Translations under genes and position numbers: made by a program
Source of the DNA: Candidatus Saccharimonadota bacterium
GTDB taxonomy: Bacteria; Patescibacteriota; Microgenomatia; UBA1406; GWC2-37-13
Assembly (NCBI GenBank): GCA_016432445.1
Contig: CP066689.1
Span: forward strand, 690,001 to 722,000
Direction of reading: 5' to 3'
Length of the DNA: 32,000 bases
The notes under the pieces: model-generated
Databases searched by the model: none
The model's input: the letters and a program-made list of their open reading frames with translations, nothing else
What the model was told of the DNA's origin: nothing
Shown: positions 1-32,000 of the stretch, in pieces
How positions within the stretch are numbered: position 1 is the first letter of the stretch
Layout of the letters: every line of letters starts with the position of its first letter

Positions 1-1316
1 TCTTCAATCCAGCTTTTATATTCGACAATCGGATGATAATTAAAAAAATTTAGAAATAGATCAAATACAGTTATTGATATGACTAAAAAAGGCAGAAAAG
101 GAAGTTTTTTTTTAATTATTTTTTTTGTTTTTAAATCTTTGAATGCAAAACCTGCCATGAGACTAACGAAAATAACAACCACTACCATAAATCGTGTCGG
201 TCCCCTAAATAAGCTAAATGGAAACATGTATGAAATTAAATAGAAAGGTGAATTTTTTCCAAGAGCAAGAACAAAAAAAAATACAATTAAAATTGTAATT
301 AACTTCATGAATTTATTTTTTTTCAAAACAAACAACGAATAAACAAACAGTAGAAACGGCAATATTCCAATATATAAATTACTCTCCCAAAAAATATCAC
401 CATCAACCCCGTTTGTGACGTAACTGCCATTTTTAGGACTACCAAAAATATAAGGATTAATGAATGTTAATAAGTTTCTGATAGGAAAAGAAGGAAATAG
501 ACTATTTAAAGAATTTAATCTGCTATTTCTCACCGAATTAAGAAACAAATCACCTACCGAAACAATTTCAGGTAAAGACAGAATGAAAAAAAGGATTAGC
601 GATCCAATCATGTTCCATATAGTGAATGAATCAACTTTTCTTAGTTTTAATATTCTTGAGATTAGAACATAAACCAGCAGTGCCACAAAAGTAATGAAAG
701 TCAATTGAAACTGACCGTTGGAAAATTGAAGATTGAGTAATATAACGAGAATCAAAGACATTGTAATCTTTTTTACTTTATTTTCTGCAATGATTACCGT
801 ATCTAAAACAAACATTATTAAGGGGATGTAGGCTATGTTTTGCAATAAAGTATAATGGGAAATTTTAAAAATCATTAGGCCTGAAAACATAAATGTAATG
901 GCACTAAAAAATGATGAAATTCTATCTAGTTTCATTCTTCTTCCCACTAAAAATACCCCCACTCCAGCAATAAAAAAAGCCAAGACATAACCTAAATTAA
1001 AAGCAAAAGGCATTGGAAAAAACTTATAAATTAAATAATTTATTGGATTCAGGTAGGCAATTTGACCATCGGCCGTTAATGACATTCCATTAAGAAGCAG
1101 GTCTGTATATTCTTGAAATGTCGAATGCTTTAAACCGTCAGACAGAAAATATTTCTCAGCAAAGGTATAATGCCATAAATCAGATGTTTGAAAATCAGGA
1201 GTAACGATAACCTTTTGGCCAGAAATAAATAACTTATTGAAAAAGATTAACGATAAAACAAAAATAAGTAGTAAAATTAAGAAGGTTTTTAGACTAGTTT
1301 CTCTTTTTTTTACCAT
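1..1316 (-). CDS. polytopic membrane protein, YfhO/ArnT-like glycosyltransferase type (N-terminal part; partial, runs off window edge)
   Basis: Minus-strand frame is open from the ATG at 1316-1314 to the window edge. It is absent from the track because it is incomplete. My translation: MVKKRETSLKTFLILLLIFVLSLIFF...NPYIFGSPKNGSYVTNGVDGDIFWESNLYIGILPFLLF..., with many hydrophobic segments. Family assignment is by resemblance only. Confidence 0.55.
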   Translation of the reverse strand, partial: MVKKRETSLKTFLILLLIFVLSLIFFNKLFISGQKVIVTPDFQTSDLWHYTFAEKYFLSDGLKHSTFQEYTDLLLNGMSLTADGQIAYLNPINYLIYKFFPMPFAFNLGYVLAFFIAGVGVFLVGRRMKLDRISSFFSAITFMFSGLMIFKISHYTLLQNIAYIPLIMFVLDTVIIAENKVKKITMSLILVILLNLQFSNGQFQLTFITFVALLVYVLISRILKLRKVDSFTIWNMIGSLILFFILSLPEIVSVGDLFLNSVRNSRLNSLNSLFPSFPIRNLLTFINPYIFGSPKNGSYVTNGVDGDIFWESNLYIGILPFLLFVYSLFVLKKNKFMKLITILIVFFFVLALGKNSPFYLISYMFPFSLFRGPTRFMVVVVIFVSLMAGFAFKDLKTKKIIKKKLPFLPFLVISITVFDLFLNFFNYHPIVEYKSWIE

Positions 1317-1387
1317 CTGCCAAATTGACATAGGTGACATAGGTAAGATTATACATTAAAATGATCAATCTTAATTTAACTTAAAAA

Positions 1388-2062
1388 ATGAATTTCTTCG
1401 GAGAAAATTTATATAAAAAAGCCAGAAAACTTAACCTTAAAGAATTTGATCAATTCAATAAAGACTACTATAGATTGATCGAGGACTACGATTGGGTAAA
1501 AGTAATAAAAAATTTTAGTGGACCGGAATCCATATATCATAAATTAAGAGAAAAAACCGCGATGGCATATATATCTCTTTTTATCTCGGATAAAAAAAAT
1601 CGAAAAATATTAGATGCAGGATGCGGCACCGGTTTAATCTTAAGACACCTACCCAAAAATTCTGTCGGAATAGACATTAATCCTCGACATATAGAAAAAA
1701 CAAAAAGAAATACTCTGTCTAATAAAATTGTTTTAGGAGATATTGAAAAAACTCCTTTTAAGAAAAATACTTATGATATAGTTGTTTGTTTCGAAACCTT
1801 GGAACATCTTCTTTTTCCTGAAAAAGCTCTCAGTGAATTTAAAAGAATTCTTAAAAAAGGAGGATTGTTCATCGGAAGTGTACCAAGAAAATCTATGCTC
1901 TGGTATCTTCGAGCTTTAAGCAAATCTCATCCTCATAACGAACCTTTTCATCGCGAATTTAGTGAAAAAGAAATTTTCTTACTTGTGTCAAAATCGTTTA
2001 AAATACAAAAGATCAAAAAGGAGATCTTTGGTCTTAACTTTTTTTTTGTTGCTAATGCATAA
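1388..2062 (+). CDS. class I SAM-dependent methyltransferase
   Basis: ORF track. SAM-binding motif I LDAGCGTGLI, plus DIVVCFETLEH and LKKGGLF motifs. Confidence 0.8.
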   Translation: MNFFGENLYKKARKLNLKEFDQFNKDYYRLIEDYDWVKVIKNFSGPESIYHKLREKTAMAYISLFISDKKNRKILDAGCGTGLILRHLPKNSVGIDINPRHIEKTKRNTLSNKIVLGDIEKTPFKKNTYDIVVCFETLEHLLFPEKALSEFKRILKKGGLFIGSVPRKSMLWYLRALSKSHPHNEPFHREFSEKEIFLLVSKSFKIQKIKKEIFGLNFFFVANA

Positions 2063-2096
2063 AAATTCCGATATATTAACTATATGGGTGGGACGT

Positions 2097-2540
2097 ATGA
2101 AAAATAGACTTAAAGGATTTACTCTTTTGGAACTAATGATCGTAATAGCAATCCTCGGCATTTTAGCATCATTTATATCTGGTAATTTAATCAACTCTCT
2201 TAAAAAAGGCCGGGATGCACGAAGAAAGTCTGATCTTGAACAGATTCAGCGAGCGCTTGAACTTTATTACGAAGATAACAAATCATACCCGGCTTTAATT
2301 ACTGCTGGGTCTCAAATCACTCATCCTTCAGTTGCCAATAAAGTTTATATGCAAAGAGTGCCTGATGATCCGGCTTCTAACAACGACTATACTTATGTCT
2401 CGAGCGGAACTAATTATAAAATCTATTCATGCATTGAAAATACAAATGATAATGGTCCGGGGGTAACAACTTACAGTGTAACTTGCGGCGACTGCGGAAA
2501 CTGCAAATATGGAGTCTCCAGTAGCAATACATTACCTTAG
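2097..2540 (+). CDS. prepilin-type N-terminal cleavage/methylation domain protein (type IV pilin / pseudopilin-like)
   Basis: The internal ATG at 2097 is preferred to the track start at 1962, which overlaps the methyltransferase. MKNRLKG/FTLLELMIVIAILGILA is a class III signal peptide. There is a C-terminal Cys cluster, CGDCGNC. Confidence 0.8.
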   Translation: MKNRLKGFTLLELMIVIAILGILASFISGNLINSLKKGRDARRKSDLEQIQRALELYYEDNKSYPALITAGSQITHPSVANKVYMQRVPDDPASNNDYTYVSSGTNYKIYSCIENTNDNGPGVTTYSVTCGDCGNCKYGVSSSNTLP

Positions 2541-2551
2541 TTCATAAAAAA

Positions 2552-4636
2552 CTATGGCGTTTCTAACTCTTTTTTAGCTTCTTCGTACTGAGGATTAACC
2601 TTTTTTAAGAGGAATTCAAAAATCTTTTTAGCTTCTTCATTTTGGCCGTATTTTTTAAAAAGTTGGCCCTTGAGAAAATACGCATCTTCAAAATTAGGCT
2701 TCAAGTTTATCGCTTCCTCAATTTCTTTCAAAGATTTTTTTTGATAATCATTATTTTTATCTTTAGAATCATCATCAAGTAAAGTGTAATACAAAGCAAT
2801 AGAATAAGGTATCTTTGGATCAGTTGGAGACAGGCGCTTAGCCTGAACTAATGCTTCTATTCCCTTATTTAAATGGTTAGAGTCCACTGTACCTTGATAG
2901 AATAAATACTGATTTTTAGCTCTAGTTTTCCAATATGTAACATTATAAGGAGAAGATTTAATGGATTTTAGGTTATAATAATCAGATAATTTAACTAAAT
3001 TCTTGGCAGTTGCAGCATCTTTCTGGTAATGAGTCACGTAGGAAAGATTAGCTAGATTATAAGATAATTTATCTTCATAAACATGCTCATAATGTAAACC
3101 TAAAGACTGAGAAAGCAAGCTAGAAGCGGTTTTATAATCACCGACTTTATAATATGTCTCGCTTTTTGCATAAACTATATCAGCTATGTAGTATTTGATT
3201 AAAAATGAAAGTATTATAAGAAACACTAATGTAATTAGACCTAATGAAATCGTTTGCTTTTTGTCTTTCTTAAAATTTAGGTTAATAATAATTTTTTTAT
3301 TTCTAGGATAGTTTGTATATAATGCTATTATAATCGCTGGAATTATATAAAAAAATAAATTAATGGTAGTTGTTGAAAAACCTAAAGAATTAGTAATTAA
3401 AATTGAAATATAAGCGCAAAATAAAGAGAGAAAAAGAAGAGAATTATTTTTATCAGATAAAATTCTTTTAAAGAGAAGTAATAAAACTGAAAATATCATT
3501 ATTAAATAAGCTGATAAACCAATATAACCTGTTGTTGCAAAATAATTAAGAAACTCATTATGAGCCTTGTTGTAAAGAAAATCCCATTCAGAGGTTAGAT
3601 TATGCTCAACAGGACGTTTAAAATAGTAAGAATTAGCAAACGTTTCTACCCCAGTCCCAAATAATGGATAACTTTTTCCAATCTCTACTGCTCCTTTCCA
3701 GACAATTTTTCTTATATCAAATGAATCAGTTACAATACTCGTTGAGTATTTATTTTGCACAGAATTAATTGTAGTTTTTGATGAAAAAGAAAAATATTTG
3801 TCAATAGAAGGTTTTCCTGTTTTAAAAAACAAAATCAAAAAAATTAAACCTGTAATCATAATAACACTTTTCTTAATACCTACTCTAAAAGAAATAAATA
3901 TTATTAACGCTATGATTGTAGCCGCTATTGCTGATTGTGAGTGAGTAAAAAAAATAGTTATTAAATTAAGAATGAGATATGAAATGTAAAAAATTTTGTC
4001 TTTGATATTTTTTTTTATTTTTGCCTTATCCTTTTGAAGCAAAAAATATAAACCAATAAAAAAAAGCACTGAGAGATATGCACCAAGCCAGTTAGGCTGA
4101 CCTAAAGTGGAAAATAACCGTTCAGCCGGACGGAACTGATCCGTCCAACAGCTGTTGTTAAAATCTCCGGTAAAAGCTAGGCAAAATAAATCATAACCAA
4201 ATTTGCCAGGTAATCCCAAAATGATAACAAAGACAGAGGAAATTAAGGAAATTTTAAGTAATCTAAAAATGAAGCTTTTATCAAAAACATCAATAAAAAT
4301 ATAAAATAACACAAGATAACTTATTATTGAAAATAATCCGCCATTAAAACGGCCGTAATAACCAAAAAGAGAAGTATGGATATCGATCGAAAAGATAGTC
4401 GATAAAACTTGAGAGACTAAAAATAAAATAATAGGAATATAGAATACATTCTTTTTAAGAATTGCTTTTTTTGTCGTTATCTTATCTGTAAGCCAGATAA
4501 ATACTATAAGCAAAGTGATTAAATAAATAAACATCATCTTATTAAACTCAAAAAGTTCCGAAGTTTTCGAATAAACAATCAATGGAGTCGCAAAAAAAAG
4601 GATATAATATAAAAAGCGAATGATGTTTGTTAACAT
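2552..4636 (-). CDS. O-antigen ligase/polymerase-like (Wzy_C-type) polytopic membrane protein with C-terminal TPR repeats
   Basis: 694 aa. About 12 hydrophobic segments are followed by a soluble tail with TPR-like repeats (AYFLKGQLFKKYGQNEEAKKIFE...). This architecture is common in CPR genomes. Confidence 0.6.
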   Translation of the reverse strand: MLTNIIRFLYYILFFATPLIVYSKTSELFEFNKMMFIYLITLLIVFIWLTDKITTKKAILKKNVFYIPIILFLVSQVLSTIFSIDIHTSLFGYYGRFNGGLFSIISYLVLFYIFIDVFDKSFIFRLLKISLISSVFVIILGLPGKFGYDLFCLAFTGDFNNSCWTDQFRPAERLFSTLGQPNWLGAYLSVLFFIGLYFLLQKDKAKIKKNIKDKIFYISYLILNLITIFFTHSQSAIAATIIALIIFISFRVGIKKSVIMITGLIFLILFFKTGKPSIDKYFSFSSKTTINSVQNKYSTSIVTDSFDIRKIVWKGAVEIGKSYPLFGTGVETFANSYYFKRPVEHNLTSEWDFLYNKAHNEFLNYFATTGYIGLSAYLIMIFSVLLLLFKRILSDKNNSLLFLSLFCAYISILITNSLGFSTTTINLFFYIIPAIIIALYTNYPRNKKIIINLNFKKDKKQTISLGLITLVFLIILSFLIKYYIADIVYAKSETYYKVGDYKTASSLLSQSLGLHYEHVYEDKLSYNLANLSYVTHYQKDAATAKNLVKLSDYYNLKSIKSSPYNVTYWKTRAKNQYLFYQGTVDSNHLNKGIEALVQAKRLSPTDPKIPYSIALYYTLLDDDSKDKNNDYQKKSLKEIEEAINLKPNFEDAYFLKGQLFKKYGQNEEAKKIFEFLLKKVNPQYEEAKKELETP

Positions 4637-4637
4637 A

Positions 4638-4711
4638 GTTATGAGTTGTGGGTTGTGAGTTTTGGGTTTAACTCATAACTCAGAACCCATAACCCAGAAC
4701 TCTAAACTCTT
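4638..4711. repeat. phased heptamer hairpin spacer (GTTNTGR x5 then NCANAAC x5)
   Basis: Reads GTTATGA GTTGTGG GTTGTGA GTTTTGG GTTTAAC TCATAAC TCAGAAC CCATAAC CCAGAAC TCTAAAC in an unbroken 7-nt phase. It fills the whole divergent spacer between the start at 4636 (-) and the mreB ATG at 4712. Confidence 0.85.
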
Positions 4712-5773
4712 ATGCTTAATTTTATAGAAATTTTTAAAAAAATCCAAATTCCTTTTTTTTCCTCATTAAGTGTATATTTTGACTTAGGTACATCAAATAC
4801 GCGCATAGGTATTAAAGATAAAGGAATAGTTTTAAGAGAACCTACTTATCTTGGGTATAACACAAGAATAAAAGAGTATATTTTTTTTGGCAAAGAAGCC
4901 AAAACGATAATTGGTAAAACTCCAAACTTCATTCATATAATTCAACCTTTAGTTAACGGTATTCTTTCCGATTTTGACGCCCAGGTAGCTTTAATTGAGT
5001 ATTTTACAAAAAAATCGGTCTATCCTTATTTCTCTCAAACGCGATTTCTTAAACCTACGCTCAAAGCCTTCTCTGTAATTCCTTCTATTGCAACTGAGAT
5101 CGAGCAAAAAGCTGTTGAGGAAGCTCTGGAAAAAGCCGGATGTTCTTCTGTTTATTTAGTTGAAAAACCCTTAGCTGTAACAGCTGGATGCGGATTTGAT
5201 ATTTTTTCTCATCAGCCTCATTTTATTGTAGATCTGGGTGGAGGATTAATTGAACTAAGTATTGTTTCAGGTGGCGGCATAGTGATTCAAAAAACATTAA
5301 AAACCGCCGGCGAACATATGAATAAATTAATCGCTAATTACTCTTACCTTAAACATGGTATTATTCTTGGCGATAAAACCTGTGAAGATTTAAAAATTAG
5401 CTTGCTTCATTTTGAAGGTGAAGAAAAAACAATCATGGTCCGAGGAAAATCTTTAGAAACCGGTCTACCTAAATCAGTAAGAATGAAAACTGCTGACATC
5501 AAAGAAGCTTTACTTACTTCATTTAACTCAATTACTGACTCGATAAAAGAGCTCATTGAACTTTCCCCTCCAGAAATAGCTGATGAAGTATTCAAGAATG
5601 GTATCACTTTAACCGGAGGAATAGCTTCAGCTAATGGCCTTGACAATTTTTTTTCACAGGAACTAAAAATTCCAGTTGTGATTGCTGATCATTATATAGA
5701 TGCCACTCTAAACGGCCTTATTGCTATCGACAAAAACCAAGATCAGTTTTTTAAATTGTTTGGATATAAGTAA
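4712..5773 (+). CDS. mreB: rod shape-determining actin-like protein MreB
   Basis: 353 aa. Actin-fold phosphate and adenosine motifs DLGTSNTRIG, VDLGGGLIELSIV and LTGGIASANGL. Confidence 0.85.
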   Translation: MLNFIEIFKKIQIPFFSSLSVYFDLGTSNTRIGIKDKGIVLREPTYLGYNTRIKEYIFFGKEAKTIIGKTPNFIHIIQPLVNGILSDFDAQVALIEYFTKKSVYPYFSQTRFLKPTLKAFSVIPSIATEIEQKAVEEALEKAGCSSVYLVEKPLAVTAGCGFDIFSHQPHFIVDLGGGLIELSIVSGGGIVIQKTLKTAGEHMNKLIANYSYLKHGIILGDKTCEDLKISLLHFEGEEKTIMVRGKSLETGLPKSVRMKTADIKEALLTSFNSITDSIKELIELSPPEIADEVFKNGITLTGGIASANGLDNFFSQELKIPVVIADHYIDATLNGLIAIDKNQDQFFKLFGYK

Positions 5774-5859
5774 GTTATGAGTTAAGGGTTGCGGATTGAG
5801 AATAATGAGCCAATACAATAGAATACAGTTTTACGCTTGTATTTATAACTTAATTGGGG

Positions 5860-5888
5860 TTGATTTCTTACAGATATTCTTATAGAAT
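5860..5888 (+). promoter_or_regulatory. candidate sigma70-type promoter upstream of 16S rRNA (TTGATT-17-TAGAAT)
   Basis: TTGATT at 5860-5865, a 17-nt spacer, then TAGAAT at 5883-5888. A second TTGACA at 5949 lacks a good -10 element. Confidence 0.3.
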
Positions 5889-5990
5889 ATAAATTCACTT
5901 CATAAAAGTGTTTATCCCTCCGAAGCTTCATGCGAAGGGGGACGTACATTGACAACTCGTGGTTTAAGTGAGTCTAGTTTAGTCTAGTAG

Positions 5991-6007
5991 TCGGGTTAGG
6001 TCCCCCC
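5991..6007 (+). promoter_or_regulatory. 5' strand of 16S precursor processing stem
   Basis: TCGGGTTAGGTCCCC is complementary to GGGGATCCTAACCCGA at 7634-7649, so the pair brackets the 16S gene. This is a classic RNase III-type stem arrangement. Confidence 0.6.
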
Positions 6008-6031
6008 GATCTAATCGGGGAGGGTCCTGAT

Positions 6032-7548
6032 TTTTTTAAGAGTTTGATCCTGGCTCAGGATGAACGCTAGCGGTGTGCCTGAGATATGCAAGTCGAGCGT
6101 CCCCGCCGCAAGGCGGGGTAGTGGCGGACGGCTGAGTAATATATAGGAACCTGCCTTTTTCTGGAGGATAGCCCCGCGAAAGCGGGGGTAATACTTCATG
6201 GTCCAGATACCATCTGGTACCTGGTAAAGGACGTAACTGTCCGGAAAAAGATGGGCCTATATTCTATCAGGTAGTTGGTAGGGTAATGGCCTACCAAGCC
6301 TATGACGGATAGCTGGTTTGAGAGGACGACCAGCCAGAGGGGGACTGAGACACGGCCCCCACTCCTACGGGAGGCAGCAATCAGGAATAGTCGGCAATGG
6401 GCGAAAGCCTGACCGCGCGACACCGCGTGCGGGATGAAGGTCTAAACGATCGTAAACCGCTGTGGTAGGGGAAGAAGTAGGCCATTGGCCTATTGACGGT
6501 ACCCTACTAGAAAGGAGCCGCTAACTGCGTGCCAGAAGCGTCGGTAATACGTGGGCTTCAAGCGTTATCCGGTTTTACTGGGCGTAAAAGGTCGTGTAGG
6601 CGGTTTGATAAGTTATCTCTTAAATTTTCTCGCTCAACGAGAAGCTTGGAGATAATACTATCAAACTTGAGTTTTCTTAAGGGAGACTGGAACTGAGGGA
6701 GGAGTAGTGAAATGCGTTGATACCCTCGGGAACACCAGTGGCGAAGGCGAGTCTCTGGAAGGAAACTGACGCTGAGACACGAAAGCTAGGGGAGCGAAGC
6801 AGATTAGAGACCTGCGTAGTCCTAGCCCTAAACGAATGCCTGCTGGCTGCATGGTTTCCCGACTTTGTCGAGGATTTCGTGTGGCGAAGGTAACCCGTTA
6901 AGCAGGCCGCCTGGGGAGTACGACCGCAAGGTTAAAACTCAAAGGAATTGGCGGGGAGGCACACAACCAGTGGAACATGTGGTTCAATTCGATACGAACC
7001 GAAGAACCTCACCAGGGCTTGAAATCCAAGCGTCCTATCCCGAGGAAACTCGGGAAATTCGCAAGAAGGTTTGGACAGGTACTGCATGGCTGTCGTCAGT
7101 TCGTTCCGTGAGGAGTGCCCTTAAGTGGGACAACGAACGCAACCCCTATCTTGTGTTAAATTTGTCACAAGAGACTGCCCCGCCTATGGCGGGGAGGAAG
7201 GAGGGGCAGACGTCAAGTCAGCATGGTCCTTATGCCCTGGGCTACACACATGTTACAATGAATAAAACAACGGGCTTTGCAAACGCGCAAGTGTAAGCAA
7301 ATCCCTTAAATTTATTCTCAGTGGGGATTGAGGTCTGCAACTCGACCTCATGAACGCGGAATTGGTAGTAATCGCGGATCAGCTATGCCGCGGTGAATAC
7401 GTTCTTGCCTCTTGCACACACCGCCCGTCAAGCCAACAAAGTCGGTGGCATTTGAACCCCGCTCAGCGGGGGAGAATTTCATCGGCGATGAGGGTTAAGT
7501 CGTAACAAGGTATCCGTTCTGGAAGGAGCGGATGGATCACCTCCTTTC
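6032..7548 (+). rRNA. rrs: 16S ribosomal RNA (about 1.5 kb, no large insertion)
   Basis: AGAGTTTGATCCTGGCTCAG at 6039. ACTCCTACGGGAGGCAGCA is present. CACACCGCCCGTCA is present. AAGTCGTAACAAGGTATCC...GGATCACCTCCTTTCT ends near 7548. The ends are approximate to a few nt. Confidence 0.95.
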
Positions 7549-7633
7549 TTTTTTTTTAAAAAGAAAAAAATCGTTTTTGAGCGAGACGATTCATAAAATT
7601 CGTTCAAAGTGAAACTTTAGGAATCCGCCTGTT

Positions 7634-7649
7634 GGGGATCCTAACCCGA
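7634..7649 (+). promoter_or_regulatory. 3' strand of 16S precursor processing stem
   Basis: Complementary to 5991-6007 (see that feature). Confidence 0.6.
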
Positions 7650-7684
7650 TTATTGGTCTAAAACTAACTCATAAAAATAAAGAA

Positions 7685-8926
7685 TTAAAAACCAAGCAGT
7701 TTTCCAAAACCTCCAAGCAAAGCAGCAATAGTAATTGCTACACCTGATACTATTAATAGTATATTTTGTACTTTATTATTTTTATAACTTCCCATCAGTT
7801 CTTCACTGTTGGCTAATTTGTATAAAAAGAAGAAAATCACAGGCAACATAAGTCCATTCAAAAAGTCCGCATAAAGAGTAATATTAAACAAAGATATATT
7901 AGGAAACCAAATAAATATCGTTCCTAAAATAATCTGCAGAAGAAAAAAACCATAAAAGAATTTACTTTTATCCAAACTTGTATCAAGACTTCCTTCATAA
8001 CCAAAAAACTCCGAAAAAGCATAAGCGGTAGCCAAGGGAACTATTGCTAAACCCAAAAAACCAGCAATTAAAAGTCCTACACCAAAAAACGTACTAGCTA
8101 ATGCACCAGCCACAGGCTTAATAGCAAGTGCCGCATCTGCCGCTCCAGTAATTTGAATACCGTTAACAAAAATTGTTGCTATAACAGCAACCATCATAAA
8201 CAAAGAAAACAGGTCTGTTAGAAATGCACCTGCATAAATTTCTAACCGCTGGTACTTGAGTTTTTCAGGAGTAATCTTTTTATCTTTAATATAACTATTG
8301 ATAAAAAATTGTCCCCAGGCCGTAACAGTTGTTCCAAGAACAGCAACTGAGGTATAAAGATAATCAAATGATATTCCGTCTGGAGGTCTCAAAAGTGATC
8401 TTCCAGTAAGGGCCCAATCAGGCTTGGACAAGAGTGCGGAAAAGAAGTAGGCAAGATAAAAGAGTATTAAAAAGAGAAAAAATCTTTCAATTTTAGTGAA
8501 AGATGATCTAATAATGAATAAAAATAAGAATCCAACAAGCAAAGGCAAAAATATACGGTAATCAAGCTGAAATAAGGTTAACGCTGATTTTAAACCTCCA
8601 AGGTTTTGCAAAATAACTCCAAAATTCACGATAAACAAAAGTAAAAACATAAACAAAGCTATTCTTATTCCATATTTCTCGCGTATCAAATCACCTAAAC
8701 CTTTGCCAGTTACAACTGCAATTCTGGCACCAATTTCCTGAGTAATCATAAGAACTATTGTTATTGGTATTAACGTAGTCAGCATTGAGTATCCAAACTT
8801 AGAAGCAGCAACCGAATAAGTTGCAACACCTCCAGCATCATTATCGGCAAACGCAGTAATCAAACCCGGACCGACAACAGCTATTAGAATTAGAAAACGC
8901 CTTTTGAAATGATAAAAAAAATTCAT
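7685..8926 (-). CDS. Nramp/SLC11-related transporter with non-canonical metal-site motifs (NRMT-like, possible Mg2+ transporter)
   Basis: 413 aa, polytopic. It aligns without gaps to MntH TM1 (GPGLITAFADNDAGGVAT against GPAVIASIAYMDPGNFAT) and TM6 (GTTVTAWGQ against GATVMPHVI). DPGN is therefore replaced by DAGG, and MPH by TAW. Confidence 0.75.
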   Translation of the reverse strand: MNFFYHFKRRFLILIAVVGPGLITAFADNDAGGVATYSVAASKFGYSMLTTLIPITIVLMITQEIGARIAVVTGKGLGDLIREKYGIRIALFMFLLLFIVNFGVILQNLGGLKSALTLFQLDYRIFLPLLVGFLFLFIIRSSFTKIERFFLFLILFYLAYFFSALLSKPDWALTGRSLLRPPDGISFDYLYTSVAVLGTTVTAWGQFFINSYIKDKKITPEKLKYQRLEIYAGAFLTDLFSLFMMVAVIATIFVNGIQITGAADAALAIKPVAGALASTFFGVGLLIAGFLGLAIVPLATAYAFSEFFGYEGSLDTSLDKSKFFYGFFLLQIILGTIFIWFPNISLFNITLYADFLNGLMLPVIFFFLYKLANSEELMGSYKNNKVQNILLIVSGVAITIAALLGGFGKLLGF

Positions 8927-8932
8927 TTTATA

Positions 8933-10144
8933 TTACCTTAATCTTCCAAAAACAATTTCTGGTAAATCATCAAATGCAACTATCCCCAGTACATGCCTGT
9001 TTTGATCTATAATAGGCACTGCATTTAATTTATATTTAAACATTTTTGCCAAGGCTATTTCTTTAGGTGTAGTTAGATGAATAACAATCGCATTTTGTGT
9101 CATAAATTTGTAGACGGGTGTATCTAAATTTTGAAGTATCATCTCATGAAGACTAAAAACTCCAACTAGTTTATCTTCTTTGTTTAACACATAAATATAA
9201 TTAAGGAATGAAAAATCAGCCGCTTCTTTTTTAATCTTTGATATAACTTCTTTGACAAGAGTATCAGGAGTTGCAGTTAAAAACTGTGTTGTCATTTTTT
9301 CACCAATTGGTGACTGTGACATTTTAAACAAATGCCTTAACTCTTTTTGTTTCCCAGTGTTAAGAAGGAAAAGAATCTCTTCCCTTTTTTTCTCTGATAA
9401 AGTTAGAAGTATATCTACGGCTTCATCAGGATCTATAATTGAAACAACATGAGCGGCTTTCTCTGGTGAAAACTGTTTAAAGATAGCGCTCTGGTAATTA
9501 ATATTTAAATTCTTGATAATATCAACTGCAAAATCTTCATCCAGCGATTTTAGGATTCTATCTGCATTGACAATATTAATTTTCTCAAGATAATCGGCTA
9601 AATCTTCCGGTCTTATTTTCTTAAGTTTATCTTGTTCTGTCTTTAAGATCACCATGCCTCGTGCAAGCTCAAGCGGCTGAATATCAGCCCATGATAAAAA
9701 TTTAGAGGTTATTTTTACTCCAAAATTGATCAAAATACGTGAAATCATATCTTCAATTCCCAGTCTCCTTAAAATGCCCAAGATACCAATGTCAGCGCCG
9801 GCAATATAATATCCTGGGCGATCGTTTATGGCAACGTCATTAACCCTAACAACTTTATTCCCTTCAATATCAATGATTTGTTGATCCAACAGATTTTTAT
9901 TAAGTAGCAGTTCCTGATTAGTGATATTTTGACTCTCAAACTGCTTACTGATAATTATCTGATGATTAATTGACTCAATAGTTGAAGAGGGAATATTCAG
10001 GTAGTTATTTTCTTTATCTTTCACTATGAGTTTGGTTATTTTTGGGGTATCAGAAACGAGAAAAGCAAGATCTTCAAGTTTTCCTACAAAAACACGGTCC
10101 TCTGTACATACTTGTTTTCCTTTCAGCTCGGAAAAATAAAGCAT
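8933..10144 (-). CDS. soluble PRC-barrel + MgtE N-terminal domain + CBS-pair protein (no MgtE membrane domain)
   Basis: 403 aa. N-terminal PRC-barrel-like repeats are followed by an MgtE_N-like helical region (DLADYLEKI...DPDEAVDILLTL) and then two CBS motifs. There are no hydrophobic segments. It lies 6 nt upstream of the Nramp-like gene on the same strand. Confidence 0.7.
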   Translation of the reverse strand: MLYFSELKGKQVCTEDRVFVGKLEDLAFLVSDTPKITKLIVKDKENNYLNIPSSTIESINHQIIISKQFESQNITNQELLLNKNLLDQQIIDIEGNKVVRVNDVAINDRPGYYIAGADIGILGILRRLGIEDMISRILINFGVKITSKFLSWADIQPLELARGMVILKTEQDKLKKIRPEDLADYLEKINIVNADRILKSLDEDFAVDIIKNLNINYQSAIFKQFSPEKAAHVVSIIDPDEAVDILLTLSEKKREEILFLLNTGKQKELRHLFKMSQSPIGEKMTTQFLTATPDTLVKEVISKIKKEAADFSFLNYIYVLNKEDKLVGVFSLHEMILQNLDTPVYKFMTQNAIVIHLTTPKEIALAKMFKYKLNAVPIIDQNRHVLGIVAFDDLPEIVFGRLR

Positions 10145-10200
10145 AAATGGATTATACCTCTTATATATTAGTACTTCAACCTCTATAAAATTGCTACTTA

Positions 10201-10209
10201 TGCTATAAT
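10201..10209 (+). promoter_or_regulatory. extended -10 promoter element TGCTATAAT upstream of tRNA cluster
   Basis: TGnTATAAT match 48 nt upstream of the first tRNA. The identical 9-mer recurs at 29464-29472. Confidence 0.4.
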
Positions 10210-10256
10210 TTAGTCGACCGTTTATAAACCATAGATAATAATCTATAAACTATTTT

Positions 10257-10457
10257 GGGTGTGTGGCTCAGTGGTAGAGCGCGTTCCTGACCCGCCCGCC
10301 TTGACTTCGCGGTCAAGGGCAATTGGCTCAGTGGTAGAGCGTCGTCCTGATAAGACGAAGGTCGGAGGTTCGATCCCTCCATTGCCCACATTGGAACGTC
10401 AAGGCGAAGTCGGGCGCGGTAAGAACGAGGTCCCAGGTTCGATCCATGGCACACCCA
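10257..10457 (+). tRNA. interrupted tRNA gene (Val-GAC or Ile-GAU depending on junction) whose 129-nt intervening sequence contains a whole tRNA-Ile
   Basis: The 5' part at 10257-10291 reads GGGTGTG TG GCTCAGTGGTAGAGC G CGTTC CTGAC. The 3' part at 10421-10457 reads AA GAACG AGGTC CCAGG TTCGATC CATGG CACACCC A. Together they give a 72-nt cloverleaf with perfect acceptor and anticodon stems. The only flaw is one G:A mismatch in the T stem. Confidence 0.6.
10317..10388 (+). tRNA. tRNA-Ile (anticodon GAU)
   Basis: GGGCAAT TG GCTC AGTGGTA GAGC G TCGTC CTGATAA GACGA AGGTC GGAGG TTCGATC CCTCC ATTGCCC A. The cloverleaf is perfect. C4-G69 and A73 are present. CCA is not encoded. Confidence 0.9.
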
Positions 10458-10478
10458 CCCTTCGCCTAAATACCAATT

Positions 10479-10552
10479 GGACCCGTGGCTCAGTTGGTTA
10501 GAGCGCCTCGTTTACATCGAGGAGGTCATAGGTTCGAGTCCTATCGGGTCCA
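10479..10552 (+). tRNA. tRNA-Val (anticodon UAC)
   Basis: GGACCCG TG GCTC AGTTGGTTA GAGC G CCTCG TTTACAT CGAGG AGGTC ATAGG TTCGAGT CCTAT CGGGTCC A. The cloverleaf is perfect. Confidence 0.9.
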
Positions 10553-10618
10553 CTCTGGCTAGAGCGGTCCGACGTTACGTCGGACATGTTGGGGGTTCGA
10601 AACCTTCAGCGGCCACCA
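10553..10618 (+). pseudogene. 5'-truncated tRNA-like element (T arm, acceptor 3' strand and encoded CCA, but no acceptor 5' strand)
   Basis: Starts directly after tRNA-Val. Reads ...TGGCTAGAGC G GTCCGACGTTACGTCGGAC ATGTT GGGGG TTCGAAA CCTTC AGCGGCC A CCA. There is no GGCCGCT partner upstream. The D arm is about 8 nt too short. The anticodon arm is a perfect 19-nt palindrome. Confidence 0.5.
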
Positions 10619-10629
10619 AAGGACTCTAC

Positions 10630-11664
10630 TTATTTTTCCAGCGTGTAGACTGGAATTTGGTCAAAGTAGCGATGTTTCCAACCGTAATCAACCTGCAGAC
10701 AATCTACTAAGGAAAAGCCATTCTCAATAGCTTCCTTAAACTCATAGTAAAGAAGAAAGTTGCCAATGCCTTTGAATCGATCAAGATCATTACCTCCCTT
10801 AACCATGTAATATTTGTCTTTATACGTTATAACTAAATCAATAGCGGCTAAGTGTTTTTGTATATGTATTTCAACAAACTGAGTTTTATAAACACCAGAA
10901 TTTTTTATGATATTCCTATATGTCCTCAATCTATCTTTATCCAAAAGATCGCTTTCATCGTCTAGTCTGGTACTAAAACGTAAGATATTCATCTTAGCTA
11001 ACTTATCAAAGTGTTTATCATTGTTTGTTTTAATAACTTTTACGCGCGGATTCAAACCTTCTATTCGGTAATAATCAGCTTTAAGGTTATAGCGATCTTT
11101 TTTATCAAAACTTTGCAATAACTCATCCATTGAGTTAACTTGACTTATATCTTTTAAATTTTTCGGATCGTCATATTTAAGTTGGTTAAATATCTTTTTT
11201 TTACTCCAGTCCGAGTTAACTTCAATAGCATTGAGGAGTAGAGGATTAGGTGCAATCTCAAACAGTACATCTATTAGCTTTTCGTCTTTCACAAAGAAAG
11301 TGTTATCTTCCATCCAATCACTACCAAACCATAAATATTTTTTTCGATGCTTACTGTACCACAAAGGTAATACCCCAAGAGGTTTCTGTCTTTCATACAA
11401 TGTATAAAAATAGGGCTGATATCCATACCCCTGATACCAGGCAAAACGAAAATCCCAAAGGTCAAATAATGATTTTTTAGGCGAGAATTCTTCCCATAAA
11501 GTAAAACATTCTTCAATATTTGAATGTACTTTCACTGTTAAGCGAGGAATTAGTTTTGATAAACCATTCCTATAAAAATAATTATTTTCTTGATTTTTGG
11601 GAATATAATGCAGTAGCGGTATAGAGATTACGTTTCCTGGTGGTTCTGTATCTGAAATTTCCAT
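10630..11664 (-). CDS. GNAT-fold acetyltransferase-like protein (CelD/BcsL / FemAB-like family)
   Basis: 344 aa. The C-terminal region (KGIGNFLLYYEFKEAIENGFSLVDCLQVDYGWKHRY) resembles the CelD-type GNAT domain. Assignment is by resemblance only. Confidence 0.45.
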   Translation of the reverse strand: MEISDTEPPGNVISIPLLHYIPKNQENNYFYRNGLSKLIPRLTVKVHSNIEECFTLWEEFSPKKSLFDLWDFRFAWYQGYGYQPYFYTLYERQKPLGVLPLWYSKHRKKYLWFGSDWMEDNTFFVKDEKLIDVLFEIAPNPLLLNAIEVNSDWSKKKIFNQLKYDDPKNLKDISQVNSMDELLQSFDKKDRYNLKADYYRIEGLNPRVKVIKTNNDKHFDKLAKMNILRFSTRLDDESDLLDKDRLRTYRNIIKNSGVYKTQFVEIHIQKHLAAIDLVITYKDKYYMVKGGNDLDRFKGIGNFLLYYEFKEAIENGFSLVDCLQVDYGWKHRYFDQIPVYTLEK

Positions 11665-11821
11665 AAAATTTTAACTATAAATTAATAGTAAAACATGTTC
11701 GAAATTTGTCAATAGGCATTTTAATTTAGTTATAATAATAAAGCCTTCTAAAGCTCTTTTCGAGAATGACGGATTTACAAACTTTTCAATAAAAATAAAA
11801 AATTATTGATTTTTTTAATTT

Positions 11822-14074
11822 ATGTATAATGTTTTTATGAGGAAATCATTTAAAAAATTTTTAAGTAGCTATTTAAACAATTTTTTTGAGGCTATAATAA
11901 ACTTATTTATCTTTCTTCCGTATTTTTTTTCTATCTTAACTCTTTTTAAAACCTTGTTTAATCCTTGGAAAAATATTGTCGACTCAAAAAAAAATATAAG
12001 TTTTTCTTGGAGCGACTGGATAAATCGTTTAAGTTTTAATTTTATATCACGAATGATGGGCTTGATTATGCGTATATCAATAATATCTTTTTATTTACTT
12101 CTTCAACTGCTTTTTGTTTTGGCTATTCCATTTATAATGATTATTTATCTTTTTTTTATGCCCTTGATGTTTGTTATGGATCGATTCTTTCCGACAGAGG
12201 AGGAACGCAAAAATAAATTAAAGAAGTACTTTATTTCAATACACCTGCTAGATCAAAAAAATCTTAGTATTGTAAGCGCATGGTTTGAAGAACATTATAA
12301 TAAAACTGAAAAAAAAACTCAGTGGTGGAAACTTTCTAATCTTATGTCAATGCCTCCTTTAGCCCGAGACTGGTCAGTCGGCTACACACCCCTACTTGAT
12401 CAGTTTTCACAAGAGTTATCAAAAATTTCTTATCAAAAAAAATTCAAACATATTGTTGATAGAGAAAAAGAAATTGAACAAATTGAAAGAATCTTAAGTA
12501 AATCTGAGGAAGCTAATGTTGTCATTGTGGGTGAAGAAGGAGTCGGTAAGCATACAATTATTGATGCCTTTGCCAAAAAATTATACGAAGGCAATACTAA
12601 CAGCTCGCTTTTGTATAAACGAGTGTTAAAAATTAATATGGAAAAAATTATTTCCTCTTATTCAGACCAAACTCAGCGAGAACAGTTTATTGAGGAGTTA
12701 CTCGAAGAAGCAGCTTGCGCTAATAATATCGTTGTTATTATTGATAAGATTGATAAATATATAACTACGGATAATAACCATGTTGACCTTACGACATCGA
12801 TTGAAAAATATGCTAAACAATCAAATCTTCAAATAGTAGGAATCACTACTCCTTTTTTTTATCAAAAGTATATTTACACAAACGAGAGACTAAATCGGTT
12901 GTTTACTAAAATCGACGTGCAAGAAATAGCTAAAGAAGAAGCAATCAAGATACTGATGGATAAGTATGATATTTTTGAGCAACGATATAAGGTCATTATC
13001 CCCTATGAAACACTCATTGAGATTATTGATAAAAGCAGTTTTTATATTACTAATATTCCTTTTCCGGAAAAAGCTATGCAGCTACTGGATGAAGCCTGTA
13101 TCTATGCTGTCCAAAAATTACATAAAACTCATATAAGTACAGATATTATAAATACTATACTTTCTGAAAAGACACATATTCAAATTGATCTTACTCAAGA
13201 TTTAAAAAATAAGCTAATCAATTTGGAAGAATTGTTATCCAATCAAATCGTAGAACAAAAAAATGCAGTTGATGAGCTGGCGCTATCACTAAGAAATGCC
13301 TTTGTTTTGAGAGAAAAAAGAAAAAAACCACTTGCTAGCCTGCTTTTTTTAGGCCCAACAGGCGTTGGGAAAACAGAAACTGCTAAAGTAGTTGCCAAAA
13401 TATTCTTTGGCTCGGAAAAAGAGCTAACTCGCTTTGATATGTCTTTTTATCAAACCAAGGAAGATATTCACCAACTAATAGGATCACAGGAAACAGGAAA
13501 TCCAGGTCTTCTTTCTCTGGCAGTAAGAGAAAAGCCTTACTCTGTTTTACTTTTGGATGAGATTGAAAAAGCAGATAAAAACCTTCTTAATATTTTTTTA
13601 ACTGTATTTGATGAAGGATATTTTGTTGATAGCTATGGAAAAAAAGTTGATTGTAAAAATATGATTATAATCGCCACATCAAATGCTGGTTCTGACTTTA
13701 TTTTTAAACAATCACAGTTATCGCAGTTTTTAAGTTCTAAAGATATTATACCTATTTTAATAGAAAAGAATATATTTACTCCGGAATTCCTTAATAGATT
13801 TGATGGTATTGTTGTTTATAACCCTTTAAGCCCAGATGGCGTCTATAAAATTGGCCTAAAAATAATGACAGATATAACTAATCAAATTACGGATCTTCAC
13901 AAAATTAAGGTAATAATAAATCCTGAAAAATTAAAGGATGTTATATTTAAGAATTACGACAGTTCATTTGGAGCCCGTAATGTTGAACGCATCTTAAGAC
14001 AAAAAGTACAGGATAAAATAGCTAGATTAATAATCGAACAGAAAATAAAAGAAGGAGACATTCTCGAACTATAA
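11822..14074 (+). CDS. membrane-anchored Clp/Hsp100-family AAA+ ATPase (degenerate D1, canonical D2)
   Basis: 750 aa. The N-terminal ~120 aa has hydrophobic segments. D1 has GEEGVGKH and VVIIDKID. D2 has GPTGVGKTETAK, LLLDEIEKA and the sensor region SNAG...ARNVER. The start could instead be the ATG at 11837. Confidence 0.8.
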   Translation: MYNVFMRKSFKKFLSSYLNNFFEAIINLFIFLPYFFSILTLFKTLFNPWKNIVDSKKNISFSWSDWINRLSFNFISRMMGLIMRISIISFYLLLQLLFVLAIPFIMIIYLFFMPLMFVMDRFFPTEEERKNKLKKYFISIHLLDQKNLSIVSAWFEEHYNKTEKKTQWWKLSNLMSMPPLARDWSVGYTPLLDQFSQELSKISYQKKFKHIVDREKEIEQIERILSKSEEANVVIVGEEGVGKHTIIDAFAKKLYEGNTNSSLLYKRVLKINMEKIISSYSDQTQREQFIEELLEEAACANNIVVIIDKIDKYITTDNNHVDLTTSIEKYAKQSNLQIVGITTPFFYQKYIYTNERLNRLFTKIDVQEIAKEEAIKILMDKYDIFEQRYKVIIPYETLIEIIDKSSFYITNIPFPEKAMQLLDEACIYAVQKLHKTHISTDIINTILSEKTHIQIDLTQDLKNKLINLEELLSNQIVEQKNAVDELALSLRNAFVLREKRKKPLASLLFLGPTGVGKTETAKVVAKIFFGSEKELTRFDMSFYQTKEDIHQLIGSQETGNPGLLSLAVREKPYSVLLLDEIEKADKNLLNIFLTVFDEGYFVDSYGKKVDCKNMIIIATSNAGSDFIFKQSQLSQFLSSKDIIPILIEKNIFTPEFLNRFDGIVVYNPLSPDGVYKIGLKIMTDITNQITDLHKIKVIINPEKLKDVIFKNYDSSFGARNVERILRQKVQDKIARLIIEQKIKEGDILEL

Positions 14075-14078
14075 ATAA

Positions 14079-14107
14079 TTGACAAAGAATATTGTGCTTG
14101 TTATGAT
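14079..14107 (+). promoter_or_regulatory. candidate sigma70-type promoter (TTGACA-17-TATGAT)
   Basis: TTGACA at 14079-14084, a 17-nt spacer, then TATGAT at 14102-14107, 24 nt before the ATG at 14132. Confidence 0.45.
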
Positions 14108-14131
14108 TCTTTCAGGGATATAATTAAACCT

Positions 14132-14545
14132 ATGGACAAAAAATTGTTAGGTTTGCTATTTATGTTTTTTTTGACATTTGGTATCTTCTCTACAGTTGTC
14201 GTTTTTAATAAACCTTTAACTCAGCTTACCAGAGCAAAGGAAGATATTATTCCTTCAGGTTCAAAATCATTAATTTTTGCTTGGCCGCTCACTGTACAAA
14301 GTGATGGAAAAAAAACCTCGACTATAACCGTTTTTGTAAGAACTGCTAAAAGTAAACCTCTTATTAATAAAACAATTACTCTCAACTCAACACTTGGTGA
14401 TATTAAAAATAAAACTGCCATAACAGATAAAGAAGGAAAAGCAGTATTTGAGCTATCCTCTCAAAATAAAGGTATTGCTAAAGTTGAAGCTGTTATAGAT
14501 AACACTATTAAAATCACCCAAACAATTACAATTAAGTTTGAATAA
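14132..14545 (+). CDS. small membrane-anchored/secreted protein with bacterial Ig-like (Big_1-like) domain
   Basis: 137 aa. An N-terminal hydrophobic anchor is followed by a beta-rich region (ITLNSTLGDIKNKTAITDKEGKAVFELSSQNKGIAKVEAV) that resembles invasin/intimin-type Ig folds. Confidence 0.4.
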   Translation: MDKKLLGLLFMFFLTFGIFSTVVVFNKPLTQLTRAKEDIIPSGSKSLIFAWPLTVQSDGKKTSTITVFVRTAKSKPLINKTITLNSTLGDIKNKTAITDKEGKAVFELSSQNKGIAKVEAVIDNTIKITQTITIKFE

Positions 14546-14562
14546 AATTCTTTTATAGCATT

Positions 14563-15441
14563 ATGAGAATATCAAAAGTAGTAATTCCTGCTGCCGGTTT
14601 TGGCACTCGTTTTTTGCCTCAAACAAAGGCTATGCCTAAAGAAATGCTTCCTATTGTAGATAAGCCCGTCATCCAATATGTAGTTGAGGAAGCAGTTGAA
14701 TCTGGTATAGAAGACATCGTTTTAGTAACCGGTTCAAACAAGCGGGCTATAGAAGATCACTTTGATTCCCCAGATGAAGATTTATCAAAAAACCTTATTC
14801 AAGGAAAAAAGTCTCATCTTTTAGATCAAGTCAAAAAAATCTCAGAAATGGCTAATTTTATTTATGTACGCCAAAAAGGACCTTATGGCAATGGTACCCC
14901 TGTTTTGGCAGCCGAGCCAGTCATAGATAATGAATCTTTCGCAGTTTTATGGGGAGATGAGTTTATTTATTCTAATCCACCCCGCCTGTCTCAAATGATA
15001 AAGATTCATGAAAAATATGGCGGAGTTGTTATCTCAGGAGTTCGCATTGAAAAAAAAGAAGACCTAAAAAGATACGGGATTGCCGATGTAGAACATGTTG
15101 ATGCTAATGTATATAAAATAAAGGAAATTGTTGAAAAACCAGAGCCAGATAAAGCTCCGTCTAATATCGCCGCCCATGGCGGATATATTTTACCTCCTGA
15201 GATTTTTACTGCATTAAAAAAATTATCTCCTGGAAGAAGTGATGAAATCTGGCTTGTTGACGCTATAAACCTTCTAAAACAGCAGGGAATTCCTGTATAT
15301 ACTGTTGAGATAAAAAACGCAAAATATTATGACACGGGCAACAAGCTTGAATATATGAAAACAGCCGTGGAATTAGCCCTTGAGCATAAAGAAATTGGGG
15401 AAGAATTCAGACAGTTTTTAAAAGAACTAAATCTTAAATAA
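14563..15441 (+). CDS. galU: UTP--glucose-1-phosphate uridylyltransferase
   Basis: 292 aa. N-terminal KVVIPAAGFGTRFLPQTKAMPKEMLPIVDKPVIQYVVEEA is diagnostic. Confidence 0.9.
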   Translation: MRISKVVIPAAGFGTRFLPQTKAMPKEMLPIVDKPVIQYVVEEAVESGIEDIVLVTGSNKRAIEDHFDSPDEDLSKNLIQGKKSHLLDQVKKISEMANFIYVRQKGPYGNGTPVLAAEPVIDNESFAVLWGDEFIYSNPPRLSQMIKIHEKYGGVVISGVRIEKKEDLKRYGIADVEHVDANVYKIKEIVEKPEPDKAPSNIAAHGGYILPPEIFTALKKLSPGRSDEIWLVDAINLLKQQGIPVYTVEIKNAKYYDTGNKLEYMKTAVELALEHKEIGEEFRQFLKELNLK

Positions 15442-15467
15442 ATTTAATTTCTAAGAATACCACAAAC

Positions 15468-15555
15468 CAGATTCTGGCCTTCGGCTCTGAGGCCGCTCAG
15501 GCTCGAAGAGACGCGCTTCGCCCGCCTTTGGCGTGGCTGCGCTTGCCAGAATGAC
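15468..15555. repeat. GC-rich palindromic intergenic element (closing stem plus two internal hairpins)
   Basis: ATTCTGGC (15471-15478) pairs with GCCAGAAT (15545-15552). Internal hairpins are CTTCG...CGAAG and CGCC-TTT-GGCG. G+C is far above the surrounding DNA. Confidence 0.6.
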
Positions 15556-15603
15556 GGACGCATTTCTCTTGCTTTTTTGGCCTTATCCTGATAAAATCTT
15601 TTT

Positions 15604-16320
15604 ATGAAAAATACCGCTGACACATCTAAGTCTTTCGAAAAAGAAGTTCAAGAACTTTTCGAGATTGGCGCCCATCTTGGACATAAAAAAAATAGACTTC
15701 ATCCAAAAGCAAAAAGCTATATTTATAAAATTATAAACGGCATTTCCATCATTGATCTTACTAAAACTGTCAATAATCTTACGCAAGCTAAAAAATTCTT
15801 GAATGAAACCGCTAAACAGCAAAAAATTATGCTTGTTGTTGCCACTAAAAAAATCGTTAACCAATATGCAACTGAAATCTGCAAAAATAATAACCTTCCT
15901 TATATCACTACTAAATGGCTTCCTGGTTTATTAACAAACTTCTCCGCTATTATTAAAAATGTTAAACACCTTCAGGAATTAAAAGATCAAAAAGAAAGAG
16001 GAGAATGGGATAAATTTGTAAAGCATGAAAGAATTAAACTGGATAAAGATCTTTTAAAATTAGAAAAATTTTATGGAGGGCTCCTTGATTTAAATAAGAA
16101 GCCTGATGTTTTACTTATTATAGACAGCAAAAAAGAAAGGAATGCTCTTATTGAAGCCCAAAAAAACCTTATTCCTGTAGTCGGAATTATTGATACTAAT
16201 TCAGATCCTAATCAAATCGATTTCTCAATTTTAATAAATGATGACTCTCCTTCAGTACTTCAGCGCATACTGTCAGAGCTCGTTAGCGCTTATGTAAAAG
16301 GAAGAGAATCCGTAAGCTAA
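15604..16320 (+). CDS. rpsB: 30S ribosomal protein S2
   Basis: 238 aa. Contains GAHLGHKKNRLHPKAKSYIY and is followed by tsf. Confidence 0.9.
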   Translation: MKNTADTSKSFEKEVQELFEIGAHLGHKKNRLHPKAKSYIYKIINGISIIDLTKTVNNLTQAKKFLNETAKQQKIMLVVATKKIVNQYATEICKNNNLPYITTKWLPGLLTNFSAIIKNVKHLQELKDQKERGEWDKFVKHERIKLDKDLLKLEKFYGGLLDLNKKPDVLLIIDSKKERNALIEAQKNLIPVVGIIDTNSDPNQIDFSILINDDSPSVLQRILSELVSAYVKGRESVS

Positions 16321-16322
16321 AC

Positions 16323-16368
16323 ACCAATTCTCAATTTAAAATTTAGAATTTTAAATTAAAAATTAATT
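16323..16368. repeat. phased heptamer spacer (NNNAATT x6)
   Basis: ACCAATT CTCAATT TAAAATT TAGAATT TTAAATT AAAAATT, running up to the tsf ATG. Confidence 0.75.
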
Positions 16369-16824
16369 ATGGTAGATTATAAAAAATTAAAACAAATCCG
16401 TGAAGAAACCGGCGTTTCTTTTTCATTGTGCAAAAAAGCTCTTGAGGAAACTAAAAACAATATTGAAGCATCCAAGAAAAAACTATCAGAGTGGGGAGCT
16501 GAAAAAATAGTAGAAAAAGCTGCTCGTTCAACCTCACAAGGTGCAATTTTTTGTTATGTTCATCACAATAAAAAGATTGCTTCTCTTATTGAACTTCAAT
16601 GTGAAACAGATTTTGTAGCCCGTAATAATGATTTCCTAAAGTTAGGACAAGAATTAGCTATGCAGGCCAGCTGCATGCCAGCAACAGGTGTTGAGTCTTT
16701 TCTTTTGCAGGAATATATAAGAGATCCTGGAAAAAAAGTCTGTGATTTGCTAAAAGAAGCTATCTTTAAATTCGGAGAAAATATTAAAATTGCCCGCCTG
16801 GCAAGATGGGAACTGGGCAGATAA
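16369..16824 (+). CDS. tsf: elongation factor Ts (short form)
   Basis: 151 aa. N-terminal UBA-like LKQIREETGVSFSLCKKALEE, then ELQCETDFVARN. Confidence 0.85.
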   Translation: MVDYKKLKQIREETGVSFSLCKKALEETKNNIEASKKKLSEWGAEKIVEKAARSTSQGAIFCYVHHNKKIASLIELQCETDFVARNNDFLKLGQELAMQASCMPATGVESFLLQEYIRDPGKKVCDLLKEAIFKFGENIKIARLARWELGR

Positions 16825-16834
16825 AAAGTCACAT

Positions 16835-17395
16835 ATGGATTCAGTTATCAATGAATTTAAAAATCAAACCCAAAAGATAATTGAACATCTTAAAGAAGAG
16901 TTGAAAAGTATCCGTACCGGCCGAGCAAACCCTGCCATACTTGAAAGTATTATTGTTGAGACATACGGCGGTCAAACTAAGTTAAAACTGATGGAGTTAT
17001 CACAAATAACCGTCGATGATCCGACACTTCTTAAAGTTTCTCCTTATGATCCTTCAACTATTCAGGATATAGAAAAAGCAATATTAAGATCACCTTTAGG
17101 TTTTAACCCTCAGATGCAAGGAACAAAAATAATGGTCAGAGTTCCTGCTTTATCTGAAGAACAAAGATTAAAACTGGTCAAAGTAATCAATCATAAAGTT
17201 GAGGAAAAAAAGACTATAATTAGAAACTTAAGGGATGATGCCCGAAAGAAAATCAAAAAATTACTGGAAGAAAAAATTATTTCAGAAGACCAAAAATATC
17301 GACTGGAAAAAGATATAGACTCAGTTACACAAAATTTAATGTCTGCAATGCAGGAAATAAAAGATCGCAAAGAACAAGACGTGATGGAAGTATAA
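16835..17395 (+). CDS. frr: ribosome recycling factor
   Basis: The ATG at 16835 (MDSVINEFKNQ...) is preferred to the track start at 16790, which overlaps tsf. Contains LKSIRTGRANPAILE and VRVPALSEEQR. Confidence 0.85.
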   Translation: MDSVINEFKNQTQKIIEHLKEELKSIRTGRANPAILESIIVETYGGQTKLKLMELSQITVDDPTLLKVSPYDPSTIQDIEKAILRSPLGFNPQMQGTKIMVRVPALSEEQRLKLVKVINHKVEEKKTIIRNLRDDARKKIKKLLEEKIISEDQKYRLEKDIDSVTQNLMSAMQEIKDRKEQDVMEV

Positions 17396-17500
17396 ATAAA
17401 TCCAAATGTCAAATTACAAATGTCAAATATTTTTAGAATTTAAGATTTTGGATTTGATTTGTCATTTGAAATTAGGATTTTGATTTTTCGGTTTTTAAAC
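17396..17500. repeat. phased heptamer hairpin spacer, CAAAT family
   Basis: TCCAAAT GTCAAAT TACAAAT GTCAAAT ... GGATTTG ATTTGTC ATTTGAA. Related copies are at 24826-24915 and 28351-28416. Confidence 0.8.
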
Positions 17501-17501
17501 T

Positions 17502-18581
17502 ATGTCAATCTTAATATTCCTCATTATCTTAGTAGTATTAGTAGTCGTTCATGAACTTGGCCATTTTATTGCCGCCAAAAAAAATGGTGTCCTGGTTGAG
17601 GAATTTGGATTTGGACTACCTCCACGCCTTTTCGGCATTAAAATTGGAGAAACTCTTTATAGCCTTAATCTTCTTCCAATTGGAGGTTTTGTTAAGCTTT
17701 ACGGGGAAGAATATAGCGAACTTAAAGAAAAAAAACCCTCTGAAAAAAATAAAAATAGAGCTTTTTCTTTTAAAAAACCTTGGCAAAAAGCTCTTATTGT
17801 TGTCGCCGGAATTACCGGTAATTTTATTTTAGGATGGGTTTTGATATCTTTCTTATTTACTCAAGGCATACCCATGCCTGAAAAAACAGTTGTTGAAAAA
17901 GTTCAGTCTAATACTCCAGCTGAAAAAGCAGGACTAAAGCCAAAAGACGCAATCATAAAAGTTGTCAAAGATAATAAAACTTACATCATTAATTCCTCCC
18001 CAAATACAGATATGGGTACTATCGCCAACAGATTTGCCGGAGAAAATATTACTATGATTGTTAAGAGAGATAATAAAGAAATTAATCTTTCAATTACTCC
18101 TCGCAAAAATCCTCCTCAAGGGCAAGGTCCTTTAGGTATCACCTTATCTACAAACTTTAAGGTTGTAAAATATCCTTGGTATCAAGCCCCATTTCATGGC
18201 TTAAATTATGCTGTATCAACAACAAAACTAATAATAACAGAGCTCACTAGAATCTCAGTCCAGTTTGTAACTTTTCAAAAACCTAAAGTAGATGTAGCCG
18301 GCCCGGTGGGAATAGCCCGCTACGCTAAGGAAGCTCAAAAACAAGGAATGAATGCTTTAATTGAGTTAACTGCTTTATTATCATTAAATTTAGCGGTTAT
18401 TAACATTCTCCCATTTCCTGCGCTTGACGGAGGCAGATTAGTATTTATACTCTATGAATGGATTACGAAAAAAAGAGTCAATCAAAAGTTTGAACGCAGT
18501 CTCAATTTTATCGGAATTATTTTATTATTAACTTTAGCCGCTATTATCACTGTAAATGATATACTAAAAATTTATCGATAA
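17502..18581 (+). CDS. rseP: RIP (site-2) zinc metalloprotease RseP, M50 family with PDZ domain
   Basis: 359 aa. HELGHFIAAK (HExxH), a central PDZ-like region and C-terminal NILPFPALDGGR. Confidence 0.85.
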   Translation: MSILIFLIILVVLVVVHELGHFIAAKKNGVLVEEFGFGLPPRLFGIKIGETLYSLNLLPIGGFVKLYGEEYSELKEKKPSEKNKNRAFSFKKPWQKALIVVAGITGNFILGWVLISFLFTQGIPMPEKTVVEKVQSNTPAEKAGLKPKDAIIKVVKDNKTYIINSSPNTDMGTIANRFAGENITMIVKRDNKEINLSITPRKNPPQGQGPLGITLSTNFKVVKYPWYQAPFHGLNYAVSTTKLIITELTRISVQFVTFQKPKVDVAGPVGIARYAKEAQKQGMNALIELTALLSLNLAVINILPFPALDGGRLVFILYEWITKKRVNQKFERSLNFIGIILLLTLAAIITVNDILKIYR

Positions 18582-18587
18582 ATTTTC

Positions 18588-19142
18588 ATGGGATTAAAAT
18601 TTCAAAATATTACTATATCAGGCGGAGTTGGCGTTGGGACAACTACCCTGCTTAATCACTTAAAACCCTATCTTAAACCAGAAGGTTGGAAATTTAAATC
18701 AGCAGGCCAAATTATAAGAGAATATATGCGTGAAAAAATAATGCCTGTTGCAACCTTGGTGACTGATGAGTACGATCGCCAGATTGAGGCAGAAACAAAA
18801 AAACTTCTTCAAGATGATAAACACTGGATCATTGAAGCTTGGCTGGCTGGATTTGTTGCACGAGAATTTAAGGATACTTTAAGAATACTTCTTATTTGTT
18901 CAAGTGAGGCTATAAGGATTGACCGCGTTGTGAATCGAGATGGCGTCTCAGTTGAAGACGCAAAAAAAAACATTAAGATGAGGGAAGAAGAAAATTTTAA
19001 AAAATGGAAAAAAATTTACGGAGATTATGATTTTTTTGACCTTAAGTATTACAATCTTGTCATAGACACCTACTCCCGAGGTCCAATGGAAACTCTAGGT
19101 ATTGTATTAGATAAACTCGGCTATAAAACATCTACTCCTTAG
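18588..19142 (+). CDS. cytidylate kinase-like P-loop nucleotide kinase
   Basis: 184 aa. P-loop ISGGVGVGTTT and a lid-like RIDRVVNRDG...REEEN. Confidence 0.5.
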   Translation: MGLKFQNITISGGVGVGTTTLLNHLKPYLKPEGWKFKSAGQIIREYMREKIMPVATLVTDEYDRQIEAETKKLLQDDKHWIIEAWLAGFVAREFKDTLRILLICSSEAIRIDRVVNRDGVSVEDAKKNIKMREEENFKKWKKIYGDYDFFDLKYYNLVIDTYSRGPMETLGIVLDKLGYKTSTP

Positions 19143-19158
19143 AGTATACTATTTTGGT

Positions 19159-20865
19159 ATGAGATACTCTAAGTTGTTTGGTAAAACAGTTAAAACAGTT
19201 CCTCAAGATATCGCATTTTCATCTCATAAACTTCTTTATAAAGCTGGATTTATCCGCGAAAGTACTGCCGGACGCTATTATCTTTTGCCTTTAGGAATGA
19301 AAGTTCATCAAAAAATACAGCAAATTATTAAGGAAGAAATGGATAAATCAGGAGCACAGGAAATGATTGCTCCTATTCTTCACCCTATTGAACTTTGGAA
19401 AGAAACCAATAGAACTAACTCTGTGGGATTTGAGCTCATGAGTGTTAAAGACCGCAATGAAGCTGAGTTTGTCTTGGGCGGCACTGCCGAAGAGATGCTG
19501 GTTGACTTGGTACGAAAATTTCAGATAAGTTACCGTGATCTTCCCTTTCATCTTTACCAATTCTCTACAAAATTTAGAGATGAGTTTCGCGCAAGAGGCG
19601 GGCTGTTAAGAGCTCGTGAGTTTGTTATGAAAGACGGCTATTCTTTTCATGACTCAGAGGTAGATTTTAAAAAAGAGTATCAAAAAATGAAAGATGTTTA
19701 TAAAAATATTTTTGAGCGTTTAGGTCTTAAAACAGCTATAGTTGAGTCAGATAACGGCTACATCGGCGGAGAATACTGCCATGAATTTATTGTTGAAAGC
19801 CCGATAGGGGAGAGTAAATACTTAGTAACTGAAGACGGAAGTTATGCCGCCCATGAAGATGTGGCCAAATTCAAACGCGATGAAAAGAATTTGGACGAGT
19901 CCGAAAAAGATATGGAAGAAGTTGAGGCCGTACGGGGTAAAACTATGGAAGAGGGCGTAAAACTTCATGGAAAACCCCTTTGGCAACAAATTAAAGATGT
20001 TTTATTTGTTGACGAAAAAGGCAGATTTATACTGGCAATAATCCGGGGAGATTATGATGTTAATGAAGTTAAGTTAATGCATTTAATTAAAGCTTACCGT
20101 CTCCGTCACGCCACCGGGGAAGAAATCAAAGATAAAATTCATTCAGAGCCAGGTTTTATCTCACCGGTTGGCATTAAGGAAATTATTGATTCTTCCATTG
20201 AACTGGTTATTGCCGCTGACGAGTCGCTTTTGACTGTCAAGAATGCCTATGGAGGCGCCAACAAAAAAAATCGTGATCTTTTTAATATGAATATCAACAG
20301 AGACTATAAACCGGATATTATTGGAGATATTGCTTTAGCCAAAGCTGGTTACGCAACTGACGGCAGAAAGAAACTCATTGAAAAAAGGGGAATTGAAGTT
20401 GGCAACATTTTTCAGCTTGGATTCCATTATTCATCAAAAATGCATGATGCTTGTCTTACAGCAGATGATGGGTCAAAAAAGCCTTTCTATATGGGCTGTT
20501 ACGGTATCGGTTTAGGCCGGACATTAGCGACAGTCGTTGAGGTTTTTCACGATGAAAGAGGAATTATATGGCCAAAAAATACTTCACCTTACCAAATTCA
20601 TCTTATTGGTCTTGATCTTAAAGATGAAACAGTTAAAAAACGCGCCAATGAAGTCTACGAACTACTAACTACGAACCACAAACTCGATGTTTTATTTGAT
20701 GATCGTGAAGCTATCTCGGCTGGAACTAAATTTACCGACTGTGATTTAATTGGTATTCCAGTTCGTCTTGTTATATCCAAAAAAACCGGCGACAAAATTG
20801 AATATAAAGAGCGACAATCAAAAGAAAGTTCATTATTATTAGAAGAAGTATTATCTAAGATCTAA
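19159..20865 (+). CDS. proS: proline--tRNA ligase
   Basis: 568 aa. Class II motifs (FRDEFRARGGLLRAREFVMKD, GCYGIGLGR) and a typical ProRS N-terminus. Confidence 0.9.
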   Translation: MRYSKLFGKTVKTVPQDIAFSSHKLLYKAGFIRESTAGRYYLLPLGMKVHQKIQQIIKEEMDKSGAQEMIAPILHPIELWKETNRTNSVGFELMSVKDRNEAEFVLGGTAEEMLVDLVRKFQISYRDLPFHLYQFSTKFRDEFRARGGLLRAREFVMKDGYSFHDSEVDFKKEYQKMKDVYKNIFERLGLKTAIVESDNGYIGGEYCHEFIVESPIGESKYLVTEDGSYAAHEDVAKFKRDEKNLDESEKDMEEVEAVRGKTMEEGVKLHGKPLWQQIKDVLFVDEKGRFILAIIRGDYDVNEVKLMHLIKAYRLRHATGEEIKDKIHSEPGFISPVGIKEIIDSSIELVIAADESLLTVKNAYGGANKKNRDLFNMNINRDYKPDIIGDIALAKAGYATDGRKKLIEKRGIEVGNIFQLGFHYSSKMHDACLTADDGSKKPFYMGCYGIGLGRTLATVVEVFHDERGIIWPKNTSPYQIHLIGLDLKDETVKKRANEVYELLTTNHKLDVLFDDREAISAGTKFTDCDLIGIPVRLVISKKTGDKIEYKERQSKESSLLLEEVLSKI

Positions 20866-20887
20866 GATCAAATATCGAACATCTAAT

Positions 20888-21721
20888 ATGAAAACACTTG
20901 TCACTCATTTTCATCCTGACTTAGATTCTCTAACATCTTGCTGGCTGATAAAGCGTTTTTACCCAGGGTGGGAAGATGCTGAGATTGTATTTGTGGATGC
21001 AGGAAAAACTTTAAATGATAATGAGCCTGATACTGACCCAAACATACTTCATATCGATACAGGTTTAGGTCAGTTTGACCATCATCAAACTAATGAATAT
21101 ACATCTGCAACTCAAAGAGTATATTTTTTTCTCTTAAAAAATAAATATTTAAGCGAAGATCTTAATGAACAACTAGAAAGAATTGTTAATCATGTTAATG
21201 ACGTTGATCATTTCGCCGAAGTTTACTATCCTAATCCGACATCAGACATTTATGATTTCAACCTAAGCCAGATAATTGAAGGATTAAATGCAACTTTAAA
21301 AAGCGCTCATAAAGTAATGGATCATGGATTTATTACCTTAGATGCCATTTTACAGCTTTTTAAAAATAAAATCGCAGCTGAAAAGGCTATAAAAGAAGGC
21401 TATGTTTTTGAGTCAAAATGGGGAAAAACCTTGGCCATGGAAACAAAAAATGAAGAGTCTATGAAGCTAGCGTTAAAAACATACTATAAAGTAGTTATCC
21501 GAAAAGATCCGGAAAAGGGAAATCTCCGCATCAAGACTCTCCCGCAAAAAGAACTAGATCTCACCCCTCTTTATCAGATTTTAAAAAAACAAGATCCTAA
21601 AGCTACCTGGTATCTTCACCTATCAAAAAATATGCTCTTAAACGGATCCTCAAAAAGACCTTCATCTGTACCTACCAGTTTGTCTCTCAAAAAAGTCATT
21701 GAAATAATAAAGGAAATTTAA
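20888..21721 (+). CDS. DHH-superfamily phosphoesterase-like protein
   Basis: 277 aa. Motif I HFHPDLDSLTS and motif III FDHHQ. Confidence 0.5.
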   Translation: MKTLVTHFHPDLDSLTSCWLIKRFYPGWEDAEIVFVDAGKTLNDNEPDTDPNILHIDTGLGQFDHHQTNEYTSATQRVYFFLLKNKYLSEDLNEQLERIVNHVNDVDHFAEVYYPNPTSDIYDFNLSQIIEGLNATLKSAHKVMDHGFITLDAILQLFKNKIAAEKAIKEGYVFESKWGKTLAMETKNEESMKLALKTYYKVVIRKDPEKGNLRIKTLPQKELDLTPLYQILKKQDPKATWYLHLSKNMLLNGSSKRPSSVPTSLSLKKVIEIIKEI

Positions 21722-21806
21722 TACAATAACTATTGTATCGTTTTGCGCTTGGCGCAAAACGCATGACGCATTACGCTTAACATTTTTGAAAGGGGGAATC
21801 AAAATT

Positions 21807-21986
21807 ATGGTCGTTATAACTAAAAAAAAAGGCGAGTCTAAAGATGCTCTTTTTAGAAAATTCTCAAAAACATTTATTGAAGAAAATATTGTAGATGAAG
21901 TTAGAAAAAGACAGTTCTACAAAAAACCTTCTTTAGCTAGAAAAGAAAAAGAGAAAGAAAGAGCCCAGCGAAGATACAGAAGATAA
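21807..21986 (+). CDS. rpsU: 30S ribosomal protein S21
   Basis: The ATG at 21807, after the SD AAGGGGG, is preferred to the TTG start at 21786. Sequence MVVITKKKGESKDALFRKFSK...ARKEKEKERAQRRYRR. Confidence 0.8.
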   Translation: MVVITKKKGESKDALFRKFSKTFIEENIVDEVRKRQFYKKPSLARKEKEKERAQRRYRR

Positions 21987-21990
21987 ATAT

Positions 21991-22338
21991 ATGATCAATA
22001 TCATTATTCCTTCACGATATAAACTGAATAAGAAACTGATACGGCAAAGAATTGAATCTTATTTAGAAAAATATTATTTGGAAAAAAATTCTACTATCAA
22101 TATTGTCTTTGTTGGAAAACGAAAAATGAAAGGTATCTCTGCTAATTATAAGCACGAAAATGTGGCTCTTCCTGTACTTGCCTTCCCTTATAAATCATCA
22201 GCGCAAAACGAATATTTGCTTGGTGAAGTATTTATTTGTTATCCTCAAGCAGTTCTTTTGGCAGCAGAACGCAGTAAAAGAGTTGATGAAATGATAGTAT
22301 CTTTAATAGAGCACGGAGTAGATAATTTGTTTAAATAA
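21991..22338 (+). CDS. YbeY-like protein lacking most of the zinc-binding His motif
   Basis: 115 aa. It has a YbeY-like core (VLAFPY...GEVFICYPQ) but ends ...LIEHGVDNLFK, where YbeY normally has HGxLHLxGYDH. Confidence 0.45.
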   Translation: MINIIIPSRYKLNKKLIRQRIESYLEKYYLEKNSTINIVFVGKRKMKGISANYKHENVALPVLAFPYKSSAQNEYLLGEVFICYPQAVLLAAERSKRVDEMIVSLIEHGVDNLFK

Positions 22339-22343
22339 AATTG

Positions 22344-22405
22344 TCATTGCGAACGAAGTGAAGCAATCCCAATAAGATTGCCACGCTCTTCGAGCTCGAA
22401 ATGAC
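22344..22405. repeat. GC-richer palindromic element with GTCATT...AATGAC termini
   Basis: GTCATTGCGAACGAAGTGAAGCAATC ... GATTGCCACGCTCTTCGAGCTCGAAATGAC forms a long imperfect hairpin. The right arm contains the dnaX start codon at 22401. Confidence 0.6.
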
Positions 22406-23465
22406 ATACAATAATGATATGTTCTACCATACCTATAGACCAAAAACTATAAGTGAACTTGATAACGGCCAAGTAAAGGAGAGAGTTACCGCTATACTCG
22501 AAAATAAGACCCTTCCGCACGCCTTTCTTTTCACTGGACAAAAAGGAACAGGCAAGACTTCAACTGCCCGCATTTTTGCCAAAGCGGTAAATTGCCTAAA
22601 AAATACATTTGCTTCCCACGGAAGTTCTGTTGAGCCTTGCAATAAATGCACAAATTGTCTGAGTATTGACTCATCATCTTCTCCTGATGTGGTTGAGCTT
22701 GATGCCGCATCAAATCGAGGGATAGATGAAATAAGATCTCTTATCAGAAACTCTATCTTTTCCCCTATGAATAACCGCTACAGAATTTTTATCATTGATG
22801 AAGCTCATATGATTACTCACGATGCTTTTAATGCTTTGCTTAAAACATTAGAAGAACCTCCTTCCTCGGTAATCTTTATTCTAGCTACTACTAATGAAGA
22901 AAAAGTACCTAAAACCATAAGTTCACGCTGTATTATAATTCCTTTTGGAAAAGCAAGAAAAGACGAGATTAAATCCATGCTCAAAAGAATCGCAGTCAAT
23001 GAAAAAATCACAGTTGATAATGACTTTTTCGATATCATTGCCGCCCATAGCGAAAAATCTTTTAGAGATGCCACTAAATTATTTCAGGAACTTATTATCC
23101 AAAACAGGCTAACTTCTGATAAAGCTAAGGAGTATTTAGGCATTCAATCAAAACAGGATTTAATTCAAATAATTCAGGCCAAACCACTAAAGGAAACCTT
23201 AATCTGGATAAATGAGTACAGTGATACCGGAGGAAACGTCAAAATCCTAATAGAGAATCTTCTTAATGACCTCAGAATGGCCTTGCTTATTAAAAGCGGT
23301 GCCGTAAACAACAGCAGTCAAAAAAATCTCTTATCAATAAACGATATTACACTTTTGATGAAACTTTTGAATGAAGCCTATCAAAATCTGAGATTCTCAC
23401 CGATTGACTCAATTCCTCTTGAGATTGCAGTTGTAGAGTTTTATAATAAAAGAAAAGATTCATGA
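22401..23465 (+). CDS. dnaX: DNA polymerase III subunit gamma/tau (short)
   Basis: 354 aa. Contains FLFTGQKGTGKTSTARIFAKAVNC, a Cys zinc module and IIDEAHMIT. Confidence 0.9.
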   Translation: MTYNNDMFYHTYRPKTISELDNGQVKERVTAILENKTLPHAFLFTGQKGTGKTSTARIFAKAVNCLKNTFASHGSSVEPCNKCTNCLSIDSSSSPDVVELDAASNRGIDEIRSLIRNSIFSPMNNRYRIFIIDEAHMITHDAFNALLKTLEEPPSSVIFILATTNEEKVPKTISSRCIIIPFGKARKDEIKSMLKRIAVNEKITVDNDFFDIIAAHSEKSFRDATKLFQELIIQNRLTSDKAKEYLGIQSKQDLIQIIQAKPLKETLIWINEYSDTGGNVKILIENLLNDLRMALLIKSGAVNNSSQKNLLSINDITLLMKLLNEAYQNLRFSPIDSIPLEIAVVEFYNKRKDS

Positions 23466-23537
23466 TTTACGATTCACGATTTATGAATTATTCATTCTTG
23501 AATCATGAATCTTGTATCGTGAATCATAATAATTACT
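23466..23537. repeat. phased heptamer hairpin spacer (GATTNAN / TGAATCN)
   Basis: GATTCAC GATTTAT GAATTAT TCATTCT TGAATCA TGAATCT TGTATCG TGAATCA TAATAAT. It fills the dnaX-ybaB spacer. Confidence 0.8.
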
Positions 23538-23801
23538 ATGTTTAACCCTCTAAGCGGTTTAGGTGATTTAAAAAAACTTCAGGAACAAGCGCAAGCAATG
23601 CAGAAGGCCCTACAAAAAGAAGAAGTAACAATTGAAAAAAACGGCATTAAGATCGTTATGCGCGGTGATCAGCAGATTATCTCAGTTGAGATTGACGGTA
23701 TTATTGAAAACAGAGTAGCAGATGCAATAAATGATGCTGTTAAAAAAACTCAAGAGCTGGCCGCCAAGAAATTACTTGAGATATCCCAGCAACAACAATA
23801 A
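23538..23801 (+). CDS. ybaB: YbaB/EbfC family nucleoid-associated protein
   Basis: 87 aa. Contains LKKLQEQAQAMQKALQKEEVT...GDQQIISVEID. Lies downstream of dnaX. Confidence 0.85.
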   Translation: MFNPLSGLGDLKKLQEQAQAMQKALQKEEVTIEKNGIKIVMRGDQQIISVEIDGIIENRVADAINDAVKKTQELAAKKLLEISQQQQ

Positions 23802-23886
23802 GGTCGTTATGGGTTATGAGTGATGGGTGATGAGTAATATTAAATGTTTGAACCCATAACCCACAACCCATCACCCAAAACTAATT
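23802..23886. repeat. phased heptamer hairpin spacer (TGNGTNA / ACCCANN)
   Basis: TGGGTTA TGAGTGA TGGGTGA TGAGTAA TATTAAA TGTTTGA ACCCATA ACCCACA ACCCATC ACCCAAA ACTAATT, followed by the prs ATG. Confidence 0.85.
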
Positions 23887-24825
23887 ATGTTAAAACTATT
23901 CTCAGGCACGGGTAATCCTGACTTAAGTCAGGAAGTAGCTCAGCTTCTTAAAATATCTTTATCTGCATCAGAGGTCGTACGATTTGAAAACTCAGAAGTC
24001 AGAGTCAGAATTGAGGAGGATGTCAAAAATGATATCTGTGCCGTAATTCAGCCAATTGCCAATCCTACAGATACTAATTTGATGGAGATGTTCTTATTTT
24101 GCGATGCTTTAAGAAGACAAGAAGCCCATAAAGTGATCGGTATCATACCTTATTTTGGTTATGCCCGTCAAGACATTCAACACAGAGAAGGGGAATGCGT
24201 TTCAATTAGCGTCATCATCAGATTTTTAGAATCCATTGGTTTTAATAAAGTGTATACTTTTGATCTTCATGATGAGGCTACCTCCGGTGTTTTTTCCATC
24301 CCTTTTAAAGACTTAACTTCTCTTAATGTTTTGGCTAATGACGTCAAAAAAACTTTGGGGAAAAGCTTCAACAGAGATTCTGTGGTAGTTGTTTCACCAG
24401 ATCAGGGAGGTATTGAAAGAACAAGAAATTTTGGCAGATTTTTGTATGGTGATGACTATTTCTCAGTCTCGGTAATTGAAAAAAAGAGAGACTTAGCCCA
24501 TATTCATCAAAGCGGAGCCTTAAACCTCTTCGGAGATGTTAAAGATAAGGTAGCCATTTTAGTAGATGATATTATCACTTCTGGTGGAACTTTAATTCAT
24601 GCCGCTAATCTTTGTAAAGAAAAAGGAGCTAAAAAAATATTTGCTGCTATTGTTCATCACGATTTATCAATAAAAGCTCCTCCAAAAATACAAGAATCAG
24701 CTATTGAAAAAGTTTTCACCACTAATACTGTAAAACTAAAACCTGAGTACAATTTTGAAAAGCTTCATGAAGTCTCCATTGCCTCGATTATTGCCGAAGA
24801 ACTAAAAACATTCAAGAATGTCTAA
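23887..24825 (+). CDS. prs: ribose-phosphate pyrophosphokinase
   Basis: 312 aa. Contains YFGYARQD and the PRPP-binding loop VDDIITSGGTL. Confidence 0.9.
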   Translation: MLKLFSGTGNPDLSQEVAQLLKISLSASEVVRFENSEVRVRIEEDVKNDICAVIQPIANPTDTNLMEMFLFCDALRRQEAHKVIGIIPYFGYARQDIQHREGECVSISVIIRFLESIGFNKVYTFDLHDEATSGVFSIPFKDLTSLNVLANDVKKTLGKSFNRDSVVVVSPDQGGIERTRNFGRFLYGDDYFSVSVIEKKRDLAHIHQSGALNLFGDVKDKVAILVDDIITSGGTLIHAANLCKEKGAKKIFAAIVHHDLSIKAPPKIQESAIEKVFTTNTVKLKPEYNFEKLHEVSIASIIAEELKTFKNV

Positions 24826-24915
24826 ATCCAAATTACAAATGTCAAATGTTTTTGTCATTTAGTTTTTGAACTTTGGATTTGATTTGAAATTTGAACTTTG
24901 ACATTTGAATTTAAA
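24826..24915. repeat. phased heptamer hairpin spacer, CAAAT family
   Basis: TCCAAAT TACAAAT GTCAAAT GTTTTTG TCATTTA ... TTTGAAA TTTGAAC TTTGACA TTTGAAT. It lies between the convergent genes prs and recR. Confidence 0.8.
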
Positions 24916-25536
24916 TTAATAATCGTTTCTATTCTCAATGGCCTTTCGTAGTGTCATGTAATCGGCATACTCGAGATTAGCTCCCATAGGCAATCCATAA
25001 CCTAGCCTAGTTATTTTAAAATCAAATCCTGTTTCTTTCTTAATTTCATTTAACTTATTGCGGATGTACATGGCAGTCGCTTCACCTTCCATATCAGGAT
25101 TTGTCGCCAGTATAACTTCTTTAACGTGATTCGCTTTTTTTAGGCGGGCAAAAAGCTGATTAACGTAAATATCTTCAGGCCCTATATGGTTTAATGGGTC
25201 AATTTTTCCATGAAGAACGTGATAAACGCCTTCATAAATTTTTCCGGTCTCAAATGACAAAAGATCAATTACATCTTCAACAACAGTAACTATCTCTTCG
25301 TTCCTTTTGTTGTCCTCACAAATTAAGCAGATCTCGTTTTCTGTAAGATTAAGGCATTTTTTGCAAAGCTTTGTTTTAGATTTAAGATTTACCAGATGCT
25401 CAGCAAAATTTTTAAGATCTGCCTCAGGCAGTCTTAAAAGATAAAAAGCTAAACGGTTAGCTGTTTTTTCTCCTATGCCTGGCAGTCTCTCTAAAAACAA
25501 AGCAATTTGTTTAAGATTTGTCGGCAACCCGTTCAT
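24916..25536 (-). CDS. recR: recombination protein RecR
   Basis: 206 aa. HhH LPGIGEKTANRLAFYLL, zinc finger CKKCLNLTENEICLIC and a Toprim region. Confidence 0.9.
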   Translation of the reverse strand: MNGLPTNLKQIALFLERLPGIGEKTANRLAFYLLRLPEADLKNFAEHLVNLKSKTKLCKKCLNLTENEICLICEDNKRNEEIVTVVEDVIDLLSFETGKIYEGVYHVLHGKIDPLNHIGPEDIYVNQLFARLKKANHVKEVILATNPDMEGEATAMYIRNKLNEIKKETGFDFKITRLGYGLPMGANLEYADYMTLRKAIENRNDY

Positions 25537-25556
25537 AATTAAACTGAAGCGAAAAT

Positions 25557-25636
25557 GTTTGTTTCGAGCAATCGCCAGGATTCCCTTTCAGGATGCGCCT
25601 GCCTGCCGGCAGGCAGGGCGGCGAGAAACAAATATT
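25557..25636. repeat. GC-rich palindromic intergenic element
   Basis: The arms TGTTTGTTTCGAGCAATCGCC and GGCGGCGAGAAACAAATA enclose the near-perfect palindrome GCCTGCCTGCCGGCAGGCAGGGC. Confidence 0.6.
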
Positions 25637-25668
25637 GAGCGAAATAAAAATAATTAATCGACTGATTT

Positions 25669-27339
25669 TTAAATTTGTATAACATCCACAACTATCAAAG
25701 GCTTACGTCCTTTTTCCTGATAAAAAAACTTCTCCAAGTACCCCTCAACATCTTTTTTTATAATCCCCAAATCAATAATGTGTTCTTTCCTCGGCTTTAA
25801 CACTTTTTCAACCAACCGCGCGGCTTTCTCAAATAACTCTTCCTCAGCCTTTTCAAAAACAAATCCTCTTGATACAATATTTGGTCGGGCAAGCAACCTT
25901 CCATTGCTATCAACCATAATTAAAGCCACCACAATTCCCTCTGAAGAAAGAGTTTTTCTATCTCTTAAAACCATATTCCCAACATCACCAACTCCATAAG
26001 CATCAACATATATGGTTTTTGTCTCGAGCTCATCTCCCTTATAGGCATTATTACGGGTAAACCAAACAGTCTCACCAATCTCAAGTGTAAAAACATTTTC
26101 TTTAGGGTATCCTAACTCTCCGACAAGTTTTTGATATTGAAGCTGATGTCTTAGTGTTCCGCCAATAGGAATAAAATATCTTGGTTTGGTAAACCTGATT
26201 AAAAATTTTAAATCATCCTGATTTCCATGACCTGATGCATGAAGTTCATCATGAATATCGGAATAAATGACTTCAGCTCCTTGCAAAGATAGCTCCTCTA
26301 TCACATTATAAACCTCATTTTCATTTCCCGGGATTGGGTCCGATGAGAAGATCACCTTGTCACCTGGTTTTATTTTTACATTTTTGTTTTTATTATTAGC
26401 CAGTTTTGATAAAGCTGACTCATACTGGCCCTGAGATCCAGCCACAATCAAACAAACCTTGTTGGGAGGCAGACGCCTAACGTCTTCTTCTTTGGCAGTA
26501 AGAGCATTAGGAATTGGAAGATAGCCAATCTCTGCAGAAAGTCTGGTGTTTTCCCTCATTGACCTTCCTAAAAATACAATTTTACGGTTGAATTTGATTG
26601 CAGCGTCAACGCATTGTCTAATTCTTGAGATATTAGAAGAAAAGGTAGTCATAATAAATTTTCCTTTTGTTTTTCTCATCTCATCCTCAAAAACTTGGCC
26701 GACAATAGCTTCTGACAAAGTTAGACCTTCGCGCTCTGAACCTAATGAATCAGAAAATAAACATAAAATACCTTCATTCCCTGCTTTTGTTATTCCATAA
26801 AAATCAGGCGGAGGTCCAAAAGGAGGAGTCAGATCCATCTTAAAATCAGTACCGTGATAAAGATTTCCAACTGGAGTTTTGATTACCACGTGCATTGTAT
26901 CTGGTATCGAGTGAGTTACAGGAAGAAAATTGAGTTTAAAATCACCAAACTGATACACCTCCCCATACTTAACTTCAGTGACGTTAACGGGTTGATTAAA
27001 TTCTTTAAATTTGTTTTCAATAAAAGCGGCAGTCAGTTTACTTGTATAAACCGGCGGCTTTCCTAACTCAAGATAATGAAAAGGCAAAGCCGAAATATGA
27101 TCTTCATGGCCGTGAGTTAAAACAACTGCCCGGATTTTATCAATCTTATCTTTAAGATAGGTAATATCTGGAATGACAAAATCAACTCCCAGTTCTTTTT
27201 CATGAGGAAAACCAATACCGCAGTCAATAATGAGTATGTCTTTTAAAACCTCGTTTTCATAGATCTCATACACATACATATTCTTGGTAACACCAACAAT
27301 ACCTCCCAAAGCCACAAACCTTACTTTATATTTATCCAT
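25669..27339 (-). CDS. rnj: ribonuclease J
   Basis: 556 aa. Metallo-beta-lactamase motif VLTHGHEDHISALP, a beta-CASP region (HASGHG) and a C-terminal domain. Confidence 0.9.
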   Translation of the reverse strand: MDKYKVRFVALGGIVGVTKNMYVYEIYENEVLKDILIIDCGIGFPHEKELGVDFVIPDITYLKDKIDKIRAVVLTHGHEDHISALPFHYLELGKPPVYTSKLTAAFIENKFKEFNQPVNVTEVKYGEVYQFGDFKLNFLPVTHSIPDTMHVVIKTPVGNLYHGTDFKMDLTPPFGPPPDFYGITKAGNEGILCLFSDSLGSEREGLTLSEAIVGQVFEDEMRKTKGKFIMTTFSSNISRIRQCVDAAIKFNRKIVFLGRSMRENTRLSAEIGYLPIPNALTAKEEDVRRLPPNKVCLIVAGSQGQYESALSKLANNKNKNVKIKPGDKVIFSSDPIPGNENEVYNVIEELSLQGAEVIYSDIHDELHASGHGNQDDLKFLIRFTKPRYFIPIGGTLRHQLQYQKLVGELGYPKENVFTLEIGETVWFTRNNAYKGDELETKTIYVDAYGVGDVGNMVLRDRKTLSSEGIVVALIMVDSNGRLLARPNIVSRGFVFEKAEEELFEKAARLVEKVLKPRKEHIIDLGIIKKDVEGYLEKFFYQEKGRKPLIVVDVIQI

Positions 27340-27581
27340 GTTTTAATTATATACCACACCTCTTTAATTTTCTCAGGCATTGCTTTCAAATGCTCAATTA
27401 AAGTAATTAAAGTGAGGATGAACTAGAAAAAGCATTCTTATTTTTATCGCACTTTTACAAAACGGGAAAGCTAATTCATCCAGCTAGGTTACATATCAAA
27501 ATTTTACGTATGTGCGCTTAATGGGTGAATAAAGTGTATGTGCGATCAGGATAGATAACTTCAAAAGAAAGGAAAAGAGAC

Positions 27582-27743
27582 ATGCCCGTATATGACGATA
27601 GGACAGTACCTACTCAACCGGCAGGTTGCACTTGCAAGGGTCTTGGCACTTGCCCATACTGCAGGTCAACAAGAATCCGGCCACTAGGTCAACGACCCAT
27701 CGGAGATAAGCCAACGCCACCTGGCCGGCGAATCGTCTGCTAA
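27582..27743 (+). CDS. small Cys-rich protein (53 aa), cassette 0
   Basis: Below the size cutoff of the track. SD GAAAGGAAAAGAG sits 2 nt before the ATG. Sequence MPVYDDRTVPTQPAGCTCKGLGTCPYCRSTRIRPLGQRPIGDKPTPPGRRIVC. Codon composition is G+C-rich, unlike the host genes. Confidence 0.55.
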   Translation: MPVYDDRTVPTQPAGCTCKGLGTCPYCRSTRIRPLGQRPIGDKPTPPGRRIVC

Positions 27744-27818
27744 AGTAACGCAAACCGCTGAGACTTGAGAGAAATCACCCACTCTTAAGTCTTTTGCGGC
27801 AAAAGGAAAGGATGCAAT

Positions 27819-27986
27819 ATGACACCAGTTCTAGCAACAACGCTAAACTATGCAGTTAACACATTCTACATCTTGGTAGCCATCATTGTTGCCGCTATCG
27901 CCCTTGCTTTCATCATTGTAGCAGGATACCTCTTTTGCGTAATCATCCTCCTGGATGAACTGGGTATACTGCGCTTTGGAGACTAG
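27819..27986 (+). CDS. small hydrophobic protein (55 aa, TM segment plus acidic tail), cassette 0
   Basis: SD AAAGGAAAGGA before the ATG. Sequence MTPVLATTLNYAVNTFYILVAIIVAAIALAFIIVAGYLFCVIILLDELGILRFGD. Confidence 0.55.
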   Translation: MTPVLATTLNYAVNTFYILVAIIVAAIALAFIIVAGYLFCVIILLDELGILRFGD

Positions 27987-27990
27987 ACTG

Positions 27991-28076
27991 TACTTTCCCG
28001 TACATACGGCGGATTTGGTGAGATTGGTCCAACGTGACCCATGCTCTGCATGTAAAAAATCTTAACCAAATCCGCC
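27991..28076 (+). other. conserved three-way-junction element E1 (end of cassette 0)
   Basis: ACTTTCCCG lead-in. The 18-bp closing stem pairs GGCGGATTTGGTGAGATT with AATCTTAACCAAATCCGCC. Inner hairpins are GGTC-CAACGT-GACC and CATGC-TCT-GCATG. Homologous to E2 and E3. Confidence 0.65.
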
Positions 28077-28350
28077 GCCTCAATTCTCTCACATAACTAA
28101 TTTATTCATTAAAAGATATTTTGATCTACTATGAGCTATTGATTTTAAAAATTTAAAAGATTAATATCAGCACAATATGGAGAGGTTATCTTCAAAAAGG
28201 GTCTTTTTTGCATCCTTGGCTAGAGAGTCTCTCCTTTTTTTGTGCCTTTAATTATGCTCTAAAAGCATAGAGCCTAAACTAAAAGGCGCACTTTAATAAA
28301 AAGGGAAAGTCAAATCGCCCGCCCAAAAATAACAGGGGAAAAGAGAAAAT

Positions 28351-28416
28351 AAATCCAAATGTCAAAATTCAAATTTCAAAATTTTATTTGACATTTGTCA
28401 TTTGAACTTTGGATTT
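28351..28416. repeat. phased heptamer hairpin spacer, CAAAT family
   Basis: TCCAAAT GTCAAAA TTCAAAT TTCAAAA TTTTATT TGACATT TGTCATT TGAACTT TGGATTT. Confidence 0.8.
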
Positions 28417-28428
28417 CGTTTGTTTTCT

Positions 28429-28531
28429 TCTTGTCCCTGTTATCGGATAACTTAAGAAAAAGATACCGGATGTATCTTTAACTACCCCTAAAGTAGTTTG
28501 CAAGTTATGGGATGGACGATAAAGGGGACTT
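28429..28531 (+). promoter_or_regulatory. structured 5' leader of cassette A (conserved with cassette B)
   Basis: GTCCCTGTTATCG (28433-28445) pairs with CGATAAAGGGGAC (28517-28529). ATAACTT pairs with AAGTTAT. Two inner hairpins are AGATA...TATCT and AACTAC...GTAGTT. The leader ends 25 nt before the ATG. Confidence 0.5.
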
Positions 28532-28555
28532 GATGACCGGGTATGAGGAGGCCAT

Positions 28556-28897
28556 ATGAACTTAATAAGAGCAATTGTAGTCATTGTTGGCTACTACTTG
28601 CTGTCACTGGCAATAGTCAACTGGTTTGGCAATAGCGCTTGGTTGTTGTTCGTCGTACCCGCCGCAGCCTTAGTTGCTGTCTACTGGGTAGCAACGCAAA
28701 AGCGCGTCTTGAGTACATCTCAGGTAGTGCTTTATGCTATTGGCGCGTGGGTTGTGTCTGCAATAGTAAACGCAATGCTTCCTGAACAGTCCAACGTCTG
28801 GATGCTAATCGTGGCTGTCGCGGTCGCATTAGTTTACGAACTTTCCATCCGACAAGAGACATCCTCACCACGATCCACTGGATGGCAAACACGCTAG
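28556..28897 (+). CDS. 4-TM small membrane protein (113 aa), cassette A; paralog of 30047-30370
   Basis: ORF track. SD GAGGAGG. VIVGYYLLSLAIVNWFGNSAWLLF...ALVYELSIRQ aligns with VAIGYYLVSVGIVYLLNSNAWWLL...AFVYEKSVIR. Confidence 0.7.
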   Translation: MNLIRAIVVIVGYYLLSLAIVNWFGNSAWLLFVVPAAALVAVYWVATQKRVLSTSQVVLYAIGAWVVSAIVNAMLPEQSNVWMLIVAVAVALVYELSIRQETSSPRSTGWQTR

Positions 28898-28962
28898 TAG
28901 AAACAGAACGTTAGGATTACACCCCTCCTTACGAACTGTAATTCAGCCATGAAAGGAACAAA

Positions 28963-29097
28963 ATGAGCGCGGAACCAATCTTCGAAGCCTTCTTTTGGTG
29001 GATTGGAGGTTTCATCATCACATTCTTCGGAGCCGCCGCGATAGGCGCAACCACCTGGTTCATTCGGCTACTTCGCCATTTAAAGGAGGTTGTGTAA
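28963..29097 (+). CDS. small hydrophobic protein (44 aa), cassette A
   Basis: SD GAAAGGAAC. Sequence MSAEPIFEAFFWWIGGFIITFFGAAAIGATTWFIRLLRHLKEVV. Confidence 0.5.
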   Translation: MSAEPIFEAFFWWIGGFIITFFGAAAIGATTWFIRLLRHLKEVV

Positions 29098-29158
29098 CTT
29101 GAGATCGTAACCCCCCGTGCGAAGTTTACCTCGATGAAGACAGAAAGGAGAAGCATAA

Positions 29159-29335
29159 ATGCCTGTTTTATTTGTTGACATCCCTGACGACAAGGTTGCA
29201 GAATTTGTTAGACGCTACATGGAAGCTTTGCATAACAAACACGGCGTTCATTTCACAGCCACAATGACTAATGTCGCCAACGCCCCTCTTTTCCCAGATC
29301 GTTTACCAGCAGACAAGGCCGCCACGATTGTCTAA
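29159..29335 (+). CDS. small soluble protein (58 aa), cassette A
   Basis: SD GAAAGGAGAAGC. Sequence MPVLFVDIPDDKVAEFVRRYMEALHNKHGVHFTATMTNVANAPLFPDRLPADKAATIV. Confidence 0.5.
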   Translation: MPVLFVDIPDDKVAEFVRRYMEALHNKHGVHFTATMTNVANAPLFPDRLPADKAATIV

Positions 29336-29347
29336 ACGACTACTCCA

Positions 29348-29439
29348 GACTTTCCCGCGCTTGCGTCGGGTTTTATTAGGTTTGATTGCGCCCTGCAGTC
29401 AACATGCACCCGCATGTACAACCGAAATAAACCCGACGC
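29348..29439 (+). other. conserved three-way-junction element E2 (end of cassette A)
   Basis: ACTTTCCCGCGCTT lead-in. The closing stem pairs GCGTCGGGTTTTATT with AAATAAACCCGACGC. Inner hairpins are GATTGC-GCCCT-GCAGTC and CATGC-ACCC-GCATG. Confidence 0.65.
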
Positions 29440-29463
29440 TTCCACTTCCTCTAAAATAATAAC

Positions 29464-29472
29464 TGCTATAAT
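29464..29472 (+). promoter_or_regulatory. extended -10 element TGCTATAAT, 7 nt before the ATG (possible leaderless transcript)
   Basis: TGCTATAAT-TTAGGTC-ATG(29480). There is no SD. Confidence 0.35.
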
Positions 29473-29479
29473 TTAGGTC

Positions 29480-29785
29480 ATGAAAATCTCTGCCAAAAAA
29501 GTTAAGGAAACGCTTCTTGAGGTTATTGATCCTGAGCTTAATGTTTCCATAGTTGATCTTGGACTAATTTATAAAATAAATGTCAGTAAAGAAAATAAAG
29601 TTAAAATAACTATGACGCTTACTTCCATAGGCTGTCCTCTTTTTCCCCAGATTGAAGATGATATAAAAACTAAACTTAAAAAATTAGGAATAAAAGAAAA
29701 AGATATTGCTATTGAACTTACTTTTGACCCTCCCTGGTCTATAGAAAAAATGTCTGAAACTGCTAAAGCTATTCTTGGAATTTGA
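29480..29785 (+). CDS. DUF59 / MIP18-family (SufT/PaaD-like) Fe-S cluster assembly-associated protein
   Basis: 101 aa. Contains LLEVIDPELNVSIVDLGLIY...TLTSIGCPL. Composition is AT-rich and host-like. Confidence 0.7.
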   Translation: MKISAKKVKETLLEVIDPELNVSIVDLGLIYKINVSKENKVKITMTLTSIGCPLFPQIEDDIKTKLKKLGIKEKDIAIELTFDPPWSIEKMSETAKAILGI

Positions 29786-29950
29786 TTTTTACATATAAAG
29801 AGTACTATAATCTGCTTCAATTCAGAGAAAATAAGTCTTAAGCATGGCTTATGTGTTCTCACGCACCATAACAACGCGCGAAAAGTTTACATAAAATCAT
29901 TCTCACCAAATTGATGACAGGGATAAAAAGGAAATAATTTTTTATTTTTT

Positions 29951-30016
29951 TCTTGTCCCGGTCATCATCAACTTGGCTTAAAAACCCATGTTGGGTGGAA
30001 TGATGATAAGGACAAT
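29951..30016 (+). promoter_or_regulatory. structured 5' leader of cassette B (conserved with cassette A)
   Basis: TTGTCC..T.ATCATC (29953-29969) pairs with GATGAT.A.GGACAA (30002-30015). The 5' strand TTCTTGTCCCNGTNATC is shared with cassette A, and the 3' strand carries compensating differences. Confidence 0.5.
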
Positions 30017-30046
30017 GATGGAATTTCAGTGAATAAGGAGGACAAC

Positions 30047-30370
30047 GTGAAAAAAAACACTATCTTCGTTGCTATTGGATACTATTTGGTGTCTGTAGGT
30101 ATAGTATACCTACTCAATAGCAACGCATGGTGGCTACTGGCTCTTTCATCAGCTCTACTTGGGTTCATCTATTGGCTTTTCACCTTCGAAACATACGAAG
30201 CCAATATCGTCTTGTGCGTCCTAACCGGTTCCTGCATATCTATTGGAGGAGACATCATAGCACACAATCTATCATTCCTCATATTGCTAGCTGTGTGTCC
30301 TATCACTGCCTTCGTGTACGAGAAATCTGTCATACGAGCAGTACCTCCTCCCCAAAACTCGCCGTGTTAA
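30047..30370 (+). CDS. 4-TM small membrane protein (107 aa from GTG 30047), cassette B; paralog of 28556-28897
   Basis: SD AAGGAGG lies 5 nt before the GTG at 30047. Alignment to the cassette A paralog favours this start over the track start at 30029. Confidence 0.7.
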   Translation: MKKNTIFVAIGYYLVSVGIVYLLNSNAWWLLALSSALLGFIYWLFTFETYEANIVLCVLTGSCISIGGDIIAHNLSFLILLAVCPITAFVYEKSVIRAVPPPQNSPC

Positions 30371-30441
30371 ATAACTTGCAGAAAGTGAGAAGTCCACCCT
30401 TCTAACCGACTGCTAATCAAACTGATTGAAAGGAGAAGCAG

Positions 30442-30594
30442 ATGAAATCAATCCTGGTCAATGTGGTAGCATGCCTTATCCTCGCGGGCTTTGTCGCTTT
30501 AGGCATCTTCCTGTTCATAATTTCACCGGCCATTTTGGCGATAATGGCTCTGCTGGATATCGAGGTCGTACCCGAAGAACTATTTGAGACATAG
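30442..30594 (+). CDS. small hydrophobic protein (50 aa, TM plus acidic tail), cassette B
   Basis: SD GAAAGGAGAAGC. Sequence MKSILVNVVACLILAGFVALGIFLFIISPAILAIMALLDIEVVPEELFET. The ...LLD-acidic tail resembles the one in 27819-27986. Confidence 0.55.
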   Translation: MKSILVNVVACLILAGFVALGIFLFIISPAILAIMALLDIEVVPEELFET

Positions 30595-30604
30595 GAGGAA
30601 CGAA

Positions 30605-30742
30605 ATGGTACAACGCTGGAAGGATGTCATGTCCTGGTCGATCTTCTTTGGAATGCTTGACACCTTTTCTCACCGTTGTTCATCATTGGGAGAATACGCC
30701 AAATCTTCAATGAACCATTCAACCCGTAAAGGAGAAAAATGA
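30605..30742 (+). CDS. small protein (45 aa), cassette B
   Basis: SD TAGGAGGAA. Sequence MVQRWKDVMSWSIFFGMLDTFSHRCSSLGEYAKSSMNHSTRKGEK. Its stop overlaps the next start (ATGA at 30739). Confidence 0.4.
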   Translation: MVQRWKDVMSWSIFFGMLDTFSHRCSSLGEYAKSSMNHSTRKGEK

Positions 30743-31068
30743 AAAGACCATTAGACCTAGAAGAAAAACCCCAGCGACAAAGGCTACTGGAAAGGTCTCA
30801 AGATTGGCTTGACCAATATATGGCCCCGGCTACCTTTGTCCTCGCATCTATTGGGCTATTACTAATCAGCGTCCTACTGTTTAAACTGGAGCTATTTGTC
30901 TCTCTGCTCGGCAGCATCTGCGCGGGTCTTGTAATTGCGGTGATTGTATCCGTGCTTCAGTTCTACTCCGGTTATCTGAGAGAAAAGTTCAGCTTTCTCA
31001 GAAAATTGGAAGCGCTGGTTCCTCGACGATGGAAATTCTCTAGAAAAGAGCTCAACTCGGATTGGTAA
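30739..31068 (+). CDS. 2-TM membrane protein (109 aa), cassette B
   Basis: ORF track. SD AAAGGAGAAAA. Translationally coupled to the preceding ORF. Confidence 0.6.
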   Translation: MKRPLDLEEKPQRQRLLERSQDWLDQYMAPATFVLASIGLLLISVLLFKLELFVSLLGSICAGLVIAVIVSVLQFYSGYLREKFSFLRKLEALVPRRWKFSRKELNSDW

Positions 31069-31076
31069 TTTACTTG

Positions 31077-31176
31077 CAACTTTTCGCGCCTCGTGCCGGG
31101 TTAGTTTTAGATTAGACTGCTCTCCCGCAGTCTTCATGCCACCCACGGCATGATCAATCTCTAATTAACTCGGCAC
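31077..31176 (+). other. conserved three-way-junction element E3 (end of cassette B)
   Basis: ACTTTTCGCGCCTC lead-in. The closing stem pairs GTGCCGGGTTAGTT...AGATT with AATCT...AATTAACTCGGCAC. Inner hairpins are GACTGC-TCTCCC-GCAGTC and CATGCC-ACCCAC-GGCATG. Confidence 0.65.
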
Positions 31177-31184
31177 TCATTCTC

Positions 31185-31290
31185 GATCTTAGATTTTAGA
31201 TGTTTGATCTTTGATTGATTGAAATGAAAACTAATTTGTTCTAATCTTATATCTAAGATCAAAGATCTAAGATCGAAGATCTTACTTAAT
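31185..31290. repeat. phased heptamer hairpin spacer (GATNTTN / AAGATCN)
   Basis: GATCTTA GATTTTA GATGTTT GATCTTT ... AAGATCA AAGATCT AAGATCG AAGATCT, running up to the ATG at 31291. Confidence 0.85.
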
Positions 31291-31803
31291 ATGGCTAAAG
31301 GACAGTTTTGGGATGATACATTTGAAAAATTAGCCGAACTTGGCGCCTCAACCGCAAAAAAAACCGGCCAGGCCGTAACCAAAACCTTCAATCCTTTACA
31401 GGCATTTGAACCGGCCGCACCAATACCTACTCCTGAAGAACAACAAAAACTTAATGAAGGAATGAAAAATAAAGACAACCACAGTAAGCTGGACTTTGAA
31501 AAACTTCAAAAAAAATATCAATATCAAGATGAACAAAAGGAAGATGCTTTAAGACAAAGATTATTTCAGCTTGTAAAAAACGACGAAAAAGAAGCTGTTG
31601 AACGCAATAAACAAGAGAAGGAGCAAAAAGAAAAGCAGGAACTCCAGGAACAGGAAGAAAAAAAGAAAAAACAGCAGGAAAGAATACAACAGGAACAATC
31701 AGCCGAAACTCCAAGAGGAAAAGAACGGAAAAGCATTTTCTCCAAGAAAAAACAAGCTCAAAAAGAACATGCCGAATATAAACCCTCTTCAGGAAAGCAA
31801 TAA
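31291..31803 (+). CDS. Lys/Glu/Gln-rich low-complexity protein, function unknown
   Basis: ORF track, 170 aa. Composition is AT-rich and host-like. Confidence 0.55.
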   Translation: MAKGQFWDDTFEKLAELGASTAKKTGQAVTKTFNPLQAFEPAAPIPTPEEQQKLNEGMKNKDNHSKLDFEKLQKKYQYQDEQKEDALRQRLFQLVKNDEKEAVERNKQEKEQKEKQELQEQEEKKKKQQERIQQEQSAETPRGKERKSIFSKKKQAQKEHAEYKPSSGKQ

Positions 31804-31834
31804 TTTAAATAATCTGGTAAAATAAAATGTACTA

Positions 31835-31908
31835 CGGGATGTAGTTCAGATGGCTAGAACACACGGTTCGGGACCGTGAGGCCGGCGGTTCAAGTCCGCC
31901 CATCCCGA
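31835..31908 (+). tRNA. tRNA-Pro (anticodon CGG)
   Basis: CGGGATG TA GTTC AGATGGCTA GAAC A CACGG TTCGGGA CCGTG AGGCC GGCGG TTCAAGT CCGCC CATCCCG A. Has the C1-G72 pair typical of bacterial tRNA-Pro. Confidence 0.9.
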
Positions 31909-31913
31909 CACCA

Positions 31914-32000
31914 ATGAAAAAAATCCTTCTCATCCTTTCATTGATTTTTATATTTTTTCTAAGTCTTAATTACTTTTATCTTCAGTATATTTCTTATTTG
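31914..32000 (+). CDS. N-terminus of a membrane/secreted protein (partial, runs off window)
   Basis: ATG at 31914. MKKILLILSLIFIFFLSLNYFYLQYISYL... is open to the window edge. Confidence 0.4.
   Translation, partial: MKKILLILSLIFIFFLSLNYFYLQYISYL

Follow-up and report, generated by a model that had tools for sequence, protein, structure and literature searches.

The G-rich heptamers of Xanthomonas and Nostoc, (GGGANTN)n and GGGGA(T/C)T, are intergenic repeats in which a conserved core is combined with variable positions (Rehm et al. 2015, PMC4692102). Each Xanthomonas genome has 70-75 pairs of convergent arrays on opposite strands, which are capable of forming stem-loops or cruciforms. The arrays typically have about four units, and in related species (GGGANTN)n arrays are found at the same junction with different lengths and sequences (PMC4692102). 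TAACTGA repeats are present in marine Beggiatoaceae, cyanobacteria and Bacteroidetes, where they form intergenic sets of 2-6 units, often a few nucleotides 5' of a start codon (MacGregor 2015, PMC4679880). Nearly all sets are direct (one in 170 is inverted), "split" sets hold related 7-mers, and their scattered phylogeny suggests transfer (PMC4679880). For the cyanobacterial STRR (Mazel et al. 1990) and for the excess of heptanucleotides among long SSRs (Mrazek et al. 2007), slippage was proposed, according to the accounts of these works in PMC4692102 and PMC4679880. Ever since the 1990 STRR work, it has been asked why 7 nt is the preferred unit length of bacterial long SSRs and what purpose such arrays serve.

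The window, which is the whole 32,000-nt stretch analyzed here, belongs to a 1.10-Mb contig of a Candidatus Roizmanbacteria MAG, a member of the CPR. The heptad arrays in its spacers are of the same kind as the STRR, (GGGANTN)n and TAACTGA heptamer repeats, but are not STRR families themselves; the preliminary description of this DNA had regarded heptad spacers as undescribed, which these documented systems contradict. Like Xanthomonas (GGGANTN)n, the window has paired inverted arrays and units with a constant core and variable positions. Its units, however, are AT-rich and cannot form G-quadruplexes (G3-4 tracts of that type are absent, the arrays at 4638 and 23802 having no more than short GGG runs), they fall into at least six families rather than one, and entire spacers of a ~1.1-Mb CPR genome are taken up by arrays that are demonstrable insertions when close relatives are compared. 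As with TAACTGA, heptamer arrays lie near start codons, and the closest match in the window, TAACTCATAACTCA, has one difference per unit. TAACTGA is a single heptamer oriented to the downstream gene, whereas the arrays of the window are mostly palindromic and of several families. The likeness to STRR, as far as the citing papers portray them, is that several tandem heptanucleotide families coexist in the intergenic DNA of one genome and that 7 nt is the favored unit length; the differences are that the host is not a cyanobacterium and that palindromic pairing dominates. The REP/BIME/REPIN elements of Proteobacteria (e.g. PMC3116915) are also comparable: they are short imperfect extragenic palindromes between operon genes and at 3' ends, amount to several percent of intergenic DNA, show family similarity with unrelated flanks, and have plausible roles as mRNA 3'-end stabilizers or terminators. 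REPs, unlike the arrays, do not consist of tandem 7-nt units. They are also conserved over their full length and linked to a RAYT transposase; here, a conserved sequence was seen among dispersed copies of the CAAAT family only, and no transposase among the ORFs of the window or the labeled genes of its flanks.

The heptad arrays are a real feature of the spacers. Lag-7 self-similarity is 0.49-0.75 in 11 spacers, each with p<=0.0005 relative to shuffles; these comprise all nine sites listed in the preliminary description and two unlisted ones, 21733-21787 and 5774-5801. In the array at 4638, lag-7 identity is 0.72, compared with 0.17-0.35 at other lags and 0.26+/-0.05 in shuffled sequence (n=2000). 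The period-7 excess of spacers over shuffled controls is thus present within the window, and it is concentrated outside genes: windows with at least 20 of 28 positions matching at lag 7 number 122 of 6767 in non-coding DNA vs. 4 of 25199 in coding DNA. At a threshold of at least 22 of 35 matches, lag 7 gives 273 windows, compared with 0-15 for each of lags 5, 6 and 8-11. TRF reports a period of 7 with 2.9-5.4 copies at every site, together with 14-nt super-periods with 88-94% matches. With a total of 818 nt, the arrays take up 2.6% of the window, or 12% if only its non-coding DNA is counted. Each heptad unit consists of a constant core of 4-5 nt and one to three variable positions, and the unit themes in the 32 kb are AACYCAN, NNCAAAT, GATCNAA, GATTYAY, AATTNNN and ACGCNNN. 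STRR1-3 have the units CCCCAGT, TTGGTCA and CAACAGT, from which those of the window differ. In about nine units one heptad position takes all four bases while the core stays fixed. At six places, independent Logan contigs from six sequencing runs are 100% identical to the window across the arrays, so the arrays are not an assembly artefact. The assemblies of this population from the six runs have no copy-number differences, so over that timescale there is no visible hypermutability of the arrays.

Three of the arrays share the AACYCAN/GTTNTGR theme. The palindromic array at 4637-4711 (p=0.0005) occupies the entire 75-nt divergent spacer between a Wzy-like gene (2552-4636, minus strand), beginning at its ATG, and the mreB ATG at 4712, and the original reading of its heptamers and of its exact fit was accurate. 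It is composed of (R)GTTNTG five times and then YCANAAC five to six times, and its arms (4637-4668 and 4670-4701) are followed by AACTCTAAACTCTT as far as the mreB ATG. The arms are complementary at 26 of 32 positions, with mismatches at phases 0 and 4 only. The 7-nt register does run unbroken over both arms, as had been emphasized, but this adds nothing beyond the periodicity. A terminator makes little sense in this divergent spacer, where the two promoters have no place except within the array or past its ends. A direct plus-strand array of the same family, at 5774-5801, lies directly 3' of the mreB stop and has four units, GTTATGA, GTTAAGG, GTTGCGG and ATTGAGA (lag-7 0.50, p=0.0005). The AACCCAN/ATGRGTK palindrome at 23802-23886, in the ybaB/prs junction, is of this family as well and has the 14-mer GAACCCATAACCCA in common with the 4638 array.

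The CAAAT theme is found at 17396, 24826 and 28351. The palindrome at 17396-17501, in the frr/rseP junction, contains a hairpin at about 17398-17480 followed by a U-rich tail. The element at 24824-24915, in the convergent prs/recR junction, folds into a hairpin over 24824-24880, continues as a direct ATTTGNN tail over 24881-24915, and includes the composite motif CAAATCAAATCCAAAGTTCAAAA. The third, at 28329-28444, is an extended palindrome with the CAAAT heptads (28351-28416; lag-7 0.55) at its apex. Its outer arms, ATAACAGGGGAAAAGAGAAAAT and ...TTCTTCTTGTCCCTGTTAT, are non-heptadic, and the DNA fold of 28280-28490 has an energy of -35.6 kcal/mol (z -5.7). The GATCNAA theme occurs twice. A direct plus-strand array at 20849-20887 (lag-7 0.75) includes the proS stop, ends at the ATG of a ChrB_C-domain gene, and has the units TCTAAGA, TCTAAGA, TCAAATA, TCGAACA and TCTAATA without an inverted half. 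The palindrome at 31185-31290, with arms at 31185-31232 and 31234-31281, stops 9 nt short of the ATG of a 170-aa gene.

The three other arrays have themes of their own. Six AATTNNN units lie on the plus strand at 16323-16368, between rpsB and tsf (lag-7 0.66; fold -5 kcal/mol, z -0.8). ACGCNNN units occupy 21733-21787, also on the plus strand, 3' of the ChrB_C-domain gene and 5' of rpsU, with a short 11-bp hairpin at 21739-21761. The GATTYAY/GAATCRT palindrome at 23457-23537, in the dnaX/ybaB junction, has arms at 23457-23490 and 23492-23525, and its left arm contains the dnaX stop codon. An ATG follows within 0-22 nt of the array end in nine of the 11 cases, but an orientation cannot be assigned to most arrays, since they are palindromes. 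As first described, arrays are found at junctions of every type, whether divergent, convergent or co-directional.

The preliminary description saw in these sites a genome-wide design in which each spacer is purpose-built with its own theme. The density of 11 arrays in 32 kb and the exact filling of several spacers are in its favor. Three themes, however, recur two or three times within the window, and themes are shared with other phyla; 10 of the 21 spacers of at least 39 nt have no array, the shuffle test finding no lag-7 signal in the ten remaining spacers of 57-201 nt; and about 18 kb of adjoining sequence of the same genome (L016, L019) adds no arrays. Together with the existing literature on such repeats, and with relatives that run the same operon with spacers of 0-30 nt, these findings make a purpose-built design very improbable.

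An inverted arrangement, in which an array is followed by its reverse complement with the opposed units close by, is present in seven or eight of the 11 arrays. It had been ascribed to every site, but the array at 20854 is direct, and at 16323 the only palindromic character, a weak one, comes from the self-complementary AATT core. With a constant core and free positions, opposed arrays pair at their cores and mismatch with a period of 7, and in the arm alignments the mismatches are accordingly confined to one to three fixed heptad phases. Folding and alignments therefore agree with the long hairpin with mismatches every 7 nt that had been predicted. RNA folding energies were compared with those of dinucleotide shuffles to give z-scores. 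The strongest hairpins are those at 4638 (-37.5 kcal/mol, z -6.7), 23466 (-26.7 kcal/mol, z -5.8), 31185 (-36.2 kcal/mol, z -5.6) and 28351 (-20.1 kcal/mol, z -3.3); folds are weaker at 23802 (z -2.2), 24826 (z -1.7) and 17396 (z -1.1), and RNA folding gives no hairpin at 20854 (z +0.9). None of the arrays of the window and 20 related loci matched Rfam, in which matches were to rRNA and tRNA only.

In four relatives (L012-L015), whose prs genes are 68-74% identical to that of the window, the gene orders rpsB, tsf, frr, rseP and dnaX, ybaB, prs, recR, rnj are kept. The rpsB/tsf spacer is 48 nt in the window vs. 4 nt in L012; frr/rseP is 106 nt vs. 4 nt (L012) and 2 nt (L014); dnaX/ybaB is 72 nt vs. 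17 nt in the relatives; and ybaB/prs is 85 nt vs. 4-18 nt. The prs/recR spacer is 90 nt in the window, and these genes overlap or abut in the relatives. The relatives' own arrays are few, short, direct and of four units. As the relatives keep this gene order with 0-30 nt per spacer, the arrays represent insertions specific to the lineage of the window, placed between a stop and a start codon. At none of the junctions compared with the relatives is there a flanking direct duplication of a target site, which sets the arrays apart from MITEs, with which they share inverted arms.

The argument that the loci are not copies of one mobile element, since their sequences differ, is not supported: the CAAAT arrays are members of a dispersed composite palindrome of ~110 nt. 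Its signature was found in at least 120 metagenome contigs, from other Patescibacteria and from Thermodesulfobacteriota among others, and in 68 of 130 signature matches a complementary terminus lies no more than 160 nt away. The composite is 84-95% identical among unrelated contigs, whose flanks cannot be aligned with one another, and such a conserved dispersed sequence was seen for the CAAAT family only. Over 44 nt, the window copy at 24826 has 95% identity with copies in L057 and L147, which represent a Thermodesulfobacteriota lineage, and in the unassigned L077, and the 17396 element can likewise be aligned with the metagenome family. In L057, a stretch of 3.4 kb contains three copies, which lie at consecutive junctions. 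Among the Thermodesulfobacteriota orthologs, the array sits between the stop codon and a conserved block of promoter and SD. Orthologous elements of L147 and L144, in this other phylum, differ by an indel of one 7-nt unit, and at orthologous junctions the theme drifts from CAAAT to TGCAAAT and then to GCGGAAT while the position is kept. A proposed shared 6-nt irregularity, AAATCCAAAT, was considered as proof of common descent of the three CAAAT arrays of the window, but it is a TCCAAAT unit in register; homology of the CAAAT arrays consequently rests on the composite motif and the BLAST matches.

Twenty-eight full-length CAAAT copies could be aligned, and every one folds with an energy between -20 and -39 kcal/mol. 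Core columns are invariant across aligned copies from different phyla. RNAalifold returned an empty consensus structure for the 28 elements. When a consensus of the per-sequence MFE structures was imposed, 86.4% of cells were paired vs. 86.1% in shuffled alignments, and the covariation score was 0.066 vs. 0.063, with no covariation between the variable positions of the arms. There is no selection for full pairing of the CAAAT arms. A literature search on heptamer or tandem repeats in CPR/Patescibacteria returned nothing relevant; dense heptad arrays in Patescibacteria, the CAAAT composite of ~110 nt that extends to Thermodesulfobacteriota, and variable positions that do not covary between arms are new observations.

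The dispersal of families suggests another view, in which the arrays would belong with MITEs, REPINs or small dispersed repeats among the non-autonomous mobile elements. A unit family would then be a palindromic lineage that owes its copies at junctions to an enzyme encoded elsewhere, such as a RAYT or an IS200/IS605-type transposase that recognizes hairpins, and the 7-nt period would be inherent in the element instead of a result of local slippage. In support, families are repeated in the 32 kb, insertions are clean between conserved stop and start codons, and the CAAAT composite is conserved across unrelated flanks and phyla inclusive of its non-heptad junction CAAATCAAATCCAAAGTTCAAAA, with the three copies at successive junctions of L057 as a local case. 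The palindrome at 28351 reaches past its heptads, and a 20-nt GC-rich palindrome is repeatedly nested within heptad arrays, as would suit mobility. The nested palindrome recalls the small dispersed repeats reportedly seen inside Nostoc heptamer arrays by Elhai et al. in 2008. Against this stand the lack of visible target-site duplications at the compared junctions, the variation of unit number, arm length and loop content in every copy, and the existence of direct-only arrays (20854, 5774). The drift of theme at a constant position looks more like concerted evolution in place or repeated replacement. A Pfam scan found no transposase among the ORFs of the window, and the Pfam labels of the flanks (L016/L019) include only a serine recombinase, in an apparent integrated element. 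Mobility of this kind is a possible explanation but not a probable one. The idea that the 7-nt units are footprints of 7-bp target-site duplications from repeated insertion and excision found no support.

On balance, a modest preference is given to the view that the arrays are slippage-prone heptanucleotide SSR palindromes that have spread between junctions, and whose role, if any, would be that of generic hairpins at RNA 3' ends or terminators. Replication slippage in steps of 7 and 14 nt could account for growth, shrinkage and homogenization of the arrays, strand or template switching could have produced the inverted half, and some copy process would carry families to new junctions. If, as presumed, arrays are tolerated in stop-to-start gaps only, their seemingly exact fit to the spacer would follow. 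Once transcribed, they would form long AU-rich hairpins, which may act between cistrons as generic elements of 3'-end formation, termination, insulation or stability, much as REPs may, and not as sequence-specific regulators.

In line with the first description, the arrays are not canonical intrinsic terminators, with a short GC-rich stem ahead of a U-tract: no array was among the sites called in a scan for intrinsic terminators, and the number of sites equaled the shuffle expectation. A role at 3' ends is favored by the array at a convergent junction, by the lack of canonical terminators at array-flanked gene ends, and by the position behind a stop codon in the Thermodesulfobacteriota orthologs. 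A U-rich 3' arm or tail is present in the CAAAT family only, and the absence of a U-tract from the other families speaks against a terminator role. Promoter counts in the window also equaled the shuffle expectation. TTGACA within ATTTGAC units was considered as an outward-facing -35 box and rejected, as there is no matching -10 and arrays are also found at a convergent junction. Uniform mutation with slippage has difficulty with a fixed core beside a position that takes all four bases, and with a CAAAT core that is invariant across phyla. These features point to some constraint on the core that the slippage view leaves unexplained.

Such a constraint could come from a protein. The arrays might recruit a protein that recognizes a ~5-nt core at 7-nt intervals along single-stranded RNA or DNA, as landing pads through which translation initiation or transcript fate of adjacent genes would be regulated; candidates would be cold-shock-domain proteins, which cover about one heptamer each, or a nucleoid-associated protein, in a host largely without Shine-Dalgarno sequences. 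The invariant core with free NN positions that do not covary, the single position open to all four bases, and the placement of most arrays 0-22 nt 5' of a start codon would all suit such a reader. The TAACTCA unit matches six of the seven positions of TAACTGA, repeats that have been proposed to act in translational regulation and to bind CSP (PMC4679880), and SD sequences are almost absent from the genes of the window although the 16S 3' end is CACCUCCUUUC. At least six unrelated cores in 32 kb (AACYC, CAAAT, GATC, GATTC, AATT and ACGC), however, would require several proteins or one without sequence specificity. The palindromes are identical on both strands and therefore have no orientation relative to a gene, a convergent junction is occupied as well, other arrays come right behind stop codons, and the sequence examined contains no linked candidate gene. 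A landing-pad function is accordingly considered unlikely. YbaB/EbfC binds GTnAC-type sites. Its gene is flanked by two arrays, and it was considered as a binder and rejected, as the arrays contain no GTnAC-type motif.

A bolder proposal is that the heptad palindromes are an undescribed class that spreads horizontally across phyla, with a fixed 5-nt core, a 7-nt spacing and free NN positions that reflect a dedicated partner more than slippage, and that has colonized formerly zero-length operon junctions of CPR genomes; the CAAAT composite common to Patescibacteria and Thermodesulfobacteriota is its starting point. This is rather doubtful. If it were true, the partner could be either an enzyme that mobilizes the elements or a protein that binds single strands with a footprint of 7 nt, and colonized junctions would lose translational coupling and gain hairpin-bounded cistrons. 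For the longstanding question of 7-nt units the window provides a clean natural experiment: in a streamlined ~1.1-Mb genome, whose relatives leave 0-4 nt between the genes of the same operon, arrays of several families occur together as unambiguous recent insertions. A composite shared with Thermodesulfobacteriota would make transfer vs. convergence testable, as would conserved cores with non-covarying positions, which also bear on the distinction between a protein footprint and an RNA structure. In practice, heptad arrays break short-read assemblies and mislead the prediction of promoters, terminators and small RNAs in CPR MAGs.

Viral contigs gave no evidence that phages carry heptad palindromes. 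The CAAAT signature had 8 matches in them and (AACYCAN)4 had 75 stretches; those inspected are mostly direct and often perfect, and a simple test for partner units upstream of the (AACYCAN)4 matches revealed no palindromic case. L090 was compared with L142 and L143 (96.5-99.9% identical). Divergence among them is clustered in one gene, as in a recombination mosaic, and their identical spacer is thus uninformative. L090 itself, which is Curtissbacteria-like, and L101, from Patescibacteria, are further heptad-dense loci.

The spacer at 4637-4711 is a heptad array in its entirety. It comprises all 75 nt between two divergent start codons, those of a Wzy_C/TPR membrane protein gene (2552-4636, minus strand) and of the MreB gene (4712-5773). 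The left half reads AGTTATG AGTTGTG GGTTGTG AGTTTTG GGTTTAA, and the right half reads CTCATAA CTCAGAA CCCATAA CCCAGAA CTCTAAA CTCTT, followed by ATG. Identity at lag 7 is 0.72, compared with 0.17-0.35 at other lags and 0.26±0.05 in shuffled sequences. Sequence and lag-7 identity together confirm what the preliminary description had observed, a heptad array at 4638-4711 filling this spacer; the interpretation placed on it there is supported in part.

A sliding scan of the window, with a threshold of at least 22 of 35 matches, gave 273 passing positions at lag 7 and 0-15 at lags 5, 6 and 8-11. All nine sites listed originally are significant at lag 7 against shuffles (p≤0.0005), as are two that were not listed, 21733-21787 and 5774-5801, the latter starting right after the mreB stop codon. 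In all, 818 nt of the window (2.6%) is array sequence. No lag-7 signal is present in ten other spacers, of 57-201 nt, or in coding DNA: at a threshold of at least 20 of 28 matches, 4 of 25199 coding positions pass, compared with 122 of 6767 non-coding ones. Within the proS coding region (20654-20697) lies a weak heptad array, CTACGAA CTACTAA CTACGAA CCACAAA; it is no obvious insertion, since relatives have a ProS of equal length. An assembly artefact is ruled out because the arrays are identical in independent assemblies from six sequencing runs.

The units combine a core with variable positions and fall into recurring families. A separate theme had been proposed for every site, but three themes are each used by two or three arrays (named here by start coordinate): NNCAAAT at 17396, 24826 and 28351; GATCNAA at 20854 and 31185; and AACYCAN/GTTNTGR at 4638, 5774 and 23802, two of which have the 14-mer GAACCCATAACCCA in common.

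Inverted pairing, in which an array is followed by its own reverse complement, is found in seven window arrays, and these fold as long hairpins: 4638 (-37.5 kcal/mol, z -6.7), 23466 (-26.7 kcal/mol, z -5.8), 31185 (-36.2 kcal/mol, z -5.6), 28351 (z -3.3) and, more weakly, 23802, 24826 and 17396 (z -2.2, -1.7 and -1.1, respectively). The 28351 hairpin reaches 28329-28444 through outer arms that are not heptads. The proposed array-plus-complement design holds for these seven but not at 20854, which is direct only, or at 16323, which is barely palindromic. Mismatches between the arms sit at fixed heptad phases (for example 0 and 4 at 4638); their recurrence every 7 nt follows geometrically, as the preliminary description had surmised, from setting two arrays of unlike units against each other.

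The gene order of the window is retained in relatives with 68-74% identity in prs; identity to the nearest GTDB species representatives is 56-60%. The arrays are insertions into spacers that in these relatives are near zero. The rpsB-tsf junction is 4 nt or an overlap in relatives and 48 nt in the window; frr-rseP, 4 or 2 nt and 106 nt; dnaX-ybaB, 17 nt and 72 nt; ybaB-prs, 4-18 nt and 85 nt; and the convergent prs/recR genes, which overlap or abut in relatives, are 90 nt apart. The codons flanking the junctions are conserved, so the extra DNA is the array, set exactly between stop and start, and this accounts for the exact filling of spacers noted at the outset. The relatives' loci have only a few arrays, which are short, direct and of four units. 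In the flanks, about 18 kb of this genome's sequence contains no arrays; the pattern is therefore regional and not the genome-wide design first suggested.

A metagenome scan with AAATCCAAATNNCAAATNNCAAAT matched at least 120 contigs, with GC from 0.26 to 0.63 among the matches listed. The complementary end, TTTGGATTT, lies within 160 nt in 68 of the 130 matches listed, and about 30 full composites of ~110 nt are among them. These consist of 3-4 NNCAAAT units, CAAATCAAATCCAAAGTTCAAAA, a loop, and a mirror image of the first part. The composites align and every one folds (-20 to -39 kcal/mol), but their flanks fail to align, and they are therefore dispersed copies on contigs with unrelated surroundings. 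A copy process would carry arrays between junctions; that they are instead transposase-driven elements, REPIN- or MITE-like, is considered unlikely. Window arrays 17396, 24826 and 28351 are members of the composite family, and over 44 nt 24826 shares 95% identity with copies in metagenome loci L077, L147 and L057. L057 is from Thermodesulfobacteriota, with a DnaB 93% identical to that of a named MAG. Arrays are dense in L101 from Patescibacteria (8 in 12.5 kb) and in the Curtissbacteria-like L090, whose 7.9 kb holds 9 arrays with many different themes. The retrieved loci (738 kb) contain 212 segments at lag 7 versus 5-40 at other lags. The product of the minus-strand aroA gene of L101 (EPSP synthase) has a short low-complexity insert, KNLKLKIKNCNLKLKI, at residues ~320-340, which may be a heptad array expanded in frame.

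In an alignment of 28 full-length composites, 86.4% of cells in the 35-pair consensus structure are paired, versus 86.1% with partners shuffled among sequences; the covariation score is 0.066 versus 0.063, and the observed value was reached in 160 of 500 shuffles. The complementarity thus resides in the CAAAT/ATTTG cores, which do not vary. At the NN positions each arm varies independently of the other, and neither pair counts nor covariation give any sign of selection for complete stem pairing. The arrays of the window and of 20 related loci gave no Rfam match.

Among Thermodesulfobacteriota, the yajC-rpsF junction has a heptad palindrome in all four relatives compared, and dnaB-pgsA and pgsA-eno have one in most. 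The theme shifts from CAAAT to TGCAAAT to GCGGAAT across roughly 10% DnaB divergence. Orthologs differ by whole units, as in the closer pair L147 and L144, whose elements differ by one 7-nt unit; L057 and L144 show one compensatory change, C:G to T:A. In the dnaB-pgsA spacer (L147 3857-4084; L057 2381-2563, reverse complement), a conserved, GC-richer insert of ~100 nt (GAGATTTGAACCGAGTTCAGAATGA...) parts the CAAAT arms; either it is a nested element or the loop carries a structured RNA. The arrays follow the upstream stop codon and precede a conserved promoter and Shine-Dalgarno block, a 3'-end position.

Slippage and template switching would generate such arrays. The main feature that neutral slippage does not account for is a core strictly conserved across phyla beside free NN positions. 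The hairpins may act in RNA, at 3' ends, in termination or in insulation, a role most plausible for the CAAAT family, which has a U-rich 3' arm whichever way it is read.

Intergenic heptamer arrays, including inverted pairs, have been published, contrary to the initial impression that the design was undescribed. The (GGGANTN)n arrays of Xanthomonas (Rehm et al., PMC4692102) have a conserved core, mostly four units, and 70-75 convergent, stem-loop-capable pairs per genome; between species their position is conserved and their length is not. TAACTGA arrays (MacGregor, PMC4679880), from which the window unit TAACTCA differs by one base, lie immediately 5' of start codons in scattered phyla. Cyanobacterial STRR families and a general excess of heptanucleotide long SSRs are cited in both papers. 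MacGregor also discussed cold-shock proteins as heptamer binders (PMC4679880); that the window arrays are binding sites of a protein whose footprint is 7 nt appears quite improbable. The window arrays join this described kind of repeat, and our literature search found no paper tying such arrays to CPR/Patescibacteria. Their added interest lies in the streamlined host genome and the link to a cross-phylum composite element.

The window also contains housekeeping genes, three tRNA genes and a 16S rRNA gene (6032-7547). No 23S gene adjoins it, the next gene being an oppositely oriented Nramp gene, so the rRNA operon is unlinked, as in many reduced genomes; tRNA-Ile(GAT) (10317-10389) and tRNA-Val(TAC) (10479-10553) lie 2.8 kb downstream. 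Shine-Dalgarno sequences are almost absent upstream of window genes (e.g. those at 25669-27339, minus; 14132; and 8933-10144, minus), despite a canonical 16S 3' end (CACCUCCUUUC). Exceptions are the rpsU gene (21807) and the 28556 ORF, which have GGGGG or GAGGAGG 5' of the start. TATAAT (once TGGTATATAAT) lies 6-7 nt 5' of ATG in several genes, which suggests leaderless mRNAs.

Between rnj and a 170-aa gene (27340-31184), GC is higher (0.39-0.44) and ORFs are only short; the 28351 and 31185 palindromes are assigned to this region. FeS_assembly_P (29480-29785) is directly 5' of the 170-aa gene in relatives, and about 1.5 kb (29786-31184) is therefore an insertion. The membrane ORFs at 28556-28897 and 30029-30370, each of 113 aa, look paralogous. 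About 5-10 kb right of the window, on flanking contig L016 (8083-13235), a minus-strand run of a serine recombinase (Resolvase/Recombinase/Zn_ribbon_recom), then small ORFs and an HTH_3 regulator, is probably an integrated phage or mobile element; this segment has no heptad arrays.

In the recR-rnj spacer (25537-25668), a larger inverted repeat, TTTGTTTCG...CGAGAAACAAA, encloses a GC-rich 20-nt palindrome, CCTGCCTGCCGGCAGGCAGG (25598-25617), and three of six retrieved Logan contigs stop at 25574, just 5' of it. The same palindrome (16-20 nt) was counted 13 times across unrelated loci totalling about 1 Mb, often nested within heptad arrays (L048, L104, L138, L145 and L147), and looks like a very small dispersed element targeting, or travelling with, heptamer arrays.

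Follow-up and report, generated by a model that had tools for sequence, protein, structure and literature searches.

Why should an intact tRNA gene lie inside the anticodon loop of another? A preliminary description had noticed this arrangement at positions 10257-10457 of a 32,000-nt stretch of DNA (the window) from a Roizmanbacteria (candidate phyla radiation, CPR) genome of ~30% GC, and had offered three readings: a split tRNA made by processing, a spliced or ligated tRNA, or a recently disrupted pseudogene. Re-reading of the sequence and HMM matches to both outer halves bore out the layout (Table 1). The best explanation, which we consider probable, is that one tRNA-Ile(GAU) gene was interrupted, in the DNA itself, by a cassette carrying a foreign tRNA-Ile.

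Table 1 Features of the nested tRNA locus and of a solo palindrome in the window
Feature	Position	Strand	Basis or remarks
Candidate weak sigma-70-like promoter, TCGACC-17-AATAAT	10214..10242	+	Consensus scan only; upstream of outer 5′ half
Outer tRNA-Ile(GAU), 5′ half	10257..10290	+	HMM positions 1-34; ARAGORN on joined halves
Insert left arm, CCCGCCCGCCTTGACTTCGCGGTCAA	10291..10316	+	GC-rich; pairs with right arm; inverted repeats I1, I4, I9
Inner intact tRNA-Ile(GAU)	10317..10388	+	ARAGORN Ile(gat); RF00005, 73.9 bits
Insert right arm, CATTGGAACGTCAAGGCGAAGTCGGGCGCGG	10389..10419	+	GC-rich; pairs with left arm; 6-nt bulge GAAGTC
Outer tRNA-Ile(GAU), 3′ half, U36 to discriminator A73	10420..10457	+	HMM positions 35-72
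Intact tRNA-Val(TAC), 'GGACCCG' allele type	10479..10552	+	Same allele beside intact tRNA-Ile in L010
5′-truncated older tRNA-Val(TAC) allele, D loop to 3′ CCA	10553..10618	+	Alignment
Perfect GC palindrome, CCTGCCTGCCGGCAGGCAGG	25598..25617	.	Intergenic, between RecR and RNase J genes

An HMM based on 69 distinct, intact tRNA-Ile sequences from relatives matched the outer halves with scores (29.1 bits for the 5′ half, 25.7 bits for the 3′ half) far above chance. Joined, they form a 72-nt tRNA, as had been claimed, which ARAGORN called once the interior was removed; it would read GGGTGTG...CACACCCA, with A62, and its junction string would be CCTGA-TAAGAACG, with outer-specific acceptor bases. 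The halves had been given limits of 10291 and 10421, and the identity of the joined gene as either Val-GAC or Ile-GAU. ARAGORN returned Val(gac) for the join 10291|10421 and Ile(gat) for the join 10290|10420, and alignment to uninterrupted relatives placed the two ends of the insert at 10290|10291 and 10419|10420; the limits therefore move to 10290 and 10420, and the outer gene is Ile-GAU, not Val-GAC. Its 5′ half holds the acceptor 5′ strand, the D arm, the anticodon-stem 5′ strand and loop bases C32-A35, and the insert divides the loop as CTGA|TAA, between anticodon bases A35 and U36.

Comparison of the orthologous locus, proposed in the preliminary description, gave both an empty site and a near-identical intact gene. 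The tRNA-Ile(GAU) at the syntenic locus of relative L010 is uninterrupted (...CGCGTTCCTGATAAGAACG...CCTGGCACACCCA), and its neighbours, a tRNA-Val allele and a GNAT gene, are those of the window; the outer 3′ half matches it at 48/49 positions. An intact copy in another Roizmanbacteria genome (L103) is 1 nt off the joined outer gene and identical to the outer 5′ half across all 34 nt. Precise removal of the insert restores the anticodon loop CTGATAA, and an empty-site allele of the outer gene would read CCTGATAAG with the GGGTGTG acceptor. By alignment and synteny, these comparisons show the outer gene to be the resident tRNA-Ile orthologue. Further syntenic relatives were sought through the GNAT gene (P0002, P0006, P0009 and P0013), where contigs ended or synteny was lost.

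The inner gene is as flawless as had been reported. ARAGORN and Rfam, run on the unedited locus, made it their sole call (10317-10388/9, against an RF00005 cut-off of 29 bits), with 0 stem mismatches, all four stems of the cloverleaf being paired, and the consensus of the T loop and D loop. It differs from the outer gene at 19/72 positions, where the median between species is 12, and in the acceptor stem and T arm it matches the resident tRNA-Ile of Roizmanbacteria L128 exactly; judged by these comparisons, it is a foreign allele. The outer gene is split inside its anticodon, no splicing signal was found for it, and it carries a sole stem flaw, the G52:A62 mismatch noted before, caused by a derived base at A10446 in its 3′ half where relatives have C; all 69 distinct intact relatives have 0 stem mismatches. 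Most likely, then, the inner tRNA-Ile is the presumed working gene at the locus and the outer gene a recently killed pseudogene shell, although the window's outer gene is nearly perfect, and the sign of relaxed constraint in it, taken by itself, is a single base.

Replacement at this locus was not confined to tRNA-Ile. The truncated tRNA-Val downstream aligns, from position 16 through to its end, with tRNA-Val genes that are intact in L103 and L007, and has indels in its anticodon arm; from this alignment we read it as a second tRNA replacement. It was also considered as a trans-split 3′ piece, for which a partner GGCCGCT was sought, and this was rejected in favour of a truncated old tRNA-Val.

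A nest of two similar genes invites suspicion of the assembly or binning, in which reads from the tRNA-Ile genes of two strains could be joined: the outer and inner genes share 17-27-nt identical blocks, and the ends of three Logan contigs fall within the inner tRNA. We regard such an artefact as next to impossible. Three independent Logan assemblies, each of a different run, are 100% identical over the entire 486-bp intergenic region, as is a 1.10-Mb NCBI contig, and unique arm sequence bridges both junctions. Analogous nests occur in dozens of unrelated assemblies from differing assemblers, including the closed chromosome CP066686.1.

The insert measures 129 bp (10291-10419), made up of left arm, inner tRNA and right arm (26 + 72 + 31), and its insertion point is exact: no target-site duplication or repeat was found at its junctions (CCTGA|CCCG...GCGG|TAAG). 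The arms are imperfect terminal inverted repeats (I1, 26 nt and 73% complementary, which partly takes in the target stem; I4, 9/9; I9, 8/8). In the predicted fold they pair as a rod of ~23 bp stacked on the outer anticodon stem, the minimum-free-energy order being a CUG/AA internal loop, within which both junctions lie, 3 bp, a 1-nt bulge, 5 bp, a 6-nt bulge and 8 bp; alternatively, the left arm can fold into a local hairpin, CCTTGAC/GTCAAGG. A consensus scan found no promoter-like site inside the insert, and the window held no second copy of the left arm at ≤3 mismatches.

A rod that prolongs the anticodon stem is also what an intron helix would look like. On that reading, a CPR endonuclease and ligase (for example, RtcB) would excise the rod with its tRNA and rejoin the outer halves, giving two functional tRNA-Ile per transcript; outer genes with one stem mismatch (the window) or none (L056) would suit it, as would the many insertions in CPR rRNA genes that are missing from transcripts (PMC9297842, PMC11270868). 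The details of the locus point the other way. The cut falls at 35|36, within the anticodon, rather than at 37|38; the two junctions lie opposite one another in the CUG/AA loop, in place of a 3-nt bulge, 4-bp helix and 3-nt bulge; and the product would duplicate the function of the inner tRNA. A BHB intron was rejected, there being no bulge-helix-bulge motif in folds of the locus, and no splicing endonuclease (EndA) or ligase was found in the 32-kb window. That the interruption is not a group I intron, as first judged, was upheld: RF00028 (Intron_gpI) had no match in 10100-10750 at E≤10, and the arms sum to 57 nt, against a P1-P9 catalytic core of about 200 nt or more. As a positive control, the same model picked up a genuine group I intron in the L056 23S gene. 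No Rfam ribozyme or intron match was found in the window or in six nested loci. Elsewhere, outer halves have broken acceptor and T stems, mixed alleles and unequal 5′ and 3′ numbers, decay and mixing that would not be tolerable if the halves were needed and that count against an intron. Splicing or ligation of the halves, for which BHB, group I and ribozyme signals are all lacking, is thus left unsupported, and a true intron is highly improbable, even for the freshest nests.

We think even less of a split tRNA made by processing. Here RNase P and 3′ processing would free the inner tRNA, and the outer halves, held by the acceptor stem (7 bp), the anticodon stem (5 bp) and residual arm helices, would serve as a two-piece tRNA or tRNA-like RNA. 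Such a molecule would have an open anticodon loop with long tails between 35 and 36, which is incompatible with decoding, and the inner gene already supplies the same isoacceptor; outer halves are decayed in other genomes, the arrangement has no known precedent and no conserved feature hints at another role. The third of the original readings, a recently disrupted pseudogene, fared best, given the intact orthologues, a stem mismatch shared with none of the 69 intact sequences and the decaying halves elsewhere.

Recurrence and site specificity across the lineage are the really unusual part, and go beyond the preliminary description. In a pattern-matched sample of 119 species loci from Microgenomates, ~25 (about one in five) have an intact tRNA-Ile bordered by an orphan 5′ half, an orphan 3′ half or both, and 3/119 are interrupted at exact-match level; 7 more nested metagenome contigs were recovered beyond this sample. 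Breakpoints peak at HMM positions 34|35, that is, anticodon 35|36. ARAGORN in intron mode did not detect the nests, because the interruption is at 35|36. At some loci, nesting is two to four levels deep: three in the closed chromosome of L073, where acceptor pairs match, with multi-level nests also in L132, L136, L052 and L103. Similar nests occur at tRNA-Ala loci.

Outer halves in these nests range from perfect (zero stem mismatches in L056) to badly decayed, with broken acceptor and T stems and extra D- or T-loop hairpins; their stem mismatches number 0, 1, 1, 2, 2 and 5 across nests, against 0 in the 69 intact genes. In some nests, the 5′ and 3′ outer halves come from different alleles (as in L077 and L111) or occur in unequal numbers, and some loci have undergone partial homogenisation between inner and outer 3′ halves. 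Sequence comparison thus shows the same architecture at the same position in many Microgenomates genomes, with outer halves decaying. L073, L122 and L124 share one decayed loop, and some nests are, by such likeness, clearly inherited vertically, so independent insertions are fewer than nested loci.

The arms, too, recur. Pairing between leader and trailer is absent from plain tRNA-Ile genes (median z 0.05, n=90) and present at nested or remnant loci (-1.4, n=26), which makes the arms a property of the insert; that they are ordinary leader-trailer stems of CPR tRNA genes was rejected, since plain genes lack the pairing. In a 'TGAC' arm family, 13/14 left arms share one hairpin fold with at least eight compensatory stem variants, and the base of this terminal hairpin includes the target's A35. 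The left-arm type of the window belongs to a GC type, compiled by hand, which has tRNA-Ile cargo in the window, L111 and L082 and tRNA-Ala(CGC) cargo in an L052 nest, each cassette sitting inside the gene cognate to its cargo. TGAC-type junctions fit a 2-nt AT duplication and GC-type junctions show none, so more than one mechanism may be at work. There are also tRNA-less versions of the arms, at the same site in L049 and L116 and in D loops in L081, L103 and L052.

Two signals in TGAC-type inserts were followed and rejected: a TTGACA internal promoter, 19-23 nt from the tRNA start and so too short, and a small ribozyme, for which the junction CUGAUGA is hammerhead-core-like while the required GAAA is not conserved and Rfam is empty. 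A search for dispersed TGACAG...CTGTCA solo elements gave random-looking matches only. The 20-mer of the solo palindrome of the window (Table 1) turns up unchanged in L081, where it lies in the D loop of a dead outer half of tRNA-Ile, and L050, L081 (x2) and L089 have copies of CCTGCC...GGCAGG; these resemble the window arms (CCCGCCCGCC / GGGCGCGG) at motif level only, and the palindrome is possibly a tRNA-less relative of them. A phage origin was rejected, this tRNA-Ile family being on no IMG/VR contig.

Could such nests spread without any dedicated element? One rare illegitimate event per nest type might be followed by exchange of the nested allele among related genomes, with natural transformation and then homologous recombination in the tRNA halves, and with arms that are incidental or selected only for processing. 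The halves vary hardly at all within the clade and share an identical block of 26 nt, so short homology arms would be available; mixed-allele halves (L077, L111) and 3′-half homogenisation bespeak active recombination, some nests descend vertically, and no enzyme gene was found near the window insert. Such passive spread would leave unexplained why at least two unrelated arm families and the tRNA-Ala nests all occupy the anticodon loop, why tRNA-Ile cases lie at one same phosphodiester bond, why the TGAC-type hairpin, its base including A35, evolves by compensation, and why tRNA-less arms lie at the same site and in D loops. We judge it unlikely, though less so than the alternatives above.

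Under the preferred reading, in which a cassette split the resident gene, the presumed promoter upstream of the outer 5′ half would be that of the whole tRNA cluster and would drive its transcription, and for the inner tRNA the outer 5′ half would now act as leader. RNase P and 3′ processing would free the inner tRNA from the rod, perhaps after a double-strand-specific cut in the rod. The inner gene would then be the sole working tRNA-Ile and the outer halves a non-functional shell whose decay has just begun with G52:A62. The insert itself would belong to a family of cassettes with hairpin ends and a tRNA cargo, whose point of entry is the anticodon loop of a cognate, normally single-copy tRNA gene and which survive insertion because they supply their own replacement tRNA; nested arrays would be built by repeated rounds of insertion and then eroded by recombination between repeated halves. 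The cassette might be moved in trans by a REP/REPIN-like transposase specific for hairpins or ssDNA; alternatively, gene conversion, triggered by an endonuclease or mediated by transformation, might carry it, the conserved tRNA halves serving as arms of homology. A search of the 32-kb window for a transposase, integrase or homing endonuclease found none, so the argument for mobility is one from distribution only. It is quite possible, and we advance it tentatively, that Microgenomates (CPR) tRNA genes are serially replaced by an undescribed self-compensating mobile cassette, hairpin-ended and with a tRNA gene as its sole cargo, whose insertion is structure- or site-specific, in the anticodon loop of the cognate single-copy gene, and which kills its target and takes its promoter. 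It would amount to a selfish 'tRNA gene drive', with nested fossil shells left in its wake.

Several known systems share parts of this behaviour. Integrative elements that target tRNA genes enter at tyrosine-integrase att sites, in the anticodon loop or the T loop, and make the gene whole again with a copy of its 3′ segment that they bring along. They share with the insert a tRNA gene as target, often at the anticodon loop, a cargo that makes good the damage done, and displaced tRNA fragments that pile up beside the working gene. The present insert, by contrast, brings a complete tRNA gene where those elements bring a 3′ segment; it is only 129 bp long and has no integrase, att-core repeats at its ends or flanking direct repeat of the tRNA 3′ part, and the window holds no integrase; and the old gene remains as two halves around the new one, not as one displaced 3′ fragment.

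REP/REPIN palindromes are mobilised in trans by RAYT (Y1/HUH) transposases, and MITEs are likewise short and non-autonomous. The insert resembles them in being short and non-autonomous with GC-rich inverted arms and a long hairpin, and the solo palindrome in the same genome, matched in the dead L081 tRNA half, may recall REP/REPINs. Like MITEs and insertion sequences, the insert has terminal inverted repeats, but it shows no target-site duplication, and arms related to its own were seen in other genomes only. To our knowledge, no REPIN or MITE carries tRNA cargo or targets a cognate anticodon loop; no RAYT (Y1 transposase) was found in the 32-kb window.

The GIY-YIG endonuclease SegB of phage T4 promotes intronless homing of a tRNA-gene region (PMC2330249), in which tRNA genes likewise spread selfishly through conversion at the DNA level. 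GIY-YIG ORFs (PF01541) lie between tRNA fragments and an intact tRNA-Ile or tRNA-Val in five related loci (L013, L034, L053, L092 and L128), and the CPR proteins consist of ~80-aa catalytic domains without a DNA-binding domain. The 129-bp window insert holds no ORF, GIY-YIG genes being at other loci only, and SegB homing does not nest tRNAs.

Archaeal intron-containing, split and permuted tRNA genes have BHB introns (PMC4090602). Their interruptions lie in or near the anticodon loop and form a helix with the exon ends, as here, and multiple interruptions per gene (D, anticodon and T loops) are reminiscent of Thermoproteales tRNAs. The present locus differs in belonging to a bacterium, lacking a BHB, being cut at 35|36 and having halves that decay and mismatch; its intervening sequence is itself a presumed functional tRNA.

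From the same lineage come the insertion sequences and IVS of CPR rRNA genes, described in papers that cover rRNA only (PMC9297842, PMC11270868; tRNA is nowhere mentioned in the latter). These, too, occupy the tips of stem-loops of structural RNA genes and include short, ORF-less hairpin insertions that are probably cut by RNase III. An rRNA host gene keeps working, whereas here the host tRNA would be killed and replaced.

Literature searches yielded no description of nested tRNA genes in bacteria, in agreement with the earlier statement that no bacterial tRNA with another tRNA as its intervening sequence had been described, and recurrent, self-compensating, site-specific insertion of this kind appears undescribed so far. 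Automatic annotation sees the inner gene only, so nests are invisible in databases; CPR tRNA inventories silently omit a layer of history. What the window holds is one presumed working tRNA-Ile(GAU), the inner one, and one fresh pseudogene shell, and its predicted rod-plus-tRNA transcript offers a natural test substrate for the processing of embedded tRNAs in CPR bacteria. If a dedicated mechanism exists, it would represent a mobile element or recombinase of a new class, with hairpin loops in structural RNA genes as its recognition targets, and may relate to the unexplained short insertions in CPR rRNA. The nests form a dated fossil record of the horizontal replacement of an essential single-copy gene, which, for tRNAs, is unexpected in tiny, streamlined genomes.

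The two outer halves are real tRNA sequence: ARAGORN called a tRNA once the interior was removed, and an HMM trained on 69 distinct, intact tRNA-Ile genes from related genomes matched 10257-10290 (model positions 1-34, 29.1 bits) and 10420-10457 (positions 35-72, 25.7 bits). In the native cluster, ARAGORN and Rfam called only the inner tRNA-Ile(GAU) and an intact tRNA-Val(TAC), leaving the outer halves uncalled. At the syntenic site of a relative reached via the adjoining GNAT gene (locus L010; 65% GNAT protein identity), beside the same tRNA-Val allele, the tRNA-Ile is uninterrupted (...CGCGTTCCTGATAAGAACGAGGTCCCAGGTTCGATCCCTGGCACACCCA), and only one base separates the joined outer gene from the intact tRNA-Ile of Roizmanbacteria MFZO01000031.1 (L103); the outer gene is therefore a tRNA-Ile(GAU). 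The preliminary description had rightly recognized nested tRNAs and two outer halves, but these uninterrupted relatives settle its choice between Val(GAC) and Ile(GAU) in favour of the latter and shift its junction: the insert is 129 bp (10291-10419) and splits the anticodon between A35 and U36 without duplicating the target. The sole difference from relatives is A10446 in place of C, which produces the G52:A62 mismatch, the single G:A flaw already reported in the T stem; each of the 69 intact sequences has no mismatched stem pair.

The genome is that of a Candidatus Roizmanbacteria member (Microgenomates, candidate phyla radiation, CPR). The compact plus-strand cluster lies among ordinary bacterial housekeeping genes, flanked by an MgtE_N/CBS gene and a GNAT-like gene whose protein is 100% identical to NCBI HYW86_03685, encoded on a 1.10-Mb contig. 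Abutting the intact tRNA-Val is a remnant of an older allele, extending from the D loop through the encoded CCA with anticodon loop CGTTACG. As that allele remains intact in L103 and in another compared locus, L007, the remnant marks a second tRNA replacement here, and the tRNA-Val history parallels the replacement of tRNA-Ile. The window's 16S rRNA gene (6032-7547) has neither tRNA-Ile/Ala nor 23S downstream and is separated from the cluster by two transporter-type genes. At about 27.4-31.8 kb (27400-31800), long ORFs are few, GC is raised (0.40-0.44), two long-range GC-stem inverted repeats occur (28007-28077 and 29363-29439) and there is no Rfam match.

Features of the window and of related loci (L-numbers)
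Feature	Position	Strand	Basis or remark
MgtE_N/CBS gene	8933-10144	minus	
Left arm	10291-10316	+	CCCGCCCGCCTTGACTTCGCGGTCAA
tRNA-Ile(GAU), inner	10317-10388	+	ARAGORN and Rfam, 73.9 bits
Right arm	10389-10419	+	CATTGGAACGTCAAGGCGAAGTCGGGCGCGG
tRNA-Val(TAC), intact	10479-10552	+	ARAGORN and Rfam
tRNA-Val(TAC) remnant, older allele, 5'-truncated	10553-10618	+	comparison with L103 and L007
GNAT-like gene	10630-11664	minus	
Perfect 20-nt GC palindrome	25598-25617		CCTGCCTGCCGGCAGGCAGG; intergenic, RecR/RNase J genes
GIY-YIG ORF	L013:1081-1311		PF01541
GIY-YIG ORF	L034:1838-2077		PF01541; in-frame TGA
GIY-YIG ORF	L053:4284-4517	-	PF01541
GIY-YIG ORF	L092:6172-6408	-	PF01541
GIY-YIG ORF	L128:7603-7842	-	PF01541

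The nested structure is no artefact. Three independently assembled sequencing runs agree exactly over the 486-bp intergenic region, which answers the concern about an assembly chimera, and the presence of equivalent nests in many unrelated assemblies likewise argues against one. Logan contigs L003, L004 and L006 stop within the inner tRNA-Ile (window 10335-10360), off the nest junctions (three of the six assemblies shown), possibly through low coverage or strain variation.

A scan for the shared D-arm/anticodon-stem motif, with each species represented by a single genome, gave at least 119 loci, nearly all in Patescibacteria. Among the 119 listed, the HMM detected orphan halves flanking an intact tRNA-Ile in about 25, their breakpoints clustering at model positions 34|35 (anticodon bases 35|36 here), and three loci break immediately after CCTGA at the exact-match level. 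L111 and L077 each hold a complete tRNA-Ile within a tRNA-Ile interrupted at the same bond as in the window. Searching metagenomes for pairs of D arms too near each other for tandem genes added seven contigs, including a triple nest (L132); in metagenome contig L136, at least three 3' halves come after one intact gene. The closed chromosome CP066686.1 (L073) carries a clean three-level nest in which the acceptor strands pair level by level (GGGTCGG/CCGACCC, GGGTGTG/CACACCC and GGGCGCA/TGCGCCC), and in L103 the GGGTGTG allele type, the window's outer type, once invaded older halves that are now decayed. Nests of tRNA-Ala are alike, each within its cognate gene: tRNA-Ala(CGC) in L052 and tRNA-Ala(TGC) in L039. 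Many of the listed loci bear a 'Gammaproteobacteria' label that is evidently wrong: GTDB representative MAGs under the title 'uncultured Gammaproteobacteria bacterium' (L012, L014, L015 and about 50 other loci) have CPR-type tRNA-Ile genes in CPR-like context, and the titles look systematically mislabelled.

The inner gene, described earlier as complete and called by both programs, differs from the outer at 19 of 72 positions (between-species median in the clade, 12), and it shares its acceptor stem and T arm with the un-nested resident tRNA-Ile of another Roizmanbacteria genome, L128; it is not a local duplicate of the outer gene. The arms on either side of it are GC-rich against a genome background of about 30% GC and are imperfect inverted repeats of each other. 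As RNA or single-stranded DNA they are predicted to fold into a rod, about 23 bp long, that prolongs the outer anticodon stem (CUG/AA internal loop, 3 bp, 1-nt bulge, 5 bp, 6-nt bulge, 8 bp, then more pairs up to the tRNA). Leader-trailer complementarity is present in nested or remnant loci (median z -1.4, n=26) and absent from ordinary tRNA-Ile genes (median z 0.05, n=90), making the arms a property of the insert, not of ordinary tRNA-Ile genes.

Two arm families were visible. The TGAC type, seen in 14 or more species, has a left arm that opens with TGA, followed by C, a hairpin, G and ACATAT; the hairpin, whose base takes in the target's A35, has an identical fold in 13 of 14, with a conserved A-A mismatch and at least eight compensatory variants of the stem. 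Further along, the distal part of this arm is paired to the right arm, whose end is (C/T)TA. The junctions fit a 2-nt AT duplication, and versions without a tRNA occur at the same site in L049 and L116. The GC type (window, L111, L082 and probably L081) has arms of CCYGCC units and no duplication; in L052, GC-type arms carry the nested tRNA-Ala(CGC). The intergenic palindrome recurs in L081 as an identical 20-mer within a dead tRNA-Ile half, in its D loop, and there are shorter CCTGCCGGCAGG copies in L050, L081 and L089; on this evidence the arms may belong with a dispersed REP-like palindrome family, a link at motif level only.

The outer halves might have been a split tRNA, left as two pieces by processing, or have been joined by splicing, as the preliminary description proposed beside a third reading, a pseudogene. 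The predicted fold of the window's nested locus lacks a bulge-helix-bulge motif, and neither the window nor six nested loci gave a match to a group I intron or ribozyme, in agreement with the earlier exclusion of a group I intron; that search did pick up the group I intron of a 23S gene. Stem mismatches in the shells number none in L056, one in the window and L136, two in L039 and L077, and five in L111. Several shells, such as L077 and L111, combine 5' and 3' halves from different alleles (the 3' half of L077 matches the second-level 5' half in L132), and counts of 5' and 3' halves often differ within nests; deletion through recombination between repeated halves is the simplest explanation. 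Dead halves also bear extra D-loop or T-loop hairpins of 20-55 nt: at D-loop tips in L052, L081, L103 and L134-L136, with compensatory stem changes (CCAAT/ATTGG versus CCGCG/CGCGG), and at T-loop tips in L077, L049, L136 and L081, the inserts of L077 and L049 being homologous. Such decay is what a non-functional shell predicts and is difficult to square with an outer tRNA that is needed and spliced. With mismatched halves and decayed shells elsewhere, the split and spliced readings are unsupported, and the pseudogene reading, of a resident orthologue carrying the G52:A62 flaw, holds.

These comparisons show that a foreign tRNA-Ile gene bearing structured arms was inserted, as DNA, into the resident's anticodon loop, an event that recurs in the lineage and is followed by shell decay. 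The inner tRNA would be transcribed from the outer gene's promoter (a consensus scan gave a weak candidate at 10214-10242 and none within the insert) and freed by RNase P together with 3' processing, perhaps with the help of a double-strand-specific cleavage of the rod. Only inserts with a cognate tRNA would survive, the target being essential and probably single-copy, and repeated rounds would build the nested arrays. The covarying terminal hairpin, tRNA-less relatives and loop-tip preference point to a hairpin- or single-stranded-DNA-specific enzyme that would move the insert in trans; the window contains no integrase, transposase or endonuclease gene, no direct repeats flank the insert, and the window's tRNA-Ile family is absent from phage contigs (IMG/VR). 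As an alternative or complement to such an enzyme, recombination across the near-invariant tRNA halves could plausibly spread existing nests.

Among known systems, the nests come closest to tRNA-targeting integrative elements, REPIN/MITE elements, SegB-type homing and archaeal disrupted tRNAs; with each they share some features but miss defining ones. In five related loci, GIY-YIG ORFs encoding a catalytic domain of about 80 amino acids lie among tRNA fragments, between these and intact tRNA-Ile or tRNA-Val genes no more than 400 nt away, and recall SegB homing in the T4 tRNA region (PMC2330249); unlike there, no GIY-YIG gene accompanies the window's insert. Four of the five adjoin a tRNA-like piece in which a conserved hairpin, GGTCGCCTGAGGCGAC (CTAAG in L013), takes the place of the anticodon arm. 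A conserved minihelix-like element, GGGCTTA...GTAGGTTCGATTCCTACTAAGTCCGCA, follows tRNA-Ala(TGC) by 20-50 nt in Woesebacteria-type loci (L030, L045, L046, L079, L095, L116 and L119); having an acceptor stem with G3:U70 and a T arm but neither a D arm nor an anticodon arm, it may be either the relic of a processed tRNA-Ala or a tRNA-like element with a function.

CPR rRNA genes contain many insertions, often at stem-loop tips, and some short ORF-less ones are probably RNase III-cleaved intervening sequences (PMC9297842, PMC11270868); tRNA is unmentioned in PMC11270868. Some rRNA operons have a nested tRNA-Ile in the 16S-23S spacer (L056:1292-4948 and L077:574-4343, minus strand) and 700-850 nt of insertions in the 23S gene, including a group I intron (L056:4246-4551), so tRNA nesting and rRNA insertions share transcription units.

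Full-text literature searches found no published account of bacterial tRNA genes nested one inside another, in line with the earlier statement that none was known. The nests are site-specific, self-compensating insertions, and the chance that they conceal a new type of element is substantial. The window's nest is a fresh case of an apparently undescribed, lineage-wide replacement of tRNA genes by nesting.

Follow-up and report, generated by a model that had tools for sequence, protein, structure and literature searches.

The window analysed here, a 32-kb stretch of a Candidatus Roizmanbacteria genome, carries on its forward strand a tRNA-Ile gene whose anticodon is split by a 129-bp insert, within which lies a second, intact tRNA-Ile gene bracketed by GC-rich inverted-repeat arms. 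The 5′ half of the outer tRNA-Ile(GAU) (10257–10290) comprises the acceptor strand GGGTGTG, the D-arm, the anticodon-stem strand CGTTC and loop nucleotides 32–35 (CTGA), and its 3′ half (10420–10457) supplies loop nucleotides 36–38 (TAA), the stem strand GAACG, the variable loop, the T-arm, the acceptor strand CACACCC and the discriminator A; the acceptor pair TGGGTGTG/CACACCCA is among the inverted repeats detected. The insert opens with a 5′ arm, CCCGCCCGCCTTGAC (10291–10305), whose proximal part belongs to a CCYGCCYGCC sequence family and whose distal 9 nt pair with 10398–10406. This is followed by a 5′ linker, TTCGCGGTCAA (10306–10316), the inner tRNA-Ile(GAU) (10317–10388; 72 nt, no encoded CCA), a 3′ linker, CATTGGAAC (10389–10397), which is unpaired in the preferred fold, and a 3′ arm, GTCAAGGCGAAGTCGGGCGCGG (10398–10419), which repeats the 5′ arm imperfectly in inverted orientation, with bulges of 6 nt and 1 nt in that fold. 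The 5′ linker runs on into the two G that open the inner tRNA to give GTCAAGG (10312–10318), a direct repeat of 10398–10404 and a rival partner for CCTTGAC. The junctions themselves (CTGA/…/TAA) show no direct duplication.

Joining the outer halves (10257–10290 and 10420–10459) gives a clean cloverleaf, and excision of exactly 10291–10419 leaves a perfect CUGAUAA loop, the same as that of the inner gene; the joined-junction sequence after removal of the insert would be GCGCGTTCCTGATAAGAACGAGGTCCCAGG, with the spliced-junction form also given as GAGCGCGTTCCTGATAAGAACGAGGTCCCAGG. An uninterrupted tRNA-Ile with the same body, reading CGTTC CTGATAA GAACG across the anticodon arm, is found in another genome (L052). 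The inner gene, called by ARAGORN and scoring 73.9 bits against the Rfam tRNA model, retains all 17 acceptor, anticodon and T-stem pairs and is presumed to be the working gene. The outer gene retains 16 of the 17 scored pairs (7, 5 and 4, with a T-stem mismatch G52 × A62), and its loops are canonical without the insert. The 20 differences between the two genes all lie in stems and are uncompensated in one case only. When run with introns of at least 1 nt, ARAGORN reports 10256–10460 as a tRNA with a 129-nt intron and chooses a junction yielding Thr(GGU), and with introns from 0 nt allowed it calls the inner gene alone; we reject the Thr(GGU) assignment, as the body matches the tRNA-Ile of L052. 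Logan assemblies from two other sequencing runs (L001 and L002) are 100% identical across the whole nested region, which argues that the nested arrangement is not an assembly artefact.

Upstream of the nested pair, an extended −10 element, TGCTATAAT (10201–10209, forward strand), can be read from the sequence and probably drives the whole tRNA cluster; it is absent from a consensus promoter scan because the scanner requires a −35 hexamer, and the form TGnTATAAT also precedes the tRNA-Ile in L086, L126/L127, L128, L129, L082 and L085. Downstream, on the same strand and in the same cluster, lies a newer, intact tRNA-Val(UAC) (10479–10552), followed by the remnant of an ancestral tRNA-Val(UAC) (10556–10618, forward strand), which has no Rfam family match and aligns with the tRNA-Val of L082, L080 and L126. 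This remnant has lost its 5′ acceptor strand and half of its D-arm, and its anticodon arm has been replaced by a near-perfect palindrome, GTCCGACGT-T-ACGTCGGAC (10567–10585); it has TGGCTAGAGCG and ATGTTGGGGGTTCGA..CC.TCAGCGGCCAC in common with L082.

The original prediction described a tRNA within a tRNA whose flanks pair and thereby bring the outer halves together, and this much stands; its further proposal, that the flanks form a bulge–helix–bulge (BHB) splicing substrate, does not. The bases and coordinates that it quoted are all correct: the flanks form perfect 8-bp and 9-bp helices in two alternative registers. Register 1 sets CTGA (10287–10290) opposite GCGG (10416–10419), with CCC (10291–10293) and TAA (10420–10422) as bulges, followed by the helices GCCC (10294–10297)/GGGC (10412–10415) and GACTTCGC (10303–10310)/GCGAAGTC (10404–10411), while register 2 pairs CGCCTTGAC (10297–10305) with GTCAAGGCG (10398–10406) over 9 perfect bp. 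A third, competing 7-bp hairpin, CCTTGAC/GTCAAGG (10299–10305/10312–10318), has an ensemble probability of ~0. The complementarity is above chance, as a 9-bp perfect run arises in 0.44% of 20,000 composition-preserving shuffles (p ~0.004) and the flank duplex energy is −27.6 kcal/mol as against −18.8 ± 3.7 in shuffles (p ~0.02). The 3-4-3 geometry is not the preferred fold under either constrained or unconstrained folding. With both cloverleaves enforced, the BHB register reaches −65.1 kcal/mol and register 2 with a basal helix (A35–U36, CC/GG and CGCC/GGCG) −74.0, a difference of 9 kcal/mol; in the unconstrained ensemble the three central BHB pairs have a probability of 0.002 and the 8-bp register-1 helix of 0.003, as compared to ~0.99 for the 9-bp register-2 helix and 0.81 for the A35–U36 pair.

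An archaeal-type BHB in these flanks, cut by an EndA-like endonuclease and sealed by an RtcB-type ligase, is thus very improbable. The 5-3-4-3-4 layout can indeed be drawn with the quoted bases, and so can one much like it in L050, L060, L074 and L012; these drawings arise only because arms of this family share an initial CC and a final GG before TAA. The central helix has just two Watson–Crick pairs (C–G and G–C), one U·G and one A × G. The C at position 37, already recognized in the original prediction as atypical, is borne out: cleavage would yield the loop CUGACCA, with C36 and C37 and the anticodon GAC, on a body matching the tRNA-Ile that in the uninterrupted L052 has CUGAUAA. Likewise, the drawings in L050, L060, L074 and L012 place C at 36 and 37, which would turn an anticodon for Thr or Ile into one for Ala or Val. 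The motif is not conserved across homologous loci either: the inserts of analogous loci fall at 31/32, 35/36, 37/38 and in D- and T-loops, and it is the junction sequences that are conserved within arm families, both unlike archaeal BHB introns. A Pfam scan of 28 ORFs of the 32-kb window turned up neither an EndA-like endonuclease nor RtcB or any further type of RNA ligase.

Relatives were picked out by way of the adjacent MgtE_N/CBS gene. In three of these at 62–69% identity (L080, L082 and L126), the tRNA-Ile is uninterrupted and of another sequence type, with a TAGTTTAATGGTAAAAC D-arm, and there is also a tRNA-Val of the form GGCCGCT…AGCGGCC, and the contigs of L128 and L129, at the same level of identity, end in the 5′ part of a TAGTTTAATGGTAAAAC-type tRNA-Ile. 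In L086, a gene of this older type is truncated within its D-loop by a more recent tRNA-Ile that has the anticodon arm of the inner gene of the window. In L085 (73% identity), a fragment of a gene of the same older type, …TAGTTTA, immediately precedes a gene that matches the outer 5′ half of the window exactly; the identity covers the first 30 nt, up to the contig end, which falls 4 nt before the junction. Taken with the tRNA-Val remnant of the window, the remains in L086 and L085 indicate that the older genes at this locus are dead relics of successive replacements.

The architecture recurs well beyond this locus. A pattern scan for two identical D-arms 25–55 nt apart matched 75 species genomes, mostly of the CPR (Patescibacteria), among which we parsed 25 cases (23 loci) of a complete inner tRNA between halves with matching acceptor strands. 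Possible collapsed or looped repeats or runs of N are seen among the pattern matches (L008, L019, L028, L076 and L079). In all pairs read, the inner and outer genes are of identical isotype, and multi-layer nests and orphan 3′ halves also occur (L059, L039 and L011). Within a genome, inner and outer genes have identical D-arms and anticodon stems, an identity that would require gene conversion or self-duplication. Outer 3′ halves were judged by a combined stem score with a null distribution; acceptor complementarity alone was abandoned as a criterion, as 97% of random cases pass it. By this measure the two genes differ clearly in integrity: of the 64 inner genes, all 17 stem pairs are intact in 54 and 16 of the 17 in the other 10, while a contiguous outer 3′ half scoring at least 15/17 is present in only 22 of 64 and perfect in 9. 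L071, with junctions as in the window, has mismatched outer acceptor strands (GGGCACA versus TACACCC).

An exact 7-nt outer anticodon loop is restored by excision in all eleven family-B loci read (the window, L071, L074, L066, L050, L060, L012, L026, L007, L063 and L017). With arms of the CCCCGTTAGA family, the outer loop is beyond rebuilding by simple excision (5 or 9 nt are left) and the outer stems are intact, and at Met-type loci no excision restores a usable outer loop. A complex two-insert design recurs in a set of tRNA-Phe loci (L021, L023, L027 and L032), in which the arms covary and the outer acceptor stems are perfect. Leader–trailer complementarity of at least 9 bp is found in 34 of 184 tRNAs at nested-pattern loci, as against 0 of 184 shuffled controls. 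No tRNA gene interrupted solely by an anticodon-loop hairpin, a form that would have favored splicing, was seen in the fetched loci, a set selected for nested D-arms; a scan of viral sequences for the nested pattern gave no match, and a search of metagenomes for the 5′ junction of the window, GGTAGAGCGCGTTCCTGACC, returned four matches, all by chance in high-GC coding DNA.

The arms can be grouped into a small number of sequence families, those of the window being CCYGCCYGCC/GGCRGGCRGG. This family and the families CCCCGTTAGA/TCTAACGGGG, CCCCGCACC and CCCCCACACC bracket different tRNAs in different CPR lineages and, as in MITEs, copies share their inverted-repeat ends from site to site and from genome to genome. 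Arm sequences also exist as solo palindromes outside tRNAs: a perfect one, CCTGCCTGCCGGCAGGCAGG, lies in the window between the RNase J and RecR genes (25598–25617, intergenic, with no strand assigned), and others are found in L030, in L060 and in the spacers of L082 and L126. The 20-mer CCTGCCTGCCGGCAGGCAGG occurs in identical form in an Elusimicrobia genome and in 35 viral-contig stretches, with up to 6 copies per contig, and is also inserted exactly in the variable loop of a tRNA-Met gene. Among the mismatches within arms, G·U (5) is not in excess over A·C (9), which, small as these counts are, speaks against an RNA helix as the selected unit. No transposase was found in the window by Pfam or beside the multi-copy palindromes in phage contigs, where only phage structural proteins were seen; nor was a fixed-length target-site duplication found, although the AT-rich family (L055, L078 and L079), and no other, could have one of TA. 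Several identities for the arms were considered and dropped: integron attC sites, because the core sites stand in reverse order; IS200/IS605-type targeting of TTAC/TTCAC, because the motif travels with the element and not the target; DNA uptake sequences, because the motif density is too low; and, for the 20-mer, a sequencing adapter, because in independent samples it breaks up tRNA genes that are continuous on either side of it.

We posit, with a probability of about one half, that the insertion took place at the DNA level, that the inner gene works and that the outer halves are leftovers. Under this proposal, a resident tRNA-Ile(GAU) would have been cut between anticodon nucleotides 35 and 36 by the 129-bp insert (10291–10419), delivered by a mobile or recombinogenic palindrome and presumably moved by an enzyme, and the promoter of the old gene would continue to transcribe the cluster. 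In the transcript, the arms would pair in register 2, extended to A35–U36, closing off the inner tRNA as its own domain, from which RNase P and the 3′-end machinery would release a working tRNA-Ile. The outer halves would be the remains of the previous resident, not rejoined and destined to decay or be deleted. More generally, this may be a recurrent process in the CPR, whereby a tRNA gene, usually bracketed by a palindrome, enters one of the loops of a resident gene of matching isotype and takes its place. The insert is precise, its removal restoring CUGAUAA on a body that is uninterrupted in L052; this, the history of the locus, the recurrence of the architecture, the asymmetric integrity of inner and outer genes, the unrebuildable outer loops of the CCCCGTTAGA family, the behavior of the arms as DNA palindromes and the excess of leader–trailer complementarity over shuffled controls all point to insertion at the DNA level. 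Against it, about a third of the outer genes look fully foldable, their acceptor and T stems differing from those of the inner genes by compensated changes; the 7-nt loop is exact throughout the family-B loci read; the design of the tRNA-Phe set could mean that outer genes are kept by selection and are therefore spliced; the identical D-arms and anticodon stems of inner and outer genes would call for gene conversion or self-duplication as well; and our searches found no transposase or recombinase and no fixed-length target duplication.

These same observations bear on whether the insert is instead a genuine RNA intron of a kind undescribed in bacteria, a reading that we hold to be unlikely. 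Here, a CPR endonuclease would cut at the base of the GC-rich helix and a ligase would rejoin the halves, the intron starting with CC, ending with GG and being flanked by a purine and a U able to pair; each transcript would then give two tRNA-Ile, the excised intron yielding the inner one via RNase P and RNase Z. In its general form, for which we see an equally slender chance, the CPR would possess a protein-dependent splicing of helix-flanked tRNA inserts (R/CC…GG/U and related families), some of whose introns captured a second tRNA. The exact loops of the eleven family-B loci, the conservation of the R/CC…GG/U junctions, the many outer genes with perfect stems that differ from the inner ones by compensated pairs only, the covarying arms and intact outer stems of the four two-insert tRNA-Phe loci and the fact that hairpin inserts in outer genes lie in loops and not in stems (L055, L059 and L023) would all be accommodated by splicing. 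However, damage is far commoner in outer than in inner genes and affects even L071 with its window-like junctions, the CCCCGTTAGA and Met-type loci permit no excision that gives a usable loop, and the shared isotype in the pairs read implies that the outer gene is never needed. Furthermore, the arms exist as solo DNA palindromes in intergenic and phage sequence and lack a G·U excess, the window encodes no splicing enzyme, and the relics in relatives at this locus are truncated and not merely interrupted.

A mobile element might alternatively be dispensed with altogether if illegitimate or microhomology-mediated recombination, set off for instance when foreign DNA was taken up or a palindrome broke, had placed a copy of an arm–tRNA–arm unit inside a tRNA gene, paralogous or homeologous; the complementary leader and trailer would then be native to tRNA genes in these lineages, and the arms would be processing stems copied along with them. 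We regard this, too, as an outside chance, on a par with splicing. It draws on L079 and L055, where the outer gene's own flanks are complementary and, in L079, equal to the inner arms; on the short direct repeats that bracket some of the inner genes inside the arms, as for microhomology joints (GTCAAGG at 10312 and 10398 in the window, CCAGA in L050 and ACGAG in L026); on the identity of inner and outer sequences in L018, L073 and L079, which points to self-duplication; and on the insertions without clear arms in L085 and L086. Most ordinary tRNAs in the fetched loci lack such flanks, however, and the same arms (such as TTYAC-CCCCG…CGGGG-CARG and CCYGCCYGCC) bracket different isotypes in distant CPR lineages and stand as solo palindromes in unrelated DNA, including that of phages, so an element with its own identity fits better than a copied unit. 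Finally, an assembly or binning artefact seeded by the repeated D-arm sequence, of which the collapsed- or looped-looking pattern matches might be taken as a symptom, is hardly credible, given that the shared repeat is only 18 nt long, that two independent assemblies reproduce the region base for base and that dozens of genomes show the architecture with sequences of their own.

Most known examples of disrupted, nested and multi-layer tRNA genes come from archaea and a single red alga. The archaeal BHB, split and permuted tRNA genes processed by EndA and RtcB (Nanoarchaeum, Thermoproteales, Cyanidioschyzon) resemble the present case in their interruption in or near the anticodon loop, and archaeal disrupted genes also do so in the complementary sequences that unite the halves and in having several inserts per gene at non-canonical positions. 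The loci described here differ in belonging to a bacterium, in lacking a convincing 3-4-3 motif, in their family-conserved junctions, and in that the insert holds a whole tRNA of the same isotype and many of the outer genes have decayed. A meeting report (PMC10714607, citing Fujishima et al. 2010) describes the tRNA introns of Thermoproteales as having moved by transposition from one tRNA to multiple others. Turning to bacteria, the present insert shares with group I introns the interruption of an anticodon loop and a G as the last base (G10419), but at 129 nt, 72 of them tRNA, it is far too small for a P1–P9 core, the catalytic P3–P9 part of which takes ~200 nt or more; its 5′ exon ends in A10290 where U is expected (for the U·G pair in P1), and no Rfam intron family, Intron_gpI included, matches it at the gathering threshold or at E up to 10. 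Group I introns interrupt the anticodon loops of cyanobacterial tRNA-Leu(UAA) and tRNA-fMet, Azoarcus tRNA-Ile and Agrobacterium tRNA-Arg, and to our knowledge these self-splicing elements are the only accepted tRNA introns in bacteria.

Bacterial rRNA intervening sequences and leader–trailer processing stems are cut by RNase III without religation. As there, a flanking helix here brackets a presumably functional RNA that would be cut from a longer transcript, and the inner product would need no ligation; unlike those stems, the host is another tRNA gene, and the helix, at 9–14 bp, is shorter than typical substrates. Short palindromic mobile repeats include REP/REPIN sequences with RAYT transposases, MITEs and hairpin-dependent IS200/IS605 derivatives. 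The arms are similar in being GC-rich, multi-copy, mostly intergenic palindromes that form families and solo copies, with the same 20-mer in unrelated genomes and phages, but they have no associated transposase that we could find, insert precisely with no fixed target duplication, prefer tRNA loops and often carry a full tRNA gene between them; the 20-mer palindrome itself has no match in the searchable literature. Integrative elements that target tRNA genes bring a replacement 3′ part of the tRNA (attP/attB). They, too, enter tRNA genes, often at the anticodon or T-loop, with incoming DNA that restores tRNA function, but theirs is a matter of kilobases with an integrase, direct repeats and a displaced 3′ part, as against 129 bp with inverted arms and a whole tRNA.

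The same-isotype tRNA-in-tRNA arrangement with few palindrome families is thus a recurrent CPR architecture that is apparently undescribed: we found no description of it in the searchable literature on bacterial or CPR tRNA introns and nested or interrupted tRNA genes, and the study of CPR ribosomes by Tsurumaki et al. 2022 does not discuss tRNA genes. If replacement occurs at the DNA level, it would imply a fast, unnoticed turnover of tRNA genes in ultra-small genomes and a palindromic element targeting tRNA loops. If, on the other hand, the outer genes are spliced, bacteria would have in this their first enzyme-dependent tRNA splicing system, a counterpart of archaeal disrupted tRNA genes with other recognition rules in which one precursor gives two tRNAs. 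In either case there is a consequence for annotation, as standard tRNA finders report the inner gene alone or mis-assign the outer one, calling it Thr(GGU) in the window and Glu(UUC) at several tRNA-Val-like loci.

The tRNA cluster of this low-GC (35%) bacterial contig, bounded by minus-strand genes for an MgtE_N/CBS protein (8933-10144, in divergent orientation) and a GNAT-family protein (10630-11664), contains one tRNA gene nested inside another. A protein encoded next to the cluster is identical to one with a single named source, which places the contig in Candidatus Roizmanbacteria, a Microgenomates lineage of the candidate phyla radiation (CPR). ARAGORN and Rfam both detect an intact inner tRNA-Ile(GAT) (10317-10388) and, further downstream, a tRNA-Val(TAC) (10479-10552). 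The tRNA-Ile lies in a 129-bp insert (10291-10419) that divides an outer tRNA in two. The outer 5′ half (10257-10290) runs from the acceptor strand GGGTGTG through the D-arm and the stem strand CGTTC to the loop portion CTGA; the outer 3′ half (10420-10457) resumes with the loop portion TAA and continues through the stem strand GAACG, the variable loop and the T-arm to the acceptor strand CACACCC and the discriminator A. When joined, the two outer halves fold cleanly as a cloverleaf whose anticodon loop reads CTGATAA, namely a tRNA-Ile(GAU). Compared with the inner gene, 20 of 74 positions differ, every one in a stem and all compensated except the G52 x A62 mismatch in the T-stem of the outer gene. 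Since the whole region is identical in two independent assemblies of other sequencing runs, the nested arrangement is real.

The flanks of the inner gene are complementary, as the original prediction held: they form perfect 9-bp and 8-bp helices that exceed shuffles, and every base and coordinate it quoted agrees with the sequence. Three mutually exclusive pairings are possible: the 9-bp CGCCTTGAC/GTCAAGGCG (register 2), the 8-bp GACTTCGC/GCGAAGTC (the helix of register 1, the bulge-helix-bulge or BHB pairing) and a 7-bp local hairpin, CCTTGAC/GTCAAGG. A perfect 9-bp run occurs in 0.44% of shuffled flank pairs, and the flank duplex energy falls within the best 2% of shuffles. Folding constrained to keep both cloverleaves gives -44.7 kcal/mol when flank pairing is absent, -65.1 kcal/mol for the BHB drawing and -74.0 kcal/mol for register 2 combined with CGCC/GGCG, CC/GG and an A35-U36 pair. 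The unconstrained ensemble gives probabilities of ~0.99 for register 2, 0.81 for A35-U36, 0.002 for the BHB central pairs and 0.003 for the 8-bp register-1 helix; its minimum-energy fold (-84.5 kcal/mol, z = -2.8) contains register 2. In RNA, such arm pairing would keep the outer halves together. The 3′ arm segment AGGCGAAG (10402-10409) is also complementary to CTTCGCCT at 10460-10467, just past the outer tRNA, a further alternative pairing, which would close a loop around the outer 3′ half and may be a trace of arms formerly flanking the outer gene.

Comparable nests occur in other genomes. With each species represented by a single genome, a pattern scan for paired GCTCAGTGGTAGAGC D-arms separated by 25-55 nt, a spacing impossible for ordinary tandem genes, matched 75 genomes, mostly Patescibacteria (Saccharibacteria, Levy-, Roizman-, Lipton-, Niyogi-, Yanofsky-, Giovannoni-, Jorgensen- and Azambacteria, WWE3 and Kazan) along with some Ignavibacteriota, Armatimonadota and others; several simple partial duplications or assembly loops were set aside. 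A complete inner tRNA between halves with complementary acceptor strands was parsed in 25 cases (23 loci), with inner and outer isotypes identical in the pairs inspected. The insert lies at 31/32 in tRNA-Phe loci, at 35/36 in the window and the comparison loci L071, L074, L066, L050, L060 and L012, at 37/38 in L026, L063, L007 and L017, in the D-loop of a tRNA-Leu (L021) and in the T-loop of a tRNA-Arg (L005) and a tRNA-Leu (L077). Some loci (L059 800-1350, L039 and L011) show several layers of nesting, or orphan 3′ halves in series, every half with a 3′ arm in front of it. Leader-trailer complementarity of at least 9 bp is seen in 34 of 184 tRNAs of nested loci versus 0 of 184 shuffled controls. 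The literature searched contained no account of nested bacterial tRNA genes or the arm palindromes.

The inner and outer genes differ in integrity, as measured by the paired positions of the acceptor (7), anticodon (5) and T (5) stems, with a maximum of 17. Inner genes score 17 in 54 of 64 cases and 16 in the other 10, whereas only 22 of 64 outer genes have a 3′ half that is contiguous and reaches 15 or more (nine perfect, eight at 16 and five at 15); the random expectation peaks at 12 and reaches 15 in ~1%. Other outer genes lack a half altogether (e.g., L005, L010 and L034), and in L071, whose junctions are those of the window (CTGA|CC...GG|TAA GAACG), the match between the outer strands has been lost. 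Such an asymmetry would be expected with the inner gene as the functional copy.

Several sequence families can be distinguished among the arms: family A, TTYAC-CCCCGTTAGA ... TCTAACGGGG-CARG, which flanks genes for Val, Met and Leu tRNAs; family B, CCYGCCYGCC ... GGCRGGCRGG, which flanks those for Ile, Thr and Val tRNAs and includes the window arms CCCGCCCGCC ... GGGCGCGG; family C, CCCCGCACC; family E, CCCCCACACC; and further AT-rich and GTCC(C)GAY ... RTCGGGAC families. Family-B inserts have a purine on one flank and T on the other, and their removal always leaves an exact 7-nt loop. Removal of family-A and Met-type inserts leaves 3, 5 or 9 loop nucleotides; hence those outer genes are not restorable by simple excision. 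Arm mismatches comprise 5 G.T, 9 A.C and 13 others; a helix selected as RNA would be enriched in G.U, and these counts, though small, point to the arms being palindromes at the DNA level. Palindromes also occur alone: the perfect 20-bp CCTGCCTGCCGGCAGGCAGG is intergenic in the window (25598-25617, between the RNase J and RecR genes), identical in an Elusimicrobia genome (L030:2242) and present in 35 viral-contig stretches, with up to 6 copies in one contig. In L115 it lies precisely within the variable loop of a tRNA-Met, which without the 20-mer is a normal 72-nt tRNA by ARAGORN. The 20-mer had no match in searchable papers. Related solo hairpins are found in tRNA spacers of the relatives L082 and L126, and also in L060.

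Relatives identified via the adjacent MgtE_N/CBS protein (identities in brackets) document the history of the locus. Three species, L080, L082 and L126 (66-69%), share the TGnTATAAT promoter with the window; downstream of it their tRNA-Ile is uninterrupted and differs in sequence type (TAGTTTAATGGTAAAAC), and a tRNA-Val, GGCCGCT...AGCGGCC, comes next. The contig ends of two more species, L128 and L129 (62-64%), hold the 5′ part of this tRNA-Ile type. In L086 (68%) a newer tRNA-Ile truncates the older one within the D-loop and is followed by a scrap of the older T-arm; the newer anticodon arm, TCGTC CTGATAA GACGA, is that of the window's inner gene. In L085 (73%) an older-gene fragment, ...GGTTAGTTTA, immediately precedes a gene with the same sequence as the outer 5′ half in the window, and the contig stops 4 nt short of the junction. 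Window positions 10556-10618 are the 3′ two-thirds of an ancestral tRNA-Val(UAC) that is intact in relatives; the CCA end is encoded, the 5′ acceptor strand is absent and the anticodon arm is now a near-perfect palindrome, GTCCGACGT-T-ACGTCGGAC (10567-10585). L052 has the same kind of remnant, tRNA-Ile-derived, GTCCGATAACTATCGGAC, with a compensated stem change. These gene remains therefore indicate successive replacements at the locus, each leaving traces of an earlier gene.

In the best-supported explanation, to which we assign a probability of about 0.5, a palindrome-armed tRNA-Ile unit was inserted, as DNA, into the anticodon of a resident tRNA-Ile; the old promoter would then express the inner gene, normal end-processing would release its tRNA and the outer halves would be leftovers. 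That recombination placed the unit there without a dedicated element appears unlikely. The original proposal of an archaeal-type BHB intron fails on energy, predicted product and comparison with other loci, and BHB splicing of the outer tRNA is highly improbable. The central helix of the drawing is weak, and cuts in both bulges would leave C36 and C37, so that a tRNA-Ile body would carry the anticodon GAC and a pyrimidine at 37; the same body stands uninterrupted in L052 as CGTTC CTGATAA GAACG. Among the 25 parsed cases, a 3-4-3 layout that allows a 7-nt loop recurs only with arms of the window's family (CC start, GG end before TAA), where it would again place C at 37 and turn anticodons for Thr or Ile into those for Ala or Val. 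The window encodes RNase J and YbeY, and no EndA, RtcB or other RNA ligase.

A new, non-BHB route of RNA splicing appears about as unlikely as recombination without a dedicated element. It would accommodate the many outer genes that are still perfect, the four tRNA-Phe loci with a common two-insert design, covarying arms and intact outer acceptor stems that differ from each other, and the D-arm and anticodon stem often being exactly common to inner and outer genes within a genome, with differing acceptor and T stems. Recent events, fast relic deletion and gene conversion can explain these facts, as can long-term function of both genes.

Several further observations concern tRNA fragments and the surrounding genes. 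The orphan 3′ halves at L059:1030-1160 and L077:1631-1768, with 3′ arms such as TTTAACAGGG-CAAGT or TTTGGCGGGG-CAAGT, have no matching 5′ halves nearby, and are either outer-layer relics with deleted 5′ parts or candidate split tRNA genes. D-arm scan matches outside or at the edge of the CPR (L040:7252-7480, L045, L006, L057, L020, L025 and L076) are tRNA-like fragments adjoining a normal tRNA of similar sequence; they have an acceptor strand, a D-arm and a T-arm, and a short perfect hairpin (e.g., TCCCGAC-CTAC-GTCGGGA) replaces the anticodon arm. One comes from a cultured Bacteroidota strain, Chryseosolibacter indicus. These fragments may have arisen as scars of that same process, or may form an element class of their own. 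The 16S rRNA gene (6032-7547, Rfam) lacks downstream tRNA-Ile/Ala and 23S genes, with no 23S or 5S rRNA in the 32-kb window; two opposite-strand transporter-related genes within 7548-10256 separate it from the tRNA cluster. The MgtE_N/CBS/PRC-barrel protein (7685-10144 unit, minus strand) has no membrane domain, and its gene is always followed by an Nramp transporter gene, an order shared by the window, L080 and L082, which suggests a two-gene metal transport/regulation unit conserved in Roizmanbacteria. Finally, the ~1.2 kb at 27340-28550 has no ORF of at least 80 aa and no Rfam match at the gathering threshold, and its GC of 0.40 is above that of its surroundings.

Follow-up and report, generated by a model that had tools for sequence, protein, structure and literature searches.

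We have found that three G+C-rich blocks (about 27540-28090, 28440-29450, and 29970-31180; here units 0, A, and B) in a 32-kb window of an A+T-rich Candidatus Roizmanbacteria chromosome (CPR; NCBI QQG43958-61) are foreign in base, codon, and amino acid composition, and that on balance they are best read as one family of laterally acquired, self-contained, moron-like small-gene expression units. A moron is extra DNA that separates two genes found side by side in relatives, with its own promoter and terminator, a deviant composition, and an unknown mechanism (PMC4378225). The units resemble phage morons in lying between such genes and in their deviant composition, although phage morons were defined in phage genomes and the units lie among housekeeping genes of a chromosome.

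The background GC content of about 0.33 rises in 200-nt windows to 0.44-0.535 at 27500-28099, 28500-29499, and 30100-31199, with surroundings at 0.29-0.37, and elsewhere in the window only the 16S rRNA gene and a tRNA cluster are equally G+C-rich. The nine block ORFs present GC1/GC2/GC3 values of 0.52/0.40/0.49 versus 0.44/0.30/0.26 in 22 host genes, a K/(K+R) ratio of 0.42 versus 0.74, and, relative to the host, a preference for C- or G-ending codons for Leu, Val, and Ile. The discontinuity in GC and codon use claimed in the original prediction is therefore quantitative, in GC, GC3, codon choice, and K/R. The same prediction placed an SD before all nine block ORFs and before almost no host gene. 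A strong and correctly spaced SD precedes nine of nine ORFs, all on the plus strand, and is essentially absent from the 22 host genes, and the mean duplex energies with the 16S 3' end (region -20 to -3) agree with this (nine ORFs, -9.4 kcal/mol; host genes, -2.0 kcal/mol; Mann-Whitney p = 2e-5). Many host genes appear leaderless, and a -10 box is found 6-9 nt before the ATG in 7 of the 22, compared to 5.7% of random positions. The host 16S 3' end (CACCUCCUUUC) keeps the anti-SD.

In some 17-20 relatives from Roizmanbacteria and Microgenomates, the RNase J, DUF59, and h170 genes (Table 1) follow one another directly, with spacers of 24-165 nt (RNase J-DUF59) and 0-144 nt (DUF59-h170), and no homologues of the unit proteins were found at these loci. 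Because the three genes adjoin in relatives, blocks 0 and A constitute an insertion: judged by this synteny, about 2.1 kb entered a spacer that measures about 24-51 nt and carries back-to-back (divergent) promoters, and unit B represents about 1.5 kb inserted within the DUF59-h170 operon, with which all three units are co-oriented. In all, the inserted DNA covers about 27360-29460 and 29790-31285. The insert is larger than the G+C-rich cores and also takes in the A+T-rich 5' parts and the 0/A spacer, and the proposal that host-like DNA separates the blocks is right for the DUF59 gene between A and B and wrong for the 0/A spacer, which is inserted DNA. The idea of a repeated module with shared ends is supported, and the blocks are insertions relative to every relative examined. 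Against the moron analogy, the prophage-like element closest to the units, some 5 kb downstream, has A+T-rich DNA and few SD sites.

Table 1. Features of the three units and of their host surroundings.
Feature	Position	Strand	Description
RNase J gene, host, QQG43958.1	25669..27339	-	Left anchor of conserved synteny; TATAAT 6 nt before ATG
Unit 0 left motif CGCACTTTTACAAAACGGGAAAGCTAATTC	27448..27477	+	Holds left inverted repeat ACGGGAAAG (27462-27470); 80% identity to unit A copy, E 0.001
c0_1, unit 0	27582..27743	+	Basic protein of 53 aa with 5 Cys (CxC-x5-CxxC); SD before start; matches neither a family nor a PDB entry
Hairpin between the two unit 0 cistrons	27755..27799	+	z = -3.9
c0_2, unit 0	27819..27986	+	Very hydrophobic protein of 55 aa (GRAVY 1.79); SD before start
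Unit 0 right inverted repeat CTTTCCCGT	27993..28001	+	Complement of 27462-27470; p = 0.001
Unit 0 three-way junction, helices P1-P4	28007..28077	+	z = -7.7; then pyrimidine tail TCAATTCTCTCAC to 28091
Intrinsic-terminator-like stem GGAGAGG...CUCUCC + U7, A+T-rich 0/A spacer	28179..28243	+	Read from fold; missed by simple scan
Unit A left motif	28287..28316	+	Holds left inverted repeat GGGAAAGTC (28303-28311)
A+T-rich 115-nt palindrome, unit A 5' part	28329..28443	+	z = -5.3; base GATAACAGGG.../...CCCTGTTATC shared with unit B
A1, unit A	28556..28897	+	113 aa, four predicted TM helices; B1 paralogue; no homologue
A2, unit A	28963..29097	+	44 aa, one hydrophobic segment, SD-led
A3, unit A (QQG43959.1, HYW86_03775)	29159..29335	+	58 aa, soluble
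Unit A right inverted repeat GACTTTCCC	29348..29356	+	p = 0.002
Unit A three-way junction	29363..29439	+	Then tail TTCCACTTCCTCT to 29452
DUF59 / Fe-S assembly gene, host, QQG43960.1	29480..29785	+	GC3 0.19; TATAAT 7 nt before ATG; adjoins RNase J in relatives
Unit B left motif	29862..29895	+	Holds left inverted repeat GCGCGAAAAGTT (29876-29887)
A+T-rich 58-nt palindrome, unit B 5' part	29911..29968	+	z = -6.4; base homologous to that of unit A
B1, unit B	30047..30370	+	107 aa from GTG 30047 (frame already open at 30029); A1 paralogue with four TM helices
B2, unit B	30442..30594	+	50 aa, very hydrophobic, GRAVY 1.85; stop overlaps B3 SD (TAGGAGG)
B3, unit B	30605..30742	+	45 aa, soluble, basic; stop overlaps B4 start (ATGA)
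B4, unit B (QQG43961.1, HYW86_03785)	30739..31068	+	109 aa; charged termini flank two TM helices
Unit B right inverted repeat AACTTTTCGCGC	31078..31089	+	12/12 complement of 29876-29887; p < 5e-5
Unit B three-way junction	31093..31176	+	z = -9.3; then tail TCATTCTCGATCT
Host-type A+T-rich palindrome, unit B/h170 spacer	31183..31281	.	Spacer occupied by similar palindromes in relatives L016, L040, and L042
h170, host 170-aa Lys/Glu-rich gene	31291..31803	+	In relatives usually 0-15 nt after DUF59

The units follow a common plan, which consists of an A+T-rich 5' part with the conserved left motif, a palindrome (in A and B only) and a leader of about 80-110 nt; a core of 2-4 tightly packed ORFs, each with its own SD, partly translationally coupled and encoding mostly small integral membrane proteins; and a 3' part in which a short repeat that can pair with the left motif comes immediately after the last stop and is followed by a Y-shaped three-way junction with a pyrimidine tail. 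The shared leader and shared 3' element of the original prediction correspond to the 30-nt left motif plus the palindrome base common to A and B, and to the conserved junction, respectively. The inverted repeats are of 9, 9, and 12 nt in units 0, A, and B, the best partner of each left repeat being its own right one, and this unit-specific 9-12-nt repeat, which brackets each unit, is described here for the first time. The terminator-like palindrome of A and of B comes after the left repeat, and the apex of the unit A palindrome resembles a host intergenic palindrome (24824-24912). A promoter-like TTGATT-18-TATAAT (29782-29811) is located upstream of the unit B left motif, and the promoter scan found no convincing promoter for units 0 and A.

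The three-way junction (71-84 nt) is also newly seen here and has no Rfam match. Alignment of the three copies gives 34 pairs with 98.9% of cells paired (0 of 500 shuffles were as good) and nine pairs altered on both sides. A covariance model built from B only finds A (46 bits, E 2.6e-10) and unit 0 (E 0.005), and the pattern CTTT-N13-CGGRTT-N20-36-CATGC-N3-8-GCATG matches all three units with 0 matches expected. The plus strand, with four G-U pairs, folds better than the minus strand in 150-nt windows. A role as terminator is not evident, since no U tract follows the junction; about 15 nt separate the end of the unit A tail from the extended -10 box of DUF59.

Conserved ends around differing cargo also suit non-autonomous mobile gene cassettes, in which the junction (perhaps with the flanking inverted repeats) would be a folded single-stranded DNA recombination site, as are the attC sites of integrons and the folded attP of CTX phage, and insertion into intergenic DNA would be the work of a recombinase encoded at another locus. 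In favour of this, helix P1 conserves structure more than sequence, with compensatory changes, the P4 sequence CATGC/GCATG is invariant in all copies like a protein-recognition site, at least two separate insertions lie in neighbouring spacers in one orientation, and no mobility gene is present within the units. However, the junction sequences contain no RYYYAAC/GTTRRRY core sites, target-site duplications are absent, the units are not contiguous, and from -8.6 to +10 kb there is no tyrosine recombinase or transposase, the only recombinase being the large serine integrase at the edge of the A+T-rich prophage-like element at tRNA-His about 5 kb away. Moreover, neither 397 kb of sequence from relatives nor viral contigs contained a further copy, a metagenome scan gave at least 120 matches, of which the first 120 were all due to chance, and all assemblies examined show the units in a single orientation and a single context. 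We consider this explanation unlikely.

NCBI annotates only two of the nine unit ORFs (A3 and B4). The claim that the blocks share paralogues holds for A1 and B1 (28% identity, z = 13.5 against shuffles), but not for the small one- and two-TM proteins, whose mutual similarity is no greater than composition gives. The start of B1 is most likely the GTG 5 nt after AAGGAGG, which gives 107 and not 113 aa, and the coordinates of B3 are corrected in Table 1. The overlap of the B3 stop with the B4 start indicates translational coupling. Homology and family searches gave no homologues of the unit proteins tested in billions of sequences and no match in Pfam, PHROG, PADLOC, NCBIfam, or PDB, and their AlphaFold models were poor (pLDDT 56-60). 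As searches with the A1/B1 profile, B4, and A3 yielded no homologue in collections among which are the Logan assemblies that supplied the matching contigs of the nine runs, a recent acquisition from a co-resident host organism of an episymbiont is disfavoured. A phage or plasmid derivation gains nothing from our searches, in which no donor, second genome carrying the element, or phage or plasmid relative was found, so that it is synteny and composition only that argue for lateral acquisition.

The units could also be type I toxin-antitoxin-like, addiction, or killer modules, with c0_2, A2, and B2 as toxins and the larger membrane proteins as immunity, an explanation compatible with the moron-like reading. 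A likeness to hok/sok has been considered, in which the toxin mRNA would be inert through 5'-3' pairing and a structured 3' end. The 44-55 aa peptides are indeed very hydrophobic, with GRAVY values reaching 1.85, the 5' and 3' parts of each unit are complementary, the 3' ends are structured, the units are repeated in intergenic DNA, and their small proteins are orphans, as type I toxins usually are. Nevertheless, no antisense RNA, promoter, or terminator was identified, operons of 2-4 genes differ from known type I loci, no similarity to known toxin families was found, and the left repeat is far upstream, past a palindrome. We regard this possibility as rather improbable.

Very little credence can be given to the idea that selection keeps the blocks G+C-rich, either as native genes specific to the lineage or as large structured non-coding RNAs in which ORFs arise by chance. 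In its favour, no donor was found, A1 and B1 have diverged like old paralogues and are still G+C-rich, and G+C-rich islands in A+T-rich genomes are often RNA genes, as the 16S is here. However, the fraction covered by ORFs of 40 aa or more is 0.72-0.95 for the plus strand, 0.31-0.45 for the minus strand, and about 0.31-0.40 for shuffles, and fold z-scores are near 0 within the ORFs, reaching -4 to -7 only at the unit ends; judged by coverage and folding, the units are protein-coding and not large RNAs. Furthermore, this explanation has against it the lack of blocks at the locus in all relatives, the lack of an Rfam match even at E <= 5, the SD before every ORF together with the coupling overlaps, and a GC3 and K/R shift such as would come from a different mutational background.

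Invertible (phase-variable) segments, in which the inverted repeats would be invertase sites and the gene block would flip relative to an outside promoter, deserve scarcely any weight. The repeats flank the gene block exactly, with the promoter-like site outside the B left repeat and a serine recombinase gene about 5 kb away, but they are short, the recombinase is the large serine integrase of the prophage-like element edge, the orientation is the same in all contigs examined, and inversion leaves both the conserved junction and the foreign composition unexplained. An assembly chimera with G+C-rich pieces from another organism, which sharp compositional boundaries might suggest, is effectively refuted, as ten independently assembled Logan contigs from nine runs reproduce the window with 100% identity across every junction (RNase J-unit 0, 0-A, A-DUF59, DUF59-B, B-h170, tRNA-Pro, and housekeeping genes), and the source of the window is a 1,103,789-bp NCBI contig.

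The moron-like reading does not explain why three diverged copies are clustered in 4 kb when the remaining 46 kb or so examined contain none, which points to a local or targeted process. In the plus-strand transcript of the moron-like units, the three-way junction would fold and act at the 3' end, where it stabilises or terminates the mRNA. Pairing between the left and right repeats of each unit could close the mRNA 5' to 3' or mark the unit ends, although pairing within one transcript fits uneasily with a left repeat that precedes a terminator-like palindrome in A and B. The products are probably membrane-active and may form, for example, a toxin/immunity, holin-like, or exclusion set, although toxin, holin, immunity, or exclusion roles are guesses. 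They would come from an unsampled, fast-evolving mobile gene pool rather than from a well-sampled neighbour organism. Finally, the host would need no SD to translate its own genes, whose mRNAs would often be leaderless, and as it keeps the anti-SD, the SD may allow the internal cistrons of the G+C-rich polycistronic unit mRNAs to be translated.

The genes for RNase J, for the DUF59 Fe-S assembly protein and for h170, a conserved Lys/Glu-rich protein of 170 aa, are contiguous in ~17-20 relatives whose loci we gathered with the RNase J protein (Candidatus Roizmanbacteria, Microgenomates and Patescibacteria), and no homologue of the proteins encoded by the three G+C-rich units (0, A and B) is present in these loci. 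The RNase J/DUF59 spacer of the relatives is usually 24-51 nt long and carries back-to-back TATAAT boxes, and DUF59 and h170 are in general separated by 0-15 nt, indicative of an operon. RNase J and DUF59 in the window still have their -10 boxes next to them, and therefore units 0 and A represent an insertion exactly between two divergent promoters. Unit B is an insertion within the DUF59-h170 operon, and all three units have the orientation of this operon. The inserted DNA exceeds the G+C-rich cores with which the original prediction had equated it. The NCBI entries QQG43958-QQG43961, from a Candidatus Roizmanbacteria MAG, correspond to two unit proteins plus both neighbours. The G+C-rich islands at the loci of relatives are ordinary genes, such as the one for a 569-aa secreted protein in the related locus L010. 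The h170 protein shows 30-54% identity across Roizmanbacteria and has no match in Pfam or PHROG; its gene seems to be an operon partner of the Fe-S assembly gene.

Coordinates of the features in the window and, for L-numbered entries, in loci and contigs retrieved beyond it
Feature	Position	Strand	Remarks
16S rRNA gene	6032-7547		complete, 1516 nt, without insertion
Region of two protein genes after 16S	7685-10553	-
A+T-rich palindromes, window	7666-7790, 23455-23529, 23806-23885, 24824-24912, 31183-31281
A+T-rich palindromes, relatives	L004 1891-1992; DUF59/h170 spacers of L016, L040, L042
Host genes with TATAAT-like box ending 6-9 nt upstream of start, no SD (examples)	10144(-), 14132, 27339(-), 29480
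RNase J/DUF59 spacers, relatives	L012, L013, L017, L019, L021, L039, L040		24-51 nt, nearly all back-to-back -10 boxes
RNase J gene	25669-27339	-
Insertion with units 0 and A	~27360-29460		~2.1 kb
Insertion with unit B	~29790-31285		~1.5 kb
G+C-rich 200-nt windows	27500-28099, 28500-29499, 30100-31199		GC 0.44-0.535
Unit 0 inverted repeat			left ACGGGAAAG / right CTTTCCCGT, 9 nt, p 0.001
Unit A inverted repeat			left GGGAAAGTC / right GACTTTCCC, 9 nt, p 0.002
Unit B inverted repeat			left GCGCGAAAAGTT / right AACTTTTCGCGC, 12 nt, p < 5e-5
Terminator-like stem	28179-28243		spacer between units 0 and A
Contig stops within the 115-nt palindrome of unit A	28385-28430
DUF59 gene	29480-29785	+
Promoter-like site ahead of unit B	29782-29811
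B1, most likely start	30047	+	GTG
B3	30605-30742	+
h170	31291-31803	+
94-aa ORF	L181 4834-5118 (window-equivalent ~33220-33504)		weak HNH-endonuclease similarity
Prophage-like element	L181 8072-13417 (~window-equivalent 36458-41803)	-	past window end

The GC profile in 200-nt windows places the three blocks where they had been predicted, in neighbouring DNA of 0.29-0.37, and comparable G+C elsewhere in the 32 kb is restricted to the 16S rRNA gene and one tRNA cluster. The proposed discontinuity in GC and codon use could be quantified: GC1/GC2/GC3 were 0.52/0.40/0.49 in the nine unit ORFs (c0_1 and c0_2 in unit 0, A1-A3 in unit A and B1-B4 in unit B) versus 0.44/0.30/0.26 in 22 host genes, and K/(K+R) was 0.42 versus 0.74, with a shift in synonymous codon choice in the expected direction. 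The contrast in translation signals also holds, as a strong Shine-Dalgarno (SD) site precedes 9/9 unit ORFs and the mean energy of the duplex with the 16S 3' end is -9.4 kcal/mol for unit ORFs and -2.0 kcal/mol for host genes (p = 2e-5). Synteny and composition together back the view of a foreign repeated module. Host translation starts without SD; the anti-SD is retained in the host 16S (...CACCUCCUUUC), and a -10 box lies 6-9 nt ahead of the ATG in 7 of the 22 host genes, compared with 5.7% of random positions. The TATAAT-like boxes close to starts that have no SD, together with the spacers of relatives filled with -10 boxes, suggest that leaderless mRNAs are widespread in the Roizmanbacteria lineage of the host. 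We found nothing relevant in the literature on leaderless translation in CPR or on integrons. The sole gene of host composition seen with a very strong SD (GGAGGTGA, -16.9 kcal/mol) is a 94-aa ORF past the window, whose HNH similarity (E 0.001) is under the Pfam cut-off. The 16S rRNA gene is followed by two protein genes and then, ~2.8 kb off, by tRNA-Ile and tRNA-Val, with no 23S gene after it within the window; the rRNA genes may be unlinked.

Mis-assembly, which the original prediction had named as a possible source of the blocks, is not supported. Ten Logan contigs (assembled from sequencing runs, nine in this case) match the window with 100% identity and cover all junctions, which excludes a chimera at the assembly level. 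As all of them are identical, they contain no population variation for dN/dS. Several Logan contigs stop within the palindrome of unit A; this hairpin seems to be a breakpoint for short-read assemblers, and similar loci may be fragmented in other metagenomes.

We conclude from the following results that the units are protein-coding mini-operons. In sliding 150-nt folds the fold z is near 0 within the unit ORFs, as in the RNase J gene, and strong folding is confined to the unit ends. Neither the junction at the 3' end of the units nor the whole units matched Rfam (Rfam 15) at gathering score, and at E <= 5 there were only chance microRNA-type matches to A+T-rich palindromes. The fraction of the + strand taken up by ORFs of 40 aa or more is 0.72, 0.77 and 0.95 in the three cores, versus 0.31-0.45 on the - strand and ~0.31-0.40 in shuffles, and 9 of the 17 SD-like clusters on the + strand lie 5-18 nt ahead of the nine starts. 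Furthermore, signals of adjacent cistrons overlap in unit B, the B2 stop with the SD of B3 (TAGGAGG) and the B3 stop with the start of B4 (ATGA). Identity as large non-coding RNAs was rejected on the fold z values inside the ORFs and the empty Rfam search.

The start of B1 and the limits of B3 had to be corrected with respect to the original prediction, and its claim of paralogous genes common to the blocks stands for A1 and B1, the only significant pair (28% identity, z = 13.5), both four-TM proteins of 107-113 aa. It does not stand for the small hydrophobic proteins c0_2 (55 aa), A2 (44 aa) and B2 (50 aa), which are very hydrophobic (GRAVY 0.99-1.85) and alike in composition only. B4 is a two-TM protein of 109 aa, and there are three small soluble proteins among the products, with c0_1 being basic and carrying a CxC-x5-CxxC motif. 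The predicted structures had a pLDDT of 60 (A3) and 56 (A1). Of the nine SD-led ORFs, the NCBI annotation of 27582-31068 contains only A3 (QQG43959.1) and B4 (QQG43961.1); A1, c0_2, B2 and B3 are known from Logan gene calls alone, c0_1 and A2 are absent from every collection, and B1 was not found in its 113-aa ORF form.

None of the searches returned a relative of these proteins. A1 had no homologue but itself among 5.8 billion proteins, nor had an A1/B1 profile among 1.84 billion representatives read exhaustively; its lone non-self match, a repetitive 830-aa protein (E 1.4e-4, 9 stretches), was taken as compositional. Searches with B4 and A3 retrieved only themselves, and the 90% clusters of the unit proteins are all singletons. 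Pfam, PHROGs, PADLOC and NCBIfam yielded only sub-threshold family matches typical of TM composition, such as UbiA, YijD and AciT, and the unit proteins did not match PDB sequences. Tblastn of the unit proteins against phages and plasmids was empty, blastn of the whole region against the same set gave one 49-nt chance match, and protein-pattern scans of IMG/VR gave nothing. It is unlikely that the units came recently from a co-resident organism that is well sampled, because the protein collections take in the Logan assemblies from which the identical contigs of these runs come.

Every unit ends in a three-way junction of 71-84 nt, located directly downstream of the last stop codon, and a pyrimidine-rich tail. 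The junction is formed by a long outer stem P1 (CGGCGGATTTGGT/ACCAAATCCGCCG, GCGTCGGGTTT/AAACCCGACGC and GTGCCGGGTTAGTT/AATTAACTCGGCAC in the three copies), a short stem P2 and the adjacent hairpins P3 and P4, with the P4 sequence CATGC/GCATG kept in all copies; it has no U tract. A sequence pattern derived from the junction matched 3/3 units with 0 expected, and a covariance model built from unit B alone finds unit A (46 bits, E 2.6e-10) and unit 0 (18.5 bits, E 0.005). A structural alignment was made by hand from the minimum-energy folds of the three sequences alone. Its 34 pairs are 98.9% paired, 9 of them with changes on both sides; 0/500 shuffles match this alignment and slid controls are 28-40% paired. 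The + strand of the junction has four G-U pairs and folds better than the - strand in 150-nt windows, which for the bare junctions applies to A and B only; the molecule that folds is thus more likely to be the sense transcript or the top DNA strand. No junction copy was found in the relatives with a structure descriptor or with the covariance model, which was run over 397 kb of relatives and extended flanks. The exact pattern had 4 matches in viral contigs, none with the fold, and at least 120 in metagenome contigs, none with the fold among the matches listed.

The units are also bracketed by inverted repeats at homologous positions, in which the own right copy is the best partner of each left copy and the GGGAAAG to GCGAAAAG change of unit B is compensated in the opposite repeat. 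This bracket repeat is significant only when restricted to homologous positions, and an unrestricted local alignment of left versus right flanks did not beat the cross-controls. The left repeat lies within a conserved ~30-nt motif (CGCAC...) that is 80% identical between units 0 and A (E 0.001), and in units A and B this motif is followed by an A+T-rich palindrome with the common base TTCTTGTCCCNGTNATC, whose apex in unit A is similar to host intergenic palindromes. Except for the end motifs and for A1/B1, the DNA of the units can hardly be aligned, and therefore the conserved pieces are under constraint. The covarying three-way junction and the unit-specific bracket repeats are a structured motif newly found here, and a further new point is that one insertion interrupts an operon in a host without SD.

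As for transcription signals, there is a promoter-like site only ahead of unit B, and the unit ends lack a canonical terminator. The only terminator-like stem found (GGAGAGG...CUCUCC followed by U7, with no ORF ahead of it) looks like a canonical intrinsic terminator and could end the unit 0 transcript or be part of a small RNA. Long A+T-rich palindromes made of short tandem repeats (such as GATCTTAGAT, AAATCCAAAT and GGGTGATGAGT) occupy many intergenic spacers, often between convergent genes; the repeated sequence differs from locus to locus, and they may be terminators of the lineage or a palindromic repeat family.

We also read ~10 kb beyond each side of the window from Logan contigs. These flanks contain no more units, junctions or paralogues, and therefore the three copies lie inside 4 kb with none in the other ~46 kb. 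The neighbours of the units are RNase J, DUF59, h170, tRNA-Pro, MgsA and CysRS, a context that is not that of a phage or prophage. About 5 kb downstream of unit B, at a tRNA-His gene, there is an A+T-rich prophage-like integrative element with a large serine integrase overlapping the tRNA (phrog_95, E 4e-82), a DnaD-like helicase loader, an Xre-type repressor and several unknown genes. Its GC3 is ~0.2 and SD sites are almost lacking, a profile like that of the host and unlike that of the units.

Taken together, evidence from three copies in one genome suggests that the units are most likely laterally acquired, self-contained expression units comparable to phage morons. In the concept of Hendrix and Juhala, a moron is extra DNA between genes that are neighbours in relatives, with deviant composition, a promoter and a factor-independent terminator of its own and an unclear insertion mechanism (PMC4378225). 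The units are likewise extra DNA between genes that are adjacent in the ~17-20 syntenic relatives and differ in composition from their neighbours, and they share with morons the small size, the apparent self-containment, the small, often membrane, proteins and the obscure mode of insertion. However, they lie in a bacterial chromosome amid housekeeping genes, contain several cistrons, have only candidate promoter and terminator signals and share structured ends (inverted repeat and three-way junction) that are absent from morons. Small genomic islets of orphan genes, which arise by ordinary lateral transfer, resemble the units in their atypical composition, absence from relatives, lack of homologues and proximity to a tRNA gene and a prophage-like element, but the units are tiny (0.5-1.2 kb) and repeated, have common structured boundaries, are inserted in one case in an operon and in another exactly between two promoters, and contrast completely with the host in translation signals. 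In such expression units, the SD sites would make the internal cistrons of the G+C-rich mRNAs translatable, the junction would serve as 3'-end element of the transcript, the bracket repeat may close the mRNA 5' to 3' or mark the unit ends, and the products would probably act in the membrane.

A mobile cassette with a folded-DNA recombination site also fits the conservation of the ends while the cargo changes, and the repeated insertions. Like the cassettes of integrons and CALIN, the units have small, co-oriented and variable cargo with its own ribosome-binding sites, followed by an imperfect palindromic element of ~70-85 nt that keeps structure better than sequence. However, the attC core sites are missing: no junction copy fits RYYYAAC...GTTRRRY, with GTT coming before AAC in P1, and the element has the form of a three-way junction in which one hairpin is conserved in sequence. 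Neither an integron integrase (IntI) nor attI is nearby, no tyrosine recombinase is encoded from 8.6 kb before the window start to ~10 kb past h170, and ~50 kb contain no transposase. Each unit has a long 5' non-coding part, and the units are parted by DUF59 and palindromic A+T-rich spacers instead of forming a contiguous array. Nor do they have the form of a MITE or IS, as conserved sequence (left motif, junction and tail) runs outside the 9-12-nt inverted repeats, and no target-site duplications or att-like direct repeats flank them. Further copies are also lacking in the relatives and flanks scanned. It is improbable that the units are an undescribed kind of CPR mobile gene cassette, with SD-led cargo, inverted repeat, folded junction site and a capturing enzyme. 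Such a putative enzyme would capture or move units into promoter-proximal spacers and operons, in a functional parallel to integron cassettes with a different site and presumably a different recombinase.

A function like that of type I toxins is compatible with the small hydrophobic ORFs and the 5'/3' complementarity. The units share with hok/sok, ldr/rdl (LDR repeats) and ibs/sib the repeated intergenic modules, tiny hydrophobic peptides (c0_2, A2 and B2 are under ~60 aa), strong SD, 5'/3' complementarity, structured 3' ends and orphan proteins. However, they are multi-gene, include the 107-113-aa four-TM proteins, lack homology to known toxins and have a G+C-rich, foreign composition, and a consensus scan of the - strand gave nothing specific and identified no antisense RNA. 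An inverton fits the bracket repeats, but the assembled contigs show one orientation only. Synteny, fold profiles and independent assemblies speak against native genes, large RNAs and a chimera. A holin or lysis cassette does not fit, as no unit ORF has a lytic enzyme domain and the context is not phage.

CPR bacteria (Patescibacteria) have small and compact A+T-rich genomes, and little is understood of the ways in which they acquire genes. The locus described here is a clean, base-resolved case of the entry of foreign DNA in CPR, in which a ~24-51-nt two-promoter spacer and a two-gene operon were entered and neither was destroyed. The unit genes use strong-SD initiation, which the genes of the host itself do not use, and, if expressed, the units would be a natural test of SD-led polycistronic mRNAs in a leaderless/SD-less organism. 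Furthermore, the junction and the covarying bracket repeat could flag more cassettes in other genomes. If the motif is restricted to one genome, it would be a well-documented, local oddity; if it marks further cassettes, it would represent a new vehicle by which genes spread in episymbiotic bacteria.

Follow-up and report, generated by a model that had tools for sequence, protein, structure and literature searches.

CPR genomes are tiny, and the routes by which they gain genes are poorly understood. A locus in a Candidatus Roizmanbacteria genome (CPR, Microgenomates) poses this problem in a concrete form: what are the large branched elements that end three blocks of small genes, and do they act in messenger RNA or in DNA? 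We analyzed a 32,000-nt stretch of this genome (hereafter the window), which has a low GC content (35.5%) and carries a 16S rRNA gene, three tRNA genes and housekeeping genes. Within it, three GC islands (45–53%; approximately 27448–28092, 28287–29460 and 29862–31190) each hold two to four small plus-strand ORFs with purine-rich Shine-Dalgarno sites, mostly strong and AGGAG-type. By synteny their neighbors are housekeeping genes, and the FeS-assembly gene of the host stands between the second and third islands, which are therefore not contiguous. We refer to the islands as cassettes C1 to C3 and to their terminal elements as E1 to E3 (Table 1).

Three branched elements at the cassette ends

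The original prediction placed a conserved structure at the end of each cassette, and folding confirmed all three. Calculated with RNAfold on the plus strand, the folding energies of E1, E2 and E3 are −40.3, −38.5 and −46.3 kcal/mol (z-scores of −7.3, −5.7 and −8.0, respectively, against dinucleotide shuffles), and none of 200 shuffles folded as well as any of them. Each fold has the expected long closing stem around two hairpins. The second hairpin, CATGC-loop-GCATG, occurs exactly three times in the 32 kb, compared to an expectation of 0.03, and the pattern ACTTTYC-N11-CGGRTT, which joins the conserved lead-in to the 5′ arm of the closing stem, is free of mismatches at only these three sites in the window, where the E1–E3 motif has no further copy. 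The lead-ins start 5, 13 and 10 nt past the stop codons at 27986, 29335 and 31068, respectively. As had also been proposed, no canonical U tract stands behind the stems, which are followed by pyrimidine-rich tails with four or five T in the first 10 nt.

The antisense strand gives folds of similar quality, with no consistent difference in folding energy between strands, and the stems are almost purely Watson-Crick (approximately 4% G-U), with few G-U pairs on either strand. Because the stems are Watson-Crick and strand-symmetric, folding energy cannot tell which strand or which molecule adopts the structure.

Table 1. Features of the window, with positions counted from its first nucleotide.
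Feature	Position	Strand	Details
16S rRNA gene	6032–7547		
RNase J	25669–27339	−	
C1 5′ box	27448–27470	+	CGCAC-TTTTACAAAA-CGGGAAAG; ACGGGAAAG pairs with lead-in 27992–28000
C1 cargo	27582–27986	+	ORFs 27582–27743 (53-aa Cys-rich) and 27819–27986 (55-aa hydrophobic)
E1 lead-in	27992–28000	+	ACTTTCCCG; 3′ arm of long-range helix
E1 three-way junction	28007–28077	+	Closing stem CGGCGGATTTGG.../...CCAAATCCGCCG; hairpins GGTC/GACC and CATGC/GCATG
E1 pyrimidine-rich tail	28078–28092	+	CCTCAATTCTCTCAC
C2 5′ box	28287–28309	+	CGCAC-TTTAATAAAA-AGGGAAAG(TC); GGGAAAGTC pairs with GACTTTCCC at 29348–29356
C2 AT-rich leader hairpin	28329–28443	+	5′ arm purine-rich, 3′ arm pyrimidine-rich
C2 cargo	28556–29335	+	ORFs 28556–28897 (113-aa membrane), 28963–29097 (44-aa hydrophobic) and 29159–29335 (58-aa)
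E2 lead-in	29349–29357	+	ACTTTCCCG
E2 three-way junction	29363–29439	+	Closing stem GCGTCGGGTTT/AAACCCGACGC; hairpins GATTGC/GCAGTC and CATGC/GCATG
E2 pyrimidine-rich tail	29440–29460	+	
Sigma-70-like promoter upstream of C3	29782–29811	+	TTGATT-18-TATAAT
C3 5′ box	29862–29885	+	CGCAC-CATAACAA-CGCGCGAAAAG
C3 AT-rich leader hairpin	29912–29970	+	3′ arm 85% identical to that of C2
C3 cargo	30029–31068	+	ORFs 30029–30370 (113-aa membrane), 30442–30594 (50-aa), 30605–30742 (45-aa) and 30739–31068 (109-aa)
E3 lead-in	31079–31090	+	ACTTTTCGCGCC
E3 three-way junction	31093–31176	+	Closing stem GTGCCGGGTTAGTT/AATTAACTCGGCAC; hairpins GACTGC/GCAGTC and CATGCC/GGCATG
E3 pyrimidine-rich tail	31177–31190	+	TCATTCTCGATCTT

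A 5′ box complementary to each lead-in

The earlier reading of this DNA overlooked three things: a partner box at the 5′ end, the foreign and orphan nature of the cargo, and a presence/absence polymorphism at the site. In a repeat search, the lead-in, (A)CTTTCC(C/G), proved complementary to an upstream box, CGCAC-N10-12-GGAAAG, located 0.5–1.2 kb away. When aligned, the boxes of the window read CGCAC-N10-12-(G/C)G(G/C)GAAA(A)G and begin at 27448, 28287 and 29862. In C1, ACGGGAAAG pairs with CTTTCCCGT; in C3, CGCGCGAAAAGTT (the box including the following TT at 29886–29887) pairs with AACTTTTCGCGC(C), and the changes in this box relative to C1 and C2 are compensatory. The lead-in had been described as a conserved prefix of the stem; it is conserved, but it is also one arm of a long-range helix with the upstream box. 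Across approximately 265 kb of Roizmanbacteria sequence (a total over both strands), a regular expression for the box matched at cassette starts only.

The genes enclosed by these paired ends differ sharply in composition from those of the host, with GC3 values of 0.44–0.60 in the cassette ORFs (0.44–0.48 in C1 and 0.46–0.60 in C2) versus 0.19–0.31 in host genes. Ribosome-binding sites in C1 are purine-rich and Shine-Dalgarno-like (AAGGA-type). Only one pair of proteins is related across cassettes, the 113-aa proteins of C2 and C3, which are 28% identical. Searches of 5.8 billion clusters and 1.8 billion representatives with the C2 113-aa protein, a C2 plus C3 profile and a 98-aa protein from the cassette of a relative (L047, below) returned self-matches only; Pfam, PHROGs and PADLOC gave no family for any cassette protein, and blastn against phages gave no match.

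Cassettes of the same design in relatives

We located relatives by synteny, in the surroundings of RNase J orthologues (74–79% identity). Cassettes of the same design lie between the RNase J and FeS-assembly genes of L043/L044, L046, L047/L048 and L080, all Candidatus Roizmanbacteria, bringing the total to seven distinct copies from five related genomes with unrelated cargo. In the relatives, a 5′ box (for example, CGCACCTTGACAATGTGCGGAAAGT in L043 and GGCACTTTTACAATTGGGCGGAAAT in L080) precedes small ORFs that have GAAAGGAGGTGA-type ribosome-binding sites; past the stop codon stands a lead-in that is the complement of that cassette's box (ACTTTCCGCGCAT in L043, CTTTCCGCACA in L046, ATTTCCGCCC in L080 and CCTTTCC...TCCGCC in L047). 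A spacer of 9–12 nt separates the lead-in from a long GC-rich stem, and the tail behind the stem is rich in pyrimidines. Across the family, the element measures 70–110 nt, keeps a fixed orientation relative to the ORFs and lies 4–17 nt past the last stop codon. The cassettes are 0.6–1.3 kb long and multi-gene, with leaders of 45–246 nt, and six of the seven encode at least one small hydrophobic protein (44–70 aa) beside one to three other ORFs; the L047 cassette encodes none. The three-way junction of the original prediction holds for E1–E3, and it recurs in L080, but not throughout the family: the stem interior is expanded in L046, has a weak first hairpin in L043 and is a simple long hairpin in L047.

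The site between RNase J and the FeS gene is empty (24–151 nt) in L049, L050, L051–L060, L061 and L064, and the C3 site, between the FeS gene and a 170-aa gene, lacks a cassette in all eight relatives whose sequence spans it. Short GAAAGT/ACTTTC core hairpins stand at empty or neighboring positions in L051 and L080: the L051 locus has an 'empty' hairpin with the same core, TGAAAGTAA-N11-TTACTTTCA, and the L080 locus has a degenerate box followed by CTTTCC. Host sequence AACTGCTATAAT, the −10 region of the FeS gene, restarts at 29461. Since this flank is common to L047, which has a different cassette, the right border of C2 can be set to at most 21 nt after the stem. It is established that the cassettes are foreign modular units that have been gained, lost and duplicated. 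Within the strain itself, eight Logan contigs with an identical FeS protein have one arrangement throughout, and presence/absence variation, inversion, circular contigs and alternative-context contigs were all absent among them.

Compensatory change in both helices

We next consider whether the pairing itself is conserved. Aligned with MAFFT, the base of the closing stem has the consensus 5′-C-G-Y-N-G-G-R-Y-T / A-R-Y-Y-C-N-R-C-G-3′ across the seven copies. All 63 of its 63 cells (9 bp in each copy) are standard pairs, and six of the nine pairs change on both sides. The covariation score of 0.646 exceeds that of shuffles (0.268 ± 0.054; 0/500 as high), a control that ignores relatedness, and E2, L046 and L080 have most of the stem base in common (the same in E2 and L046, and nearly identical in L080). 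When the partner is slid by 1–3 columns, pairing falls to 26–49% and compensatory pairs vanish, a contrast inflated by our having picked the structure from the sequences.

The box and its own lead-in form duplexes of −15 to −23 kcal/mol. In a 7 × 7 matrix of box/lead-in duplex energies, no more than 2 of 5040 permutations, the true matching itself and one other, did as well as or better than the true matching (2 of 720 in a six-cassette version). Compensatory changes occupy positions −1 to −4 beside the core and reach the core itself in L080 (GGAAAT/ATTTCC) and in C3 (GGGAAAG to GCGAAAAG versus CTTTCCC to CTTTTCGC). Because box and lead-in compensate each other even within one genome, nucleic-acid pairing is favored over two binding sites for one protein. 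Where either conserved helix contains a wobble pair, it reads G-U on the sense strand, and the loops and tails of that strand are pyrimidine-rich. Full-length minimum free energy folds join the ends of 7 of 7 cassettes; host-gene controls often pair their ends as well, and we therefore do not count these folds as evidence. The earlier claim of a selected structure is thus borne out by covariation across seven copies and five genomes, with copies in relatives that lie outside the window. We regard it as established that there are conserved elements at both cassette ends and that selection acts on their base-pairing.

Paired arms that agree within a cassette and differ between cassettes would also be produced by an inverton, in which box and lead-in are inverted repeats and a site-specific invertase flips the ORF block with respect to a promoter outside it, making the small membrane proteins phase-variable. 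The 9–15 bp repeats do surround an ORF block and have a cassette-specific sequence, recombination inside them would keep their arms identical, and C3 and L080 have a promoter beyond the left repeat. Even so, we consider this reading very improbable: all contigs of the strain, from eight samples, show one orientation, there is no invertase nearby, a single invertase would not easily tolerate repeats that differ among the cassettes of one genome, and the conserved branched stem outside the repeat is left unexplained.

Tails, promoters and transcription termination

Among the roles first suggested for the element was that of a noncanonical terminator. In this reading, the branched stem would be an intrinsic or factor-assisted terminator of unusual form, insulating the host promoter that lies downstream; the box would be a promoter or operator, and the box/lead-in complementarity would come from two inverted sites of one DNA-binding regulator. 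The number of T in the first 10 nt past the stem is 5, 4 and 4 for E1–E3, 5 for L043, 6 for L046, 7 for L047 and 2 for L080. Thus, the tails of L046 (CTCTTTTTTC) and L047 (TCATTTTTCTC) are T-rich, as the reading expects, while five of the seven (2–5 T; AACACCTTCA in L080) are without a usable U tract. A canonical intrinsic terminator (a hairpin with at least 5 T in 8 nt) was rejected for E1–E3, none of which was called by the terminator scan. Canonical terminators are used in the same genome (for example, 28180–28247, followed by T7). The GC-rich stem directly past the last ORF and the TATAAT of the FeS gene, approximately 20–25 nt past the stem, fit insulation of a downstream promoter. The compensation between box and lead-in, comparing C1 and C2 with C3, is unlike two sites for a single protein. 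Like Rho-independent terminators and REP/BIME stabilizers, the element is a GC-rich stem right after an ORF that could end transcription or block 3′ exonucleases; unlike them, it mostly has no U tract, is branched and 70–110 nt long, and combines a conserved base with a coupled 5′ box.

The role of the box as a promoter can be judged from its surroundings. Its A/T-rich center resembles a −35 hexamer (TTGACA in L043 and TTTACA in C1), and a −10-like hexamer lies 17–18 nt further on in C3 and L043. If this center were the actual −35 hexamer, GGAAAG would lie in the promoter spacer, outside the transcript. We rejected a consistent sigma-70 promoter inside the box, because a −10 hexamer is present at the right spacing in only approximately 3 of 7 cassettes. 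Sigma-70-like promoters are instead found upstream of the box, and the box can therefore be within the transcript. The promoter region of C3 carries a module, TTGATTTT...GAGTACTATAAT, of which the fetched sequence has a near-identical copy only upstream of the L080 cassette. Overall, we judge the terminator reading improbable, though better placed than an inverton.

Comparison with described families and recombination sites

With Rfam (release 15), only rRNA and tRNA scored above the gathering threshold in the window; at E ≤ 10, the region 27300–31400 gave only sub-threshold, miRNA-type noise on AT-rich hairpins, and L080 and L043 had no significant match. Hammerhead, twister and hatchet ribozymes, group I and II introns, tRNA-like structures and retron msr/msd were rejected, as inspection by eye found no core motifs and Rfam gave no match. 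A strict pattern fitted to the copies of this genome (ACTTTYC-N11-CGGRTT-N-CATGC-N-GCATG) had 0 matches in viral contigs, 11 in GTDB genomes and 28 in JGI metagenomes, all of them chance on inspection. Five of the genome matches and many metagenome matches are a single conserved planctomycete sequence, comprising the C-terminus of ATP synthase subunit c and an intergenic hairpin; others fall in coding sequence of enterococci or acidobacteria. This pattern is too narrow because the relatives' stem sequences differ. A descriptor of lead-in plus stem recovered the seven elements and approximately ten chance matches in the 80 loci fetched, and a covariance model from the seven copies found only known 3′ elements in 177 kb. 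In the viral collection, the closing stem of E2 and L046 had 0 matches, and the box pattern had 11, eight of which are one conserved phage sequence, none with a matching lead-in and then a stem. Judged by sequence, no described RNA family or recombination site appears to match the two-part end structure.

The closest DNA precedent is the attC site of integrons. When integrated, an integron cassette has a 5′ end complementary to the stretch where its own 3′ site begins, and the terminal structure of attC is variable and can be branched (PMC2727003). Like attC, the element is a structured, sequence-variable imperfect palindrome just past the stop codon of small, mostly orphan, foreign ORFs; its orientation to the ORF is fixed, its length (70–110 nt) is similar to that of attC (57–141 nt), and its conservation is structural, but the leaders of 45–246 nt and the promoter-like sites do not fit the promoterless ORFs that precede attC. 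The cassettes also have a 5′ end complementary to the start of their own 3′ element. Unlike attC, which is complete at the 3′ end, the element has its partner box 0.5–1.2 kb away when integrated. We rejected a canonical attC site, finding no RYYYAAC...GTTRRRY pair at or near E1–E3 and no GTTRRRY inside them (regular expression, both strands). The base of the stem (5′-...GGRYT / ARYYC...-3′) has the opposite polarity to AAC/GTT.

These likenesses raise the possibility, less likely in our view than RNA pairing (below), that the two ends form a structure-specific, single-stranded DNA recombination site with an attC-like logic. An excised circle would join the tail to the 5′ box, so that lead-in and GGAAAG become the outer helix and the closing stem with its hairpins the inner part of a contiguous folded site of approximately 150–200 nt. 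A recombinase encoded elsewhere would then insert cassettes into intergenic hot spots. Much of what we observed is expected of such a system: compositional islands; orphan cargo that is unrelated between cassettes; an RNase J–FeS site that holds a cassette in L043, L046, L047 and L080 but not in L049, L050, L051, L061 or L064; a C3 site that is empty in all relatives examined; conserved elements that coincide with the borders of foreign DNA, the right one to within 21 nt; 5′ and 3′ ends that are complementary, as in integrated integron cassettes (PMC2727003); nearly perfect Watson-Crick stems; and the short same-core hairpins at the locus in L051 and L080.

Other observations speak against such a site. 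The elements are without R″/R′ core sites, and the scanned ORFs of the 32-kb window contain no integrase, IntI, tyrosine recombinase or other recombinase domain. The cassettes are not contiguous, with a host gene between C2 and C3, and none of the eight Logan contigs of the strain is circular or in an alternative context. There is no common junction core, and flanking direct repeats or att-type repeats show no consistent pattern, the longest being 5–9 nt, a length reached by 3–98% of shuffles. Unlike promoterless integron cassettes, these have long leaders and apparent promoters of their own. A MITE or IS-type element was also rejected, since the right repeat (the lead-in) is not terminal but has the branched stem and tail outside it, and there is no target-site duplication.

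Taken one step further, this would imply an undescribed gene-cassette system of Roizmanbacteria, in which orphan cassettes of small genes are picked up and moved via a structure-specific site built from both ends (GGAAAG, CTTTCC and the branched stem), a proposal that we rate as unlikely and marginally below the recombination reading in general. By analogy, such a system may be a functional counterpart of attC recombination that does without attC cores or IntI. In a variant, mobility may depend on an RNA intermediate, with the same paired structure setting its ends.

A model of paired message ends

Of the three roles first put forward, 3′ UTR stabilizer or processing site and recombination site are the leading hypotheses. 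The reading that we tentatively prefer, with somewhat less than even confidence, is the former in an extended form: pairing of mRNA ends combined with a protective or terminator structure at the 3′ end, carried by mobile, moron-like cassettes. Here, the element would form the 3′ terminus of a self-contained cassette of small genes, acquired horizontally and with the putative layout of a promoter, the box CGCAC-N10-12-GGAAAG, an optional leader hairpin and two to four ORFs, each behind a strong Shine-Dalgarno site, and then, past the stop codon, the lead-in CTTTCC, a 9–12 nt spacer, the long GC-rich branched stem and the pyrimidine-rich tail. In the sense transcript, GGAAAG of the 5′ UTR would pair with the CUUUCC lead-in just past the last stop codon and clamp both ends of the message, with the adjoining branched stem as the 3′-terminal structure. 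Clamp and stem could shield the mRNA ends from RNase J, a 5′ exonuclease, and from 3′ exonucleases. The clamp may also, or instead, silence a message for potentially toxic small membrane proteins before its processing, as end-pairing does in type I toxin mRNAs. The branched stem, with its poor U tract, might also be a weak terminator.

We infer that the box is transcribed, that pairing takes place in RNA and not in single-stranded DNA, and that it has a stabilizing or silencing role. The fixed orientation and stop-codon distance, the sense-strand G-U pairs, the pyrimidine-rich loops and tails, the promoter-like sites upstream of the box and the small hydrophobic proteins of 6 of 7 cassettes speak for this model. 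Several observations speak against it. Near-pure Watson-Crick stems and equal folding of the antisense strand are equally expected of DNA palindromes; the conserved elements lie at foreign-DNA borders, as mobility sites do; the box resembles a −35 hexamer in L043 and C1; and L047 has no hydrophobic protein.

Pairing between the two ends of a message is exemplified by tac-fbi of hok/sok and by Helicobacter aapA1/IsoA1. In type I toxin mRNAs, which encode small hydrophobic peptides, a short, covariation-supported helix joins the 5′ UTR over a long distance to a segment just before the 3′-terminal stem-loop, and such loci occur in several copies and have spread horizontally (PMC5416894, PMC6733600). 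The cassettes are alike in their covarying box/lead-in helix (2/5040), which would form in RNA, and in their small hydrophobic peptides, multiple copies and horizontal spread. They depart from the type I plan of a single toxin ORF (≤60 aa) with an overlapping antisense RNA antitoxin in being multi-gene units of 0.6–1.3 kb, one of which (L047) has no hydrophobic ORF, and they differ from type I toxin loci in their CPR host and large branched 3′ stem, with no sequence or Rfam similarity. Should the ends pair in RNA, each cassette would bring along a transferable means of stabilizing or silencing its mRNA, and bacterial mRNA end-pairing would gain a new example beyond toxin-antitoxin loci; pairing in DNA would instead make this a new structure-specific system of cassette recombination. 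In either reading, paired end structures frame foreign, mostly membrane-protein cassettes that come and go at one intergenic site, and the signature of box plus stem provides a search handle for such cassettes across CPR genomes.

Phage morons are autonomous modules of promoter, gene and terminator with a deviant composition. Like morons, the cassettes are self-contained units inserted between resident genes, with a nearby promoter, a 3′ stem-loop, deviant GC content and cargo without known function. Unlike morons, they sit in a bacterial chromosome among housekeeping genes, not in a prophage, and their 3′ stem has no U tract. To our knowledge, conserved framing elements that are complementary to each other are not known for morons.

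The leader hairpin is an optional part of the cassette. A purine/pyrimidine leader hairpin is present in 4 of the 7 cassettes, L080 showing it less clearly, and homologues of the C2 hairpin are found in C3, L043, L047 and L080.

Leader structures and a promoter shared among cassettes

We found that several of the cassettes, namely C2 and C3 of the window and those at the related Roizmanbacteria loci L043, L047 and L080, carry a long, AT-rich hairpin in their leaders, with a 5' arm rich in purines (AGGG-A-AAAAGGAGA-like) and a 3' arm rich in pyrimidines (TCTCTTCC...CCCT). These hairpins are homologous across cassettes, the 3' arms of C2 and C3 being 85% identical; the hairpin is missing in C1 and in the L046 cassette. 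The centre of the C2 leader palindrome (window 28387) is the exact break point of several Logan contigs from the same strain.

The promoter modules upstream of C3 and of the L080 cassette are near-identical and lie at two different loci in two different species. The 12-mer GAGTACTATAAT has no further occurrence, either elsewhere in the window or among the 80 fetched loci, and the promoter may travel together with the cassette. A canonical terminator-like hairpin lies between C1 and C2, and a clear homologue of it precedes the L043 cassette; this hairpin may represent a small RNA gene or a leader terminator. It is followed by TTTTTTT and demonstrates that U-tract terminators are in use in the window's genome.

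Many cassette ORFs have extended Shine-Dalgarno sites (GAAAGGAGGTGA, GAAAGGAGAAGCA; for example at 29143-29155 and 30428-30440). The final bases of the 16S rRNA tail, CCUUUCU, resemble the lead-in CUUUCC that follows a cassette's last stop codon, and therefore GGAAAG of the 5' box, which pairs with the lead-in, might in principle pair with the ribosome as well.

The leader of the conserved 170-aa gene, which lies next to C3, contains a low-complexity tandem or inverted repeat hairpin, a different one in each genome (window, L043, L046, L049, L051, L064 and L080), with repeats such as gatcttagat..., catgttacatg..., gttaacgagctaacg... and gttagttcg.... The sequences of these hairpins are unrelated, while their structure is conserved.

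Features of the cassette neighbourhood and their positions
Feature	Locus	Position	Strand	Detail
AT-rich leader hairpin	C2, window	28329-28443
AT-rich leader hairpin	C3, window	29912-29970
AT-rich leader hairpin	L043	about 1790-1850	(-)
AT-rich leader hairpin	L047	about 7600-7655	(-)
AT-rich leader hairpin	L080	about 2020-2085	(-)
Promoter module	C3, window	29782-29811		TTGATTTT...GAGTACTATAAT
Promoter module	L080	2191-2225	(-)	TTGATTTT...GAGTACTATAAT
U-tract hairpin	window	28180-28247		GGAGAGG...CTCTCC then TTTTTTT
U-tract hairpin homologue	L043	about 1965-2035	(-)
16S rRNA 3' end	window	7535-7550		GATCACCTCCTTTCT
170-aa gene leader hairpin	window	31183-31282
170-aa gene leader hairpin	L043	640-700	(-)
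170-aa gene leader hairpin	L046	575-640	(-)
170-aa gene leader hairpin	L049, L051, L064, L080			equivalents
'Empty' hairpin	L051	about 3950-3985	(-)	TGAAAGTAA-N11-TTACTTTCA; RNase J-FeS site unoccupied
Degenerate box	L080	about 2140-2185	(-)	CGCAC-N11-GCGGGATAAG, CTTTCC 2 nt later; upstream of real box
Large serine recombinase and MerR-like gene	L049	6794-8742		adjoining 179-aa gene
Island with Fic-domain gene	L046	4266-8273		between RecR and PRPP synthetase

Sequences resembling cassette ends, and variable DNA

Matches of the strict cassette-end pattern in L004, L007, L010, L012, L013 and in many loci from metagenomes (L016-L035) are false positives for the family. They span the 3' end of the planctomycete gene for ATP synthase subunit c, atpE (...ALFAVVAGFLNFK*), and the branched intergenic hairpin before atpF, which is a conserved structure in itself, outside the cassette-end family.

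The 'empty' hairpins that carry the cassette-end core in L051 and L080 may represent landing sites, scars left by excision, or chance occurrences. Other variable DNA in the cassette neighbourhood of the relatives comprises the serine recombinase in L049 and the Fic-domain island in L046; the neighbourhood appears to be a general insertion hot spot.
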